Source: Hyaloraphidium curvatum SAG 235-1 (Eukaryota; Fungi; Monoblepharomycota). From it: DNA of 64,000 nucleotides. Under the pieces are notes generated by a model, which did no database searches, was not told the DNA's origin, and saw only the letters and a list, made by a program, of their open reading frames with translations. This document shows positions 1 through 64,000 of this stretch, one piece after another. The stretch covers positions 372,001-436,000 of the forward strand of contig JAIVFI010000016.1 of assembly GCA_025558095.1 (NCBI GenBank), read 5' to 3'. Both the position numbers and the translations under genes were made by a program. How positions within the stretch are numbered: position 1 is the first letter of the stretch; the number at the start of each line of letters is the position of its first letter.

Positions 1-3000
1 TACCCCGGGGCAAGGAAGATGCGCTGCAGACCGCAGAGATCAGTCGCGGGTCCAGCCCGCGCACAGCAACCACGCCCACCTCGTGCGAGGAGCCCGTCGC
101 GCCCGGGAACTGGTACACGAGGTAGTAGCAGTTGGGCCCGTCCTGCCCCGCGGGGCACAGCGCGTACGCCGCCTGGCGCGGGTTGTTGAGCACCACCTGC
201 CGCACCCACTGCTCCGTCTCGGGCAGCGTCTTGCCCTGCCGGTACTTGGGGTGGCGGTTCATCTCCTTGGCCTTCTCGCGGATCGGATCCACGTAGACCG
301 TGAGGAGATGGTCCAGGTCCTCGAACGGCGAAGCCGACTTCATGTCCCGGATCTGCCACTTGGGGACGCCGCCCTGCACCACCTTGCTGATGGCTGGGGA
401 AGCCGGGGCGAACAAAGTCAGCCGGAACCCACCACGGAGCAGGAATGCAACGCACGGATGTGCCAGAAGATGTTCTCGTCCGTCTTCATCACCACCACGA
501 GGTCCCCGATCTTGGCCGACGGCCGCAAGAGCATCTCGCCGACCGCCTTGCCCGCGAGCTCCTTCTGGCTCAGGTCGGCCGTGAGGTCCTTGCGGTAGAG
601 CGGGTGGTTGACGTTCTCCATCGCCTGGCTGGCCACGCGACGCCGCTGCTCGTCCTCGCGCTTCTTGGCCTCTTCTTTCTCCCTGTACGGGTTGAAGAAC
701 TCGTCCCGCCTGGCCGCCGCGTCCTGCTGCCACCTTGCCAGCGTGTCGACGTTGACCTCGAACTTCGGAGCCTCGGTCATCACGCTGACGTCGAAGCCCT
801 CCTTCTTCCAGTCCAGCGCCAGGATGTCGCGCACGACGACGCGGGCCGTGTGACCCTCCTGGACGTCCTTGAGGTTCTCGTCGGCGGGATCAAAGACTTC
901 GATGACGCCCTCGACGCCGCCGGGGAGCTCGACGTAGATGCGCTTCTCGAGCTTCTTGCGCACCGTGGCCAGGAGCGGGCAGTTGGGGAAGAACTTGGAG
1001 ACCGGCTCCTTGGTCAGCATGAAGAACAGCTCTGAGATGTTGGGGTACAGCTGGGTGAGCGTCCGCGAGTCGCCGTAGGGGCTCTGGAGCTCGGCCTTGA
1101 TGTCCACGAGCGTCTGCTTCTTGAGCTCGTTGTTGCGCTTCTCGAGCTCGTCCGCGTAGCCGTCGAGGTCGAGCTCGTTGAGCTTGCTCGTGATGTCCTT
1201 GGACGCCATCAGCTCCTCGACGTACTGCGACGGCTGTTCGTCGTCCTCGGCCAGATCGTCCGCATCCACCGCGTCGGCAGCCATCTGCCGCGCGAGCGCG
1301 TAGTCCTTGACGTGTATGCGCGTGTCGTCCAGGACGTCGATGTGCGCATTCCGCCGGCCAAAGTGGTACTTGCGGATCCGGATGAAGCTGTTGCAGTTGA
1401 AAAAGACGTTGGGTCCCACGACCTTCTCCGTGACCAGGTCCTGCCGGCTCTCGAGGCCCGGCAGCTGCTTCTCCTCCACGATCCTCGCCAGCTTGGCCAG
1501 GATGGCGCCGGCTTTGCGCGGCCCGAGGCCGCTGACGTACTGCAGCGTGTGAGCCCTGTGCCGGTGCTTGATGGCTGCGTTGATGTCCACGCCGACCCTT
1601 CCCACCGCGTTGATGATGGCGCGCTCCAAGTTGCGCACGAGCAGGTCCGCGGGAGCCGAGGACTGGCGCTCGTACAGCTTCACCTTGGTGATGTCCTGGT
1701 TCTGGTTGAAGAGCGAGGCGTAGGCCATGACGGGGTCCTGCGCCTTGCGCGCCAGGCCGATGCAGTACCGGAGAGTCTCGTTGTACTCCCGGAACTCCGC
1801 CTTGGCCTCGGCCGAATTCTTCCAGATTTGCGCCGTATCGTCCGTGACCCAGTGGATCTCCAGGTGCTGCAAGAAGGTGTGGCTCTTGCGGACCTTATCC
1901 ACCTGGTCCTGCACGTCCTGGAAGAGCCGCATGGCACCGACCGTCGACGCAGCCATGACCACCACATCCGGCCGCGAGCTGACCAAGAACTCGGCCAGGC
2001 GCTCCAGGTCCGCCTGCTTTGGCGCCTTGGCCGGCTCCGGCGGGAACCCGGGACGGTCCAGAAAGGCGGCGCTCTGAGCCACGCTCTGGTCGCGCCCTCG
2101 GTCCTGCATACGAGCCAGCTGGATAAAGTTCGCGACCAAGCCGTCCTCGTCCAGCGTGACGGCAAAGGTCGTGGCGTTCCGCCCGCCATCTCCCCAGCTC
2201 ACGGCGGCAACGCGACAGTCGCGGCGCGACCGGTCCTCCTCCTCTTCATCGTCATCCGACTCGGTATCGGACGCCCTCCCGCGCGACGTGGTCTTCTCCT
2301 TCTTCTTGCGCATGAAGGGCGCGGCGGTGAGCTTCACGGCCAGCTGCGTCTGGCACTCCCTGCAGATGGTCTCGGTCGCTTCCGTGAGCAGCTTGTTCTT
2401 TAGCCACTTTGAAGCGTCCGCGGAGACGGCATGGAGCGCGAGCTGCAGCACCTCCTTCCTCTGCCGATTCCAGATCTTGGCAACGTCCGAAGTGTTCTCC
2501 GACTCGATGAACCTCTCCAGCGTGTTGACCCACTGGGCCCTGTCGGAAATGTCCACCTCGATCGTGACCAACCCTTCCGCGGCGGCTCGAGATATGAGCG
2601 CAAACTGGCCCTTTAGAGCTTCGTTGCGGTCGCCCTTGGTGTTGTAGCCGACGTTGCCCGACCGGAAAGCGGCGACGGGCTTCTCGTTGATGTACTTGAA
2701 GCTTGCGTATTCATGGTCGTCCCCGATGATGTCCCGGCCCTTGGCGGTCGCCGCAACGTTGATGACGGCCGACTCTTCGAACTTGCGCCGCACGATGGCG
2801 CGGAATCGGGGATGCGCCGCGATCTCCTCCGCCAGATGCTTGTTTGCAACGGCGAGAAGCAGCTCCGGTCGCTTGTACTTGGCGTTCGTGTGCCGCGCCA
2901 TGGCCTCCAGTGGCTCGACGGCGTCGTCTTCCGGGAAGCAATACTTCCGATCCATGTCGCAGCTGCGCACGAAACTGTCCACGTCGATGTGGTAGTGCTG

Positions 3001-4795
3001 GAAGTTTCCCGGGGCAACGTGAGACCATGCCGGCGAGCAAAAGCCGTCCGCTCCCTACCTGTGTCACTTCGCCGATGCCCTGGTTCTGCGCCAGCTCGTA
3101 CGACGTGGGGTGGGTCTTCGCAGCAGGCCGCCCTTCGAGCTCGTCAAGCTTGCGGAGTTCCCTGCCATAGTGGAGGAAGATGTACTTGCGCACATCCTGC
3201 ACGCCCTCCACCGTGTCGATGAACTCGGAAAACGAGTCGATTACGTGGTCCACCGCCGCCCGCCCTGCGGCTGCTTCGCGCACGCGGTTCACGAGCGTTT
3301 CCAGCTCCTTCAGGCGCGCCGACCGCGCTTGGTACGCCAAGTCCATGTCAAAAACCCGCCACAGGGCTTCGGGGTCCTGGCCCAGGTACGACACCCAGTA
3401 GTCCTTGCGGTGTGCCGCCAGGAAAGGCACCTCCATGAAGTGGTTCTCCTCTCCGCGCATGAACCACAGCAGCCGGCGAATGACCTCCACCATCCTCGAG
3501 TCCGCCTCGATCGCGCCCATGCCCGGGTTCATCTCCTGCCTCCATTGGCGCGCGAGTGCGATGGCCTCGTCCTCCAGATCTTCCTCGGACTTGGCCGGCA
3601 TGTACGCCTGGTTCTGGTCCATCTGAAGCAGCTGCGGGGACGGACGGACGCGTTCGGACGGGATGCCCATGGCGACGGCCAAACCACACGTTACCTGGAA
3701 GCGCTCGGGAATGTCCGTTTTCCGTATGAGCTCGTCCTTCTCCGTCAGCATCTTCTCCACGAGCACGGTCGGTTCGTAAATGTCCGTCAGCTTGAGGCTC
3801 TGCACCGCCGGGCGCAATTCCTCGTCCTCCTCGAGGTAGTCGTCGTCGCCTGCAGGCTTCCCAGCGGCGGCCTGATTGCAACGAGCGTGAGAGGAGGGAG
3901 AGCCAGTTGCCCGGCGCGACGCACCTTCTTCTTGAGCTTCTGGATGTGCTCAAAGTACGTGTCGTCGCCGAAAACCTCGACCAAGAAGCGGTAGGTCTCC
4001 TCGTCCACGCCCGACATGGCCGCATTGTCCCTCATCTTCTGCGACTCCTGCCTGCGCATCCGTCGCCGGCGCTCCATGAGCTCCTGCTCGTCGCCCGACT
4101 GCTGCTCGTCGTCGACGATGAAGTCGTCCATCTCATCGCGCTCCGACAGGCTCTCCCGCTCGTCGGCATCCCCGTCTCGGAAGATGGCCTCGTTCAGGTT
4201 GTCATCGTCGCGCCCGCGGTCCGGCGAGGGGCTGCGCGACGAGGCCCGGTGCCGCTTGATGCGGCGCTTCTGGCCCGTGTTGGCCGCGATGAGCTCCAGA
4301 TCCTCCTCATCGACGTCGTCCTCGTCGTCCTCGTTCTCGTCCGAGTCGCGATCCCGGCCCCGTTTCCTCGAGCCGCCGTCCCTCCGGCCGCGCCCGCCGT
4401 CCGACGCGTCGCTCTCCTCCACCTCATCGTCGCCGACCACGAACCGCTTGTCCTCCTCCGTCACGTGCTCATCCAAGTCCTCGTCCTCCTCGTCCCTGCA
4501 GCGAAGCGACCACGGGGAGCGTTAGACGCGGAGCTGGGCCCGGTGGACGTTTGGGAACCCACTCCTCGTCCGAGTAGAGCTGCATTGGCAGGAGGGACCC
4601 GGCAATTCAGCAACGGACCGCCGCAGACGCCGAGCAACCCACCCCGGGCTTCTTCCTGGACGGGCGCGAGACCTCCTCGCCCTCGTCGTCCGAGTCGACC
4701 CTGCGCTTCTGCGGCCTGTCGTCCTCCCCGCTATCCCGCTCCGGCGACCGCTCCCGCTCGCGCTCTCCGCGGTCGGAGCCCTCGGGGCTCGACAT
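1..4795 (-). CDS. SPT6: Transcription elongation factor / histone chaperone Spt6 (multi-exon, 3' end runs off the window)
   Basis: Acidic N-terminus (DDVDEEDLELIAANTG, DDFIVDD), DIYEP..L...MLT..D..IR..DIPERFQ, YqgF-like core, HhH motif LQYVSGLGPRKA, LDDTRIH, S1-like region and SH2 start (GEMLLRPS). ORFs 3787-4476, 2711-3817 and 418-2982 are joined by short introns; ATG at 4795. Confidence 0.95.
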
Positions 4796-4936
4796 CGCAG
4801 CGCAGCGGCCGGCAGCGGGTGGAGTTTGGGAGGAGGTGGGTGCCCGCGGATTTTCGTAGTCACCGCAGCCTAGCGCCTTTCCACCCGCCCTCCACCAGCG
4901 TGCAGGCACCGCAATAGTCACCGCCCGCCCTTCGCG

Positions 4937-5881
4937 ATGTTCGCCGCCACGTTGCTCCGCCGCTCCGCCGCGGTGGTCCCCCGCCGTGCCTTCTCGCTCT
5001 CGGCGCGCGCCCGTGGGTGCGGGATGCCGCGCGAGGCGCCGCGCTTCTGACCGGCGCCATCCACCGCATCCACACGGCCGCCGCACGTCCCTAACCTCGC
5101 TTGGCGCAATCCTCTTTGCTTCGACGTTCCATGCTTGTGCCGGGGACTTTGGGGGCCCCTGCTCCGCCCTGCGGCACGGTGCGCCACCCGGCACCCGCAT
5201 TAGTCGCTGGAGCACCGTCGTCGAAGAACCTCGCCCTGCCCCTCGGCGACGGTCACGTGGAAGGTGTGATTGCCCGGTCGGCTGCTGGGATCCGGGTGAT
5301 TAACCGGTGGTGTTGCCGGAACTCGCGGTGCTTCTTCTCGGACCGTCCCGCTGGGCAGACGTCCACGGCCTGAGGTGACGTCTGCCGGCCTGCACAGGCC
5401 TGGGATGCGGTTGCTCATGTTCGTTCCCATTCAGCGAGCCGGTGTACGACAGCGTTCCCGGCTTCGGCGAGCCCGGCAAGATCCCGACCAACTACGAGAT
5501 TGCCGTCGGCATGGAACGGTTCGAGATGCTGCAGAAGCTCGACGGCAAGGTCACCTTCGACCACCTGGTGCCCATCGTCGCGGAGCGCAAGCCCACGCGC
5601 AAGGACCCCTTGGTCGTCAGGGGTGTGGACCACGAGGCGTACATCGGCTGCTCCGGTGCGTGCCCTGTCTGGACGCCGTCTCCCCTTGACCAACGAAGCC
5701 CTTGATGCAGGATTCCCGGCCGAAAGCCACGAGCCCGTCTGGCTGACGCTCAAGGACAACGGCTACGTGTACCGCTGCCCGGCCTGCGGCTCTGCTGTGA
5801 GTCCCGCGGGAGCCGCTCGCACGATCCTGCTAACCTATGGATCGGCAGTACAAGTACGAGGACATTACCCACCACCACTGA
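4937..5881 (+). CDS. COX4: Cytochrome c oxidase subunit 4 (fungal) / Vb, multi-exon
   Basis: Mitochondrial presequence MFAATLLRRSAAVVPRRAFSLSAR; PG.IPTNYEIAVGMERFE; Zn ligands IGCSG, ESHEPVW, YRCPACGS; stop TGA 5879-5881. Internal exon boundaries uncertain. Confidence 0.88.
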
Positions 5882-6125
5882 GCAGCCGCCGGGATTGGGG
5901 CGCGCTTTGGGGACGGCTCTATTTGCCGCTGCTGATGCCATCAGGATGTACTGCTAGGGGGTCAAGAGACTTTATCACACGATTTCGCTGGCTGCATGTA
6001 GATGGTATCGGTCGCGTCCGCCTAGAAGGGCGGTTCTGCTGATTGGGCTGTCCGCCGTGCGAAACGGAGGACACGCAACCTTCGCAGACTGCCCAATGTG
6101 ACCTCTGGACGGCGCCTCCCGCACA

Positions 6126-9100
6126 ATGGACTATGTTGCCCGCGCCTTTGGGCGGCTTATGCCGTCCATCGTACAGCGGCGGCTGGTCAAGTTTGTCCTC
6201 AAGGTGTGGCGATGCCGGGACGGAACGTGGACCGCGGTCCAACGCGCACCGCTGCAGCAAACCTTCGGCTCCCTCTTCGGCTCCGATGTCGATCTGGAGA
6301 ACGTTGATGTCGAGCTCGCCGACGGACACGTGGTTCTGCGGGACCTGGAGCTGAACGTCGAGGTGAAGCCATGTGACCGCTGTCACCCGGAGCTCTGAAC
6401 CCCGGAACTCGGACCGCAGAACCTGAATGCCTCCCTCGAACATGCTCCGATTGCCGTCGTATCCGCAAAGCTGGACCACGTGCGCGTTCAGATCCCCTGG
6501 GGTGATCTGGCGGAGGGGAGGGTGCTGGTTGAGGTGCAGGGACTCGAGGTTGTCGCGGAACCAAAGCTGCCCCAGGACGAGGCCGGTGGGGGGGCTGCGA
6601 TTGGAGCGCTACGAATTCCTGCTTACGTGCCGTCGTTCGCAGACATGTTCAAGTCGGCCTACAGCACGCACATGTCGGCCAGCATGCACCTGGCGGAAGA
6701 GTTCTTGGACGCGGAGGGGATGCCGGAGGACTTCGATCGAGCGTCTCCGCCCGGTGGAACGAGTGCGGATGCGGAAGCCGGGGGTTCCAGCTTGGGATCG
6801 GACTTTGGAGGCCTCGAGTCGCTTGCTGACTTTATCGACGGTGTTTTCGGGCGAAGCGAGGTGTCCATACGGAACACATCGGCCGTCTTGCGGATGCAGG
6901 ACGGATCGGGCACGGGCTTTCGAATTGGTGTGGGCGAGGTCACCGTGTCGGGCGAGGTCCTTCAGGATCCAAGCTATCGGCGACCAGGTGGGGCTGCGAA
7001 GGCAGCACGACGGTCGGCGTTTGTGGCCGGCATCCAGCTCGCTGTCTTCGGTCCATCCGCCTCTGCCTCTGGGCAGACTCCGCACGGCGACTTTGTCGTG
7101 CTGGCGTCCCCGGAACGCAGCAGGATCGAGGTCGACGCGGACTACGAAAGGGAGCTCTGCAAAGGCGGAGATTCCAACGTCGCGGATTTTCGGTACAGGT
7201 GGAAGCTTGCAGCCCGTTTGCCGCTGTTCTTTGCCCGATTGCAGCCCTCGGTCTTGCGCACGGTGCTCCATGCGATATCGAGTCATGCATCTCCGGGACC
7301 GTCTGCTTCTGATTCTGCCTCTGGAGCCTACGCGCAAAGCGTATCGCACCGCGAGCAGGAGAACTTCCCAGGTATTGAGATCGCAATGGGCGGTCTGGAA
7401 GCTTTCGTGGCGTTCGAGGATGGGCTGGATTGGCTGGTCGCGGGCGACTTTTTTGAAGTTTGCTCTTCCTTGCCTGCAAACCGCGCTTTCGGAGGCCGAT
7501 CCGATCACCTCCACCTTCGGTTGCAAAAGGCTGGTTTGAGTTTGTCTCCGGACCGTCTACGGTTGGACCTCGGCGATCTCGAACTGCGAGACTGGAGAGG
7601 TCGGACATTCGTCAAGATTCTTGAGATGTCGTCCTCTCCTGGGGCCTTTGATGTGAACGCTGATGGCTCTCTGCCTGCGGCCGAACGAGAGTTCCTTTTT
7701 CCCAAAGCAACGGGACGGAGACTGACATCTCCTACACCCGCACGGCCCCCCGTCGTCGTTGTGGATCTCGATCGCAAACCAGCTGTGGCCGGCTCGCCTG
7801 GCACTGCGTCTCCCGCCAGTCAGGTGGCAGTTTCGCTGGCTGCGTTGAGGTTTCGGCTGGATCCCACAATGTGGCAGCGAATTCAGACTCTGTGGCAGGC
7901 ATGCAGATTCACCGATGCCGCCCGGTCATCTCTGGACTCGGCTTCCGACTCTGACGAAGAGAGCAGCATATCACCTCCTTTTCAATCGCTTTATGCTCCG
8001 CGCTGGGAGTGTCAGATCGATTGCCCATCGTTTTCCATGTGGTTGTTTGGTGGAGCGATTGAAGGTCCCACTCGGGCAGGCCCCAAGGATGGCGCCGCCG
8101 TTTGGCTCACGACGACATCGCTTTCCTTGACGATGGGCCGCGGAGCCGGGCTAGGAACGTTTGGATGGGCTCCCCACCTGGCAGTCGCCACCGATGATCT
8201 CTCCGTGTCTGTTGTCTCTTATTTGGATGGCACGGCGGGAATCGGTGCGGTTCGTTCCCTGGTTTCTGTCGGTCGCAGCCCCGGGAGTGAATCAAGGGCG
8301 ACGCTTGAGGTTCTCGGCGTCCCTGCAACGAGTGCTGAACCGGAATCTGCCGGCGGCTACTCCATACGTGGTTCAACAGCTGGAACGCAAATGCTGCGCT
8401 CGTGGTACGACTTGACCGGCAGGGATCGGAGTCCGAGCGCTGCAACAGAAAGTGGCTACGAGGACGCCCCGGTCAGCAGCCAAAGTCCGGGCGGACCAGA
8501 GACCATTGGCTCGCGGCTCCAGTTTCGGCTACGGTGCCCTGCGATTGTCGCTAGCGCTAGCGACGAGGCAGTGCGCGAGGTGCTAAGCTTTTCAGAGCAC
8601 TGGCGGGGCATTTTGTTCTCTGAAAGTGCGACAGCGCCGCACAATGCAACGCAGTCGTCGGACCGTGGATCGAACGTGGTTTTGCTGGTGCACGTCGAGA
8701 ACGGTGAGTGGGGCCAGTTTGATTCTTCCCGTAGCCTGATCTGGAGCGGTACCCCTAGCTACTCTGAGGTACACAAGCCCGAGGACTGCGCGGCTGTACG
8801 TTGCGCAACTCGAAGGATGTTCGGTCGAGTATGGAAACGGCTCTTTCAAGGTTGGCGTCGATGCGCTGGAAGTTTTGGAGCTGGACGGCACTGCGAAGGA
8901 CTCCTTTGCTGCTTTCCTGTCTCTCGTGAGTGGCACAGTGGATGTGAAACCGTCGTCGAACGAGATCAAGGTCGTCATGCGACTCGGAAGTCTTTCGGCG
9001 GGAGTGGAATCGTGGAGCGCACTTGTCGAAGACCTAGGCGCATTGCATGACTGGAGCAGCGACGGACGGTCCCAGCTTTCAGGGGACATCAAGCCCGTCG

Positions 9101-11498
9101 CCTTCGACATGCAGGTGCTTCACATCGAGTTCCAACATCCTGCAAGCGCGTGTTCAATCATTGCCGTCGTCTGGGCGCGGGCCCTTTACGTCAGCGGATC
9201 CCGAACCGGATCGGGGGTGTTCAGCTCCGGAAGCCTAGCGGGTGCCACGCTCTTGATCAAGGAGGAACTGTCATCGAAGCGAGGCAGCCGCCGTGTACCT
9301 GGTCTTGCTCGACCTCCCCGAGACCCACTTACATCCGTCGGCTCGGAGCCGTGGAGAGAACGAGGGCTAACCGACGTGGCACACATTCTTGACGTTGCTT
9401 GCACTTTCGCAGCCGCCGAGGGAGATGTGAAGGTGAATCGTCTCGCGATACGCTCGTCCTTTCTAACGAAAGCACAGGCCGACGTTTCGCGAGGAAGCAT
9501 GTCTTTGGAAACCTGCGCTGACTCGTACGCCAGCTTGCTGGCTTTGGTGGACTACGTAGCAGCACTCTTCGCGGAGAAGGCGTAGGTTTCCGCTTTGACC
9601 TGAGCCCCGAATGCCCGTCGATTATTCCTCAGTCCCAGTGCTTCGCGAGCGCCGGCCGAACGACTCCATCTGGCAAGGTGGAATCCGAGTAGCACGGGCA
9701 ACGACGTTTTCGGTGAGCTCAGCAGTGCCCTGCTTGAGGCTTCTCACAGACGTACCCATCGGTTTGACAGGCGATGTCGACGATTCTGCCTTTGCTCCAT
9801 CTTCCGCGACCACCGCAAACCCAGTGGATCCATTTCCGGACACTCTCAACATAATCGAGGACTTCTACGCCGCGAGCAATCATGGAGGGTCGCACCAGGA
9901 AGGAGGGGAATTCGCAGCCCGGATGCACGTCAACGAGGTTGACTTTGCCGGTGACGACTCGGATGCGCAGGGAGTGGGAGATTACCTGCCGCTGCCCATC
10001 GTTGATGCGTTCTTCTCTCCTGCATTCGCACGGCGTGTTCCGGATGCGGGCTCGGAGCAGTATCCCCGCCGTTGCATCAGAATCCGCGACATCGCCTTCT
10101 CGTGGCGCCTTTTCGGCGGCTACGATTGGCCTTTTGTGCGATCATTGGTAGCTAAATCGGGGCCAAATGCCGCTTTGTTTCCGGCGACTTCCCGATCGGC
10201 TTCTCCGCTCATTGAACTCAACGTTTCTGGCATTTGCCTGGACGTCGCAACGCTTGTGGGACCAAAAGTCTCCGCATCCACAGCGGCTTTCCGCGTTCGG
10301 GAATTGGTGGTCAACGACAATGTCGCGACGTCGACGTGGTCAACGATGGTCACGAGCGACGATCCAGACAGCCACGATCATCCGCGAGAAACCGACGAGG
10401 CCACTCTGAAGATTAGTGCTGTGCGTTTTCGGCGCGATGCGGAACCAGATGAGCTGCGGCTCAAGGTAAGCAACTCACCCGGCGCCGTTGTTCGCGCCCA
10501 GCTGAACCTCCGTTGATGCGGCAGGCACACCTTGCACCATTGCGACTCCACATCGACCAGGACACCCTGGACGTTGCGGTCAACTTCTTTTCCTTCGTCG
10601 GCCAGCATTCACACCAGGCTTCGGCAACCCCTGTAGCGGTCGACGAGCCCCCTTTCATCCAGTCGTGCGACGTCTATCCTCTGTTGGTCACCCTGGACTA
10701 TAAGCCGAAGCGCTTGGATGTGGGCAGCCTGACGGACGGCAACGTAGCCGAAGTTGCCAATTTGTTCCATCTCACGGACGCGAAGATGGAGATGGGCTTT
10801 GTCCGCGTCGGAGGGGTGCGTATCGACAGCGAGCCGGAGCTGCCCATGCGAGCAACTCACGATGTGTCGTGCAGATCAGCGGATGGGCAAGACTCGTCGA
10901 GGAAGTGGCAAGGCGATGGTTGCCGCATGTCTTGTCCAGCGGCGTTCCCGGGGTGGTCAAGGGTGTCGCGCCGATACGGTCGGTAGTCAACATCGGAACG
11001 GGGGTTGCCGATCTCGTCCTTCTTCCGATCGAGCAGTTCAACCGGGACGGAAAGATCGTGCGCGGGATCCAAAAGGGCGCCATGTCTTTCGTCAAATTGG
11101 CTGGGGTCGAGGTCCTGAATGTGTCGAGCAACATTGCTCTCGGGACTCAAGGTGTGTGGAGCGCGGAGGGGAGACCACATGGCCTCATTCGCATTTCGGT
11201 AGCCCTCTTCCAACGCGCCGACGAGATGCTCGCGGGCGATCGGAGGCCCAGTGCCTCCGACTCTCGTTCGCGAGGCCGGGGGCTTGATTCGGCTCCGCGA
11301 TCCATCGCAGCGGACCTGCGAGAAGTGGCGAGCACCATTGTCGCCATTCCGGTCGACGTGCGAGAAGCGGCGAACTCGCACGGGATCGTGGAGCAGGTCG
11401 TTCGCGTCGTGCCGTTGGCGTTGGTGCGGCCTGCGGGGGCCGTGGCGGGCGCCGTTTCCTCGCTTTTGCAGGGTCTGAAGGATACTGTGTCGCATTGA
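6126..11498 (+). CDS. ATG2: Autophagy lipid-transfer protein Atg2 (multi-exon; 3' end approximate)
   Basis: Chorein_N-like start (MPSIVQRRLVKFVLK...LRDLELN...IPW), WRLFGGYDWP, DNVATSTW, LAPLRLHIDQDTLD..NFF, LDYKPKR, GVAPIRSVVNIGTGVADLVLLPIEQF..DGKIVRGIQKG. Confidence 0.92.
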
Positions 11499-11614
11499 GA
11501 ATTCATTCATCGTGCTGTTGCCGACGCCTCCACGGGGAATGCGCTTCTGGGTCCGGCGCATTTGCTGCTCCGCCCGCGGTCCCCAAAACAACAGCCCATC
11601 AGAGACCCCCGGCG

Positions 11615-14027
11615 ATGCCCCTCGTGCCGCGTGAGGCAACTTTGGCATCTCATGCAATTAATGCAACTAATGGGTTGCCGGCGCAGAGCTCCTCTTGCCT
11701 CCGCTACCAAGCACCGCGAGGTTTGCTCCGTTCAGGGCCTCTGTCAAAGTGCTGGACACATCTCCTCCTCCCCAGAGGCCAGCCACTGCGGATATCGGGA
11801 GACGATCAGGGCAAGTCAATTGTCTATTGCAATGGAAGATCGGTCGTCGTTCGGGACCTGGCGGTCAGTGGGAGGCACCGGAAGTCCTCGCCAGGGGACT
11901 GAACCCTGCACCGCCTATGTTGCTTCCAGGATACGAGCAAGTCGTGGCGGTTTACGGGACATTCGCAGACAGTAACCGCTGCGCGTTTCGCCCCGAGCGG
12001 CGCCTATATCGCGTCTGGGGGTGGGCTTCCGATTGCCTGAGGGAGTCTCTTGCTGAGGCGGGGTCTACCGTTCCGAAGATGCTGCCGGGAACCTAAAAGT
12101 GTGGGACGTTCTGGGAACCGATCACGTTGTGAAGCTGGAGCAACGGGTGCTAAGCTCTAGGATCAACGACATCGGTGGGTATGCCGCAAGTTTCCTTCGG
12201 CCTCGGTGTTCACGATCGTGGTCAGCTTGGGACTTTGAGAGCAAACGAATCGTCGTAGCTGGCGACGGAAAGGAAAGGTGGCGGGTGTTCGCGGTGACGC
12301 CCTGGCTCTGCTGACTCGGAACAGGTTCGGGCACGCTCTCCTCGTGGACACCGGATCCTCCGTAGGAGAAATTTCGGGTCACAGCAAGGCAATTAATGCC
12401 TGTGCCTTGCGTCCGATGCGGCCCTTCCGTGCCGTCACCGCCTCGGATGACATGACCGTCAACGTGTACAACGGCGTTCCGTACCGGTTCGCAAAGAGCT
12501 TGAAGGATCACACGCGCTTCGTGTACGACGTTCGCTTCTCTCCGGATGGAAAGTTTTTCGTTACGACTGGCGCGGACGGAAAGGTCTGGGAGCTCAACTG
12601 CCCAGCGACTTCACGCGGTTGATTCTTCCCCTGGTCAGATCTTTCTGTACGACGGAGACAGCGCTGAAAAGGTCGCGGAGTTGACTGCGGCCGCGGAGTC
12701 GCATACTGGCTCCATCTTCTCGTTGTGCTGGTCTCCGGACAGCAAGCAACTTATATCGTCGTCGGCGGACTGCTCCGTCAAGCTCTGGGATGTTGAGAAG
12801 CCGGCCGTCGTTCAGACTTGGAAACTCGGCGAATCCGGGGATGCCGGCGATCAGCAAGTCGGCAACTGGTGGCGGGGCGACCATCTCCTTTCCGTGTCTC
12901 TGCGGGGAGATATTAACTTTTTGAGCACGGCGTCACTGAAACCGACCAAGATGGTCGTCGTGGGTTGTTTTGTTCGTTCGCTAGATTGGACTTGACACCG
13001 TGGATCTGCCGAAACAGGGTCACCAGCGACCCGTCACCGCGCTCGCGGTCTGCGCCCCTGACACCTTTGTTTCTGGCTCTAGTGATGGGCGTATTCTCAA
13101 GTGGTCTGCAGAGGGTACCGCTGAGAACGTGCAAGGTGTTGGTCACACGAATCAAGTTGTGGGGCTCGCAAAAGCGGCCACGCAGGTCGTGAGCGCGGGG
13201 ATGGACGATTCGGCGCGCTTCATCGACGTCGAAAAGGGCGCTTTCACGTGGGTGGGACGCAGGGAAGGGAGGTCCGTGCTGGCTGACCTTTTGCCATCAG
13301 CCAAGCAAGCGTGCCCCTTAATGGCATCCCAAAGTCGCTTGCGGCGTCTGGGGACTTGAGCGTAGTTGTTTTGGCGAACAAGGCGGTCAGCATCGTCAAC
13401 AGCGCCCAGCAAAGCTCTATGGCCTTGAAGTTCCCCGGCACAGCGGTTGCAGTCAAGCCTGATGGTAGCGAAGTCGCCATCGGTGGTGAGGTGGGGCTTC
13501 AGACCGTCGCGCGCGACCGCATTGTCTCACGTGGATTTGCAGAATAACAAGGTTCACATCTTCAAAGCTGGAGCTGGGAAGCCCTTGGAAGATACTGGGC
13601 GGGTGTTTGAAGGCAACCGCTCTACCATTACAGCTTTGGCATACTCGCCGGACGGGAAACTGCTGCTGGCGGGCGACGGCCAGCGGGTGCTCGTCGTGTA
13701 CGACACGGAAACGGGAGCGGTAGGTTGGCACGAGGATCTTTGGTCCGCTTGCCTGAGTCGCGGCGCGCTTTGCAGGTCAAGATCGACACTTGGGTTTATC
13801 ACAACTCGCGGATCAACTCCGTCGCATGGTCCCCGGACGGGAAGCGGGCCGTCTCTGGCTCGTTAGATACCAACATCATCCTCTGGAACGCGGACAACCC
13901 GTCGCAAAAGGTCCAGCTCAAGAATGCCCACGTAGACGCCGTGAACTGCGTGTCGTTTCTGAGCGACAGTTCCATCGTTTCGGCAGGTCAGGATGGTGCT
14001 ATTCAGATCATTTCGATCACCCAATAG
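11615..14027 (+). CDS. AIP1: Actin-interacting protein 1 (WD40 repeat, WDR1), multi-exon
   Basis: Spliced N-terminus LPPLPSTARG, IVYCNGRSV, DTGSSVGEISGHSKAIN, RPFRAVTASDD, GVPYRF, HTRFVYDVRFSPDG, WVYHNSRINSVAWSPDG..SGSLDT. Confidence 0.92.
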
Positions 14028-14042
14028 ATACCAGTGAGATGA

Positions 14043-17000
14043 TCACAGTTCATCGTGAGACACGTCCGCCTCCGTTGGTGCGCCGGCGCTGCCAGCGTCT
14101 TCCGAGCCTGCGGAAGCCTCCGCATCCGCCTTCGCAGCAGCCTTCTCCTTCTCCTCCTTCGGGTCCTTTATCGGTGCCGGCTTGATCTCGACCTCGGCCT
14201 CCAAGTCCTCGTCAACACCGAGCGCGGTCCTAACGACCTTTTCCATCCGCTCGGCAAACTTCTCCGTGTCTGACGCGGGCGTGAGGGGGGCGCTTGTGCG
14301 GGCCGACGGGTGCCCACTCACCAGGGATGCCGTAACCCGACCGCACGAGGGCCATCTCGTAAAGGGTGCGGACCATCTCCGTCGCCTTGTCGTCGTTGTC
14401 TCCGTCCTGCACTTTCTTGAGGAGGGACTTGATGATCGGATGCCCGTCGTTGATGTCCAGGATCTTCTTCTGCTGCCGCTGGAACTCCATCATGTAGTTC
14501 TGCTCCTGCTGCTTGAACACCTGGCCCTGCATCAGCCGCTCCGTGTTGCCTGTTGTCCCGTCAGCGCCCACTGGAATCGAGTCGGGCATCGGGAGGCACC
14601 CACCGGTCCAGCCCCACTGGTTCGCAACAATCGCCATCGGGCTCTTTGTGAGCAAGTCCGAGATCTGGACCTTCTCGACCACGTCGATCACTGCCGGGGG
14701 CGGTCAATGCAGCTCCACGGGTAGCTGCGGAAGACTCACGGGCAATCTTCAGCCAGTCCAGGAGCGGCTTGAACTCTTCCTCGCGCGCTTCCTTGGTCTT
14801 CTTGGCCTCCTCATCCTCGTCACCAAACTTCAACCCGGCCTTGGCCGCGTTCTGGAACGTGTAGGTTTCCCCCGATTTCGGCGAAAAGGTCGTGACCTGT
14901 TGCCACAGGTACTCGTCGATCGGGTCCGAGCAGTAGAGGACCTCGTATTCCCGAGCAAGGATCTTCTCCAGGAGAGGGCTCTTCTTGATCTCCTCCACGC
15001 TGGCGCCGGTCAGGTAGTAGATCTGGGTCTGGTTCTTCTTCATCCGCTCGATATAGTCCAGGATGGACGTGCTGTTGTCGTGCGAAGACTGGAATCGCAG
15101 CAGACGAAGAAGCTTCTTTTGGTTCAGCCGGTCCTCGATGGCGCCCAGCTGGAGGAGAAGTCAGCCTTTGCCGGGATCGCGGTCCGCAGCTTCACACCTT
15201 GAGAGTTACGCCAAAGCTCTCCAGGAACTTGGGGTACTTCTCTTCGTCCTTGCTGAGGGTCTTGAACAGTTCGATCGCCTTGCTGACAAGCTTCTTCTTG
15301 ATCCAGTTCAGGATGCTGTGCTGCTGGATCGTCTCGCGAGAGACGTTGAGCGGGAAATCGTCGGAGTCGACGACGCCCTTGATGAACGCAAGCCACCGCG
15401 GAAGGAAATCGACCTGCCCATGGCCTCGCTCAGCAACTCGGAGTTGGCACCAGGTACGGGACCACCCACCAGCTCATCCGTGATGAACACCCTGCGGACG
15501 TACAGCTTGATGTTCCGGTTGAAGGACTCCTCGGCCTGCTGAAGGAACGACGGGGCGGGCTTCGCCGGAACAAAGATGATCGAGCGGAACTCGTGCTCCC
15601 CTTCAGCCTTGAAGTGAATGTACGACAGAGGGTCGTCGTTTTCCTTGGTGAAAGCCTTGTAGAACTCGTTGTACTCTTCTTCTGTGACGTCCTTGGGGTT
15701 GCGAATCCAAACTAGAAACCAATCCGGGGAGGTGAGAACCATCCTTGGTGGCATGCGGGTCCACCCACTCGGCTTGTTCGTGTTGACCTTCTCCCACTCC
15801 TCGACCTTCTTTTCGACGGACTTGGTCTTCGGCTTGTCATCATCCTTCTTGTCCTCCGTCGCGTCCTCCACGTCCTCCTCGGGCTTCTCCGCGTCCTTTG
15901 CGTCCGCCTTGTCCTCGTCCGGTTTCTCGGCCTTGTCCTCCTCGATCGGAACCTCCTCCGTCACGGTTTCTAGGAAAAAAAGATGGCGCGGCGACCGCAC
16001 TGATCAGCCTGGAAGCTTCCCACGAACGGATAGGGGCCCACTTTGAACCCAGAGGTAGATCGGGAAGTTGATGAACTGCGAGTACTTCTGAACGAGTTCC
16101 TTCAGCCGCGTGTCCTCGAGGAACTCCAGAGTATTGGGCTTCAGGAAGAGTGTGATCTCCGTGCCGCGACCGAGCGTGTTTCCGCGCGGATCCTCGGCGA
16201 TGGTGAACCTGTCAACGAGGGACGTCGGCCGTGATCCCGACGGGGAGAACGACGGTGGTGCTCACTCGTTCTGTGCGCTGGACTCCCAGATGAGCTGCTT
16301 GTCGGTGTTGTGCTTGGTGACGACGCGGACCTTGTCAGCCACGAGGTACGCCGAGTAGAAGCCGACGCCGAATTTGCCGATCAGGTTCATGTCCGCCGTG
16401 TTGTTCTCCAGCGCCTTCAAGAAGTCGCTCGTCCCACTCTTTGCCAAAGTTCCGAGGCTCTGCAGCGAGCGGAACGGGCGTCAAAAGGTGCCGCGGGCTG
16501 CCTGAAGCGCCGGCCCAACCTTGACGAGGTCCTCCTGGGTCATGCCCACTCCGGTGTCCGTAATGGTGATCGTGTTGTCATCCTTGTGTGCGCGCACTTC
16601 AATCTTGAGGTCCGGGTTCTCCTTCAGGGCGTCCGGGTCCGTCAGGCTCAGGAACCGGATCTTGTCCAGGGCGTCGGACGCGTTGGAAATCAGCTCGCGG
16701 AGAAAGATTTCCTTGGTCTTGTACAGAGAGCTGGCGGGATGAATTGGCAGCAGCGACATGCGGACGACGCCATGGCGGGTTGAATGGTGAGCACCGCGGC
16801 ACCAGGACGGCGTCGGCACGAGGACCCACTTGATGATGATGTCCAGGACGCGGGAAATCTCGGCCTCGAACTTGAAGTGCTTCGACTTGGCCTGGACCGC
16901 TTCCAGCTGCGATGAGGAAGGCGATGAGTGCCGGGCGCGGCCGCGGCGCCGGAATGGGCCGCGCACCTGCTCCGCGGTGAGTTGGGGAGCGGCGGGAGCC

Positions 17001-17113
17001 GCGGGCGCCGGCTCGGACGACTCCGCAGCGGACGCGCCCCGCGCGACCAGGAGGAGGGCTGCAACGGCCACGAGGGCCAGCAGGAGGGCCCGCGACAGCG
17101 TCGGACGAGCCAT
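14043..17113 (-). CDS. HSP90B1: ER Hsp90 (GRP94/endoplasmin), multi-exon
   Basis: Signal peptide, [75 protein letters not shown]; C-terminal HDEL then stop at 14043. Confidence 0.96.
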
Positions 17114-17235
17114 CGGCGTGTTTGGGCAGGTGGAAGGGCAACGAAAATCGACGTGTCCGGTCCCCGGCCGCGGCCCTGCACCGCCCGATCCGCCCAGCCA
17201 CACGATTCCTCGAGAAAACTCTCTCAGGATCGACG

Positions 17236-17722
17236 ATGTCCTTTCCGATCGCGGTCGTGCAGCGTTCCGGGCCTCGCTTGGATGTGATGGTGATGGAACA
17301 TGCCGACCGTTTCTTTGTCGTCGTCAACGAGGGGATCGGAGCCTTTGGCAGCATCGTGAGGGCTGCAGACGCGCGACGGTGGAGCCCGCTCACGACGCGT
17401 CCAGATCTCTGCCCGATGGGACAGGCCGTCGTCCGCGCGTTTCGATGCCGCGGAGGAGTTGGTGGCGGAGAGCAGGACCTGCGACGTCAGGGTCGTGCTG
17501 GGAACCCCGGACGACCCGCTGGCGCATGTCTATGCCAGCAGGATCCTCGATGAGATGGCCAAAGCGCGTCCGACGGACGATCGGACGCTCCTGCTCAGCC
17601 TTGCCTTGAGGAGAAGCCCCGCTGAACCCGGTTTGGACGCGCCTGACGCGTCGGCATTGGGCCAGGCGCGCGAAACCCTCGAAGAGGCGGTCAACCTCCT
17701 GCGGGAGTGCCGGCTCTTTTGA
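17236..17722 (+). CDS. Probable proteasome assembly chaperone 3 (PAC3/PSMG3-like)
   Basis: Short protein with [40 protein letters not shown], typical of the PAC3 family; at least one intron. Confidence 0.7.
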
Positions 17723-17762
17723 ATTATTCGTGTCTCTCTATGGCAAGCTCGCAACATCGCGA

Positions 17763-19788
17763 TCACGAGACGGCCTCGGGATTTGGCAGCGTCAGGAGCT
17801 CTTTCCCCGTCTTTCGATCGAAACGGATCACGGGCATGCTCTGGATTGCCGAGATGTCGACCTTGTGGCCCAGCAGCTCCCGGATGTTGTCGATCCCGTA
17901 CTTGATCATGGTTGGTCGCTCAAGGGAGAGGCCCCACGCGATCACCGACACATCCTCCGGCAAACCCATGGGCCGGAGCATTTCCGGCCGGAACATCCCC
18001 GAGTTGCCGACCTCGACCCACTTCTTGAGCCCTGTAAAGAAGAGCTCCGGCATCAGCGAAGGGCGCATGGGGGACACATGCTCACTACGAACCTTGATGG
18101 TAGGAAAAGACCTCCATGCTGGGCTCCGTGTAGGGATTGTACGCCGGTTTGAACTTGATGGGTGACAGGCCCATCTTGCCAAAGAAGGTGTTGAGGAACC
18201 CGATGAGGTCGCCAAGTGTGATGCCCCGGTCCGCAATCAGCCCTTCGACCTGGTGGAACTCTGCCAAATGGGTTGCGTCCACGGTTTCGTTGCGGAACAC
18301 GCGGTCGATCGAAAAGTATTTGACTGGCCGGAACTCCTTCTGTTGGCGGGAGTAAGCCTCGCGCCCGCCCCGGTGCGCGACACCACATCACCTCCTGCGC
18401 CAGTTGGTAGAGCATGTAGGAGCTCCGCGCGGTCGTGTGTGTCCGGAGGATCAACTTCTCCGCCTCGTCCTGCTGCCACTCGTAGCCGTATCCGATGCTG
18501 CCGTAGCCGCCCTTGGAGTGGACCTTTTTCACTCGCTCCATGTAGTCCTTGGGGAACTTGTCGTCCGTCGCGGGATCGGAAAGGAAGAAGGTGTCGTGCA
18601 TGTCGCGGGAGGGATGTTGCTGGGGCTGGAAGAGGGCGTCAAAGTTCCAGAAGGAAGATTCGACAAAGTGGTTTGTCGGCATCTCGGTGAAGCTTTGGCG
18701 AGCGAGGCAACACATCCATGAGGGTGCGGCGGGCGGCGGCGGGGGACGCTCATACTCACCCAAGCTCGAAGAAAATCTGCCGGATCTCCTCCCGGACCTT
18801 CATCAGAGGGTGCAGCGCGCCACCGCTCGGGGGAACTCCCTCGGCGGCAAAGTTGTACTTTTTGAAGTCCTGGTTCTTCCACGACCCGCTTCCGGTGCGG
18901 GCGTCAGATCTGCAAGCAGATCCGAAGGACCGGGAACCCACGTCACCAGCATCTCGGGGGTGATGTCCGTCGCCTGCTTTGCCAGCGACGTGGAAAAGCT
19001 GGGTCCTTTCGTGACCTTGTACGTGATGGATTTCCTGCCATGTGAAGATGAGCAGCTGAGTCTGCAATCACCGCCGACTCCCGAGCGCGAACCCACATCC
19101 TCGAGACCAGCCTCCGGCTCAGCAGCTCCTTCAACGCATCGGGCTTGGGGTGTGTGTGCGTATCCCGCACAACGGCCAAGTCCAGGGCGGTCTGATCCGT
19201 GACAGCATCCACCTGTCCCGGAGCAGCTCAAGCGATCCGGCACCAAACCCCGCAAACGCGTGCCAACTCACGGCGCGGACCAAGGAGTTCCCGACTTTCT
19301 TGACCCATTTGTTTTTGAAGGCCTTGCCTTGGCCAACCTTGGCCGACTCCTCTCCGACGAGTTTCTGTCCAAAGCGTCACCAAGAGCTGTCTGATGGGAG
19401 AAGGACAAACCCACCGGCAGCTCGGAAATGGGAAGGCCGACGTCCCCCGCCGGAATGGCGTTGAAAACCTTAACCTCATGGCTGCCCGACGCGGCGAGCT
19501 CCTTGCCCTCGGCAGTGAGCTCGTAGCGAAAGTCCTCGAGAGTCTCGAACTTCACGAACTGGGGCACCGTAAAGCTCGATCAGCGCTCCGGGCAGCCCGA
19601 TGCACTCTGCGGCGGCGCACTTCTCGGCTCCAGAGACTGCTGAGCGCTCCGTACATGGCCGGCTGCTCGATCTCCTTCCCGTCCAAACGCAGCTTCTCCG
19701 TCGACTCGATGAGGCCATCGACGTCCAGGGTCTGCAAAATGAGGCCCTGCAGGGCCTCTGCGCCGGCCGGGCCCTCTTTCGCAGCCAT
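17763..19788 (-). CDS. FRS2: Cytoplasmic phenylalanyl-tRNA synthetase alpha subunit, multi-exon
   Basis: [90 protein letters not shown]. Confidence 0.97.
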
Positions 19789-19931
19789 CTCGGGGCCGAG
19801 CGGGCGGAAGAAGGTAGAGTACGCGTTTTGTGTGTGTCGCGCGCGTCCTCCGCGCCCACGCGTACCTACTGCTCCGCAACCCCGTCCCCCGATCACCGGT
19901 GTTCGCGCCGTCGACGGCGGCCGTGACTAAG

Positions 19932-22868
19932 ATGTCGTCGTATCTCCCTAGTTGGGAATCGGTCCAGCGTGCCGTGACCTCCATCTACGGGATTGCGAGG
20001 GACATCAACCCGGCCACTCTCACCGGAGCCATCGACGTCATCGTGGTGCAGCGGAAGGACGGGACCCTGGCATGCTCCCCATTTCACGTTCGGTTTGGCA
20101 AGCTGAAGCTGCTCGTACCGTCGGAGAAGAATGTGGGTTGCCGCTCGCACCAGGGAGACGTTGCAAGCGGGCAGCGGCTCATCGCCGTTGGCATCCCCGC
20201 GGACCAGGTCGATGTTATCGTCAATGGGACCAAGCAGAACTTACCAATGAAGGTCGGCGACGCCGGAGAGGCCTTCTTCGTGGTGGAAACCAAAGTCAGA
20301 CCGCCCGCGATTGGCTCCGTGGAAACGTTGCCTGAGTCGTCGAGCCCCGCAGAACCCAGTCCCAAAAGAATACGCCACGTCGCCGCTTGCGTCAGCAGCT
20401 GATGCGCCTCTGGTATGTGTTCGGCGTTGGGAAGGGAAAGTCATGGTCTCATGCCGCCTTCTCCGGTCCGCCAGTCTGTGGAACCCCTATCCTTGGACGA
20501 CTCAAACGTTGACGATGGATCTGCCGTGGATACACCTGTGACCTTTGAAGCTTCACCAACCCCCCCGGACGATGTTCCAGAAGCGGCTACTGACGCCGCC
20601 GGTGGTGAATCCGCGGTTGACCAGTCTGTGGCGGAGAAACTGTTCGACGACGCTCCCGAACCCGGACAGCTGGAGCAGCGCGCTGAAAGGGATCGTTATC
20701 CGCTGAGTGATACGGAGATGGATCGCTTGCGACCGGACGCAAGGTCAGCTTAGTTGTTCGAGGTTGCATGCCCTCTTGACATCCACGACAGGGCCGACAC
20801 GCGGAACATGCTGAGCGACACGGAGCCGGAAGCCACCGTTGGAAGCCCTCCAAAGTACACTTGGACTTGGGGCGCCTTGCCGACAAAGGCAGCCGCGGAT
20901 CCGTCACAGCCGTCGGACACGGCCGGTTCACAGCCTTCCGAGGGACAGACGGAGGACTTGACTATCGAAATCGCGTCCACGGCTCAGCTTTCTCCCGTCT
21001 CGGCCCCGCGCGATGAAAGCGGCGACCTGGATGGGAGCGGTGCTCGGAACGAGCGTTCTCCCTCTCCTTCCCTGCCTGGATCGCCAAGCCCGGCGAGCAA
21101 TGAGTACGAGGATTCCGAGTATCCATCGCTCGGCGACTTCAAAGTCGACATTTCCTTGTGCGGGCAACCCGACAACCTCCCCAAGCTTTCCAAGGAGGTG
21201 CGGCGGGATTGCCCAGAGCGACGGGGACCCGAACTGACAATCATTCGTGCGAGCAGGAGGCGGCTCTGCTTTTCCGCAAAAACTCCATCTCTTTCGACGA
21301 GTTCTGCCAGAACCCAAGCGTCTTGACCGATCCCAACCTTGTGTTGCGCATTAACGGAAGGTACTTGTGTTGTTTTTGCAGGAGGCGGCGATGAAGGCTC
21401 ACTCTCACGCAGCTACTACTCGTGGAGCGTAGCTGCTCCCATGATTGCTTGCCGAGCAATCTACGGGTACGACTTGCCCGGGGACGTTCTCTCGGAGCTG
21501 GTGGCCCAGCACCAAAAGAAAGCCGCTGTTTCGGGTTGGCGCCAGTGGTGGTCGCGGTCCTCCGCCCAGCCGCCTGCGCCGCCCGCGCGGACGTCGACTT
21601 CGGAGAGCTCGCCACCCATGTCGCCGCCGGTCTCTGCCCCGCCGTCGCCGACCGCTGCTTCGCTGGCGGTGCCCGGGCCTCCTAAGGAGCCCGCGCGGGA
21701 GGAAGAGTACAACTACGCCAAAACACTGCGGCTGACTTCCGACCAGCTTGTAAGGCCTGGCTCCGCGAGGAGCGTTTGCAGTTGCTGATCTTCTTCTTTA
21801 TTCAGAAAGAACTGAACCTCCAGAAGGGCCTCAACACGGTGTCGTTCGTCGTGCGATCAACCCTTCAAGGCACGGCCGCCACGAATGCCCGTATCTTCCT
21901 GCTGGACGAGGACACCAAGATCGTGATATCGGACGTCGATGGCACGATCACCAAGTCTGATGCCCTCGGGCACCTCTTCACGATGGTCGGGCGTGACTGG
22001 ACGCACTCCGGCGTTGCGGGGCTGTACACGGCGATCAAGAACAACGGGTACCAGCTTCTGTACCTGACGTCACGCGCCATCGGCCAGGCGAGCTACACCC
22101 GCGACTACCTCAAGAAGGTGGAACAGGGCCAGTTCCAGCTCCCCGACGGACCCGTCATCATGAGCCCCGACAGGCTGTTCAAGTCTTTCCACCGGTGGGC
22201 AGACGGTGGCCATTGACCATGCGTATCGCCGTTCGCTGACTTGCCGCCGCCGCTCCGAACATAGGGAGGTGATCCTGAAGAAACCGGAGGAGTTCAAGAT
22301 GGCCGTCCTTCGCGACATCAAGCGCCTCTTTGGCGACACCACCCCGTTCTACGCCGGCTTTGGAAACCGAATAACGGTGGGGGACTGCTCGGCCCATTCC
22401 AGCATCCGGAACCAATTCCGCCCCCACAGGACGCGCTATCCTACCGCAGCGTCGGCATACCATCTTCGCGCATATTCACGATCGATCCGGCAGGCGACGT
22501 CAAGCTGGAGCTGATGCCGACCTACAAATCAACGTGGGTCGGTGTGCAGCTGGTTGGCGCGATAGGCTCATCCTCGGCGCAGATACCTCTCGCTGAACGA
22601 GCTGGCCGAGTACCTCTTCCCACCCATCAACCGCGGAGTCCTCGCGAACGAGGAAGAGGCCTTCTCGGACCTAAACTATTGGAAGCAACCGGTACGACCC
22701 GGCCCAGCCGTTGTACGCGAGTTTCGTTTGACAACTCAAGTTTCGTTTGACAACTCCCCGCAGCTTCCGGAGATTGACGATATCTTGGACTTGAACGGGG
22801 AGGACGGGGATGGAGACTATTTTGACGAGGAGCAAGATCTCGAGGCAAGCGGGGTCGATCTGGTTTGA
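19932..22868 (+). CDS. PAH1: Lipin / phosphatidate phosphatase Pah1, multi-exon
   Basis: [19 protein letters not shown]...[10 protein letters not shown]; [19 protein letters not shown] motif [26 protein letters not shown]; stop 22866-22868. Confidence 0.96.
22720..22756. repeat. 19-bp-period tandem duplication inside the last PAH1 intron
   Basis: AGTTTCGTTTGACAACTC occurs at 22720 and again at 22739. Confidence 0.85.
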
Positions 22869-22924
22869 GATTGTGCAAAAAGGCGGATCGCCATGCCATC
22901 TGAGTCGGTGTACATACGTATGGT

Positions 22925-25102
22925 TCATTTCCTGTCGCGGCACCAGTGAGCGTAGTCCGTCAGCGCCTGTCGGGGACACCAACCTGTAAAAGTGGCGCTT
23001 GAAGCGGAAGTGCAGCTGCAGGACGCCGCGGTCGAACACGCAGCGGAAACCCTTCTTGTGGGAGTGCTCCCACTCCTTGTTGACGATGTTGAAGGCAATG
23101 TCCTCGTACGGCGGCCCGGCGGTGAACTTGATGACGGCAATGTCCGGATTGGACTTGTCCTTGATGATCTGGAAGCTCGGCGCCTTGGTCTTGTCAATGA
23201 GATCGGGGTAAAAGATGTTGAACTTGTACCTGCCACCAAAGAAGTCGTTCTGTCAATACGACCCGCAGCAGGTCGGGGCCGGCGCGCACGTACCCCTGAA
23301 CAACTTTTGGCGGCGGATTGTCCGTGTCGTAGTGGGTCTGATTGTACTTGTTCCACTCGTAGCCCGTGTGTACGCGGTTGAAGTACCGGGGCTTCCGCGG
23401 ACGGTACTTGTCCTGCCACAGGTAGGACTTGGTTTCGGGCGCCACTTCCGATGCAAACACCTCCTCGTCCTCGTCCATCGCCTTGGCGGCTTCTTCCCTC
23501 CAGAGCCGATCGTCGTTGCTTTCAAAGGCAGGCGCGGCTACGGCCGCCTTGGGCCGCGGCTTGGCGACGAGCTGCTGAGAGAGCACCAGCTTCCGTTTCT
23601 CCTCCAGCACGAGCGCGTCCTCGTCCTCGTTCACAATCTCGAGGTCCTGATCCTCCTTCGAAAGCTCCTCCAGCGGGCGCGGGCTCATGCTCGGATCGTA
23701 GGCATCCGGCAGCTCCTCTGCCTCGTCCTCGGCATCCGGGCCCGCGTCGTCTTCCTCCCCGTTCTCCGGCAAGGCCTCGGCCTGCTTCCGCCCGGCGCTC
23801 TGGAGCTGCAACTTGATCGGCTGCCGCAGCTCCTCGACACCCCTGGCGGCCTCTTCCCGCTGCCTCTCGCGCAGCCGCTCCAGGCGTTTGCGCAGCATGA
23901 CCCTGTGCATGTCCTTGAGCCTGGTTTTGGCCTTCCAGACCAGCAGACTCTTCATGAGCGCCTCCCAGTACTCGACATCCACGGGCCCGCCCGACGCCAG
24001 CTTGTCCTCGACCTGCCTCTGCAGGACCGTGAGCTGCTCAAAGTTCTTGTCCCGCAGCAGCCTGTCGATGTCCGCGAGCACGGCCGCGCTGACCCCCGGT
24101 TTCCGGCCCCGGGCCATGCTGCTCCGGTGCTTCGACAACTCGTCCTCGCAAACGACCAGCATCGCCTGATTGGGCGCGCGTCAGCAGACGGCCAGCATGG
24201 AAGGCTGCTGAGGGACCCACCTTCCAAAACTCGATGTTCGTCTCGTCCTTCTCCAGCTCCAGGTACATCCGGATGTCTCTGTCGAGCTCCTCGACGTCCT
24301 CGAGCTGCAGCCCCTGCTGGAAGATGGCGTAGGGCTCGTCCATCTCCATCTCGAGGCCCATGGCGTCGAACTCGTCCGCGATGGCCCCGTCGGTCGCCAG
24401 GCTCAGGTTCATGGCCAGCACGTCGATCGGTTTGGCCCTGCCCTCCTTTATCCGGATCTGGGCGCGGCGCTTTGCCTGTTCGAGGTGGAACTCGACCTCC
24501 TTGGTCTCCCAGTCCCCGAGCTTTGCGCGCTCCTGCTCCCGGCGCAAACGCTCCGCCTCCTCCTCGCGCAGGCGGATCTCCTCCTCGCGCTCGGCGCGCT
24601 TCCTGTTGAGCTTCTCCAGCTCGGCCATGGCCTCATCGCGGCGGCGTTTCTCCATGGCCAGCCGCTGCGCCTCGTTGAGGCCCGCCTTCTGCTCCGACTC
24701 GACCTTCTTTGCCCACACGAACTTCTGGCTGAGGTTCGCATCGTTGAACGGGTTGTCCTTGTTGGAGTAGCCCAGCTGGATCGCGACCTGGGCGGCGAAC
24801 TGGGTCTCCTTCTGCCTGCGCAGCTCCTCCTTCAGCTTTCTTTTGTCGGCCTTGCGCTGAGCCCGCTCCTCCGACGTCTCGCGCCGTTTGCGCTTTTTCG
24901 AGTCCCGCCGGTCGTCCGACGAGCGCGACGCCGACCGGGACCGCGTGCGGCTGCGCTCGCGTCGGTCTCTCCTGCGCTCCTCGCGCCGCGGCGAGTCGGG
25001 CGACCGCGACCGCCGCGCCCGCGGGGGAGATCCTCGCCGGCCGTCCCTTTCGCGGCTCCGCGTCCGGTCCTCCCGACGCCGATCGTCGCGGTAACGGTCC
25101 AT
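22925..25102 (-). CDS. CACTIN: Cactin (spliceosome-associated factor), multi-exon
   Basis: RS-rich N-terminus, GYSNKDNPFNDANL..KFVW.KK, FHLEQAKRRAQIRIKEGRAKPID, KYRPRKPRYFNRVHTGYEWNKYNQTHYD.DNPPPK; a 7-nt terminal exon ends the protein HFYRK-stop. Confidence 0.95.
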
Positions 25103-25225
25103 GGGCGACAGGATGTGTTTACATCAGTTGTGGTTGCGGCCGTAGCGTCGCTCGACTCGCGAATCCAAATCAAAGAGCCGCGCCTCCCCCGCGGATCCCG
25201 CCGCCGCCACGCCCTCTCCGCCGCA

Positions 25226-26592
<1,367 letters not shown>

Positions 26593-26640
26593 AGGGAGGG
26601 GATCTAGATACCCGCTGTGAGAAACCAATGAATGTACATT

Positions 26641-29150
26641 TCACAGTTCCATCATGATCTCCTGCTTCGCAAAGTGTCCAATCAGCTCCGCGGCGGCTGC
26701 CGGCCTCGAGTTCCACTTGGGGAACTGGCGCTTGTAGAGGTACATGCAGACCGTGTCTTGCGGCTTCACCGGGCCGTCGAACTGGCACTTCATGTGGCCG
26801 TGCGTTCCTGCCCGCCTCGTCAGCACCGCTACAAGCAAGCCATGCAGCACTACGAAACCAACCTATCGAGTCCTGGATGTGGCCGGTCCGGCCCAGTTTG
26901 GTCACGAGCTGCACCGGCCTGAACCACGCAATGTCCTGCGCGTTCCAGAACATGTAGCGCACGACCACCGAGCGCTTGTGGATCTTGAAGGGATGCCCGG
27001 TCAGGATGATGCGCTTGGCCACGATGCGGAGCGGATCGGCTTCCAGCACCGTGCCCGTCGCCACGAGCGCCGGATCGGCGCCGTCCGAGCCCGACCTAAG
27101 GAACAGCACGGGGGCAGGCCCGAACTGGATCGGCAGGTAGGCCGAAGCCATCGACGGGCGGCCAGGCTGGAGGAAGCGCTCGTACTTGTGCACGTTGTTG
27201 ACGCCGCCGCGCGTGTCCGTCGAGTAGATCGGCGAGGCCCAGAAGCGCCGGAAGCCGAGCTGCACCAGCATCTGGTCCTTGCTCTTCACGGGCTCCTCGT
27301 ACTCCGAGGTCTTCGTGACGACCATGTTGACCAGCGACGTCTTGTTCTCGTGGGGCAGGAGGGAAAAGATCCCGACCAGCCCCGACTTGCCGACCAAGTC
27401 CACCGCGTCCGCCGGAAAGTCCCTGATGTTGAGCGTGACGTAGGTGCCCGGCTCGACGCCCTCGCTGCCGACCTGCTTCAGCATGCGGTGCCGCGTGCGG
27501 GAAAAGTTCTCGAACTGGAAGATGCGCGAGTAGTCGACGGGAAGGTTCTCCGTGGGGTCCCACGGCGAGGTCCGGAAGGACTTGAGCCCGCGGTACTTTT
27601 GGAACCGCACGCGCGCGTCGACATCCCGCGGAGTGTTCACCTCGTCCGGAAACTGCGCGTCCTGCCGCTGCTCCTCCTTCTTCTTGAGGTACTCGCCGTA
27701 CGCGTCCTCGTCGTCCAGGTCCTCGTAGCTGCCATCGTCCCCGTCCGAATCGGCGGCATGACCGTCCTCGAGCTCGATCATTTCGTGTTCTTCCTCCTCG
27801 TCGTCCGATCCGCCGTCCGAAGAGCGCCCGTTTGAAGCACCGTCTCCGTCGACCATGTCATCATCCTCCGACCCGCCGTCCTCGTCGTCGGCATCGTCTT
27901 CCGAATCGTCGAGGATCCATTCGGCCTGGTAGGCCGAGGTGCCTTTGGGCACCCGCCTCTTTCGCTTCGCCGCACCGTCGTGCCCGTCGGCCATGGCTGC
28001 ATTTTGCCGCTGCTCTCCGTCGCGGAGCTCCTCCTCGGTTGGCCAAGTCTGCTCGCCGGCCATCGGGTCGACTTCGTTCTCCGAGGCGAGCGATTCCTGG
28101 GCCTCGGGATCCGGCTCCGCGAGCACCAGTGAGGGCGCCATCTCCACGTCCCCGGCCCGACGATCGTCCGGCCTCTGGGCGGCCTCGATCGATTGCAGCT
28201 GGAACGTGCCGACTCCGACAACGTGCACCAGGCGGTTAGCCGACATCGGCTGCCCCCGGACGAAGCCCGTGACGCGAAGCGTGCCGGTCGGGTCGCCGTC
28301 GGCCGATTTTACCAGCTGGAGCTGGTCCGGCACCAGGTACGAATGCCGCTCCCTCCAGAGCGGGGCCTTTGATCGGGTGTTCGCCACGGCACGGAGGCAG
28401 GCGCCGCAGTCCTGCGCCGAGTCCAGGGAGAACAACCTCTGCTCGCCCGGGAAGCGGTCCTCCATAAAGAGCTGAAGGGACCTCTTGATGTCCTGCCGCT
28501 TCCCCGAGGGAACAGAGTTCAGATGCTGCACGATCGCTAGCGGCGTCACGACGCCCTGGGCAGCAACGGCGCTGAGGCACATCTTGCCGAAATCGTCCAC
28601 CTCCACGACCGCCGACAGCACGTAGATGACGTAGTCGACCACCTTTGCGGCGTCGATGATCTCCACGAGGTCCCTCCGGCATTGGACCAGCTGCACTTTC
28701 TGCTTGAACTGCTCGAGCCTCAGGACCGGCGACGGCCCCTCGGAGAGGACCGTTGCCCCGCCGCTCTTTGCCAGGTGCTCGACCACGACTTCAGTCGACA
28801 CATCGGGGCACAGCGGGACGACCGCGACCAGCTTGGGAGGTGCCGAGGCCCCCTGGAAGAAACGGTTCTCTTGCGTCAGAAGCTCCCGCTTCTTCTTCTG
28901 CTCCAGCTTTGCCGCATTCCTCCTGTCCGCCTTGGTTGATCGGCTGCTTTTCGTTCGGCTGACGACATCGGTGCGCTCCACCTTGCCTTCAGGGCAGAAG
29001 TGCGTCAGAGAAGAGGAGGAAGTGCGAACCAGTCCCGTGCGCACCCTTGTTCTTGGCCTTTATGGAGCCTTTCGTAGCATGGCGTGATTTGAAAGACCTG
29101 TTGGTCTGCTTCAGCGTCGGCCGATGGTGGAACGGCTCGCCCGGCGGCAT
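26641..29150 (-). CDS. TSR1: 40S ribosome biogenesis protein Tsr1, multi-exon
   Basis: [51 protein letters not shown]...[51 protein letters not shown]. Confidence 0.97.
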
Positions 29151-29200
29151 TTTCGTTGTTGACTTTTGAGGTGGACGAGCGCGTCGATCACTACAAGTCG

Positions 29201-29223
29201 CACACATCGCCTCTGCTACTAGC
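29201..29223 (+). repeat. Left degenerate terminal inverted repeat candidate
   Basis: CACACAT-cgcctc-TGCTACT-a-GC versus the reverse complement of 37829-37851, CACACAT-atggaa-TGCTACT-t-GC. Confidence 0.55.
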
Positions 29224-29254
29224 TGTTGCTAGAAAATCCGCCGGCAGCGCCCCA

Positions 29255-32200
29255 ATGCCAGTGGCCTTGGCATCTCCATCTGCAAACTCTGCGCCTCGGG
29301 CTTCTTCACAACTACCTGTGCCCCGGACGCCAATGTTGGTGGACGGCCCCGCCATCGCAACTCGGCTCAAGCAGACTGGGAAGCTGAGCTCGGCGGAGAT
29401 TTCTGCGTCGTTGGGAGTACATCGCACGACCTATTTTCGTTGGATCAAGTGGGCATCGCTGCCCCCGGCATCGAGAGAGGGAGTTCGCAAGGTCCGGAGC
29501 CGCCGCAAGGTCACGGACCAGATGGTCCAGGACATCGTACACGAGGCAAAAAGCCAGGTCAGGGTCACCCAGCAGGAGCTAGTTCTTTTTCTGGCAGAAA
29601 AGTACGGGATCCGCGTCTCCCAGCAGCACGTTTCGCGGCTGCTGAAGGCAAATGGCGTCACTAGGAAGAGGCTCACCGTCAAGTCTTCCGAGGCCTTACG
29701 GCAACCGGAAAGGCATCTTCTGTTTCATAGTCGCATCGAGAATGTGCCTATGGAACGCATGGTCGCACTGGACGAAACGGCTTTCGAGCTCAACGACCCG
29801 GGCAGCCACGGGTACTCGGACCGCGGAAGCCGCGCTGTTGTCTACCTCCCGCGGAATAGAGGTCCAAAGGTGACTCTGTGTCTCGCAGTGTCACCAAGTC
29901 CTCGTCCGGGAGCAGTTGCTGGAACGGTGATCTCGTATGTGATCTACCGTGGCAATATGAACACGGAGCGATTCTGCGCTTTCTTGAGGTCTGTTAAGGC
30001 AGACGGACAGGGCCCCAAGAACGCGCTGAACATTGTGATTGACAATGCTGGTTACCATGGATCCCCTTTGAGGGCAAAGAAGACCGCAAATGGTACTGCG
30101 ATTGTAGAGAACACCTCCGGCAAATCGTTCCTCGCGGTTCAGGCGGTGGCGAAAGCCAACAACCTCAACCTCGTGTACCTGCGACCCCGTACTCCCGAGT
30201 TCAATGCGAGTGAGCACGTGATAGGGCGGTTGAAGCGCCTTGTCCGGCGAGACTGTCCCTCCACTGTGGCCGATCTGATTGACGCTGTCGAGAGGGCGAT
30301 ACGAATTGTTGGGGAGAGCGATCTCTGTCCCACTTTTCGGCACTGCATCAAGCTCAGCGCGGAAGAGAAGGCGCGCATTCAGCGGGAGATGCTTCGGTCC
30401 GACAACCTTGGTTCCACGAGCGGGTGCATACAACCGGAAACGGCAACTGGCGAGATCACGGGAGACACAAACTCGACCCGCATGGACACCGGATCGGGTC
30501 CCGGGGCCGCGCCCAGGAACGCGGTGGACGACGGCATCGCTGCTCGAGAAGCGGCCCGCCTGCTGCAGGAGGTGGGGAACTCGTCGCCGTCGTCATTGAC
30601 GCGTGCCGACCTCCGTTTGACTTCCCAGGCCCGGGAACTCGGAGTGGCCGAGGTCGACGTCCACAAGGCCTACGATGTGAACCAGCTCTATGGCCGACTA
30701 CGAGGACTCAGTAATGGAGGTGCTTTCGGATCGGCGTGGAACACGTTTCTGGACGAGCTGCAGAACGCCCGCGCCACCGCCTCCAAGGACGTCATCGGCA
30801 CCCTCACCTCCCTCCCTCCCGACCAGTTCCGCGGAATATGCTCCGCAGTCGAGAAAGGCAAAGGCAAGGAGGTCCGCGCGGCCCTCTGCCGGAAGCTGCG
30901 GAACTTCGTCGAGCGACGTCGGCTCCCCGCGCCCGTCGCCGACGAACCATCGCCGGCCACTGCGGGCACCCCTTCCGGCCTCTCGCCGCCTCCGCCGCTC
31001 TTTCCAACTGTTTTAGCGAACCCGATTTTCGCTCCAGCCGTTGTCGGAGCCCCGGGGGCGCAGCTGGACGCTCTGCTGGACTACGCTCTGGAGCCGACCG
31101 TGCCCAAGGACCTGCGTGAGGCTGTCAAGTACGCGTGCTGTGCCGGGCTTTCCGACCTGGACCAGGGTCGTCCGGACGGCAGTTACTCGTCCCTCTCCGC
31201 GACGAGGAAGGAACGACTTTTTGTCTCGCGCCTGGTGGCGGTCGACCGTGAAGGAGGCTTCCACCGCTGGACGGCAGCGACCGAGATCCGTCTGCGTGGG
31301 CGGCTGATGGCGAGTGATGCGGCTCGTTTGGATGATTTCGTCCATTCCGTATTCCTTGCTCGAGTGCGGCACTTCGTTCGCCAGCCGGAAGCCGGGCTCA
31401 TACCCGTGGAGGACTTCGAGCTCCCAGCCCAGACCCACCTCCGCCGGCCGCAGAACTGGCGCAAGATCCTGGAGGACGCCCTCGGCGCGCTCAAGAACGC
31501 GTCCGGGAAAGCCCTGTGGGATCGGAGGAGTCGTTCGCTCGAGGTTGCGCTCGCCAGCCTGACTCTGGAAGAGCGCATGGCGCTCGTTGTCCGCACGGAC
31601 TTGCCCAAGGACATTGCCTTTCAGCAGGCTGAACAGCGCCGCATCTTCTTCGAAACCTTCCTCTGGGGCCCCATGAAGGCCAACGAGGCGCTCCTGGGCA
31701 TACCGGATCGTGGTCCGGTGCCCGCGCTGGTGAGCAACGTTCTGGCTTCCAGCTCCAGCATTCTGGGCTGACGGTGCACTCCTCGCAGCCGCTGACCTTC
31801 TACGAGATCTTCCAGCCCACGAAGGGGCTAAGAGGCGTGAGCGAAAGGGCGGACGCGGACCTCGGCTCGTTCTTCGACAAGGCTTTGGCTGCTGTGCACG
31901 GAGAGGAGGGGCGCTCGGTCCTGTTTGAGTTGATCTTTTCTGGCCACCCGATGCGCGACCATTTGCTGGACTATTGGGGGTTCGATTCGCTCGTGAACCC
32001 TGTCAGCGACGCCGCCCGTCGCGCGAGCGTCGCGTTCCACCTGAAGTTGGACGCGCTCGAAAAGGCCTTTGACGCCAAGCGCGTCGACATCTGTTCCCTC
32101 GGATGCCTTTATTGTCCCTTCACAGTGGCGGTCGAGGGCCGGGTGCCGGCTCGGAACCCGGAGCGGAAGAGAAAGGACGCGAACGGCGCTACGGCCGGCA

Positions 32201-35200
32201 AGTCGTCGGATCAGCGCCAGTACGACGCTGGCGTGCGGCTCGGGCATCACGTCGCGGGGAAGCACTTTACGTGCCAGATCTGCCGCAAAGACGGCAGGCG
32301 TGTCACGTTTGCGTTCGAGGCCAAGTACCGGGAACACGTGGAAACCCAGCATGCAGATGCTCCTCTCCAGTAGGTCTCCGCAAGAGATCCACACGGGGTC
32401 ATTACTCATCCTCGCTGTCCCAGCCTCGTCATCCCCCGGGCCTTCACATCACGGCGCGGACTGCTGCTCGCCCAGGTCAACTACATTGTGCCGCACGCCT
32501 GCCGCACTCAAGCAACGGAAGCGGAGAGTGCTGCCGCCGGAGCAACGGCGATGGACGTAGACGGGGCGAAGGACGAAGGTTGCGCGGCAAAGGAGCCCAG
32601 GTGCCACCTCTGCCTGTCGACAACCCGGGGACACCGGCGAGGATGCCGGCCGGCTTTGCGGCAAGCTGCGGAGAATGCGTACAAGGCCGTCGGGGATGCG
32701 GAGCACGAGCGGCACGTGACCGAGCGCGCCATGTCGACAACCTGGTTCTTGCCCGAGGAGGCCCTCCACCCCTGGGCGATCGAGCCGCTCAAGAGCGTGG
32801 GGCTGCTGATTTCCCGCGCCGCAACCGGTGCGGCGTCCTTTGCAAAGCTCGTCTGGACCTCGGCGATGCTGGCAGTATACAACGGTCTGCTGGACAACCG
32901 CTCCGTTCCCCCTGCCATCCTGCGCAAGTTCCCACCTTCCGTCGTAGCGAACATGGCGATGCTGGTGGTTTTGAACGAGGGGGCGCTAAACGCCAACGCA
33001 GGCACACGCCGGAGGAAGAAGCCGCGCGGGGACATCGGCACGGATCCGGGCGTGGAGATCACCGCAACTGGCGCGGGACTCGGCACGGTCACGGAAATGG
33101 CGGAGGACGATGACGAGCCCGCTGCCGAAGATGGGGAAGAAGAAGAGGAGGGCGGAGATTTCGGTGAATACGCCGGGTTCGCGGACTTCCTGGCCGGCGA
33201 GGGGGAAGCCGACGGACCTGAACACGTGCTGGAAGCTCTGGGCGCCGGCTTCGGTGGCGACGGGATGGCCGACGACGGCGAGGTTTTTGACGGTCCCGGC
33301 ACCCTCTCCGTGGAGGAGCATAACGCGGCGGCTGCGGTTCTGCGGGCGGTAGTCACCGACGCCTACCACGAGCTGAGGCCGGACCTGGCTTCCGAGTTTG
33401 CCGACTGGCACCACTACCTGCTGCGCGGCCCGCTGCTCGGTTACTTCAGGAATCTTGCCGCAGGACGCCTCCGCACCGTCCCCATCCAGCTGCGCAAGGA
33501 GCTTTCGGACCTGATCCGCACCTTCCTGAAGGAGGAGCTGGACAACGCCGTGAAGCGGCAAAAGATTGGCCACATCTTGCGCTGCGTGCTGGCCAAGCTC
33601 GGGACGGGTGATACGAACTTTTTCGGCACCAGCTTCGCGGCCTTTGGCTGCAGCCCCGAGTTTGACGCGGAGGCTCGGCTTCGCCTGACCTGGCTACTCC
33701 TGCCGCTATCCGGACGCTCGCTGAATACGATCATGGACCTGCGGGAGCCCCGCGACCGGCCAAAATGGCCAGCGACTGTCCTACAGCGCGTGATGCTTTC
33801 GCTGAGGAAGCGGGACGTGGAGCTGAAGCGGTCGGCGATGGCGACGCGTATCCGCAGCGTCGCCATATCGCCGCAGAAGGCGCGCGGCAAGTCGCAGGAC
33901 GAGGAGGACGCAAAGGCGGCGTACCTGCTGGATCTGCGCGACCGGGCCCAAGCCGAGCTCCGCCGGATGCCGCCTGAAGCGATCAGGCAACTGCAGGAGG
34001 AGGAGCGGCACGAACTGGTCGAGACGTATGTGGCTGACAAGCTGCAGTTGCGTGGCATCCCCGTCGAGATCCCCTCCGTGCAGGGGGTTGGCATCCACCC
34101 CACAAAGAGCCGCTTTTGGGGGCCGGAGTGGACGGAGGGCCTGGACAAGGAGGCGCTGTTGCAGCGCTACGAGAGGGAGCTGCTCGATGAGAGGCAGAGG
34201 GCGCGTCAGCTGAGCACAGCTGAACTTCGCCTCGCGCAGACGGGCAAATGCGCGGACGCGGACGCGTTTGGCTCCGAGGCTCTCTTTCAGACTATGCGGC
34301 TGCGGGAGGAGCAGATCGCGAGGCTCAAGATGCGGCGATCGTCAAGCGTTGCCTCGACCGGATCTGAACCAAGCCCGACGGCCTTGCCGCAAAGCTCGAC
34401 ACCGACACCTTCATCATCGAGTGCGGCGGACAGCGCTCGGCGCGTCGCCGCCAGCTTCACCACCGAGGCCGCAATGGACGTTGACCCTGCGAACGAGGCG
34501 GAGGGTGGTGGACCCTCTGCGACTCTGTTCCGCGGAAGTGCCGCCGTGGACCTGCTTTGCGCGGACATGGAATGCTCCGACTCGGAAGACGGCAATGTTG
34601 AGGCTGCTGACGACTTCCCCACGATCGGCGGCGGGAAGCAGAAGTCGAAAAAGGGCCGACCGATCCGAGTGGACCCCAAGCCGTGGCCGAAGAACGGGGC
34701 ACCCAAGCGATTCCATGGCTACGTCACGACGGGGAAGAAGCGGGCGCCGCTGTCGCCCGAGGGCAAGGTGAAGAAGCGATTGGGGAAGTCACGTGTGGCG
34801 GCTCGCCGATGGTCCAGCGCGGCCGGAGGGAGCGGGGAGAAGAGCGTGGGTGACGCGTTCTCTCCCGTGGTGAGGTCGTCATTCTGATACGTTTCATGAA
34901 CAACAGCAGTCAAGGACCCAAGGCGGCACCACCGGAGGGACCTGGGCCGCGGGCGGGATCCGGCCGCTCTTGACCAGGATTTCCCTCACCCCCATAGCCC
35001 TGTACATAACCGCGAGCGATCTGCCCGACCTCTTCAAGATGCTCGGTGTTAAGCTCGGCCCCTTGGCACCGGACGTGGCCAAGATCAACCCCGATTACCT
35101 GTTTGGACACCTGTTCAACAATGGCAACAAAATTGTTCAGGACGAGCGTCTTTTCCGCCTCCATCAGGAGGGGAAGCGCTCCCCGGCAGGGCACGCGGAC

Positions 35201-37601
35201 GCCTCACGGCCGACCCTTCGCCGGTCGGGCGATGCGCTGCACTGCTCGTGCATTGCTGGCATGGTTCTTCGTGGCCCAACCTTTGCCATTGTCGAGGAGC
35301 ACATGGCCGTCGTGCCCAGGGCTTCGAAGCCGAAGGCACCGCAGCAGCAGTGGACGGAATCTGAGCCCAAAGTGACGCCGCCCTTGGATTGTAGGTCCCC
35401 GTTCTTTCATCGGAGCTTCCGCGCCTAACCTGCTTCCCAACAGTCTTCCTCAGCGCGCCATCGCCCGAGCCGTGTTGGGAGTGTACGGAGCCAGAACAGC
35501 ACGCCCACTGGCACGACTTTTCGGCCCAAGATTCGTTCGGGATGCCCGCGGTCCTCGTGCCCACCCTTCCGCACGGTGCTCCGGACCCCCCGCCGGGCAT
35601 GGCCGTCGTTGATGGTATGTCATCCTTGCCGCTGCACTCAGCGCTGCTGATGTGTTCATCTTCAAGCTCACGGCTGGCTCCATGCTGGCGGGACCGTCTT
35701 CTTCCCCCCGCCCGCCATTACCGACGATGCCGAGCACTTGCTGGTAGATCCCGACTCGACTCCTTTCACGTGGATGGACGTGGATCAGGATTGGATCGGG
35801 CTCCCGCCTCCCGCCTCCATCCCCCCCGAACCCCCACCCGCAACATCACCGAACTCCTCCACATCGGTACCTTCCGAGTCTCCATCCTCCTTCACTCCCA
35901 CCCTCGCTCCTCCGCCTCCTCTTCCCATCCCGACGGCCTCGCCTGTGGGTGCCGCAGGATCTTCTCCGCTTCCGCCCTCTTCTCCACCTGCCCCTGCTCA
36001 GCCTCCAACCTCCGCTCCTCTCCCACCGCACCCTCGCTCTACGTGCTCATCGATACCTCGTCCGCCTGTTGACTGGAAGACCTCTATACCGTGCTACAAC
36101 TTTAGCCGGAAGGCGGACGCGGAGAAGCTAATGCCGCACTTCCTAACAATGGCAACGGAAGAGGAGATGTGGGATGCCGCCCAACGGGGCCTTCCCGTTT
36201 CTGGTGGCGTTGTCTTTTGCGATCCAAATCGCTGGTTCTATATGCAGGGCGGTCGACGACTTGCACCCGCGTTTGTGGCCCGCTGCCTGGACCCCGGCCC
36301 GGGGAGACGGTTCGACTTCGCAAACACCCACCTACCCGAGCTTTCGGAGAAGATCGTCGTCACCAACCCGGACGGCACCACATCGACATACATTCTTGTG
36401 CGCGCCAACGTGCCCAAGGGGTGCATCTCTGCGGGCCGCATCAAGGACATCCGGCTCGAACACTCCTGCGACGAGACGGCCCGCGTTGCGCGGGCGACGC
36501 AGGCGGCGCCGCGCAACATCCGCTGCCGACACCACCCGGACGGCGCCGCCAAGCTCTCGGCTCACCGCCCGACCAACCGCGGGCATGCGAACCGCGACGA
36601 GAAGCTGCGGAAGGCCGAACGGAACTGGACGCTTTTCCCCAACCCCGACGGCGGGTCCGATGCCGACGGGGACAGGTTCTGGGGTGGTATCGCCGGCTTT
36701 GGGCGCGCCGGCGTCCGCCAGCTTCCGGAGCTCATTCTCGGCGTGCCTGGGGACCTCGATCGCCGGATGTGTGGTTACCAGCACGCTTCTAGGAAACTGG
36801 CGTCGCTGCGCAAGTCGCACACCCTCCCCTCCGGCCTGACAATCGAGGCTTGGGAATCGGCACTGCCTTCGCAGCGGACGACGAGCTGCGAGCAGTTTCG
36901 CAAGTACGCCCATGCCATCACGAAGGAGCTCTGCTCCGTCGTCAAGTTCTACTGCAATGATGAGATATGGTTTGTTCACGGCCAGCCTGCGTGATTGGGA
37001 TGCAGCCTTCCTGACGCCTTCTTTTGCAGCCGCGACCGCGTCCGTACCATCCGGAGGCGTCGGCAGGTGCTCGACTGGATCGCCCGCGACCTGTGTCGCA
37101 ACCCGTACTCGGGCAAGTTCGATTCCCAGACCACCTTCGCCTATGGCGCCGCCCGCTTTGGTCACGCAAGCAAGGGCGGTCCGGCTTCTCGGATTGTGCA
37201 GTTCAGGGCCGCGCTCGCGGCCGTTGGAATCCTCGTTTTGATCAACGAGTACCTGACGAGCCAGATGTGTTCAAAGTGAGTTTTCCCTCGTACTTCGCGC
37301 CTGATTTCGCGGCATTGATCGCCCTCTCGGCAGGTGCCTGACGACCTACGTTGTCCCCATCACCAACCCCGGGTGCCGTGGCGAGATCCGGGGCGCCAAG
37401 TACTGCCCGACCTGTCGCACGTACTGGATGAGGGACGTCAACAGCTGTCGGTCCATCGGGTACCTGTTCTGGTTCGCGATCGCTACCGGTGGCGAGCGCC
37501 CCTGGCCGTTCAAGCCTGACACCAGGAGGCGCAAGCCGTCGAAGCCGGCCGCGAAGTCCGCTGGTACGCTGATTTTGCTCGCTTTGGAGCGTGTGAGCTG
37601 A
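29255..37601 (+). CDS. Giant transposase-Fanzor fusion protein (~2,650 aa; ~2,710 aa ending at 37836 if a further intron 37564-37612 is spliced)
   Basis: Predicted exons 29255-31729, 31789-32369, 32424-34845, 34907-35390, 35444-35614, 35667-36969, 37030-37275, 37334-37601 sum to 7950 nt (2650 codons) with no internal stop. Every intron is GT-AG and 52-61 nt, with a CTRAY-like branch site. Confidence 0.75.
29333..30360 (+). CDS. IS630/Tc1-mariner-like transposase module (HTH + HTH + DDE) at the N-terminus of the fusion ORF
   Basis: HTH SSAEISASLGVHRTTYFRW; second HTH TQQELV..L.EKYGIRVSQQHVSRLLK..GVTRK; catalytic VALDET (D 29771), VIDNAGYH (D 30041), YLRPRTPEFNASE (E 30212). Confidence 0.92.
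36200..37601 (+). CDS. Fanzor1-type RuvC / zinc-finger nuclease module (intron-split) at the C-terminus of the fusion ORF
   Basis: RuvC-I candidates VVFCDPN (D 36221) or CLDPG (D 36290); ESALPSQRTTS..QFRKY...VVKFY; FAYGAARFG..SKGGP; INEYLTSQMCSKC (E 37247); CPTC..YWMRDVNSC.SI (D 37434); GERPWPF. Confidence 0.88.
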
Positions 37602-37749
37602 TGGCGTTGCAGGCACCACTCTTCAGACCGGATCCGTTCCCACCGTGCCCAAGCGTCCTGGTGCGGTGGCGCGGGGACGCGGCTCTGCCAAGAAGGTCAG
37701 GCTGGACGGCCCCGGCCGTGGGTCTTCTTATCTTTCTTCTCTACAAATT

Positions 37750-37870
37750 GGCGGGTGGTGCGAGCCCTCGCCTGTGCCCGATTGTGGGCTTGATCGAGGT
37801 GGAGTCCGAGAGGACCGCCTTTTTGGTGGCAAGTAGCATTCCATATGTGTGTAGCCAGACAGATACAGAA
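37750..37870 (+). ncRNA. Candidate Fanzor omegaRNA (scaffold ~37750-37851, putative guide ~37852-37870)
   Basis: Three consecutive hairpins just 3' of the RuvC coding region: 37750-37772 (GCGA tetraloop), 37776-37789 and 37797-37820 (GAGA tetraloop), leading up to the right inverted repeat. Confidence 0.55.
37829..37851 (-). repeat. Right degenerate terminal inverted repeat candidate, followed by TA
   Basis: Plus strand GCAAGTAGCATTCCATATGTGTG|TA; two 7-mers match the left repeat with identical 6-nt spacing. Confidence 0.55.
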
Positions 37871-37889
37871 CAGAAAACCTACGGATCAA

Positions 37890-38940
37890 ATGAAGCGGAA
37901 GCGGGAGGAATGGACCGCCAAGGAAAGCGATGCCCTCTACGATGCGGTCGCTCGCTTTTCGAAGGCCCGGATCGCGGACATTGCCCGCCATGTGGGCTCC
38001 AAGTCCCCCCTGGACGTCCTCGCGCGGATACACTTCCTGGACCGCGCGCTCGCCGAGGCCGAGGCCCTCGGCCTCGTCGGCCCCGAGTCGGACGGCAAGC
38101 ATGCCAAGTACGATGCGGTCGAGAGCCCTGCGGCGCGGATAGAGGCCGAGGAGCGCGAGTCGGAGGAGTCGGCCCAGCGCGAGGACAGGGAGCTCCGCGA
38201 GGCCCCGCAGACCTTTATCACCAAGGAGATGCGGGCTCAATGGAAGAAGCCCATGGAAATCTTCAACCTGCACATGCTTGCTGTTCTGGCGGAAAGGTGG
38301 GCCTTGTCGTTCGGCGGTTCTGTCAATGTCTCACCGCCTCGGACCAGGGTGTACGTGCGGCACAGCGATACGGCCATCCAGCGCGATGCGTTACTGGAGC
38401 TCTACGACGCGCTGGCACGGTGGCTTCGGCAGACTCTCGCGCAGGTCGTTTTCTTTGCGCAAGCGCGGAAGCCGCGCCGCCAACGTGTCCAGGTGAAAGG
38501 ACCGTTCTGGCCACCGAGCCAAAGCTGACGCGTGTCCTTGGGGGCAGGTCTCGGAGGACGACGTCCGTGACGCCTTGGAGGCGATGCCTTTTCCGAATCG
38601 CAACAGCGAGTACTACATCTCCCACTTGCTTTGGACCGGGAAGGGACGCCGGGCATTCAATGCCCACTACGGGGTCAACCTGGACAGTCTCGGAGGATCG
38701 GAGCAGTTGGGGGTTGCCACAGGGGGGGCAGATAGTATTGAGGAACAAAACCTCAACTCGACCATGGCCCCTTGGCACGAAACGAACCTTGGCCGCGTTG
38801 GCTGCTCGCCGGAACCCGGGGGGGACGAACTGAGTGCAGCAATCGTCGTGGAGGACGACACGAGCTCGGACAGCTCGATGAACTCCGGGCCTCCGGACGG
38901 TTTGGGCGATACAGGAAGCAATGCTTCAGATGCCGATTAA
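37890..38940 (+). CDS. Myb/SANT-domain protein, possibly Rrn5-like (RNA Pol I upstream activation factor), multi-exon
   Basis: WTAKESDALYDAVARFSKARIADIARHVGSKSPLDVLARIHFL Myb-like repeat followed by a PAA-acidic segment. The Rrn5 assignment is by resemblance only. Confidence 0.55.
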
Positions 38941-38993
38941 TGGATCAACTGTACCGCGCAATTGCAGCAGGCAGTTGATATACACAGCCAGGT

Positions 38994-41900
38994 TCAGGCA
39001 AAGCTCTTCAAGGCAATTGACGGCGCTTTCCGCTGCTGGCCTGCCTCCAGAGCAGCTTGCAGCCTGTTCTTCGTAGCGACATCAACCATGCCGACGACGC
39101 CGCGGAAACCCGCGGGATCCGAAACCGCCAACTGCATGAGCGCTTGCGACACAGTGCGCTGCAATTGCTTCGATTGGGAGGATATGTGTCTCGGCTCGTA
39201 CCGTTCTTCGTCGGTCGAGCTTGTCGGAGCCAGGAGGCGTGCCAACAGATCGACGTTCGCTGCGAGAAATGCAGATCCTGCATGTCTCGCATCAGTGGGA
39301 CATCCACAGACTCCAGATAGGAACTCACTCTCTCCATCGGCTGGCAAGCAAGCGGCCGCAGAGGCCAGCACTTGAAGAAGCAGTTCGACAGGCACAGTTG
39401 CCGCGTCCGCGAGAGGTTCTGTGTGGACCCTGTTTGCCCTTGCGAGCGCAAAGTCGAATAGCAAGGGGCCAAGCCGCCGGATGAGCCGTCTGCCAGTCGC
39501 CGAGACGAGTTGCGATTCGCTCCGGGCGAGCCCGAATGCTCCGTTTGCAAATCTGAGTGCTGCGCTTGCGCTCTGGGGGGGAGTTAACGAATATACTTCT
39601 GGTGAAACAGAGACAATCCCACCTCGATGCCTCCGTATGCGAGGACGTTCTCCATTGCCTCGACAATAGGTTGGAGGATGGTTGCATCAGCCACCACCTG
39701 GGGCAGAGTCACGCACACAACGGTCAAAGCCTTGAAGACCGTGGCTCTCCGTTCATCCGAGCTGTTCTTCCGTGTCCTGCAAACGGCAGCGCTCGCGAAA
39801 CGATACACGAGACCGAACCGATTGCAACTTACAAGAGCGCCATCATCTCACCACGAACCAGTCCCGATGCAAGCTGCGCGTCCTTGTCCGGCCACGTGGC
39901 AAAAGACCGAAGGCCGACAGCGAGGCCCACCAGAAGGCGGGACTGGCGTTCTTGATCTGTCTCTGGGACTAAAGAAGCTTGCAACGAGCGTCAGTCCCTC
40001 CAGAGATCCGCGGAACGTCGCCCGCTCCCACCAAGCACAACAGCGAGCCAGAGGGGCACATATCTGGTGGCAAACTCCGGCGGCATTTTGCCAATCCAAG
40101 AAGAAAAGGCGGCAGCGGTGCAAACGACCGTGGAATCCGCCCAACCATCGAATCCTGCGTCGCGATGGTTAGCTGCATGAAACTACCTGATCAAGGCGAC
40201 ATCACGCACGGTTCCGAACCCCTCCAAAGCCCAAGAGATGGTGCGAAGCGATATCGGCAAAGATCTTGAGGAACATCGAGCCGTTCCGGGCGGTTTTCGC
40301 CTCGGCCGCCACAGATTCCGGCGCCAGCTGGGACAGAGCGATGTCGAGGATAGTCGCCACTGCGTCACGCGACGGTGGCGACGTATCTACGAGGCGATCA
40401 AGAACAGCCAACGTTTCGTTCAGGGCAAACTGCGCATTGCGGGTCAGCCAGATCGAGGTGGTGTCGTCAATGCCACGCACTTCCTGCTCTAAAAAGCGAG
40501 CACCTCCGCAACCCAGGAATGACTTGAGCGCCAGAAGGCTGTACGAAACTTCCTGCTCGCGCGGCAGAGACTTGGTCCCTGAAGAAACCTTGTCCTCGCT
40601 CGCAACGGCGCGCAAGCACAAGCCGCAGAGAATGGTGAGGACTCCATCCGCGTCGGCCAGGCTTCCATCGGCGAGCTGGGACAATGTTTCGAGAACTCCC
40701 GGAACCTCGACGGCGATGCTCAGAGCACGCAAGATGTAAACCCAATTGTCGGTGTAGAACTGCAGAGTCGCACATCAAGCTCAGAATCGCATCGATGGCG
40801 TGGCACTTACGGGCAAAATAACGTTGCGGGTGGCCTCGAGATACGTCAATGAGCTGCCCACGTCAATAGTGAGCGGAAATCCTCCCAGGCTACGAAGGAC
40901 GTCGTTCTCCAAGGACAACCTGCGTGCGAGAAAGCATTGGACCAAGCTCAGCGACATTCCTGGAATGCCCACCGGCCGTATTCCCGCAAGGTCTTGAACC
41001 ATAGCTTGGCGAGAGTAGCCTGGTGCCTGAAGCAGACACAATGAGTTCGACAACGACAGAGACCGGCTTTCTTGAATACCCACGGTTGCACAACCGGCCT
41101 CAGGATGTCACCGTGAACCGTGGACATCAAGAGTCGCGCCCAAGCTCCCTGGACGGCCAACCGTACCATCGCTGACGCATGGGGTTGCGGGTCACTTCCG
41201 TCGCCCTTTTCGGCTGAGGAGGACGGTGAGAGACAAGATACCGACGATTGGCCAAAATCCTGACCGGCTATCTTGGCGAGAAGCTCCTGCAGCAGACGAA
41301 GGACTCTAGACAGGGTGCTGAGGTCTTGATTGATGCCGCTGGCAAGGTAAACCGCGCTGACGCGGCATGCAGCACTGGAGACCTCGGCCGACGAGTCGCT
41401 CGTCATCGCAGGGCTGAGTGCAGAACTGATTTGGGCCTGGTACTGCTCCAGAAGGGAGTGTCCTTCGAAATCCGGATCTTGCACCTGACCAAAGGACTGT
41501 GACAAGACCAAGTCAGAATACAAAACTGCGAGGCCGCGCTACGGCTACCTCGAGCACATCCTGCAGCAGATCCAAGCCACTAAGCCTCAAATCTTGAACT
41601 GGGGCCGTCGCGGCGCTGAACGCGATGCGAATGACATCGGCCATGCGGTAGATGAAAAAATCGCTCCGCTTGCCGTGCTCCTCATCCCGAGACCGCGCGA
41701 CCAACAAGTCCACGTGCTCGCGTTGTCCAGACGCCACGACCTCGTGGAGCAGTTGGCGAATGCATGCCATTGCGAAGATGTGCGTTCTCCATCGAGGCAG
41801 CAACATAATGGCGGCCGCGATGGTGGGTGCCGCATGAACCGTCGAAGTCCCTGTTTCGCCCGTCTGGGCATCCAGCATCGAGCTGTCGTCGTCGCCCGCA

Positions 41901-44900
41901 TCGGCGTTCGAGCTGGCTTGGACCGCATCGGCCGCTGGCGCTACCGCAGCTGCGGCCGTCGAAGCGGACAGGATCCGCTTGCAAAGGTCGATCCACCTCG
42001 AAGGAGCCTTTGTCGCCGAAAACCGAACCAATTCACGAAGCACGTCCTTGATCTCGTCCCGCACCATCGCCTCGCCCTCCGTGTCCAGGAGCCCGAACAG
42101 CTGTTCCTCCAGCGAATCAGCCTGCAACAGCAACCGTTCCGGATTCCGCTTCGCCATCTGGTAGAGGCACGTGACGCACGCCTTCCTGAGCACGCGAACC
42201 TGGGAGCGTACGTCCTGGGCCAGAAGGGCCTGCATGTACGGCACGAGACTTGCTGTGTCGAGGTGTGTGGGATCGAAGAGCATGAACTGCTGCGCGCACT
42301 TCAACGCCTCCACGGCGATGAAGGGATCTGACTGGTAGCGCATCTCCTCGTACTGCGCAAAGCACATGTCTCTCACTGCCTTGCTCTTGTCCGCCAGTTC
42401 GGGACCTGTGTGCGATGGGATAAGCAAGGGCTGCTTCACGTCATGGAACTGCCGACCCGCACCAATCACGTTGAGAGTTGCAGACAGGATGCGACCGAGA
42501 ATTGGACCGATATACTCGTTGCCTTCTGCGTTTCCTGCGGCGCCCAGGTGATGACCGTCCGAGCACAGAACCTTGTAGATGAGGTCCAGCGTGGCCTGCA
42601 CGTTGGAACCGAACATGAGCCCGGAGCCCTCGACCATGAGCAGAATGCCGACTAGAGCCCATGTGTGCACGGTGGGATGGGCGTCCATAGCGAGAGACTG
42701 CAGAATGCCGAAGCCAGTTTTGAGCTGCGGTATTCCCGAAAGGCTGCCGCCGTAGCATTGGATACTGCCCAACCCCAAAGCCGCGCCTGCGCGCGTGTTT
42801 GGCTCGCGCACATCGACAATCGCCTGCACCAACTGCTGAGTTAGCGAGCTGGTGAAGGACGATGAGTTGACGACCTGTGCGAGGCGTCCTATGCTTTCGC
42901 TTGCGAGGGCGCGAATCGAGCTATGATCGTGGAAAAGCCCCATCTAGACGGCAAATGCCATCAGTCCGCGGCGACAGCGATCCTTGCGCAATTGAACTCA
43001 CGAAGACGAGCTCTCGCAAGAGCTCCGGAACCCGTCCGGTGACGACATTTCCCTGTCTCGCAACTGCGTGCTTCAGAGCACTGAACACCCCACCCAGTGC
43101 ATTGACCATGGGGTCGACGGGGCCTTTCGCGGACCTCTTGACAGTCCTCAGCAGGTCTTCCAGAATCTTTTCCTGCACAGAGGACCCGACGGCGACGAAG
43201 AGTTGCCCGAATGCATCGATGGCAGCATCGACAGCATCGATGCTGGCTGGCGGCACCATGGGGCACTCGACGCGCCGAGGATCCACTGCAGCCAGATCCA
43301 CTTTTTGAAAAAAGACAGCGCTCGCGTCGTTCTCGGGAGTCGAACCAAGGAAGCGCTCCGCCTGGCGTATGCGAGATCAGCTCCGGAGTGCCACAGCTGC
43401 AGATGAAACCCACCTGTTCCTCGATCGTCTGCACGTCCAGGTCTCTGAGCAGTATCCGGTTGATGCCACGATCCTCCGTCGCCACATTTCCGGCAATCGT
43501 GAACGAGAGTCCTCTGACATAGCTCGTGGCGAGCGCATCCCCGTGCTCTGGAGCAAGCGTCCCCACAATGGAAGCCATTAAGGGCGCGCTCGCCTCAAAC
43601 GACCCCAACTGATAAAGCAGGCAGCAACACCGATACAAACGAGCCCGAATGTGGCACTCCTGCTCGGCAAGATCTTCCTCTGGCGCCTCACCGCTGTTCC
43701 CCGCTTTCGTCGGCGCGGCTTTGCCGATACGCCGGGTCGCATCCAGCGCCACCTGCGCTTCATGCAGCCAAAAGGACACCTTTTTGTCCAGTTCCGCATT
43801 CAGGAGCTCCTTGCCGTTGAACTCGAGGAAGGTGCGCAAAGCAATGAGCGCGGCGTCGGTCACCTGCAGGTACATTTGGAGTTCTCCGTCGCTGCGTGGA
43901 AGCAGCTTGCTCCCGTATCTCTCGAAATGGCTCCGCCAGAAGGTTACAATCTGTTGCAAGTGCACCTTGCAGAAATCGGGCCCCAGGCACATGAGGCTTG
44001 CGATCAGAATCCACGCCACTTCAGCCTGAATGCCGACAATCCGGAAGCTTTTCCCCTGGCTGGCGAGCTTAAGGAGGTGCACGGCCAGGGCCAAGACTTT
44101 GGCACACAGCTCGAAGCTGACGTACAGAGGTCTGCAGGGCACGACCGAGATGAGCGACGCGAGTGCCAAGGCGTATCCGCGGAACCGTTTCGTCCTGTCC
44201 GGCTGATCCGGCGTTAGGTTGGCGACCTCCTTCTTCAGCCAGGGAACGATGCGCGCAATCAACTTGGCGATGTTCTGCGGCGCAGAAAGACACACGCTAC
44301 GCAGCGTCCAGCAGACGGCCGTGTTGACCGATTTGGAGAGGTGGTTGAGCAGATTCCCAAGCGGCTCGACGACCTCCGCGACGTTCGATGCGGCCGGCCC
44401 GACATCATTCAGCAGACTGGCCACTTCCATGAGGACGGTCACGACGGCTGCTTTGCTTGGCCCGGGCGTTCCCGCCGCCGGAGGCCACCTTTTGAGCCAT
44501 CCATCGTTCAGTATCCGAATCGCCTGATTCTGGCCGGCTTCGCTCAGCATCTTGGCCAGAACATTCCGGAGGAGGTAGGTGCACCATTCGCGGGTCGCAA
44601 GGGTGGCACTTTTCGAAGTGCAAAGCTTCGGATGGCATGAAAGTTCGACAATGTGGATCGCAATCTCGGCGTAGTTGGCCTCGACGAACGCCTGCCCGCA
44701 TTGGCGAAAGAATGCAGCATACCCTTCGACAATCCCCACGCGGACCGTCGGAGTCGGATGCTTGATCAGATATTGAGCATAGAAGGTGAGGGTCTCGCCC
44801 AACGACATCATGGGACGAGTGCTGGTCGGTTCGCCCCCCCTCTTCTTGGCATCAACAGGCGGCAGCGGTGGCACCAGGGCGAAAGCCAGCACCGTCCCAA

Positions 44901-46433
44901 TGAGCGCGGCAACAGACCGCCGGAGAGAATAGTTCGAGTTCTCGAGGGTGTAGCGCATCAGGGGATGCAGCAAGGAGTCAAGATCGTCGATCTTCGCCGG
45001 ACGCAGGTGCACGGTGTTCTTGAGCAGCGAGTCCAGACAATCGCATGCTGCCGTCCTGACGGCGATAGAACGGTCCCGGATCGCTTCCCGGGCCGCTTTG
45101 GCAATGTCTTTTGCCGTTGGTTCGGATGCCGATCTGCCCGAGCCCTCCAGCGAGCGCGCGAGAGCGTAATATGACTCGCAACGGAGCACTCCGTCGATTC
45201 CCGACTTTGTGTTCTTGACGAGCGCGGCAGCGGTCCCCGCAAACAACGACCCGACGCTGTCGCCAAAACCCATGGTGAGCATCCCGAGCACAAAGCTGAC
45301 GGCGACCCGGACCACGACCGGCGGCGGCGGCGCTTTTGCGGGCGGGGATAGGATCCTCTCCAGAGCCGAAACGGTGTCGAAAACCGTGCGGCGGTCCCCG
45401 CTGGAATAGAGCTGAGTAAAGATCCTCGAAATCGAGTGGGCTGCGGGCAGCGTAGGTTTGGGAGACTCCATCGTTAGGATCCTGAGCAATGTGGCTTCGA
45501 GCCCCGTTTGGATCGGTTTCAGGTCAGCCTAAAGAGGTCAACGTCAGTCCCACGCGGCTCGTAAAGGAACGAGCGACATGCCTTTGCCAACGGCCGCAGC
45601 GCGAGCTCAACATTGTGCAGCCAACGGAAAACTGCAGATTCCCTGGCGTCGACGGGCAGAGACAGAATGCCGTCGTCAAACGCAAACGAGAATGCCGCGT
45701 TGTCCGAACCCGCCGAAGCAGCAGCCGATCTCGACGGAGCGGATCGGCCCCCGTGCCGAGCCGCTTCACGCCCTTCACCAAAGGGCTGCTTGGGTTTCTC
45801 CGTCAATGGCGCTTGCGGCCGCGGTGGGGCCTCAAACGCCGCAAAGTCCGCGCTTCCTCCAGGCTCCGCTCGGGAACCGAAAGCCTCGAAGGTGGGCGCG
45901 TCGAAGGCAGCAAACGACACTTCGGCGGTCGATGCCTGCGGAAATTCGGCAGCAAAGGCTTCGAACCCGACCTCTGCGAACCCGCTGTTGACGTTGTCCG
46001 AGCTCCCGACAGACGAGCGGCCGACTGGTGGGGATCCCAGGGCCGAGGCAGCCGCTGACGCGGGACCCTCCAGAGTGGGGCTAGCAAAGCCCACGTTGCC
46101 GGAAGCGTTTTCTGCATGAGCAAAGTCTGCGAAGGCGTCCAGAACAGCTGGGGAGTCCTCCGCGTGGAACGTAGACGCGGTCTCCGGGCCCCGCGTCGGC
46201 GCCGCTTCCAACGGACTTAATTCCGGGCTGCCGAAAATGTCAAAAAGATCACGCGCCGCTGACGAAGATGGCTTCGAGGCGGCGAGTTTGGCCGGTGCAG
46301 ACGCGGCGAAGGGGTCGAAGGCCGCGAAGACGTCGAAGTCCCCCGTGGACGCGCCGCTCGGCGTTGGGGCGGAGCTCGACGCGCCCGGGGCTTCTGCGTC
46401 ATTGCCGAACGCGTCGAACGCCGACCAGGACAT
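38994..46433 (-). CDS. HEAT repeat protein HEATR5/Laa1/Sip1 (AP-1 accessory), multi-exon
   Basis: LYSSGDRRTVFDTV, R.LA.ESIGRLA, RAGAALGLGSI..YGG, LLPRWRTHIFA, SLLEQYQAQISSALSPA, and C-terminal APSIALKSF; ATG at 46433. Confidence 0.9.
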
Positions 46434-46533
46434 CGCAAGGTGTGGGTCGCGTTGTGATACTAGTTCCGAAGTGCGTGTACAGTACGCGCGTGCATGATCG
46501 TGCGTCTCCCACACCTGTCCGCGTGAACCGAGA

Positions 46534-49196
46534 ATGGCGGAGGCAGACGCGAACCCGGTCTCGCCGCTGTCGGCTCTCTCCTTCATGACGGGCGTCCTCC
46601 TGGGAGACGGCCGGGACGGCGCGACGTCCGATGAGAGCGAGGAGTTCGATGCCTCGGTCGCGCGTCATACGCTCATGTCGCCGGTGGAGCCGCGGGCGAC
46701 GCTGAGGCGCTCCGAAGTCAGAGCGTCTGAGGACCCGGACGATACCTCCGATTCCGGGCTTGGTTCGGAGTCATCCGAACTTGCCGATGAACTCCTTCCC
46801 CCGCTGACTTGGGAGCTGTCGCGATGCCTCGAGTTCGACGCCGAGTACGACGCGGACGATCTGGCCGACCTCGGGACAGAGGGCCTTCATGCCGAGGATT
46901 CTGACGATGCCGACGACGAGGAGAGCGTCGCTTCATCGGAGGAGCCCATCTTCACCGAAGGCGGGATCGTGAACTTGGCGGCCGACGCCAGCTCTCATTC
47001 CCACCTTGAGGGTGACGGCATCAGCTCGCCCGTCAAGGAGACCATTGCCGAGGCGTGGGCGCACATCCGAGAATCGGCCGAAGTCGTGCCCGTCACCCGG
47101 GCAACGTCGACCACTTCGAGCTCCGTCAACGAATCCTCCAAATCCCGGAGGAGGAAATCGAACGCGCGATTCGGCTCGACAGGCTCTATTCCACAGGCCG
47201 AGCTGTATCGTTTGGTCCACGGAGAGTCCTACGTGCCCCCTCGGTTGTCGCCACTCACGCACCCCCCGACACACCTCGAGCTGGACTCGTCAGGGAGGCT
47301 TCCGCACGCACTACGGGCTAGTTACCACGAGGAGGAGGTGTCGCGGGCGATATCTGCCACCGTGCTCATGTGCCCGTTGTTTGGGTTCCTTCAGGTGGGA
47401 GGTGGTACGCTTTGACCGGAGCAATGCGTTGAGCTTCCCGCCGCACCAGATGGTCTTTATGATCAATGGCAGTGCCCACTTTGCTCTTTCTGCCTCCTAG
47501 TGCTGATCTAGCGATTCCAACAGATCAGCTCTACTTCTCGACAGCCCCCTTCTACAGCCGACTCGTCCTGATCCGCCTCAGTGCTGTCACCTTCTTCTTC
47601 CTCGTCGCGCTCCGCGCGTACATGCTTCAGCGCACCATCGAAAGCAGCCCGAAGAACAGGACGGTAGGTCGCTTCTCGAAGCGCTCCGCCCGCGCGGCCT
47701 GACGTTGCGAAAGGACGACCCGTGGGTCTCCAATGCTCGCATTATCCTGACGGTGAGTCGCGCGATCGCCACTCCGCCATTTCAGCTGACGAGAATCTGT
47801 AGTGGGCGACGTTCGGAGGTGCCACCGCCAACACCGAGCTCATCATCCTCTCGATGCCGAATCCCGCGACGTAGGCTTGCACGTGCCGCCGCTTACTTGC
47901 CGTGCGTGACGCCGCTATTCCGTAGGTCTCCATACTGGGTCGGCTTTACGTTGATCCTTCTCAGCCTCTTCATGACGAGGTACCGTCCCGTCCCTGTGCC
48001 GTTTCGGTGCAGCACTCACGCTCGTCCCCGGCAGACCCTTCTCCTACCGTCCGCTGATCGAATTTGCGTGCTGCATAGTTTTTCAGCACCTGTTCCTGAC
48101 TTGGTGGTTCGACCCCATGGGAGCTCGGGAGCCATCCTTCCCGTCTCGGGCCGTGTTTCTCCTGGCGATGGTCGTTGTCGGTGCGGTGGGCAGCGCGCAG
48201 CTCGAGACTCTGCGGCGGCAGGAATTTCTCTCCCGCAAGGACCTCAGGCGCCAGAAGGACTGGTCCAACCTGCTACTTCATTCGGTGCTCCCGTCGCCGA
48301 TCGCGCGCGAGCTGGAGGCGTCGGGCCGCGTGGTGGCCCGCGACGTCGAGGACGCGACGATCCTATTCTCGGACTTTGTCGGCTTCACGTCGATCAGCGC
48401 CGTCACGAGCGCCAAGCAGCTCGTCAAGGCGCTGGATCGCCTCTTTGCGGTGTTCGACATCATCATTTCCAGGCATCGCCTCGAGAAGCTCAAGACCATC
48501 GGCGATGCGTACATGTGCGCCGCCGGACTGGTGGACGACGGCCCCGCGGAGGCGGATGCCGGCTTTTTGAACTTGGTCCAGTCGATCCTCGCGGGGCTCG
48601 AAATGATCGGCTGGCTGCAGGGCGGTGGCTTCCGCCCGCGCTTGCCTTTCGGCAGCACCCCGGAGGAAGTCTGGAAAATCAGGATCGGCATCCACCGGGG
48701 CCCGGTGACGGCCGGCGTCATCGGACGCAGCCGCTTCGCATTCGACTGCTGGGGCTCGACGGTCAACATCGCGTCGCGCCTTGAATCGTCGAGCATGCCC
48801 GGCAAGATTAACATAGCCGCGGAGGTGTTCCGGCAGGTGGAGCACCTTTTCGAGGGGACCCATCGCGGTGCGATCCCGGTCAAGAACTTGCCTTTCGGAG
48901 AGGTCGAGCAGACCTTCATTGGTGCGTGGTCTTCCGTACGCGGGTTTCGTTCCGGCCCAGTTGACATGTCGCGGCAATTATTAGATCGGATCAAGCCGGA
49001 ATATTCGATGGACCTGGAGGGCAAGATCCCCAACGCCCTCTTTTGGGAGGTGGCCAAGCGCGGGCCTCGATTACCGTACAGCTCGTGTCTCACGGCAGAG
49101 AGTCGTTGGCGCGGGTTCGCGGTACCGGTGGTTCAGGTACCGTCTGTTTCTGTTCACCTCGACAGTGGCAGCGATGTCGACGTGGCCACGCAATAA
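46534..49196 (+). CDS. Membrane-anchored class III nucleotidyl cyclase (adenylate cyclase-type residues), multi-exon
   Basis: ILFSDFVGFT, LEKLKTIGDAYM, IRIGIHRGPVTAGVIG...FDCWGSTVNIASRLES; several hydrophobic segments at 47340-48195; acidic N-terminus. Linkage of the N-terminal exons is inferred. Confidence 0.88.
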
Positions 49197-49265
49197 ATCT
49201 CCTTCCACACGAAAGTACATCGCTCGAATACCGTGCGTCCCCCAGCAGCATTACAACATCTCGTG

Positions 49266-50921
49266 TTACGCCGACGATCCGTTCTCGCTCGGCACGGTGG
49301 GGAGGGCCGGGTGCTCCTGAACCGCGTCCTCCGCTTCTGCGGGTTCCGCAGGAAGCTGCACCGACATCCTGTTTGCCTTTGTCGTCGCCCCCTGCTTCTT
49401 CATTGCCGAGGGCCTCCCCGGGGTCGCCGCGAATCCCGAGTCCGCCCCCGTGGAAACGACCGAGTCGCGGTTGGAAGCCCCCACCGACGCGCCCGCCGAG
49501 GCCTGGGCCGCCGCCGGGCCGCCGTCCACGAAAGAGTTCCTCGAGGGCTGCATTACCATCAGAGGCGCCGGATAGAAGCCCGGCGGTGGCGTGAGCGGCA
49601 CCATGCCATCCTCCGACGGGACGTAGTAGCCGCCGTTGGGTCCGATGAAGATCGGTTGCTGCGCCGGGACAAAGGCCGACGGGTCCCACACGCCCGAACG
49701 GCGGGAGGCCGGGGCCGTTCCGGCGTAGGAATAGCGGTTCCGGGTGCCCACCGAGCCAAAGACGGCGTCGCCGTCGATGACGACGGTGGCAGGCCGGGGC
49801 CGGGTGCTCCGCGGAACCGGGGGGGCGGACGGAGGAGGCATGGAGAGCCGGTTGGCCGCCTTGGTCGCGTCCGCAGCGGTCGCCGTGCCGGCTCCCACTG
49901 TGTCCGGCACCTGGAAAGCGACCGACGTGCGGTCGCCGGCGGCGCGCTCGCCGGCGACGGCCATCGCAGAGGCACCCGCGGCGGCGACCGCGATCCCCGC
50001 TGCGGGAACGGCACGATGGGCGGTTACGGCGAAGTCAGAGTCCGGTTCCGGCGTTCGGGCGGCGATCGACGAAGCATGGACGTCGGCTGGACGTTGACAG
50101 GGGGAAGGATCAGCGTCGAGACGGCGAGTCGGCGGTGCGATCACACCTTCCCAGGCCGGTGCGTCGATCTTGGGGGCCATCTCCATGACCGAAGGTGCCT
50201 TGTCGCCGGGGGCCGATGGTGATCCCGGGGGGGCCGCGGCAGCGACCTTGACGTCCCCTTCCTCGACCGCGACCTGCTTCGCCGCAACCTTGCCCTCTTC
50301 GGCCCGCTTTTTCCCGCACGAATAGAGCAGCCAGCCCAGCAGCCCCAGCAGGAGCAGGCCCCCGACCACGACGCCGATGATGAAGCCAGCCTTTGCACCG
50401 CTGGAGAGGCTGTCGAACCAGCTTACGGGCGGGCCGGGGACGTCGGCGCAGTTGGTGCCGTCGGCGGGCGACGTGCAGACGACGCAGGTGGTGCCGTTGA
50501 AGAAGGTCCCCCAGCCGCAGACGGGAACCGTGGGGAGAACGCTGGCCGAGGTGATCGAAGTGGCGGGGACGGCCGTCGAGCTCGTCGCAGTGCGGGTCCC
50601 GGTCGGGATCGCCGTGACATCGGGGAAGCAGGCTGCGGGCGCGGCGCACCTTGCCTGGAAGCAGCAGAGCGACTGGCATTGCGTCCCCGACGCGGTGCAC
50701 GCGGCGCCGATCTCGCCGCCGGGGAAGCACGTCGCGGTCGCCGCGCAGAGGCCGTCGACGCAGCAGCCCGAGGCGCACTGCAGCGGGCCCGACGCCGTGC
50801 ACGGGTCGCCGATGGGCCGCGCGCCCTGGCGCGCATTCAGCGCCGACGAGGGCGCCGCCGCGAGCAGCGCCGCCATCAGCGCCGCCGCCAGCAGCCGCGG
50901 GTGCGGCGATGCGGGCCGCAT
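49266..50921 (-). CDS. Single-pass type I membrane protein with Cys-rich ectodomain, unknown function
   Basis: 551-aa ORF: signal peptide, two C-C-CC-C-C repeats, Ser/Thr-rich stalk, TM GFIIGVVVGGLLLLGLLGWLLY followed by KKR, Pro/Ala-rich tail. Confidence 0.8.
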   Translation of the reverse strand: MRPASPHPRLLAAALMAALLAAAPSSALNARQGARPIGDPCTASGPLQCASGCCVDGLCAATATCFPGGEIGAACTASGTQCQSLCCFQARCAAPAACFPDVTAIPTGTRTATSSTAVPATSITSASVLPTVPVCGWGTFFNGTTCVVCTSPADGTNCADVPGPPVSWFDSLSSGAKAGFIIGVVVGGLLLLGLLGWLLYSCGKKRAEEGKVAAKQVAVEEGDVKVAAAAPPGSPSAPGDKAPSVMEMAPKIDAPAWEGVIAPPTRRLDADPSPCQRPADVHASSIAARTPEPDSDFAVTAHRAVPAAGIAVAAAGASAMAVAGERAAGDRTSVAFQVPDTVGAGTATAADATKAANRLSMPPPSAPPVPRSTRPRPATVVIDGDAVFGSVGTRNRYSYAGTAPASRRSGVWDPSAFVPAQQPIFIGPNGGYYVPSEDGMVPLTPPPGFYPAPLMVMQPSRNSFVDGGPAAAQASAGASVGASNRDSVVSTGADSGFAATPGRPSAMKKQGATTKANRMSVQLPAEPAEAEDAVQEHPALPTVPSENGSSA

Positions 50922-51117
50922 CGGTCGCTGGACAGGGCGGGGTCCCTCCGCCGGCAGTGCCGTGGTCCCCGAATGATCGACGCGAAGTCAACAGTGCTTT
51001 TATTTGAAGTCGCGCCACACATACCGAAGACACAGTCACTGTTCAAGGCACCTGCTATCCCTTCCGTCCGTCTCCCTAGCCTGCTATCCCTCGTTGGCGC
51101 CCTCCCTCCTCCATAAA

Positions 51118-52431
51118 ATGGCCGCGCCGGCGACGCTCAACTTCGGCGCGGGCCCCGCGATGATCCCGCGCAACGTGCTCGAGAAGGCGCAGGCCGACCT
51201 GCTCAACTACGGCGGCACAGGCATGAGCGTCATGGAGCTGAGCCACAGGTGCGCAACTGCCGCCGCACTCCCGGCGCGTCTGACGCCCCGCAGGTCCAAG
51301 GAGTTCGAGGCCATCCTCGCCGCCGCCGACAAGGACCTGCGCACGCTCATGGACATCCCTGACAACTACAAGGTGCTCTTCCTGCAGGGCGGCGCAACCA
51401 CGCAGTTCTCGGCCGTGCTGTACAACTTCATCGGCCGCAAGCGCGGCGGCGCAGAGAACGGCCACGCCGCGGACGACTGGCGCTCCATCCCCGTCGACTA
51501 CATCGTCACCGGCGGCTGGTCCGACAAGGCCGCCAAGGAGGCGCAGCGGCTGGGCGCAAAGGTCAACATCGTGCTCGACACCAAGAAGCAGGGCTACTCG
51601 GGCGTGCCGCCGCCGGAGCAGTGGAAGCTGTCCGGCCCCTCGGCCGCCTACGTCTACTACTGCTCCAACGAGACCGTGCACGGCGTCGAGTTCCAGAACA
51701 ACGGCGCCGCCGGCCAGGAGGGCGTGTTCCCGGGCGACGTCGTGGACCCCTCGGTCCCGCTCGTCTGCGACATGTCCTCCAACATCCTCTCCCGCCCCCT
51801 GGACGTCTCGCGCTTCGCCCTCATCTACTTTGGGGCGCAGAAGAACGTCGGCCCCTCGGGCCTCACCGTCGTCGTCGTGCGCTCGGACCTGCTCGACGCC
51901 ACGCACCCCGGCCTGGTCCCGCCCATCATGCTCGAGTACAAGACCGCGGCGGACAACACCAGCATGTACAACACCCCGCCGACGTTTGCCATCTACGTCT
52001 CGGGCCTGGTTTTCAAGGACCTGATCGAGAAGGGCGGCATTGCCGCCGTTGACAAGGTCAACGAGGCCAAGGCCAAGAAGCTCTACGGCGCCATCGAGGC
52101 CTCGAACGGCTTCTACCGCTGCGTGGTGAAGGAGGGCTTCAGGTGGGCATCGGCGTGTTTTCGGAGGCGTGATCGTCGAGGCTGACGGCCCGACAGGTCG
52201 AGGATGAACGTTCCCTTCCGCATCTACGGCTCGGCCACGGAAGCAGCCCCTTCGGCGGACCTGGAGTCCAAGTTCCTGAAGGGCGCCCTGCAGCGGAATA
52301 TGCAGCAGCTACCCGGGCACAGGTCCGTCGGCGGCATCCGCGCCAGCATCTACAACGCGATGCCGCTCGCGGGCGTCGAGGCGCTCTGCGCCTACATGGA
52401 GGAGTTCGCCAAGGCCAACGCCAAGGCATGA
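51118..52431 (+). CDS. SER1: Phosphoserine aminotransferase, multi-exon
   Basis: [71 protein letters not shown]. Confidence 0.97.
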
Positions 52432-52736
52432 GGGACACTCTTCCCGCCTTGGGCGCGGGCTGACGTCCATGGATGACGATGGCCCGCTTACTCTCTTAGA
52501 CCCTCGCAAGGGACCGGTTTCCCTGCCACTCTATATCCCTGATATCAGTACAATCATCAGAACAACCATCGCATCCACAACAACCCGGCGTTCCGTGCGC
52601 TCGGGCTTTGTCCCAGTGGTATCGTCAATTCCGCCAATTTCCAGTCACACACACCGTGCCAAAGCAACCCAGATTCAGTTTTCGCCTGTCCGCAGGCAAA
52701 AGCACCACGGGGCGACCGTCCGAGCACCTCTTGTCG

Positions 52737-55700
52737 TCAAAAATTCTGATCTTCGAGAAGATAGACCTGAGTCGTCGTGTCAGTCATGCGTCGGCCAGCG
52801 CTCGGACACCAGTCTCACCTGCAGCACCTTTTTCAGCACGTCCAGCGACACCGGCTTCGTCAGCACATCGTCAAACGCCGCAGACAGCTCGTCCGTCTTC
52901 TCGTAGGCCGTGAGCCCGATGATGGGGGTCCGCTGATTCGTTCCGGCCACGGACTTGATGACGTGCGCGGCCTGGTCCCCTTGCACTGGGAGCAGGGCGT
53001 GATTAGAGTGCAACAAAGTTCCGTACGAGGCCACAACACATACTCTCGGGCATGATGATGTCGAGGATGATGAGGTCGAACTTCACATCGCCCGATGCGG
53101 CGTGGACGGCGTCCGCGCCGTTGGGAACCACAACGCAGAGCCCACCGAGCTTGTTGAGCTGCGTTTCGATGATCTTCGCGCTGATCACGTTGTCCTCCGC
53201 GACAAGGATGTTGAACGTCCGACCGAAGGGGGTGAGAATCTTCTTGGCGGTGCCGGCCCGGCCCAGAGTCTTGCGTTCGGGCTTGCCTTCGGGCGAGGAG
53301 CGCCCGGACTGCGCGGCACTCGGCGTCGCGGCGGCACCCGGAGCTGTAGACACAACCTTCCCCACCGCATCCCCGGCGCGGATCGGCCGCCCTTCGGCCG
53401 CCGTCGTCGCCGACGAGATGCTCGTCGAACCCGATCCGCGGCGCTCGCGTTCCGCCGGCTGCTGGCTTCCAGACCGTGACGGGACCAAGGAGCCCGTAGG
53501 AATCTTGGGAGAGGGCGTCGAGGAACCGGCGCGGTCGTCCTGATCCATGGCGAGATCGGGCAGGCTAGGGTCCGTGGAAGACCGGTGCGCACCCTTCCCG
53601 AGGGGCAGGGGTCCATCGGCGCTGTTGAAGGATAAGGTGCGCTGCCGGCCCCCGAGGCGGATAGAGCTGCTCGTGAGGGTCCGTCTCCGCGTCTTAGGGG
53701 GCGAGGCGCTCATCATCATCTCCGACTTGATCTTCTCCACCTGATCCGTGTTCGCCTTCTCCAAGAGCGGCAGGTTCTTGAAGCTGAAGGCACCGAAATC
53801 CGCGCCGTCTTCTCCGGCAAAGGGAGCCACTTCGTCCGGCAGCACCCTTCCATCCTTGCGAGCTGGAGGCCCCCCGTCTTCCTCCGAAAGCTTCTTCCCG
53901 GCCGCGCCCCGGTCGTCGAAGTAATAGGTGTCCTCGACATTGGCTGGCTTCGGCACGAAGCTTGTCTCGTTGGAGTGCAGCGAGTCCCAGTTAATGTCGG
54001 CGAACCACGGGTGCGCCTTGATCTCCGCAGCGCCGTTGATCCCGAGCCGTTCTTCAACCTTCGTGCACATCAGCCGCTCCATGAAGTCCCGAGCTTCCGG
54101 CGAGACGTCGACCTCATCCTCGTGCCAGTCGATGTTCCGCTGGAGTATGTTCTCGAACACCTGCTGCGGCGTCGGCGCATGGAAAGGAGGAACACCGTAG
54201 AGGAACTCGTACGTGATCACCCCCAATGCCCACTGGCGAGATTGTGCAGCTTAACGTTAGAGAGATGCCCGCCTTGAAGCAACCGCGACTCTGTGGAACC
54301 CACCCAATCGACGCTAGAGTCCTGACCGAGGCCAAGGATGGATTCCGGAGCGAGATAGTCGGGGGTGCCCACGAAACGGTTGGCATCTCCCGCACCAGAT
54401 CCCGTCTGCTCCTCTGTTGCAGTTGAGGATCTTCCAGGGAGGCTCGAGGTCGACGCCGCAGTAGGAATCCCTGTGAAGTAGAGGCCCGGTAGGGCCTCGA
54501 CCGATGACGAGCCGGACGAGACGGTGCTGGCGATGGAGCTCCGGCGGCTGTGGCTCCTCAGATGCGGGAAATTGCTCAACGGGAACGCGTTGGGTAAAGA
54601 CAGCGCCGCCCCTGCCGCGGAGTTGAAGTTTCCCAAAGTCGGAGTCGTCGGCGTGACGGCTTTTGCGGGCTCGCTTGTGGTCGGGCTGTTCATGCTGGGC
54701 ACTGCGGCAGGGTTGAACCCCTGGCGGCGCCCAAGGAAGCCGACCCGCGAGAGACCGAAATCGGTGAGCTTGAGGTGGCCATGCTGGTCGATCAGAAGGT
54801 TGTCTGCGAAAGGAACGCAATCAGATGGCAGTTCGCATCCCTGCAGGAAATGCAAACCTGGCTTGAGGTCGCGGTGGATGATGCCCCTCGCGTGCAGGAA
54901 CTCCAAACCCACGACCACCTCGGCTATGTACTGCTTTGCCCACTTCTCGTCGAGCGCGCCCATGACCTTGACGAGGGCTGCGCAGTCGCCGCCGTTCAGG
55001 TATTCCATGACGAGATAGAGATTGTCCTTCGTCTGGAACGAGAAGTAGAGCTTGACGACGAAGTCCGAATCCAGCTGGGTCAGGATCATCCGCTCGTTTC
55101 GGATGTTTGTGACCTGATTCTTGGCCACCATGTCGCTCTTGCGCAGGACCTTGATAGCGTAGTAGTCCCCCGTGACCCTCTTCTTGGCTAAGTACACGGA
55201 TCCGTAAGCTCCTTTGCTGATGGGCTTGATGATGTCAAAGTCCTTGATGCTGGGCTGCGACCGCGCCAAAGCGCTGAGCGGGGTTGTTGCCGAAGGCGGG
55301 GTACGGACATAGTCGTCCCGAAGGCTGAAACGCGCTGACTGCGGCGAGCTGCTGAAGTCCGAGTCCCCCGTCCGAAGAGGGTCCAAAATGCCGGCCCGAG
55401 AAGCTCGACGCGACCTGCCGTGGAACTGGATCGCGGGAGATCGCCCGTCTTCCACATCGCTCGACGGGTTCAGGCTCAAATGATCCATGTCCAAGTCCGT
55501 GGTGCTAGCCGGGGTGCGATCTCGGCGACGGACCATCGCCTCGAAGGGCTGGGTGCTAGAGGTGCCGCGTGAGGCGACAGACTCCTTGTCATCCTCCTCC
55601 GAATCCGACAGCCTCATCGAGTGGCGCAGACTCGATGCTCCCCGACGGCCACGACGGCCCAGCTCCGATTCCGACGTCGACTTCGGCATCTGGCTCCTGC

Positions 55701-58700
55701 TCGCGGGGTCGCGATCAATGCTGGACGTGCTGGAACGTCCGCGGAAGACAGGGGATACAGGTGCGCCAGCGGTCGCCCCAAAGAGCGACGGGGCATCGTC
55801 CGACACGTTCGTTAGTGCAGAGACAAGCTCCGGACGGGCTTCGTTGCCCGCCGGATCCAGAAGAGCGGAAGTCGTTCGGTCCCGGTCCCCGTTTTCGTCC
55901 GCGGAGCCACCGTACTCGGACTCGCTCGTACGGAACAGCTCCATCTCCAGATCCTCCTTAAGCTGCTCCTCCGCGCGAACGAGGACCCTCATCTGGGACA
56001 CTGCCCGCTGCATCTTTTCGCACGCTTCCATCTTCAGCCTGACGGTCGTTTCCACGCTCTTGGAGAGATTGTAGAGATCCAGGCCGATCCCGTATGTGCC
56101 ACTTTCAACGGAACCGCTGTCCACGAAGCCGCTGAACTCCTGCGCCGGGATGGCAGGGCTGCTTCCCAAGGTGGGCCAGGACGCCTTGACGCCGAAGCCG
56201 TCGGGCCCATGCGAGTGAGCCAGTTCGAAGCTGGGCAAGACCGGCGAAGTGGGTGACGTCGGAGCCAAGGAGGGCGAGCCCGACCAACCCGAGAGTCCAA
56301 AGGGATCGAGGGCAGAAAAAGGCGTGAACCCGGGCGGGGGGCTAAACTCCTCGGCCTGCCCAGGGTGCCATTGCAAGAGGTAGGAGAGCTCCGGGACTGT
56401 CCGAGCAACGTACGAGGATCCGGGCACTTCATCGGCAATATTTCCCGATCCGCTCGGCGATCCCGAGTGCTCCAACTGCACCGCAATCGAAGGGATAATG
56501 TTGCCCGAACTCTGAGTTGCCGACAGATTGCCAGACGACAGGGAGTCCGAAGCCAAATGACCGCTCTCCGGGCGCACCAGACCGAGCGGGTCGTCCTGAA
56601 TGATCCGCGTGTCCCTCGGACTAAACATCTCATCCGCATCGTAATCCCCGTCCGGTGTTGGGATGGCGGCGCAATCGTCGATAATCCTTGCGAGGTCATT
56701 CGCCCGTCCAAGAAGCTTCCTGAAGTAGGGAATGAGATGCACGTTCGTGCCCGCGGCATCATGCCCGCGGAAAGCGGAATCAGTGCCTGAGCTGAAGGGA
56801 GGAGATCCGCCGGGTGTGCCAGGGTCCACCTGCAAGTCGATGACGGGAATCCCGAGGCCTTGGGCTTCCGCCAGCTCCAAGTCGAGCTCTTCGTGCAGCG
56901 CACGCTGAATCAGCTGAAGGCGCACCCGGTACTCCTTGAGATCCTCGTTGCACTGGGCGATCTCGTACTCCGCCCGATGAACCTCGACGCACGAGTTCGA
57001 ATGCTCCTCAAACACTTGCGGCGGCACTTTGCGGTCGCAGACGTGGCAAAGCACCATCTCCAAGGTGGGAAACGTGCGCTCGGCACGGAACTCCATCTCC
57101 GATTCGCGCGATTCACCAACGACGGCTTCGTCGGCGACCGTGCCAGCCTCGGCGGCGGACGCAGATTCCTCCTGGTTCGGAGACGCCGAGCGCTTTGGGG
57201 TAGTCGCGTGATGCCGCGGAGAGAGGTCCGCTTCGTCGTCCCCCAGGTCGCCTGCATCGTCAGCGGCCGCCCGGCTCGACCCCGCCGACTTGACGCTGGC
57301 GGCATCCGCCGCGGACGCGTCAACCTTTTCCGACTCCCTGTCCACGTTCTCCCAGCCCGCCCCGACGAGGCCGACGGGCTTCGTGACCCAAAAGATGCTC
57401 TTTGCGCTGCCGGTTGCCTTGTCGGTCATCCGCACACCGTTGGCGACCATGTCCATCCAACGACCGTCCTTCCGGATAGCACGGTACCTGATCTCCATGC
57501 TGATGCGGTCGCCCGAGGTGTAGAGCGTCCGCATTGCCGAGATGAAAGCTCTGTGCGCCATTTCCGGCGCGAAGGGCGGCCTGCCCTGTCCGACAATCTC
57601 CGAGACCTCGTAGCCGAAGACCTCGGAGCAGCTCGGCGACACGTACAAGCATTCACCAGTGTCCAAGCTCATTTCCAGGAGCACGGTCAAGTTCTTGGAT
57701 TCTTCAGTCGCGGCATTCAGATCCATCGAGCTCCACTGCTGAGCAACGCTTGCCGGGGCGGCCGGCGGCTGACTCGGCGCCTCCTTCTTAACCACCGGCA
57801 TCGCGTCCACCGTTTTGGGCGAGGTCACTATGGCCGGGCTTTCGGAACCCTCGGCGCTGACGACGCTCGCAAAGCTCGTCCGCCGATCGTTCAGAGATCC
57901 CGTTCTGCCTCCCGGGAGCAGGGGTCCCGAAACTCCCGGATGGCCCGGCCGTGTCCCCACCTGTTGGCCAACAAGGTATCCCCACCAGCGCTCGTCCTCA
58001 CCCAGCTGTTCCACAACCCGCGCAACGGAGGCGAAAGCCATGAGCAACCTGATCACGTACGGCTTGCACGGCCATGTTGGATGTGCGTCCCACATCTGCT
58101 GGAGGTTCCTGATCTCGTCGATCGTCGCTCTGACCCGTTTTGCATCGGCCATGAGCGCCGCGGGGTCCATCTCCAGCACGCGCTGCGCGACTGATATGAG
58201 CTTGGACAATGATTCGTCGAAAAGACTGGGCTCGGCCGCCTCCAGAAGCGGTCCAAGTTCACCAGACGGCGAGCCGGAGAGGTACGAGCGCGAGCCTTTG
58301 CCCGGGCTGCCGCCCTCGGCAAGTTTGCGGCCGTACTCTAGCGGATCCACGATGCGGGATGTCGAGCCAGACAGCGCGTACCGCGGCGGAGACGAGCCAA
58401 GCGACTCGAGGCCGACGTTCTGTCTCCCCGACATTGAATTGTTGGAGCTCGTGCGACGGTGGTGGAAATCCACAGGTAGCGCGTTCGCACCGGCCCTCGC
58501 CACCCGCGAGTTGGCGTCCCGCTCCACGAATTCCTGCAGCGCAGAGACGACCCGGTGCACTTCGGCATCGCATGCCGCCTTGGCAATCCGCAGCCCCGCC
58601 TTGAGCTCGGAAAAGGTCTTGACAAAGTCGCCCAGATCGCCGTCCGAAAGCGTCCTTCGAACCGGCGGCAGCGAACCGTCCGCGCCCTCGAGGGGAGTGT

Positions 58701-59604
58701 CCGGCGTACCGGGCTCGGATGCCTCCGAGCCGTTTGGCTCCGGCGCCGCCGATTTCCGCACCGGGCTGCTGGGCGGGGGCGAGCTCCGCTGCAGGCCCGG
58801 CGACCCCGCTCGGTATATCCGGCGCTGCGGAAGCAGTCCCGGGCTCGAGGTCACGGAAGTCCTGTGCGCCGGCGGCCCCGAAGCCCCTGCCGCGCTCCCC
58901 GGGCGGCCCGCGCCCAGGGGCGACTCGGATCTCGTCGAAATGCCGTCCGAGCTCAGCGCTTCGTCGTCGAAAAAGAAGACAGGGGAAGGGGATCGCAGGA
59001 CCTCCATCATGTTTTCGGCGACGAGGGTGGGCTTGAGGCTGGGAGATTCGCCTCCGACGCCTGCGAACAGCGGAGACCGCGCGTCTCGCGGGTTCCCCGC
59101 GGTATCAGGCGCAGCCGCATCCGGCGTCAAGTCCAAGAACGGGAGGTCCACGAACGGGTTGGAAACCAGCTGAGGGGTCCACCGGAAGCTCTTGGCAGCG
59201 CGGGATTCCATCAGCATGAGCGCATGCGCCTGTACCGAGACCGTCAATGCCGATGACGGCACGGGGAACGTCCGAAACCTTACCTCTCCTCCGCGTCCCC
59301 TGCGGTTGCTGGGCAGACTGGTCTTTCTCGCGTCGATGGTGCTGCCGCTCGCACTAGCGGACGGCGGACCGCCGGGCCGGTCATCCAACGCCGCGAGAAG
59401 CGACGCCGATGCGAGACTGCCGCTCGCCGGAACGTAGCTTGGCTTCCGCCGCGGCGGAATGGCGCGGGCAAAGTTGGGGCGAGCTTCTGGGGTGGCTGGG
59501 GAGGTCGAGCTGGGAGAGGGGCTGTCCACCGTAAGCGTGAAAAGGTCGGGTGCGGCAGACCGGGTTCGCGGCCGGCGTTGGCGTTCTGTGTGGGGCACCG
59601 ACAT
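52737..59604 (-). CDS. RIM15: Rim15/Cek1-type AGC kinase (PAS, Zn finger, split kinase domain, C-terminal receiver), multi-exon; 5' end may extend to 60929
   Basis: PAS (YVSPSCSEVFGY), CHVCDRKVP..FEEHS..C, PSIKDFDIIKPISKGAYGSVYLAKK, VMEYLNGGDC, HLKLTDFGLS, long insert then FVGTPDYLAPE, REC domain; stop at 52737 after a last intron. Confidence 0.95.
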
Positions 59605-59670
59605 CAGCTTCTCGCCGGCAACAGCCAGAGCGACAACCCACGCTCGGTCACCCGACCCAAGGGCGAGGCG

Positions 59671-60929
59671 CTACTGCGCTTGACGACTTCCTGGTGGGGA
59701 AGAGGACCGCTGGCTCCACGCGATAGCGGGCGCCGGCCGGGCGTTTGACTGCCAGCCTCTGGTGCCTGCAGGTGTGCCGCCCGCGAATACGGTGCGGCCG
59801 TGGTCCCCGTGCGCGTCGCCGGGCCGTGGTTCCCGAGAAGGAGTACGTTCGGGCAAGAGGTGGAAAGGGCCAAGAGCTTGGCTGGAAACTCGGGTGCGGG
59901 TTTTCCGAGGCCGGCGCTGTGAGGAATCCTCGTCTGCGACGTCAGGGGCGGTTCCGTCGTCGAGGAGAGTGGCGGATTTCTGAAGTTCGAAAGCCATTAG
60001 CTCTCGTGCCGTCCAGCAGCCACTGGCTACAGCGTTACCGACCTCTCGGAACGTTGGCTCAAGGTCCCGCTAGAGCTCCCCTCGGCCGACACAACGTTGG
60101 AAAGCGACGACGGTCCCGGCGGGGCGCGTCGAAACGGCGGATTTTCGGCATTTCCTGATCGCAGCAGATTCGACCCCGAATGTTCCTGCGCGGTCACCGA
60201 GCGCGGCGAAGACCCCGACGAATCGCTCTCCCCTCCGGAACCCGTCGCCGCAGGCGGAGCTCCCTGTCCCGGAGGCCTGGCCACTGAGCGCGACATCCGC
60301 CTCAGGGGCATCGGGTGCGGTATGGGGATGGGCCGCACGGTCGCGGGGGACTCGGTGACCGACGCCGAGGCCGACGCCGACGATGCAGACGAGACCGAGG
60401 CGGAGCGCTGGCCCCACTGCGGAAACTCCCGCCCGGTGTTGATCGTGAGCGAGGGCGAGTCCGGGCCCGAGCGTTCCGAGGAGAAGGAGGTGGCCGGCTG
60501 GCCGATCGCGCCCGGGGAGGCATGCACGGGGGCGTCGAACAGGGCGGGGCCGCGGACGCCGGCCGGGAACGACCTCGCCAGGTAGTCCGCCGAGGCGTCC
60601 CACGAGTCCTCCGGCCTGTTTGCGGCGTACGAGTAGCCGCCCGAGCCGTGCCCCGAGCCCTGCCCCGATCCCGAGCCCGAGGCGTCCATCGCCGGGAAGA
60701 AGACGTACGCGCCCCTGTCGCCATCGGCGTCCGCGCCCGGCCGCGACAGCTTGCGGAAGCCCGCGGGCAGCGGCGAGCCGGGGGCGGCGCGGCGCGGCTC
60801 CGCGTCGTCCTCGTCGGCCGACGCGCGCAGTGGCGACCCCGCGATGGGCGACAGCGCGCCGCCCGCGAGCGGGTTCAGCGGCGACGGCCGCCGGTCGCCG
60901 CGCCGCTTGACCTTAAAGACCGGGTCCAT
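59671..60929 (-). CDS. Ser/Pro-rich coding region, either 5' exons of RIM15 or a separate small gene
   Basis: 300-aa ATG ORF 60027-60929 with strong GC3 bias; an intron-like segment at about 59980-60038 links it to ORF 59671-59997; the join to 59604 is unresolved. Confidence 0.5.
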
Positions 60930-61428
60930 TGCGGCTAGCCCGGCCCAGGAGCGGCACTCGCGGCCATTGGAGGAGGCCGAGATATGGAATTCACGGCTCT
61001 AGACCCGATCTCGAACCACATAAACCTTTAGCCAACCACTCCTCGCTGCCTCCCCCGAAAAAGAGGCACGGCCGTGAGCATTCGGGTGCTCGCCGCGCTG
61101 GTTTTGCGGTCTGCCCTGTTTCTGGGCCACTGGCCGCTCCTCCAGGCCGGGACGCCCGGTCAATCGGGCTGCCGCGCCGGACACCGCTTTTGCGCACTCC
61201 CCCGCCTTGTGCTCCCTCCAGGAGCGGCTCTTCGCGACCCTTGGCTCTGGGCAGGCCTCCCGTGAGCAGCACGAGCAGGTCTGTAGGGGGCGACCGTTGC
61301 CGCACGAGCCTCGGAGGCCAAATATTGCGTTCCCTGCTCGATCTCCTCCGGGATTGACTCGCCGAGTGGACGGGAAGCTCTGTCGACTGTTTGGGACTGT
61401 GGACGCATCTTTGGAGTCCTAACGGAAG

Positions 61429-62997
61429 ATGAGGCACGAAAAGAAAAAGAAAGTGCAAAATGCGGCCGCGGGCCAGGCTTCTGGCGCGTCCGCCGACGCG
61501 GGCGTCGACGCTGCCGGCGAGCCGGCAACCCGTTACCATTGCGACAATTGCACGGCGGACCTCACCGACGTCGTCCGCATCCGCTGCGCCGTGTGCGACG
61601 ATTTTGACCTCTGCGTGCAGTGCTTCTCCAAGGGTGCCGAGCCCGCGGGGTTCAAGCACTCCAACGACCACGACTACCACGTCATGGAGGTCCTGGACTT
61701 TTCCATCTTCTCGCCCGATTGGGCCGCGGACGAGGAGCTGGCGCTCGTCGAGGGCTGCGAAAAGTTCGGGCTGGGCAACTGGGAGCAGATCGCCGAGCAC
61801 ATCGGGACAAAGACAAAGGAGGAGGTCGACAGGCACTACCGCGAGGTCTACCTCGCCGCCGAGGATCAGATGCCGCCCATGGACCGCGATTTCGACAAGG
61901 AATCGAACCGCAAGGAGCTCCGAATACAGGCCCAGGAAAAGGCGGCGAAGCAGGCGGAGATGCGGAAGATTCCCAAGATGCAAAAGGTGGGAAACGCGCT
62001 CATAGGCGTCGATCGGTGTCCGGCTCACCCCGTGACCGCGTGCAGCCCCTTGCATCGACGCCGACGGTCCACGAAGTCGCAGGCTACATGCCGGGGCGCA
62101 TGGAGTTTGAGCACGAGGCGGAGAACGAGGCCGAGGGTCCCGTCAAGGACATGGTGTTTGACGACCCCGTGGACGGCGACGAGGAGCTCAAGCTGGCCGT
62201 GCTGGACATTTACAACGACAAGCTCGCGATACGCGACGAGAGGAAGGCGCTGATCTTCGAGAGGGGCTTGCTGGACTTCAAAAAGATACAGACGCAGGAG
62301 CGCCGACGGTCAAAGGAGGAGAAGGACATGATGTTCCGCTTCAGGGCGTTTGCGCGGATGATGACCAAGGAGGACTTTGAGTTTGCGGAGCGGAACTTTA
62401 CCAGTGGGGTTGACGGCATTCGAAGGGTTACTCCGCTGACCGACCTCTTGCTTGGCAGCCGAGATCGAGCTTCGCAACCGCATTGCCCAGCTGCAGGAGT
62501 GGCGGAGGATGGGCGTGACCACCGCTGCGCAGGGGCTGCAGTACGAGAAGGAGAAGGGTCTTCGGCAGCAGCAGCGGGGCAACGCGGGCTCCCTCATCAG
62601 CTCACGCATGCCTCCTCGCCCCATAATTGCCACGCCGGACCTGGGCCAGTTCACCCCGCGCGCCTCTCCCACACCTTCGGCTGTGCTCGCGGCGACCGCT
62701 GCCGGCCACAACCGCAGCCGGCCGGCGCCTGCCGCCCTGGACCTCGCCAACGCCGAGGGCCTGGAGCTTCTCTCGGAATCCGAGGTCTCGCTGTGCTCGA
62801 TGCTCCGCATCATGCCGCACGCGTACCTCGCCATCAAGGACAAGATGATTTCCGAGTGCCAGCGCCTGCAGGGGCTGCGGAAGCGCCAGGCGAGGGAGCT
62901 CATCAAGATCGACGTCAACAAAACGTCGCGGTTGTGGGACTTTTTCCTCGAGAGCCGGTGGATTTACCTGCCGAAAGAGGATTTGGTTCCGACGTAG
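61429..62997 (+). CDS. ADA2: SAGA/ADA transcriptional adaptor Ada2, multi-exon
   Basis: ZZ finger YHCDNC..RIRCAVC.DFDLCVQCF, SANT WAADEELAL..G...GLGNWEQIA, GYMPGRMEFEHE, SWIRM LIKIDVNKT. Confidence 0.96.
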
Positions 62998-63164
62998 CCG
63001 GACTTGGGGGACACATGCGGGAGGGCAGCCGTATGGCTTATTCTTGAACATGGCGGACGCGAGGGAGGGGCTAGGGCACAGTGTAGCTACGGACACGGCA
63101 TCAATGGACGATTTCTGGCGATTTCGGACGGGGTATGGCCGTGGGATGGGGCAGGTACTCGGCA

Positions 63165-63971
63165 TTAAATGCTTCTGCGGACCTCAAAGAACCGCTTGAG
63201 GTAGTAGACCTGCCACAAGCAGACCGCAGTGAGGGTTGCCGACTCGAAGAGAGACCACCACATGACGCGCGAGTTGGTGGACTCGGCAGCTGCAGGGAGT
63301 GGTGTCAATGGTTGCCCACACAAGCCCTGTCGCTCGAGAAACTCACTGGCCTGGTGCGTCCTTTCGCGGGCCATCATGTAGGCCTGCTCGTCGCGGATCG
63401 ACCGGAGCCCGTCGGCCAGCATGCGGATTTCCGATTCCAGCGGAGTCACGGCTGGGGATGCGGAGTGAGTCCGGGCCGTCAAGACGACATTCGGGCAAGC
63501 CCACCGTCCGTGTTGTCTGCCTGCTCCATTTTCATCGAGATCGTGCTGCGCTCGTCCGGGCCCATGACGGAGAACGCGACGGTCTTGTCGCTGACCGACG
63601 ACATCTGGTTGCTGAAGCAGTACGTGTACTTGCCGTCAGTCTCGGCCACCACGCCGTACGTGGCCGTCGATTGCCGAAACACCGAGTACAGCAGCCGGTC
63701 GTCCGGCGAGGACACCTGCAGGGAGCAGTCGGCGTCGGTGCCACGGCCATGTTCCGGGTGAACGCGGCACACCCACCCAAAAGTCGATGTCCAAGCTCCC
63801 GCCGGAGCCGACCTCGAAGCTCAGGTCCAACCGGTCGCCGCGATCCAGCTTGTCCCAGAAGCACTGCTTCTCCTGCGGCCGCAGCTTTATCGAAAACGTC
63901 GAGAACGCGTCGCCGACGCGCGCGAGCCCGAGGAGCGCGGCCGCGAGGAGGGCCAACGCGGCAAAACGCAT
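63165..63971 (-). CDS. EMP24: p24/Emp24 GOLD-domain cargo receptor, multi-exon
   Basis: Signal peptide, QCFWD...FEVGSGGSLDIDF, GKYTYCFSNQMS, EQAYM.ARERTH...AESTNSRVMWWS, QVYYLKRFFEVRRSI. Confidence 0.93.
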
Positions 63972-64000
63972 GGCCGGCGAGGAATGTGCGCCGCCAGCGC

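Follow-up and report, generated by a model that had tools for sequence, protein, structure and literature searches.

A continuous spliced frame joining an IS630-type transposase to a Fanzor1-type nuclease in a multi-copy element of Hyaloraphidium curvatum

Fanzor and TnpB nucleases are thought to help transposons persist, and how they relate to the transposase in eukaryotes is not known. The question raised by the present locus, in the freshwater fungus Hyaloraphidium curvatum, is whether both enzymes can be carried by one gene and one protein. The window, meaning the whole stretch of DNA analysed, comprises 64,000 nucleotides of a contig of strain SAG 235-1 (JAIVFI010000016.1), and its initial annotation, made from sequence alone, proposed a single spliced open reading frame of ~2,650 amino acids in which an IS630/Tc1-mariner DDE transposase is fused to a Fanzor nuclease. 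Our analysis upholds this proposal. As an explanation of the whole locus we favour, with moderate confidence, an autonomous DNA transposon of the IS630/Tc1-mariner superfamily whose sole gene is an eight-exon open reading frame of 2,649 codons.

The element, its gene and its relatives

The features of the element are listed below by their positions in the window; identities are to family 2, a sister family in the same genome.

29196..37857, plus strand: whole transposon, 8,662 bp; similarity to other copies extends from 29196 to 37857/37858
29196..29223, plus strand: left terminal inverted repeat, imperfect and bipartite (CACACAT ... GCTACT)
37829..37857, plus strand: right terminal inverted repeat, compared with the left end by eye
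29255..31729, plus strand: exon 1, 825 codons; HTH-HTH-DDE transposase and a conserved 475-aa extension; 45% identity over aa 27-825
31789..32369, plus strand: exon 2; 36% identity
32424..34845, plus strand: exon 3, 807 codons; middle region without recognisable function, with acidic and low-complexity stretches
34907..35390, plus strand: exon 4; 42% identity; probable start of the Fanzor module
35444..35614, plus strand: exon 5, short and poorly conserved; both flanking introns are spliced in RNA
35667..36969, plus strand: exon 6, in which a proline-rich linker precedes the Fanzor body, the latter with the RuvC-I aspartate (VFCDPNR, 36212-36232); aligns with the sister families
37030..37275, plus strand: exon 7, RuvC-II glutamate (INEYLTSQMCS, 37241-37273); 81% identity
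37334..37601, plus strand: exon 8, second CxxC (37401-37415), RuvC-III RD motif (37428-37445) and TGA (37599-37601); 68% identity
31730-31788, 32370-32423, 34846-34906, 35391-35443, 35615-35666, 36970-37029 and 37276-37333, plus strand: introns 1 to 7, GT-AG, spliced in RNA

The terminal inverted repeats are 28-29 nt long and, when the left end is read by eye against the reverse complement of the right end, match at 17 of 27 positions with a 1-nt offset; their bipartite pattern is shared with the ends of family 2. Five copies of the element occur in the genome (contigs C16, which holds the window, C5, C36, C25 and C4), and these are 99.8-99.94% identical, differing by 5-8 SNPs. The element is young and multi-copy. 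Five near-identical copies of the gene, each bounded by inverted repeats, show that it belongs to a mobile transposon and is not a domesticated gene, which excludes the domesticated derivative that the initial annotation had kept as an option.

The left-junction dinucleotide is TA in three of the five copies and AA or GA in the rest; at the right junction every copy has CA. These junctions, read without an empty site to set beside them, do not clearly display the TA duplication by which Tc1/mariner elements are defined.

Once the introns are removed, one stop-free frame runs from the ATG at 29255, 59 nt from the left element end, to the TGA at 37599-37601 (2,649 codons plus stop, 7,950 nt of coding sequence, eight exons). 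The feature had been placed at 29255-37836, of which the start stands and the end does not. All seven introns have GT at the 5' and AG at the 3' border and measure, in order, 59, 54, 61, 53, 52, 60 and 58 nt; the phases, calculated from the lengths of the exons, are mutually compatible, and the predicted frame of exons 1-7 contains no stop. Transcript contigs from a public run (X1) leave out exactly these seven intervals, and the proposed set of seven GT-AG introns of 52-61 nt with compatible phases is confirmed to the exact joints. Since all five genomic copies retain the introns, as seen in gap-free alignments, the spliced form is found as RNA only. A single X1 contig (record 1) leads from the transposase in exon 1 through introns 1 and 2 into exon 3; a lack of reads across these two introns would have counted as refutation in the initial annotation, and it was not observed. 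The gene is transcribed, all seven introns are removed and the frame is continuous.

No single read or X1 contig covers all eight exons, and contigs are unable to prove one molecule. The X1 contigs break at 33227 and 34980, which are positions of SNPs between copies, and this is why no contig extends over all eight exons. That the message yields one polypeptide of ~290 kDa is inferred, without protein evidence and without a single full-length molecule.

Transcript depth in X1 goes from ~1,580 at the 5' end to ~2,800 at the 3' end, with a step up after ~33,100. Additional 3' transcripts would be one possible cause of this rise.

At 63% G+C about one stop is expected per 36 codons, or ~70 stops in ~2,650 codons, and the observed frame is open. 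With the exception of the short exon 5, all exons show protein-level conservation in family 2 (33-81% identity, E down to 1e-82). The length of the open frame together with this conservation excludes a chance open frame. Roughly 1,480 residues without recognisable function lie between the two enzymes. Exon 3, which aligns with family 2 at 33% identity over 655 aa (E 1.6e-78), had no Pfam, NCBIfam or ESM Atlas match, and an ESM Atlas look-alike search with the exon 1 extension gave no usable match. A C2H2-like zinc-finger pattern in exon 2 (32266-32352) was read by eye from the translation and has no Pfam match.

Four families in the genome, including that of the window (family 1), keep the order of transposase, long middle region and Fanzor, and the check for other copies invited by the initial annotation thereby returned five near-identical copies and three more diverged families. 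Family 2 has 10 copies, collinear with the window family and 33-81% identical to it in amino acids. Its frame (703-9141) is open save for four stops, three of which fall inside GT..AG intervals of 57-66 nt; for the fourth (8650) none could be identified. Intron positions 1, 2, 6 and 7 are common to both families, and the counterparts of exons 3 and 4 make up a single uninterrupted open frame in family 2. Families 3 and 4, both on contig C2, are single-copy and damaged and have the same order, with a middle region unrelated to that of the window family. In family 3 this region bears a weak signature of an OTU-like cysteine protease (Pfam E 0.011; Cys and His boxes recognised by eye); no protease domain was found in families 1 and 2, the former searched with Pfam. 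A metagenome scan with exon 1 found no relative, and a scan with a Fanzor C-terminal alignment gave 18 loci, none of which has this transposase within 10 kb. Homologous-protein searches with exons 1 and 6 returned nothing, which says little given their length filter.

The two enzyme modules

At the N-terminus lies a transposase of the IS630 HTH-DDE type whose catalytic triad is intact; that it is active is inferred from its sequence.

29360..30304, plus strand: IS630-type transposase domain, aa 36-350, with D173, D263 and E320

The domain matches NCBIfam NF033545 over aa 36-350 (109.7 bits, cut-off 100) and Pfam DDE_3 (46.9 bits, cut-off 28.6); the Pfam matches to HTH_33, HTH_23 and HTH_32 are all under their cut-offs. 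The triad residues D173 (ALDET), D263 (VIDNAG) and E320 (NASEH) are aligned and kept in families 1-3, and family 4 has lost the glutamate. The D-E spacing of 57 exceeds the customary 34-37 owing to an insertion that is particular to this group. A phmmer search of the domain against PDB sequences had no match.

The C-terminal part is, at least over exons 6-8, a RuvC nuclease of the Fanzor1 type, for which DNA cleavage and RNA guidance are inferred. Its D-E-D triad is intact, with the aspartates in VFCDPNR (exon 6) and MRDVNS (exon 8) and the glutamate in INEY (exon 7), and these residues align with the near-invariant D347, E538 and D573 of a Fanzor alignment (A1). The placing of the glutamate is typical of Fanzors, six residues separating it from the first cysteine in INEYLTSQMC, and all four cysteines of a C4 zinc ribbon are present, with one CxxC spanning the junction of exons 7 and 8 and the other, CPTC, within exon 8. 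Matches to an external Fanzor profile are collinear: exon 6 (aa 367-430) at profile positions 436-494, exon 7 at 499-573 (47.7 bits) and exon 8 at 587-640 (40.4 bits). Exon 4 is likely to be the start of the Fanzor module, corresponding to an N-terminal WED-like part; this is inferred, the resemblance to the A1 Fanzor consensus having been judged by eye only.

A referee may object that the C-terminal exons, searched singly against Pfam, NCBIfam and PDB sequences, gave no match. These searches are blank because introns split the domain (intron 7 in the case of PF07282) and because the module has diverged. The Fanzor identity was resolved by way of an intron-free sister frame (L023:5234-7294) and profiles. 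Intron-free sister frames pass the cut-off of Pfam PF07282 (TNB domain; 26.3) with 32.2 and 31.3 bits. A profile built from A1, which combines database proteins with the family-3 frame, was used against solved structures and matches SpuFz1 (8GKH, E 7.7e-34), GtFz1 (2e-30) and PpFz1 (4.5e-23), and more weakly Fanzor2 (2e-7) and TnpB (9e-4). For an AF2 model of the family-3 relative, which served as the structural check of the C-terminus, the best Foldseek match is SpuFz (E 1e-6). It should be noted that the profile and fold tests used this relative or intermediate proteins; neither was applied to the joined window protein. A profile of H. curvatum sequences only reached no solved Fanzor in the PDB and gave merely a weak TranC match (E 0.066); the link to the solved Fanzors runs through intermediate database proteins.

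Both motif assignments of the initial annotation held: the N-terminal HTH-HTH-DDE motifs through NF033545, DDE_3 and the triad, and the C-terminal Fanzor RuvC and zinc-finger motifs through the external profile, the alignment and the sister-family fold.

Insertion sites and the 3' region

Three further features concern the surroundings of the left end and the DNA downstream of the gene.

29181..29191, plus strand: flanking motif GCGTCGATCAC, outside the element, 4 nt upstream of the left end
37602..37857, plus strand: 3' non-coding region, 256 nt from stop codon to right end, defined by position only
37788..37823, plus strand: conserved 36-nt block, with the hairpin GGTGGAGTCC / GGACCGCC followed by a T run

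In each of the five copies the motif GCGTCGATCAC, or a variant of it with one or two changed bases, precedes the left end, at distances of 4, 16, 18, 19 and 20 nt and always in the same orientation. Only 79 exact sites exist in the 31.9-Mb genome, and a given 35-nt interval would hold an exact site in a given orientation with a probability of ~4e-5. The sister families differ from the window family, whose flanking motif is different and longer; the flanks of family 2 carry a less strict, AAGGGAYT-like motif with a constant spacing of ~33 nt.

Several explanations of the motif were considered and rejected. As a general promoter element it is not supported, since 20 other genomic sites share no common extended context and many of them lie inside long open frames. 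An element-encoded guide matching the flank motif is likewise unsupported: a search of the element that allowed one mismatch turned up neither GCGTCGATCAC nor its complement, the flanks have no significant similarity to either element end, and two matches between family-2 flanks and a 3' hairpin failed a weight-matrix scan, in which the family-2 flank motif did not pick out the family-2 3' region. A guide taken from the right flank of another copy would rest on one 10-nt match between two right flanks only, which is within chance. Target choice through pairing of an element RNA, as in CRISPR-associated transposons (CAST), found no support in these tests, which lowers the case for counting the element among such systems; a short or split guide is not excluded.

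TnpB genes typically end at most 250 bp from the transposon end (PMC10691335). With its stop codon 256 nt from the right end and a 36-nt hairpin conserved with family 2, the element has a geometry that fits an omega RNA encoded at the 3' end and reading across the transposon end into a guide derived from the flank, without a fold signal or an Rfam match to support it. The interval 37602..37857 is, by position only, where a Fanzor guide RNA would be expected; no guide RNA was detected. Folding of two 3' regions gave no signal (z-scores -0.73 and -0.83), that of the window element (-0.73) being no more stable than shuffles, and an Rfam search of the element including this region had no match. 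Apart from the 36-nt block, no non-coding sequence is conserved with family 2; the block has 92% identity to all ten copies, with the stem kept and the loop different, and the surrounding 250 nt give no alignment.

Proposed mechanism, rival readings and known systems

In our preferred reading, the DDE part would perform cut-and-paste transposition at the inverted repeats and the Fanzor part would bind an RNA from the 3' end of the same element. By analogy with what is shown for TnpB and proposed for Fanzor, the nuclease may then cut the emptied donor site or an unoccupied allele, and repair would copy the element back. Fusion would ensure co-expression from one promoter-poor unit, with the ATG 59 nt from the left end, and would bring both activities to the same DNA. 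A coupling of RNA guidance to DDE integration, raised by the initial annotation, remains an inference only.

It is possible that the locus gives rise to several products, a separate transposase and a separate Fanzor arising through an internal promoter, early polyadenylation or proteolysis of a polyprotein, and that the two enzymes then work in the manner of ordinary Mariner elements whose Fanzor gene is separate. The depth step after ~33,100 in X1, the lack of a contig over all exons, the OTU-like signature of family 3, which makes processing conceivable in the group, and the separate proteins of published Mariner-Fanzor elements (PMC3627910) all speak for it. Against it, the ~1,480 inter-domain codons are open and conserved as protein in family 2, where the middle region and the first Fanzor exon share one exon; RNA joins exon 1 to exons 2 and 3; neither family 1 nor family 2 has a protease domain; and SNPs between copies account for the contig breaks. 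The opposite objection, that there is no functional fusion and the frame is due to chance in G+C-rich DNA, read-through between neighbouring genes or an assembly artefact, draws on the scarcity of stops in such DNA and on the antisense open frames of 200-280 aa common in the region. This can be all but ruled out, given the ~70 stops expected in ~2,650 codons, seven precisely spliced introns, five independent genomic copies, protein-level conservation in families 2-4 and intact catalytic residues in both modules.

A bolder reading, which we consider improbable, holds that in a single polypeptide the RNA-guided Fanzor module is coupled to the DDE transposase for aimed insertion or homing. It would explain the strict orientation and the short distance to a family-specific motif. 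Aimed integration more generally, in which the Fanzor with an element RNA, or else an HTH or zinc-finger part, recognises a sequence and the transposase inserts nearby in one orientation, is also doubtful. In its favour are the uniform orientation of all five copies 4-20 nt downstream of GCGTCGATCAC or a close variant, the rarity of exact sites (79 genome-wide; ~4e-5 per 35-nt interval and orientation) and the ~33-nt spacing of the family-2 motif. Against it, the motif and its complement are missing from the element (at most one mismatch), the flanks are unlike the element ends, the family-2 weight matrix misses the family-2 3' region, and the nuclease triad is intact, unlike the inactive effectors of known RNA-guided transposons. 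Moreover, the spacing is variable, with one copy at 4 nt, and only five insertions are available.

Under the preferred reading of an autonomous transposon with a single gene, a covalent, expressed and recently mobile fusion implies that the two enzymes can act as one unit, an activity not yet shown. The relation between Fanzor and transposase becomes directly testable here, since a single gene and a single transcript carry two active sites that can be separated. One genome holds four diverged families of the same design, two of which may prefer different flanking motifs (clearly so in family 1, suggestively only in family 2); if these preferences differ, they would offer a natural comparison for target choice. 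Should the nuclease module or another part aim the transposase, the element would provide programmable DNA insertion with a compact eukaryotic template and would be a natural one-protein counterpart of CRISPR-associated transposons and engineered Cas-transposase fusions. Even without aiming, this would be the first Tc1/mariner-type element that our searches turned up with a single gene of 2,649 codons and an unexplained middle of 1,480 residues.

The initial annotation knew of no description of this architecture, and within the literature searched we likewise found no report of a covalent transposase-Fanzor fusion; Mariner/Tc1 elements with a separate Fanzor gene are already published. CAST systems (Cas12k or Cascade with Tn7-like transposases) and laboratory Cas-transposase fusions (PMC10734217) resemble the element in pairing a DDE transposase with a DNA-binding protein that is RNA-guided, in the element by inference, and in oriented insertion at a set distance from a recognised sequence. 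CAST effectors are nuclease-dead, separate subunits that work with TnsC/TniQ. The window element differs from CAST in its intact nuclease triad and covalent link, and RNA guidance of its insertion is not shown. With the solved Fanzor1 proteins (SpuFz1 8GKH, GtFz1 9CER, PpFz1 9CF0) it shares, by profile and fold, the split RuvC D-E-D, the glutamate six residues before the C4 zinc ribbon and the RD motif. Those proteins are stand-alone, of ~600-850 aa, with a defined omega RNA and TAM, whereas the present module makes up the C-terminal third of a protein four times their length, has diverged beyond the reach of direct searches with single sequences and has no identified RNA partner.

A close layout is that of the Mariner/Tc1 elements with Fanzor1 (PGv-1 and PUl-1, Bao and Jurka 2013, PMC3627910; Fanzor1c, Jiang et al. 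2023, PMC10530073), which likewise hold a DDE transposase and a Fanzor1 in one element bounded by terminal inverted repeats, with the transposase 5' and the Fanzor ending close to the right end. In those elements the genes are separate, of a few hundred residues each, and the TA duplications are clear (PMC3627910, PMC10530073); the window element has one spliced frame of 2,649 codons, an unexplained middle of ~1,480 residues and no evident TA duplication. The IS630-linked TnpB systems of bacteria and giant viruses (branch DDE-6, Altae-Tran et al. 2023, PMC10691335) are alike in combining an IS630 DDE transposase with a TnpB-family nuclease between symmetrical ends, and in having the nuclease gene end within ~250 bp of the transposon end. 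Their genes are separate and intronless and their TnpB is compact, whereas the H. curvatum element is eukaryotic, intron-bearing, fused and of the Fanzor1 type.

Gene structure and transcripts

The fusion gene of Hyaloraphidium curvatum is divided by seven introns of 59, 54, 61, 53, 52, 60 and 58 nt, all of which have GT-AG boundaries. When the phases are worked out from the exon lengths, no stop interrupts exons 1-7 and exon 8 terminates at the TGA at 37599-37601, giving a coding length of 7,950 nt (2,649 codons). The initial annotation had proposed seven GT-AG introns in a stop-free frame, which held both on sequence inspection and against the contigs of X1, a public run with transcript-derived contigs; it had placed the end of the ORF at 37836, which failed, the actual end being the TGA just named. 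Past this codon the same frame stays open up to a second TGA (37785-37787) inside a conserved 36-nt block, and the tail (37602-37787) shows no protein-level conservation with family 2, a diverged sister family in the same genome.

Most of the sampled words of 31500-37450 (89%) are present in X1, whose contigs omit precisely the seven proposed intervals, with GT..AG ends on each. All five genomic family-1 copies retain the introns, as their alignments are gap-free at all seven, and exons 3 and 6 have the same open-frame length between stops in every copy; the spliced form thus comes from RNA rather than from a processed copy in the genome. X1 record 1 extends from left of 31500 across introns 1 and 2 to 33226, thereby linking exon 1, which encodes the transposase, with exons 2 and 3, and the remaining X1 contigs tile the rest of the stretch. 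An absence of reads over introns 1 and 2, which the initial annotation would have taken as a refutation, is thus not borne out.

None of the X1 contigs covers all eight exons. Two of the contig breaks, at 33227 and 34980, coincide with SNPs distinguishing family-1 copies and, as inferred from these positions, would be the pattern expected when several copies are expressed and assembled by a de Bruijn method. Depth toward the 3' end goes from ~1,580 to ~2,800. A single uninterrupted mRNA is likely, and has not been shown. Three short pieces of the element were also found at >=99% in X2, a freshwater polyA RNA metagenome.

Record 1 is a 6,636-nt contig with 5,022 nt left of 31500, reaching ~2.7 kb past the left end of its source copy, which is not the window copy since the record has C at 32808. 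It is possible that transcription comes in from, or overlaps, flanking DNA.

Transposase, middle region and Fanzor module

The exons were searched individually; the joined protein was not used as a query. Residues 36-350 matched the NCBIfam IS630 transposase model (109.7 bits, cut-off 100) and Pfam DDE_3 (46.9 bits, cut-off 28.6), preceded by weaker HTH matches, and D173, D263 and E320 line up with the catalytic residues, which are kept in three of the four families. The N-terminal HTH and DDE transposase of the initial annotation held on these grounds. About 3 kb beyond the family-3 Fanzor, on its 3' side, is an ordinary 381-aa IS630/Tc1-like transposase gene (L023:1298-2443, plus strand); it has 25% identity to the transposase of the fusion, whose 23-aa insertion, located after the second D and before the E, it lacks.

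Some 1,480 residues, comprising exons 2 and 3 and the remainder of exon 1, lie between the transposase and the Fanzor. This region gave no match in Pfam or NCBIfam, nor did its exon-1 and exon-3 parts in the ESM Atlas; it is kept as protein in family 2 (45%, 36% and 33% identity, E down to 1e-78). Read by eye, exon 2 has a C2H2-like pattern. The family-3 middle region (L023:7310-9781, minus strand) shows the signature of an OTU-like cysteine protease, below the Pfam cut-off (E 0.011), and contains both a Cys and a His box; family 4 (L025:8297-9844) has a His at the OTU cysteine position, and nothing comparable was found in families 1 and 2.

Single C-terminal exons gave no match in Pfam or PDB sequence searches, because they are too short and too diverged. 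The family-3 counterpart on contig C2 encodes the entire region without introns in a single open frame (L023:5234-7294), which matched Pfam PF07282 (32.2 bits, cut-off 26.3) and, in an exhaustive HMMER search, 119 proteins, the full-length ones being 550-850 aa long with the same domain at the end. A profile of this frame with 19 of the 119 proteins matched the solved Fanzor1 proteins SpuFz1 (E 7.7e-34), GtFz1 (2e-30) and PpFz1 (4.5e-23), with Fanzor2, TnpB and Cas12f far behind. An AlphaFold model of the same frame is confident at residues 370-610, and a Foldseek search with it, a check of the kind first suggested with HHpred or Foldseek, placed SpuFz first (E 1e-6). For the window we used a profile built solely from the 19 external proteins, which matched exon 6 at profile positions 436-494, exon 7 at 499-573 (47.7 bits) and exon 8 at 587-640 (40.4 bits); given this order, the three exons specify consecutive segments of the C-terminal half of one Fanzor1. 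In the window gene no residue of the RuvC triad (aspartate, glutamate, aspartate) or of the four cysteines is missing, and the glutamate is located six residues ahead of the zinc finger, a position called typical of Fanzor (PMC13565253). The profile matches and the intact residues uphold the proposed C-terminal Fanzor RuvC/zinc-finger module.

Two further long database proteins end in a Fanzor zinc-ribbon domain, P0021 of Amoeboaphelidium occidentale (1,366 aa) and P0080 (1,252 aa); their N-terminal extensions of ~1,100 aa are dissimilar to exons 1-5 of the window gene.

Copies, ends and insertion sites

The sequence resembles other parts of the genome from 29196 onwards and no further than 37857, which defines an 8,662-bp unit present five times (contigs C16, C5, C36, C25 and C4), with copies separated by 5-8 substitutions. 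Imperfect inverted repeats of 28-29 nt bound the unit; its only gene has the ATG 59 nt inside the left end and the stop codon 256 nt before the right one. In the C4 copy (L016) a deletion at the left end (equivalent to window 29228-29256) has removed the ATG, and one extra nucleotide is inserted at ~35302 in exon 4; it is a defective member, the remaining four copies appearing intact. A 9-nt deletion upstream of the ATG is common to L014 and L015. The left junction dinucleotide is TA in three of five copies and the right one CA in all five, and the TA duplication that would be expected is not evident.

Families 1 and 2 share, at 92% conservation, a 36-nt hairpin with a T-run after it (37788-37823; 9142-9178 in the family-2 locus L018), and the rest of their 3' non-coding sequence cannot be aligned. 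The distance from this block to the right end is 34 nt in family 1 and 85 nt in family 2, where the reading frame terminates at the TGA opening the block. The window element sits in a ~190-bp intergenic gap (29044-29195 and 37858-37890), with a minus-strand open frame that ends at 29044 on one side and an ATG on the plus strand, at 37890, on the other. Several other copies have long ATG-started frames 20-150 nt away on either side, which is weak evidence in G+C-rich DNA.

The left flanks of all five copies contain GCGTCGATCAC or a close variant differing by one or two bases, in a single orientation and ending 4, 16, 18, 19 or 20 nt from the element. In the window it is found as follows:

29181-29191, flank motif GCGTCGATCAC of the window copy, in the same orientation as in the left flanks of the other four copies (L013-L016)

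The exact 11-mer has 79 sites in the 31.9-Mb genome, and three exact and two near-exact sites in the flanks cannot be chance. Other genomic sites have no wider context in common, the motif was not found inside the element, and the family-1 flanks show no resemblance to its ends. In family 2, the left flanks of nine copies (L006-L012, L017 and L020) have a less strict motif resembling AAGGGAYT in a fixed position ~33 nt ahead of the left end, for which the statistics are only suggestive. Recognition could be by protein or by RNA, and our data cannot tell which.

Relatives and comparison with known systems

The initial annotation had called for a tBLASTn search for other copies; the genome holds five family-1 copies, the window copy included, and families 2-4. 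Family 2 comprises ten 8.6-kb copies (99.7-99.9% identity among themselves), collinear with all window exons other than exon 5, which is short. Between 703 and 9141 only four stops interrupt the family-2 frame; three of them fall in 57-66-nt GT..AG intervals, two of these matching the positions of introns 1 and 2; around the fourth no such interval was found. The equivalents of exons 3 and 4 form a single frame without interruption, linking the middle region with the Fanzor module. Families 3 and 4, both on contig C2, retain the transposase-to-Fanzor order with an unrelated middle region; their transposase is divided over two reading frames, and family 4 has also lost the catalytic glutamate. 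Relatives of these two families occur in other samples (L047, Logan SRR26194948; L048, JGI 3300043314; 56-58% G+C), with a frame of at least 1,200 aa followed on the same strand, after an intron-sized gap of 75-95 nt, by Fanzor exons. These contigs are too short to reveal any upstream transposase.

We conclude that the architecture is real and that it is expressed, conserved and mobile; one protein, a guide RNA and the cause of motif-linked insertion are not established. The single spliced transposase-Fanzor ORF first proposed thus held at the level of frame and splicing, a single protein not having been shown. We found no mention of a covalent transposase-Fanzor fusion in the literature searched, including PMC3627910, PMC10530073, PMC10691335, Nature and NAR-preprint texts and a 2026 review, nor in full-text searches; coverage was incomplete and absence is unproved. 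Published Mariner/Tc1 elements with a transposase and a separate Fanzor1 (PMC3627910, PMC10530073) have two genes, whereas the window element has one spliced frame; likewise, the IS630-linked TnpB of bacteria and giant viruses is encoded by separate genes (PMC10691335), in contrast to the fused arrangement found here.

Follow-up and report, generated by a model that had tools for sequence, protein, structure and literature searches.

A young transposon of Hyaloraphidium curvatum in which a Tc1/IS630-type transposase and a Fanzor nuclease share one reading frame

Background

Known Fanzor1 proteins stand alone and are about 600–700 aa long. In SpuFz1 and GtFz1, as in the protein described below, RuvC-I has the form D-x-N, glycine occupies the RuvC-II position, a glutamate is placed six residues before the C4 zinc finger and RuvC-III contains RD; introns and an ORF whose end adjoins the right end of the element are also shared, as is, by prediction, a helical insertion in RuvC. 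The glutamate six residues ahead of the finger is the Fanzor signature (PMC13565253) and is essential in Fanzor (PMC10530073). The conserved G and E of Fanzor1 are about 36 aa apart (G500/E536; PMC3627910), and the metals of SpuFz1 are bound by D383, N385, E541 and D606 (PMC10432273). Fanzor1 TAMs usually have 4–5 nt, and the homing model has been reviewed together with the occurrence of the TSD in the scaffold (PMC13565253). Most characterised Fanzors have no cognate transposase alongside, and none was found for Spu-1 (PMC10432273).

A DDE transposase accompanies Fanzor in the Mariner/Tc1-Fanzor1 elements (PGv-1, PUl-1, and HMa-1; Bao and Jurka 2013, PMC3627910) and TnpB in IS630-TnpB (DDE-6; PMC10691335), with inverted ends and TA at the junctions, as in the present element. 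In both groups the two enzymes are encoded by separate ORFs and TA TSDs are formed.

CAST/Tn7-type and dead-TnpB systems are prokaryotic or engineered and multi-protein, with a nuclease-dead effector and a demonstrated guide. In type V-K CAST (Cas12k) and Tn7 TnsD targeting, as in the element described here, a DDE transposase inserts in one orientation, and the site of insertion is a set distance away from a sequence that is recognised; engineered dead-TnpB-guided transposition is reported to have the same geometry (bioRxiv 10.1101/2025.08.27.672191).

In this study, a 64,000-nt stretch of H. curvatum SAG 235-1 (contig JAIVFI010000016.1, positions 372,001 to 436,000; hereafter the window) was analysed. 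It contains an element that differs from Mariner/Tc1-Fanzor1 and IS630-TnpB in four respects: there is a single ORF, the TIRs are short and imperfect, the terminal bases are inherited, and a distal motif is targeted. Its Fanzor differs from Fanzor1 in being the end of a ~2,700-aa fusion and in its longer RuvC insertion with a possible extra Zn site; whereas the TAM of SpuFz1 adjoins the left end (CA-TA), the conserved motif here is 20–24 nt away. Compared with CAST, the system consists of one eukaryotic protein whose triad is intact, and no sign of guide pairing was seen. No natural transposase–Fanzor fusion or distal-motif targeting was found in the openly accessible Fanzor/TnpB papers searched, a 2026 review included.

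Results and discussion

Nine exons form one frame

The element and its gene were delimited as follows.

29196..37857, + strand: whole element, 8.66 kb, the stretch common to all copies (5 copies, 99.8–99.9% identity)
29196..29222, + strand: left end, imperfect TIR (CACACAT-6 nt-TGCTACT); the window copy is without the T of TA
29255..31729, + strand: exon 1, HTH and DDE_3 Tc1/IS630 transposase, then ~450 aa without assigned function
31730..31788, + strand: intron 1, containing the transposase-frame stop (31769–31771); spliced in run X3
31789..32369, + strand: exon 2, with a C2H2-type zinc finger at 32272–32352 that has a weak match in relative L043
32424..34845, + strand: exon 3, 807 aa; colinear with sister family B, 36% identical
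34907..35390, + strand: exon 4, putative WED-like region, so called by position
35444..36090, + strand: proline-rich linker, comprising exon 5, intron 35615–35666 and the start of exon 6
36221..36229, + strand: D-P-N of RuvC-I, with the catalytic Asp at 36221
36461..36532, + strand: H-x-C ... C-x-H cluster in the RuvC insertion
36779..36967, + strand: predicted helical RuvC insertion
36970..37029, + strand: intron 6, from X3 splicing
37030..37275, + strand: exon 7, with Gly 37145 at the canonical RuvC-II position, alternative Glu 37247 and first finger Cys 37268
37276..37333, + strand: intron 7, interrupting the first CxxC; 58 nt, GT..AG, phase 2, position identical in family B
37334..37563, + strand: exon 8, with Cys 37335, C-P-T-C from 37404 and RuvC-III Asp 37434
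37613..37836, + strand: exon 9 to the stop TAG (37834–37836), after intron 37564–37612

Contigs of run X3 showed eight GT..AG joints over 31680–37679, corresponding to introns 31730–31788, 32370–32423, 34846–34906, 35391–35443, 35615–35666, 36970–37029, 37276–37333, and 37564–37612. Run X3 is presumed to be RNA; all eight introns are missing from it, with a depth of 0 at intronic sites (e.g. 32393), and DNA run X1 contains the introns that X3 lacks. Exon-by-exon phase bookkeeping gave a single stop-free frame of 2711 codons from ATG 29255 to 37836, or of 2685 codons from the alternative ATG 29333, which is the start conserved in family B. Since intron 1, which holds the transposase stop, is spliced, the frame continues past it. 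The nine exons therefore make one frame of ~2,700 aa that joins a Tc1/IS630 DDE transposase to a Fanzor, with putative zinc fingers and helical domains between the two, and fills the 8.66-kb element. The product could be a polyprotein processed after synthesis.

Retention of intron 1 would yield a transposase-only product ending at 31769–31771, as expected if the fusion were an artefact of gene prediction and transposase and Fanzor were separate genes. This explanation is scarcely credible and is largely refuted by the splicing in X3: introns 1–8 are all spliced, 2711 codons are without a stop, the frames of family B are open and colinear, and one X3 (presumed RNA) contig links the transposase exon to exon 3 across the first two introns. 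The X3 contigs cover the gene joint by joint, none of them spanning its full length.

The first-pass annotation had described a RuvC split by intron 37276–37333, followed by a last exon. The intron is spliced in the X3 contigs, and splicing completes the first CxxC as C-S-K-C. RuvC is indeed split there, but it is also split by 36970–37029, and the gene begins ~7 kb upstream at the transposase; the exon past 37276–37333 is real, but is the eighth of nine, with the stop at 37834–37836.

The transposase matched PF13358 (DDE_3) at E 3.6e-12. Its catalytic residues D173, D263, and E320 (codons at 29771, 30041, and 30212; DD56E) are conserved in family B. An insertion of ~22 aa within the DD56E spacing (window 30041–30214) is strongly conserved in family B. 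Exon 3 gave no library match, and an ESM Atlas search with it was blank too; the REC/WED N-lobe of the Fanzor probably lies within this exon. The 'DG' strand of the relatives is degenerate in exon 4.

Copies and relatives

Sister family B has ten copies, colinear and with open frames, 64% identical to the window family (family A) in the transposase, 36% in exon 3 and 83% in exon 7; this comparison excludes the middle of family B, and two elements on C2 likewise lie outside the sequence read. The TIRs of the window element are ~25 bp long and imperfect, and only 59–137 nt separate its left end from the ATG. The element is a young, autonomous, recently active and transcribed DNA transposon. One copy of family A, on C4 (L004 / G000:C4), has a 1-bp deletion in exon 4 at the equivalent of window 35303, which shifts the frame before RuvC, and is also without the first ATG.

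Two more transposase–Fanzor pairs, ~8 kb apart, were seen on the minus strand of the same genome (G000 C2:397656-406427 and C2:426757-435546); they probably represent families C and D with this kind of fusion. A separate, more distant Fanzor-like family of the same genome lies in long open frames of 666–1230 aa at C14:724841, C31:259840, C7:693824, C2:359648, C2:417654, C34:485782, and C1:1445052. Related Tc1/IS630 transposases (~41–46% identity) occur at C5:421656, C23:314195, C13:321449, C15:359128, and C27:349727 with no Fanzor match nearby, and are possible partners or ancestors.

In L043 and L048, two relatives from metagenomes, the N-terminal coding region is likewise very long and includes a zinc finger; both contigs end short of any transposase position. 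In the giant relative L043 an OTU/papain-like motif pair (DGDCF ... HY) was recognised by eye in the middle region (L043:3400–4000), with no Pfam match. The intronless relative L041 (82–1380) carries two in-frame stops in the RuvC region and is either a decayed copy or uses another genetic code. Part of the words of the element was contained in metagenome runs X4, X5, X6, and X7 (X5 and X7 from freshwater), X4 having scattered pieces 97–100% identical to it; as these runs contain its pieces, wild strains carry the element. No homologue was found in viral contigs.

The RuvC catalytic residues are those of Fanzor1

The catalytic motifs listed from the letters were all located as claimed: Asp of VVFCDPN (36221) and of CLDPG (36290), Gly of FAYGAARF (37145), Glu of INEYLTSQMC (37247), and Asp of WMRDVN (37434). 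Two candidates had been left for the RuvC-I Asp. Exon 6 was aligned with its family-B counterpart from this genome and with four relatives from metagenomes; D-P-N at 36221 was invariant in 6/6 aligned homologues, and D36290 was unconserved, family B and P0005 having N there and P0006 lacking the residue. On this conservation RuvC-I is D36221, not D36290. G37145, E37247, the four Cys and R-D-x-N at 37434 were invariant in 5/5. In protein numbering the residues are D2230, E2552, C2559, and D2595; RuvC-I D, an alternative E six residues before the C4 finger and RuvC-III RD are thus all present, and D-P-N corresponds to D383/N385 of SpuFz1. The Fanzor1 pair G2518/E2552 is 34 apart and invariant. 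The rearranged triad claimed by the first-pass annotation is therefore intact and fits the published Fanzor signature (PMC13565253, PMC10530073).

Database and fold searches took the exons of the spliced model one at a time. Single-exon searches in PDB, Pfam, and Foldseek were blank, and the split window exons alone gave no PF07282 match. Homologue searches with exons 1 and 6 in a 5.8-billion set were also blank; as they were length-limited, they are silent on full-length fusions. Homologues of the window Fanzor, in turn, matched PF07282 / Cas12f1-like_TNB at E 3e-11, which together with the CxxC completed through the spliced intron identifies the C4 zinc finger. That the motifs are unchanged across homologues of 25–83% identity, and that these match Cas12f1-like_TNB in Pfam, argues against chance. 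A RuvC-II/III profile weakly matched TnpB-like proteins, Cas12g, SpuFz1 (E 0.049), and GtFz1 (E 0.071), the Fanzors ranking below the TnpB and Cas12g matches. The nearest outside matches are eukaryote-type AYGAAxF/DEYxT proteins. The helical insertion superposed on residues 457–516 of G. theta Fanzor1 (rmsd 1.7 Å over 57 aa, weak Z of 4.3), the lowest rmsd in the list, for predicted models of pLDDT 50–58. In the H-x-C ... C-x-H cluster H124, C126, and C145 are invariant, and the cluster may form an extra zinc site.

Purifying selection acts on both enzymes. Between families A and B, dN/dS was 0.14/1.67 (0.08) for exon 7, 0.25/0.98 (0.25) for exon 8, and 0.56/1.56 (0.36) for that portion of exon 6 which includes RuvC-I; the transposase gave 0.29/1.74 (0.17). 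D, E, and D are kept in all ten family-B copies, and one copy has a premature stop (C35, TAG in the RuvC exon). From the invariance of the residues and the low ratios in exons 7 (0.08) and 8 (0.25), the Fanzor nuclease is likely to be active.

The distance from D36221 to T-S is ~324 residues, outside the D-X(125,275)-[TS]-[TS] spacing of Bao and Jurka, which is the range of a 2013 survey and not a mechanistic criterion (PMC3627910); the longer RuvC insertion responsible is common to the relatives. Could the Fanzor instead be a non-cutting RNA/DNA-binding module, its acidic residues retained for structure or RNA binding? The long stretch from RuvC-I to the finger, beyond the published 125–275 (PMC3627910), and the degenerate 'DG' strand of the WED would agree with this, and a nuclease that cuts could be self-damaging when joined to a transposase. 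We consider it improbable, since D, the N two residues on, E, and D are all invariant at 25–83% identity, and loss of these residues is typical of inactivated TnpBs such as Cas12k (PMC10691335). The nuclease has the catalytic features of Fanzor1, yet lies outside the published D-to-finger spacing and has no adjacent TAM: T/A alone stands at the junction, no 4–5 nt TAM adjoins the left end and positions -12..-3 are unconserved. By itself the triad is ordinary Fanzor1 biology; the unusual part is its context.

Terminal bases are inherited with the element

At the right side, CA was found in 5/5 family-A copies and TA in 10/10 family-B copies, and TC stood at the left of 6/10 family-B copies. These six form one clade by three internal SNPs. 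A distant relative ends TAGC-CA, as family A does. A Tc1-type TA duplication cannot transmit the base adjoining the end of the element. Because the adjoining bases are inherited with the element, the TA is not a regenerated duplication; among the copies compared, CA at the right of A (5/5) and TC at the left of B (6/10) are at odds with a TA that is duplicated afresh at every target site. The data fit a blunt insertion into T^A; alternatively, both bases of TA may be carried with the element.

In many copies small indels are clustered 13–50 nt inside the left end (window 29209–29250 and the family-B left ends L029, L030, L026, L038, L039, L040, and L031). In family B, deletions were present in 3/4 TA-ended copies, as against a single 1-bp insertion in the 6 TC-ended copies. 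The indels are possibly nuclease scars.

Insertion occurs at a fixed distance downstream of a motif

The left flank of the window copy contains the following feature.

29181..29189, + strand: family-A target motif GCGTCGATC in host DNA, ending 7 nt before GTCG of the window copy

The consensus GCGYCGATC was present in the left flank of 5/5 family-A copies in fixed orientation, against a background rate of 4.5e-5 per base. In 3/5 copies it ends 22 nt before GTCG (20 nt + TA); in two sister copies without the T it ends 19 and 7 nt before GTCG, the window copy being the latter. Family B has a different motif, AAGGGRYT, at -34..-27; 24 nt separate its end from the junction TA, and position -27 is T in 10/10 copies. 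The information content of this motif was 5.58, compared with a null maximum of 4.03 in 20,000 draws; by the same null the family-B right flank had no significant conservation. Weaker conservation reaches -20 in family B (p 5.5e-4), and none was detected at -19..-3. The A and B motifs share a register relative to the insertion point. Each family thus inserts in a single orientation, with its own motif a fixed distance upstream, a geometry like that of CAST. No repeated flank was found among the copy flanks compared.

The window copy is located between two diverging host genes, 26549–29150 (-), which from its sequence we take to be a TSR1-like ribosome-biogenesis gene, and 37890–38940 (+), which has a Myb domain (PF00249, E 4e-4). 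One X3 (presumed RNA) contig reaches ~2.7 kb past the left end of an element. None of the insertion sites scores as coding on both sides, and reconstruction of empty sites from coding frames was thereby unusable. Sites of this kind, the position of the window copy between divergent genes and an element with only 59–137 nt before its ATG are what might be seen if insertion were directed by a DNA-binding host factor whose motifs lie in promoters or between genes, in the manner of Ty3/Tf1 tethering, with the Fanzor uninvolved. Selection alone, on the other hand, predicts non-coding sites, the A motif occurs within host ORFs too, and the sister families use different motifs in one register; host tethering is distinctly improbable.

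The common register of A and B and the fixed orientation with the motif 5′ of the site would also be expected if the Fanzor half itself aimed insertion in a CAST-like manner, the motif being its TAM and the protein binding, perhaps cutting, 20–25 nt downstream, where the element would be joined with or without guide pairing. The T^A of family A is 21 nt past the motif, and SpuFz1 cuts the target strand after nt 20–21 (PMC10432273); the two sister copies without T sit nearer the motif and resemble repair scars. Family B, by contrast, is unconserved at -19..-3, a motif of 9–15 bp is long for a TAM, and the guide searches described below were negative. Aiming by the Fanzor half is on balance unlikely.

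Candidate omegaRNA and searches for guide pairing

37786..37857, + strand: candidate omegaRNA scaffold and right end, ending TAGC-CA, with nucleotide conservation with family B

A 40-nt block (37786–37828) is conserved with family B at the nucleotide level, and its predicted stem is identical in both; the folding z is weak (-1 to -1.9). The block is a candidate for the omegaRNA scaffold. The scaffold of GtFz1 overlaps the last codons of its ORF (PMC10432273), as the candidate does in family A. A search for ghost omegaRNA loci gave 9 extra 12-mer matches, about the chance expectation (~7 by our own estimate).

When spacers were compared with all surviving right flanks, matching was no better than with random DNA (7.6 vs 7.3 ± 0.26; 6.8 vs 6.8). 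An empty donor site, consisting of motif, gap and spacer seed after TA, was not found with exact seeds. A target complementary to the guide RNA, as in CAST, was therefore not found among the surviving flanks and exact seeds. Both results count against aiming by the Fanzor half. Its strongest form, in which the Fanzor–omegaRNA half picks the site by TAM and some guide pairing for the fused DDE transposase, making the protein a single-protein eukaryotic integrase and a programmable equivalent of CAST, is doubtful indeed. As the spacer–flank and donor-site searches were negative, the motif is, as far as tested, read by protein and not by guide. The element is Tc1/IS630-like by enzyme but shows no regenerated TSD, and CAST-like in geometry but negative in the guide test.

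Proposed mechanism

The reading we prefer, with about an even chance of being correct, is that a protein-read motif aims the transposase and that an active Fanzor performs ordinary restorative homing. A putative domain of the fusion, in the middle region or an enlarged REC/WED lobe, would read the motif without a guide and set the transposase onto T^A 21–25 nt downstream, where integration would probably be blunt and without true duplication. The Fanzor would take up an omegaRNA cut from the 3′ end of the transcript, with the right flank as guide; after excision it would cut the empty donor site, and the element would be copied back. The motif-reading domain could double as the reader of a distal TAM serving both enzymes, and because one motif reader could do so, retention of the fusion would be explained. 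The left TA, which has no conserved adjoining bases, counts against this model.

Conclusions

A Tc1-type transposase able to insert 8.6 kb at a constant distance from a 9–15 bp motif would be a new tool for site-selective integration even if it is not programmed by RNA, and two natural specificities, those of families A and B, are available for comparison. As both enzymes are on one polypeptide with a readable target rule, a single construct can test homing and target selection directly. Being young, transcribed and autonomous, and having such a target rule, the fusion bears on the role of Fanzor in eukaryotic transposons.
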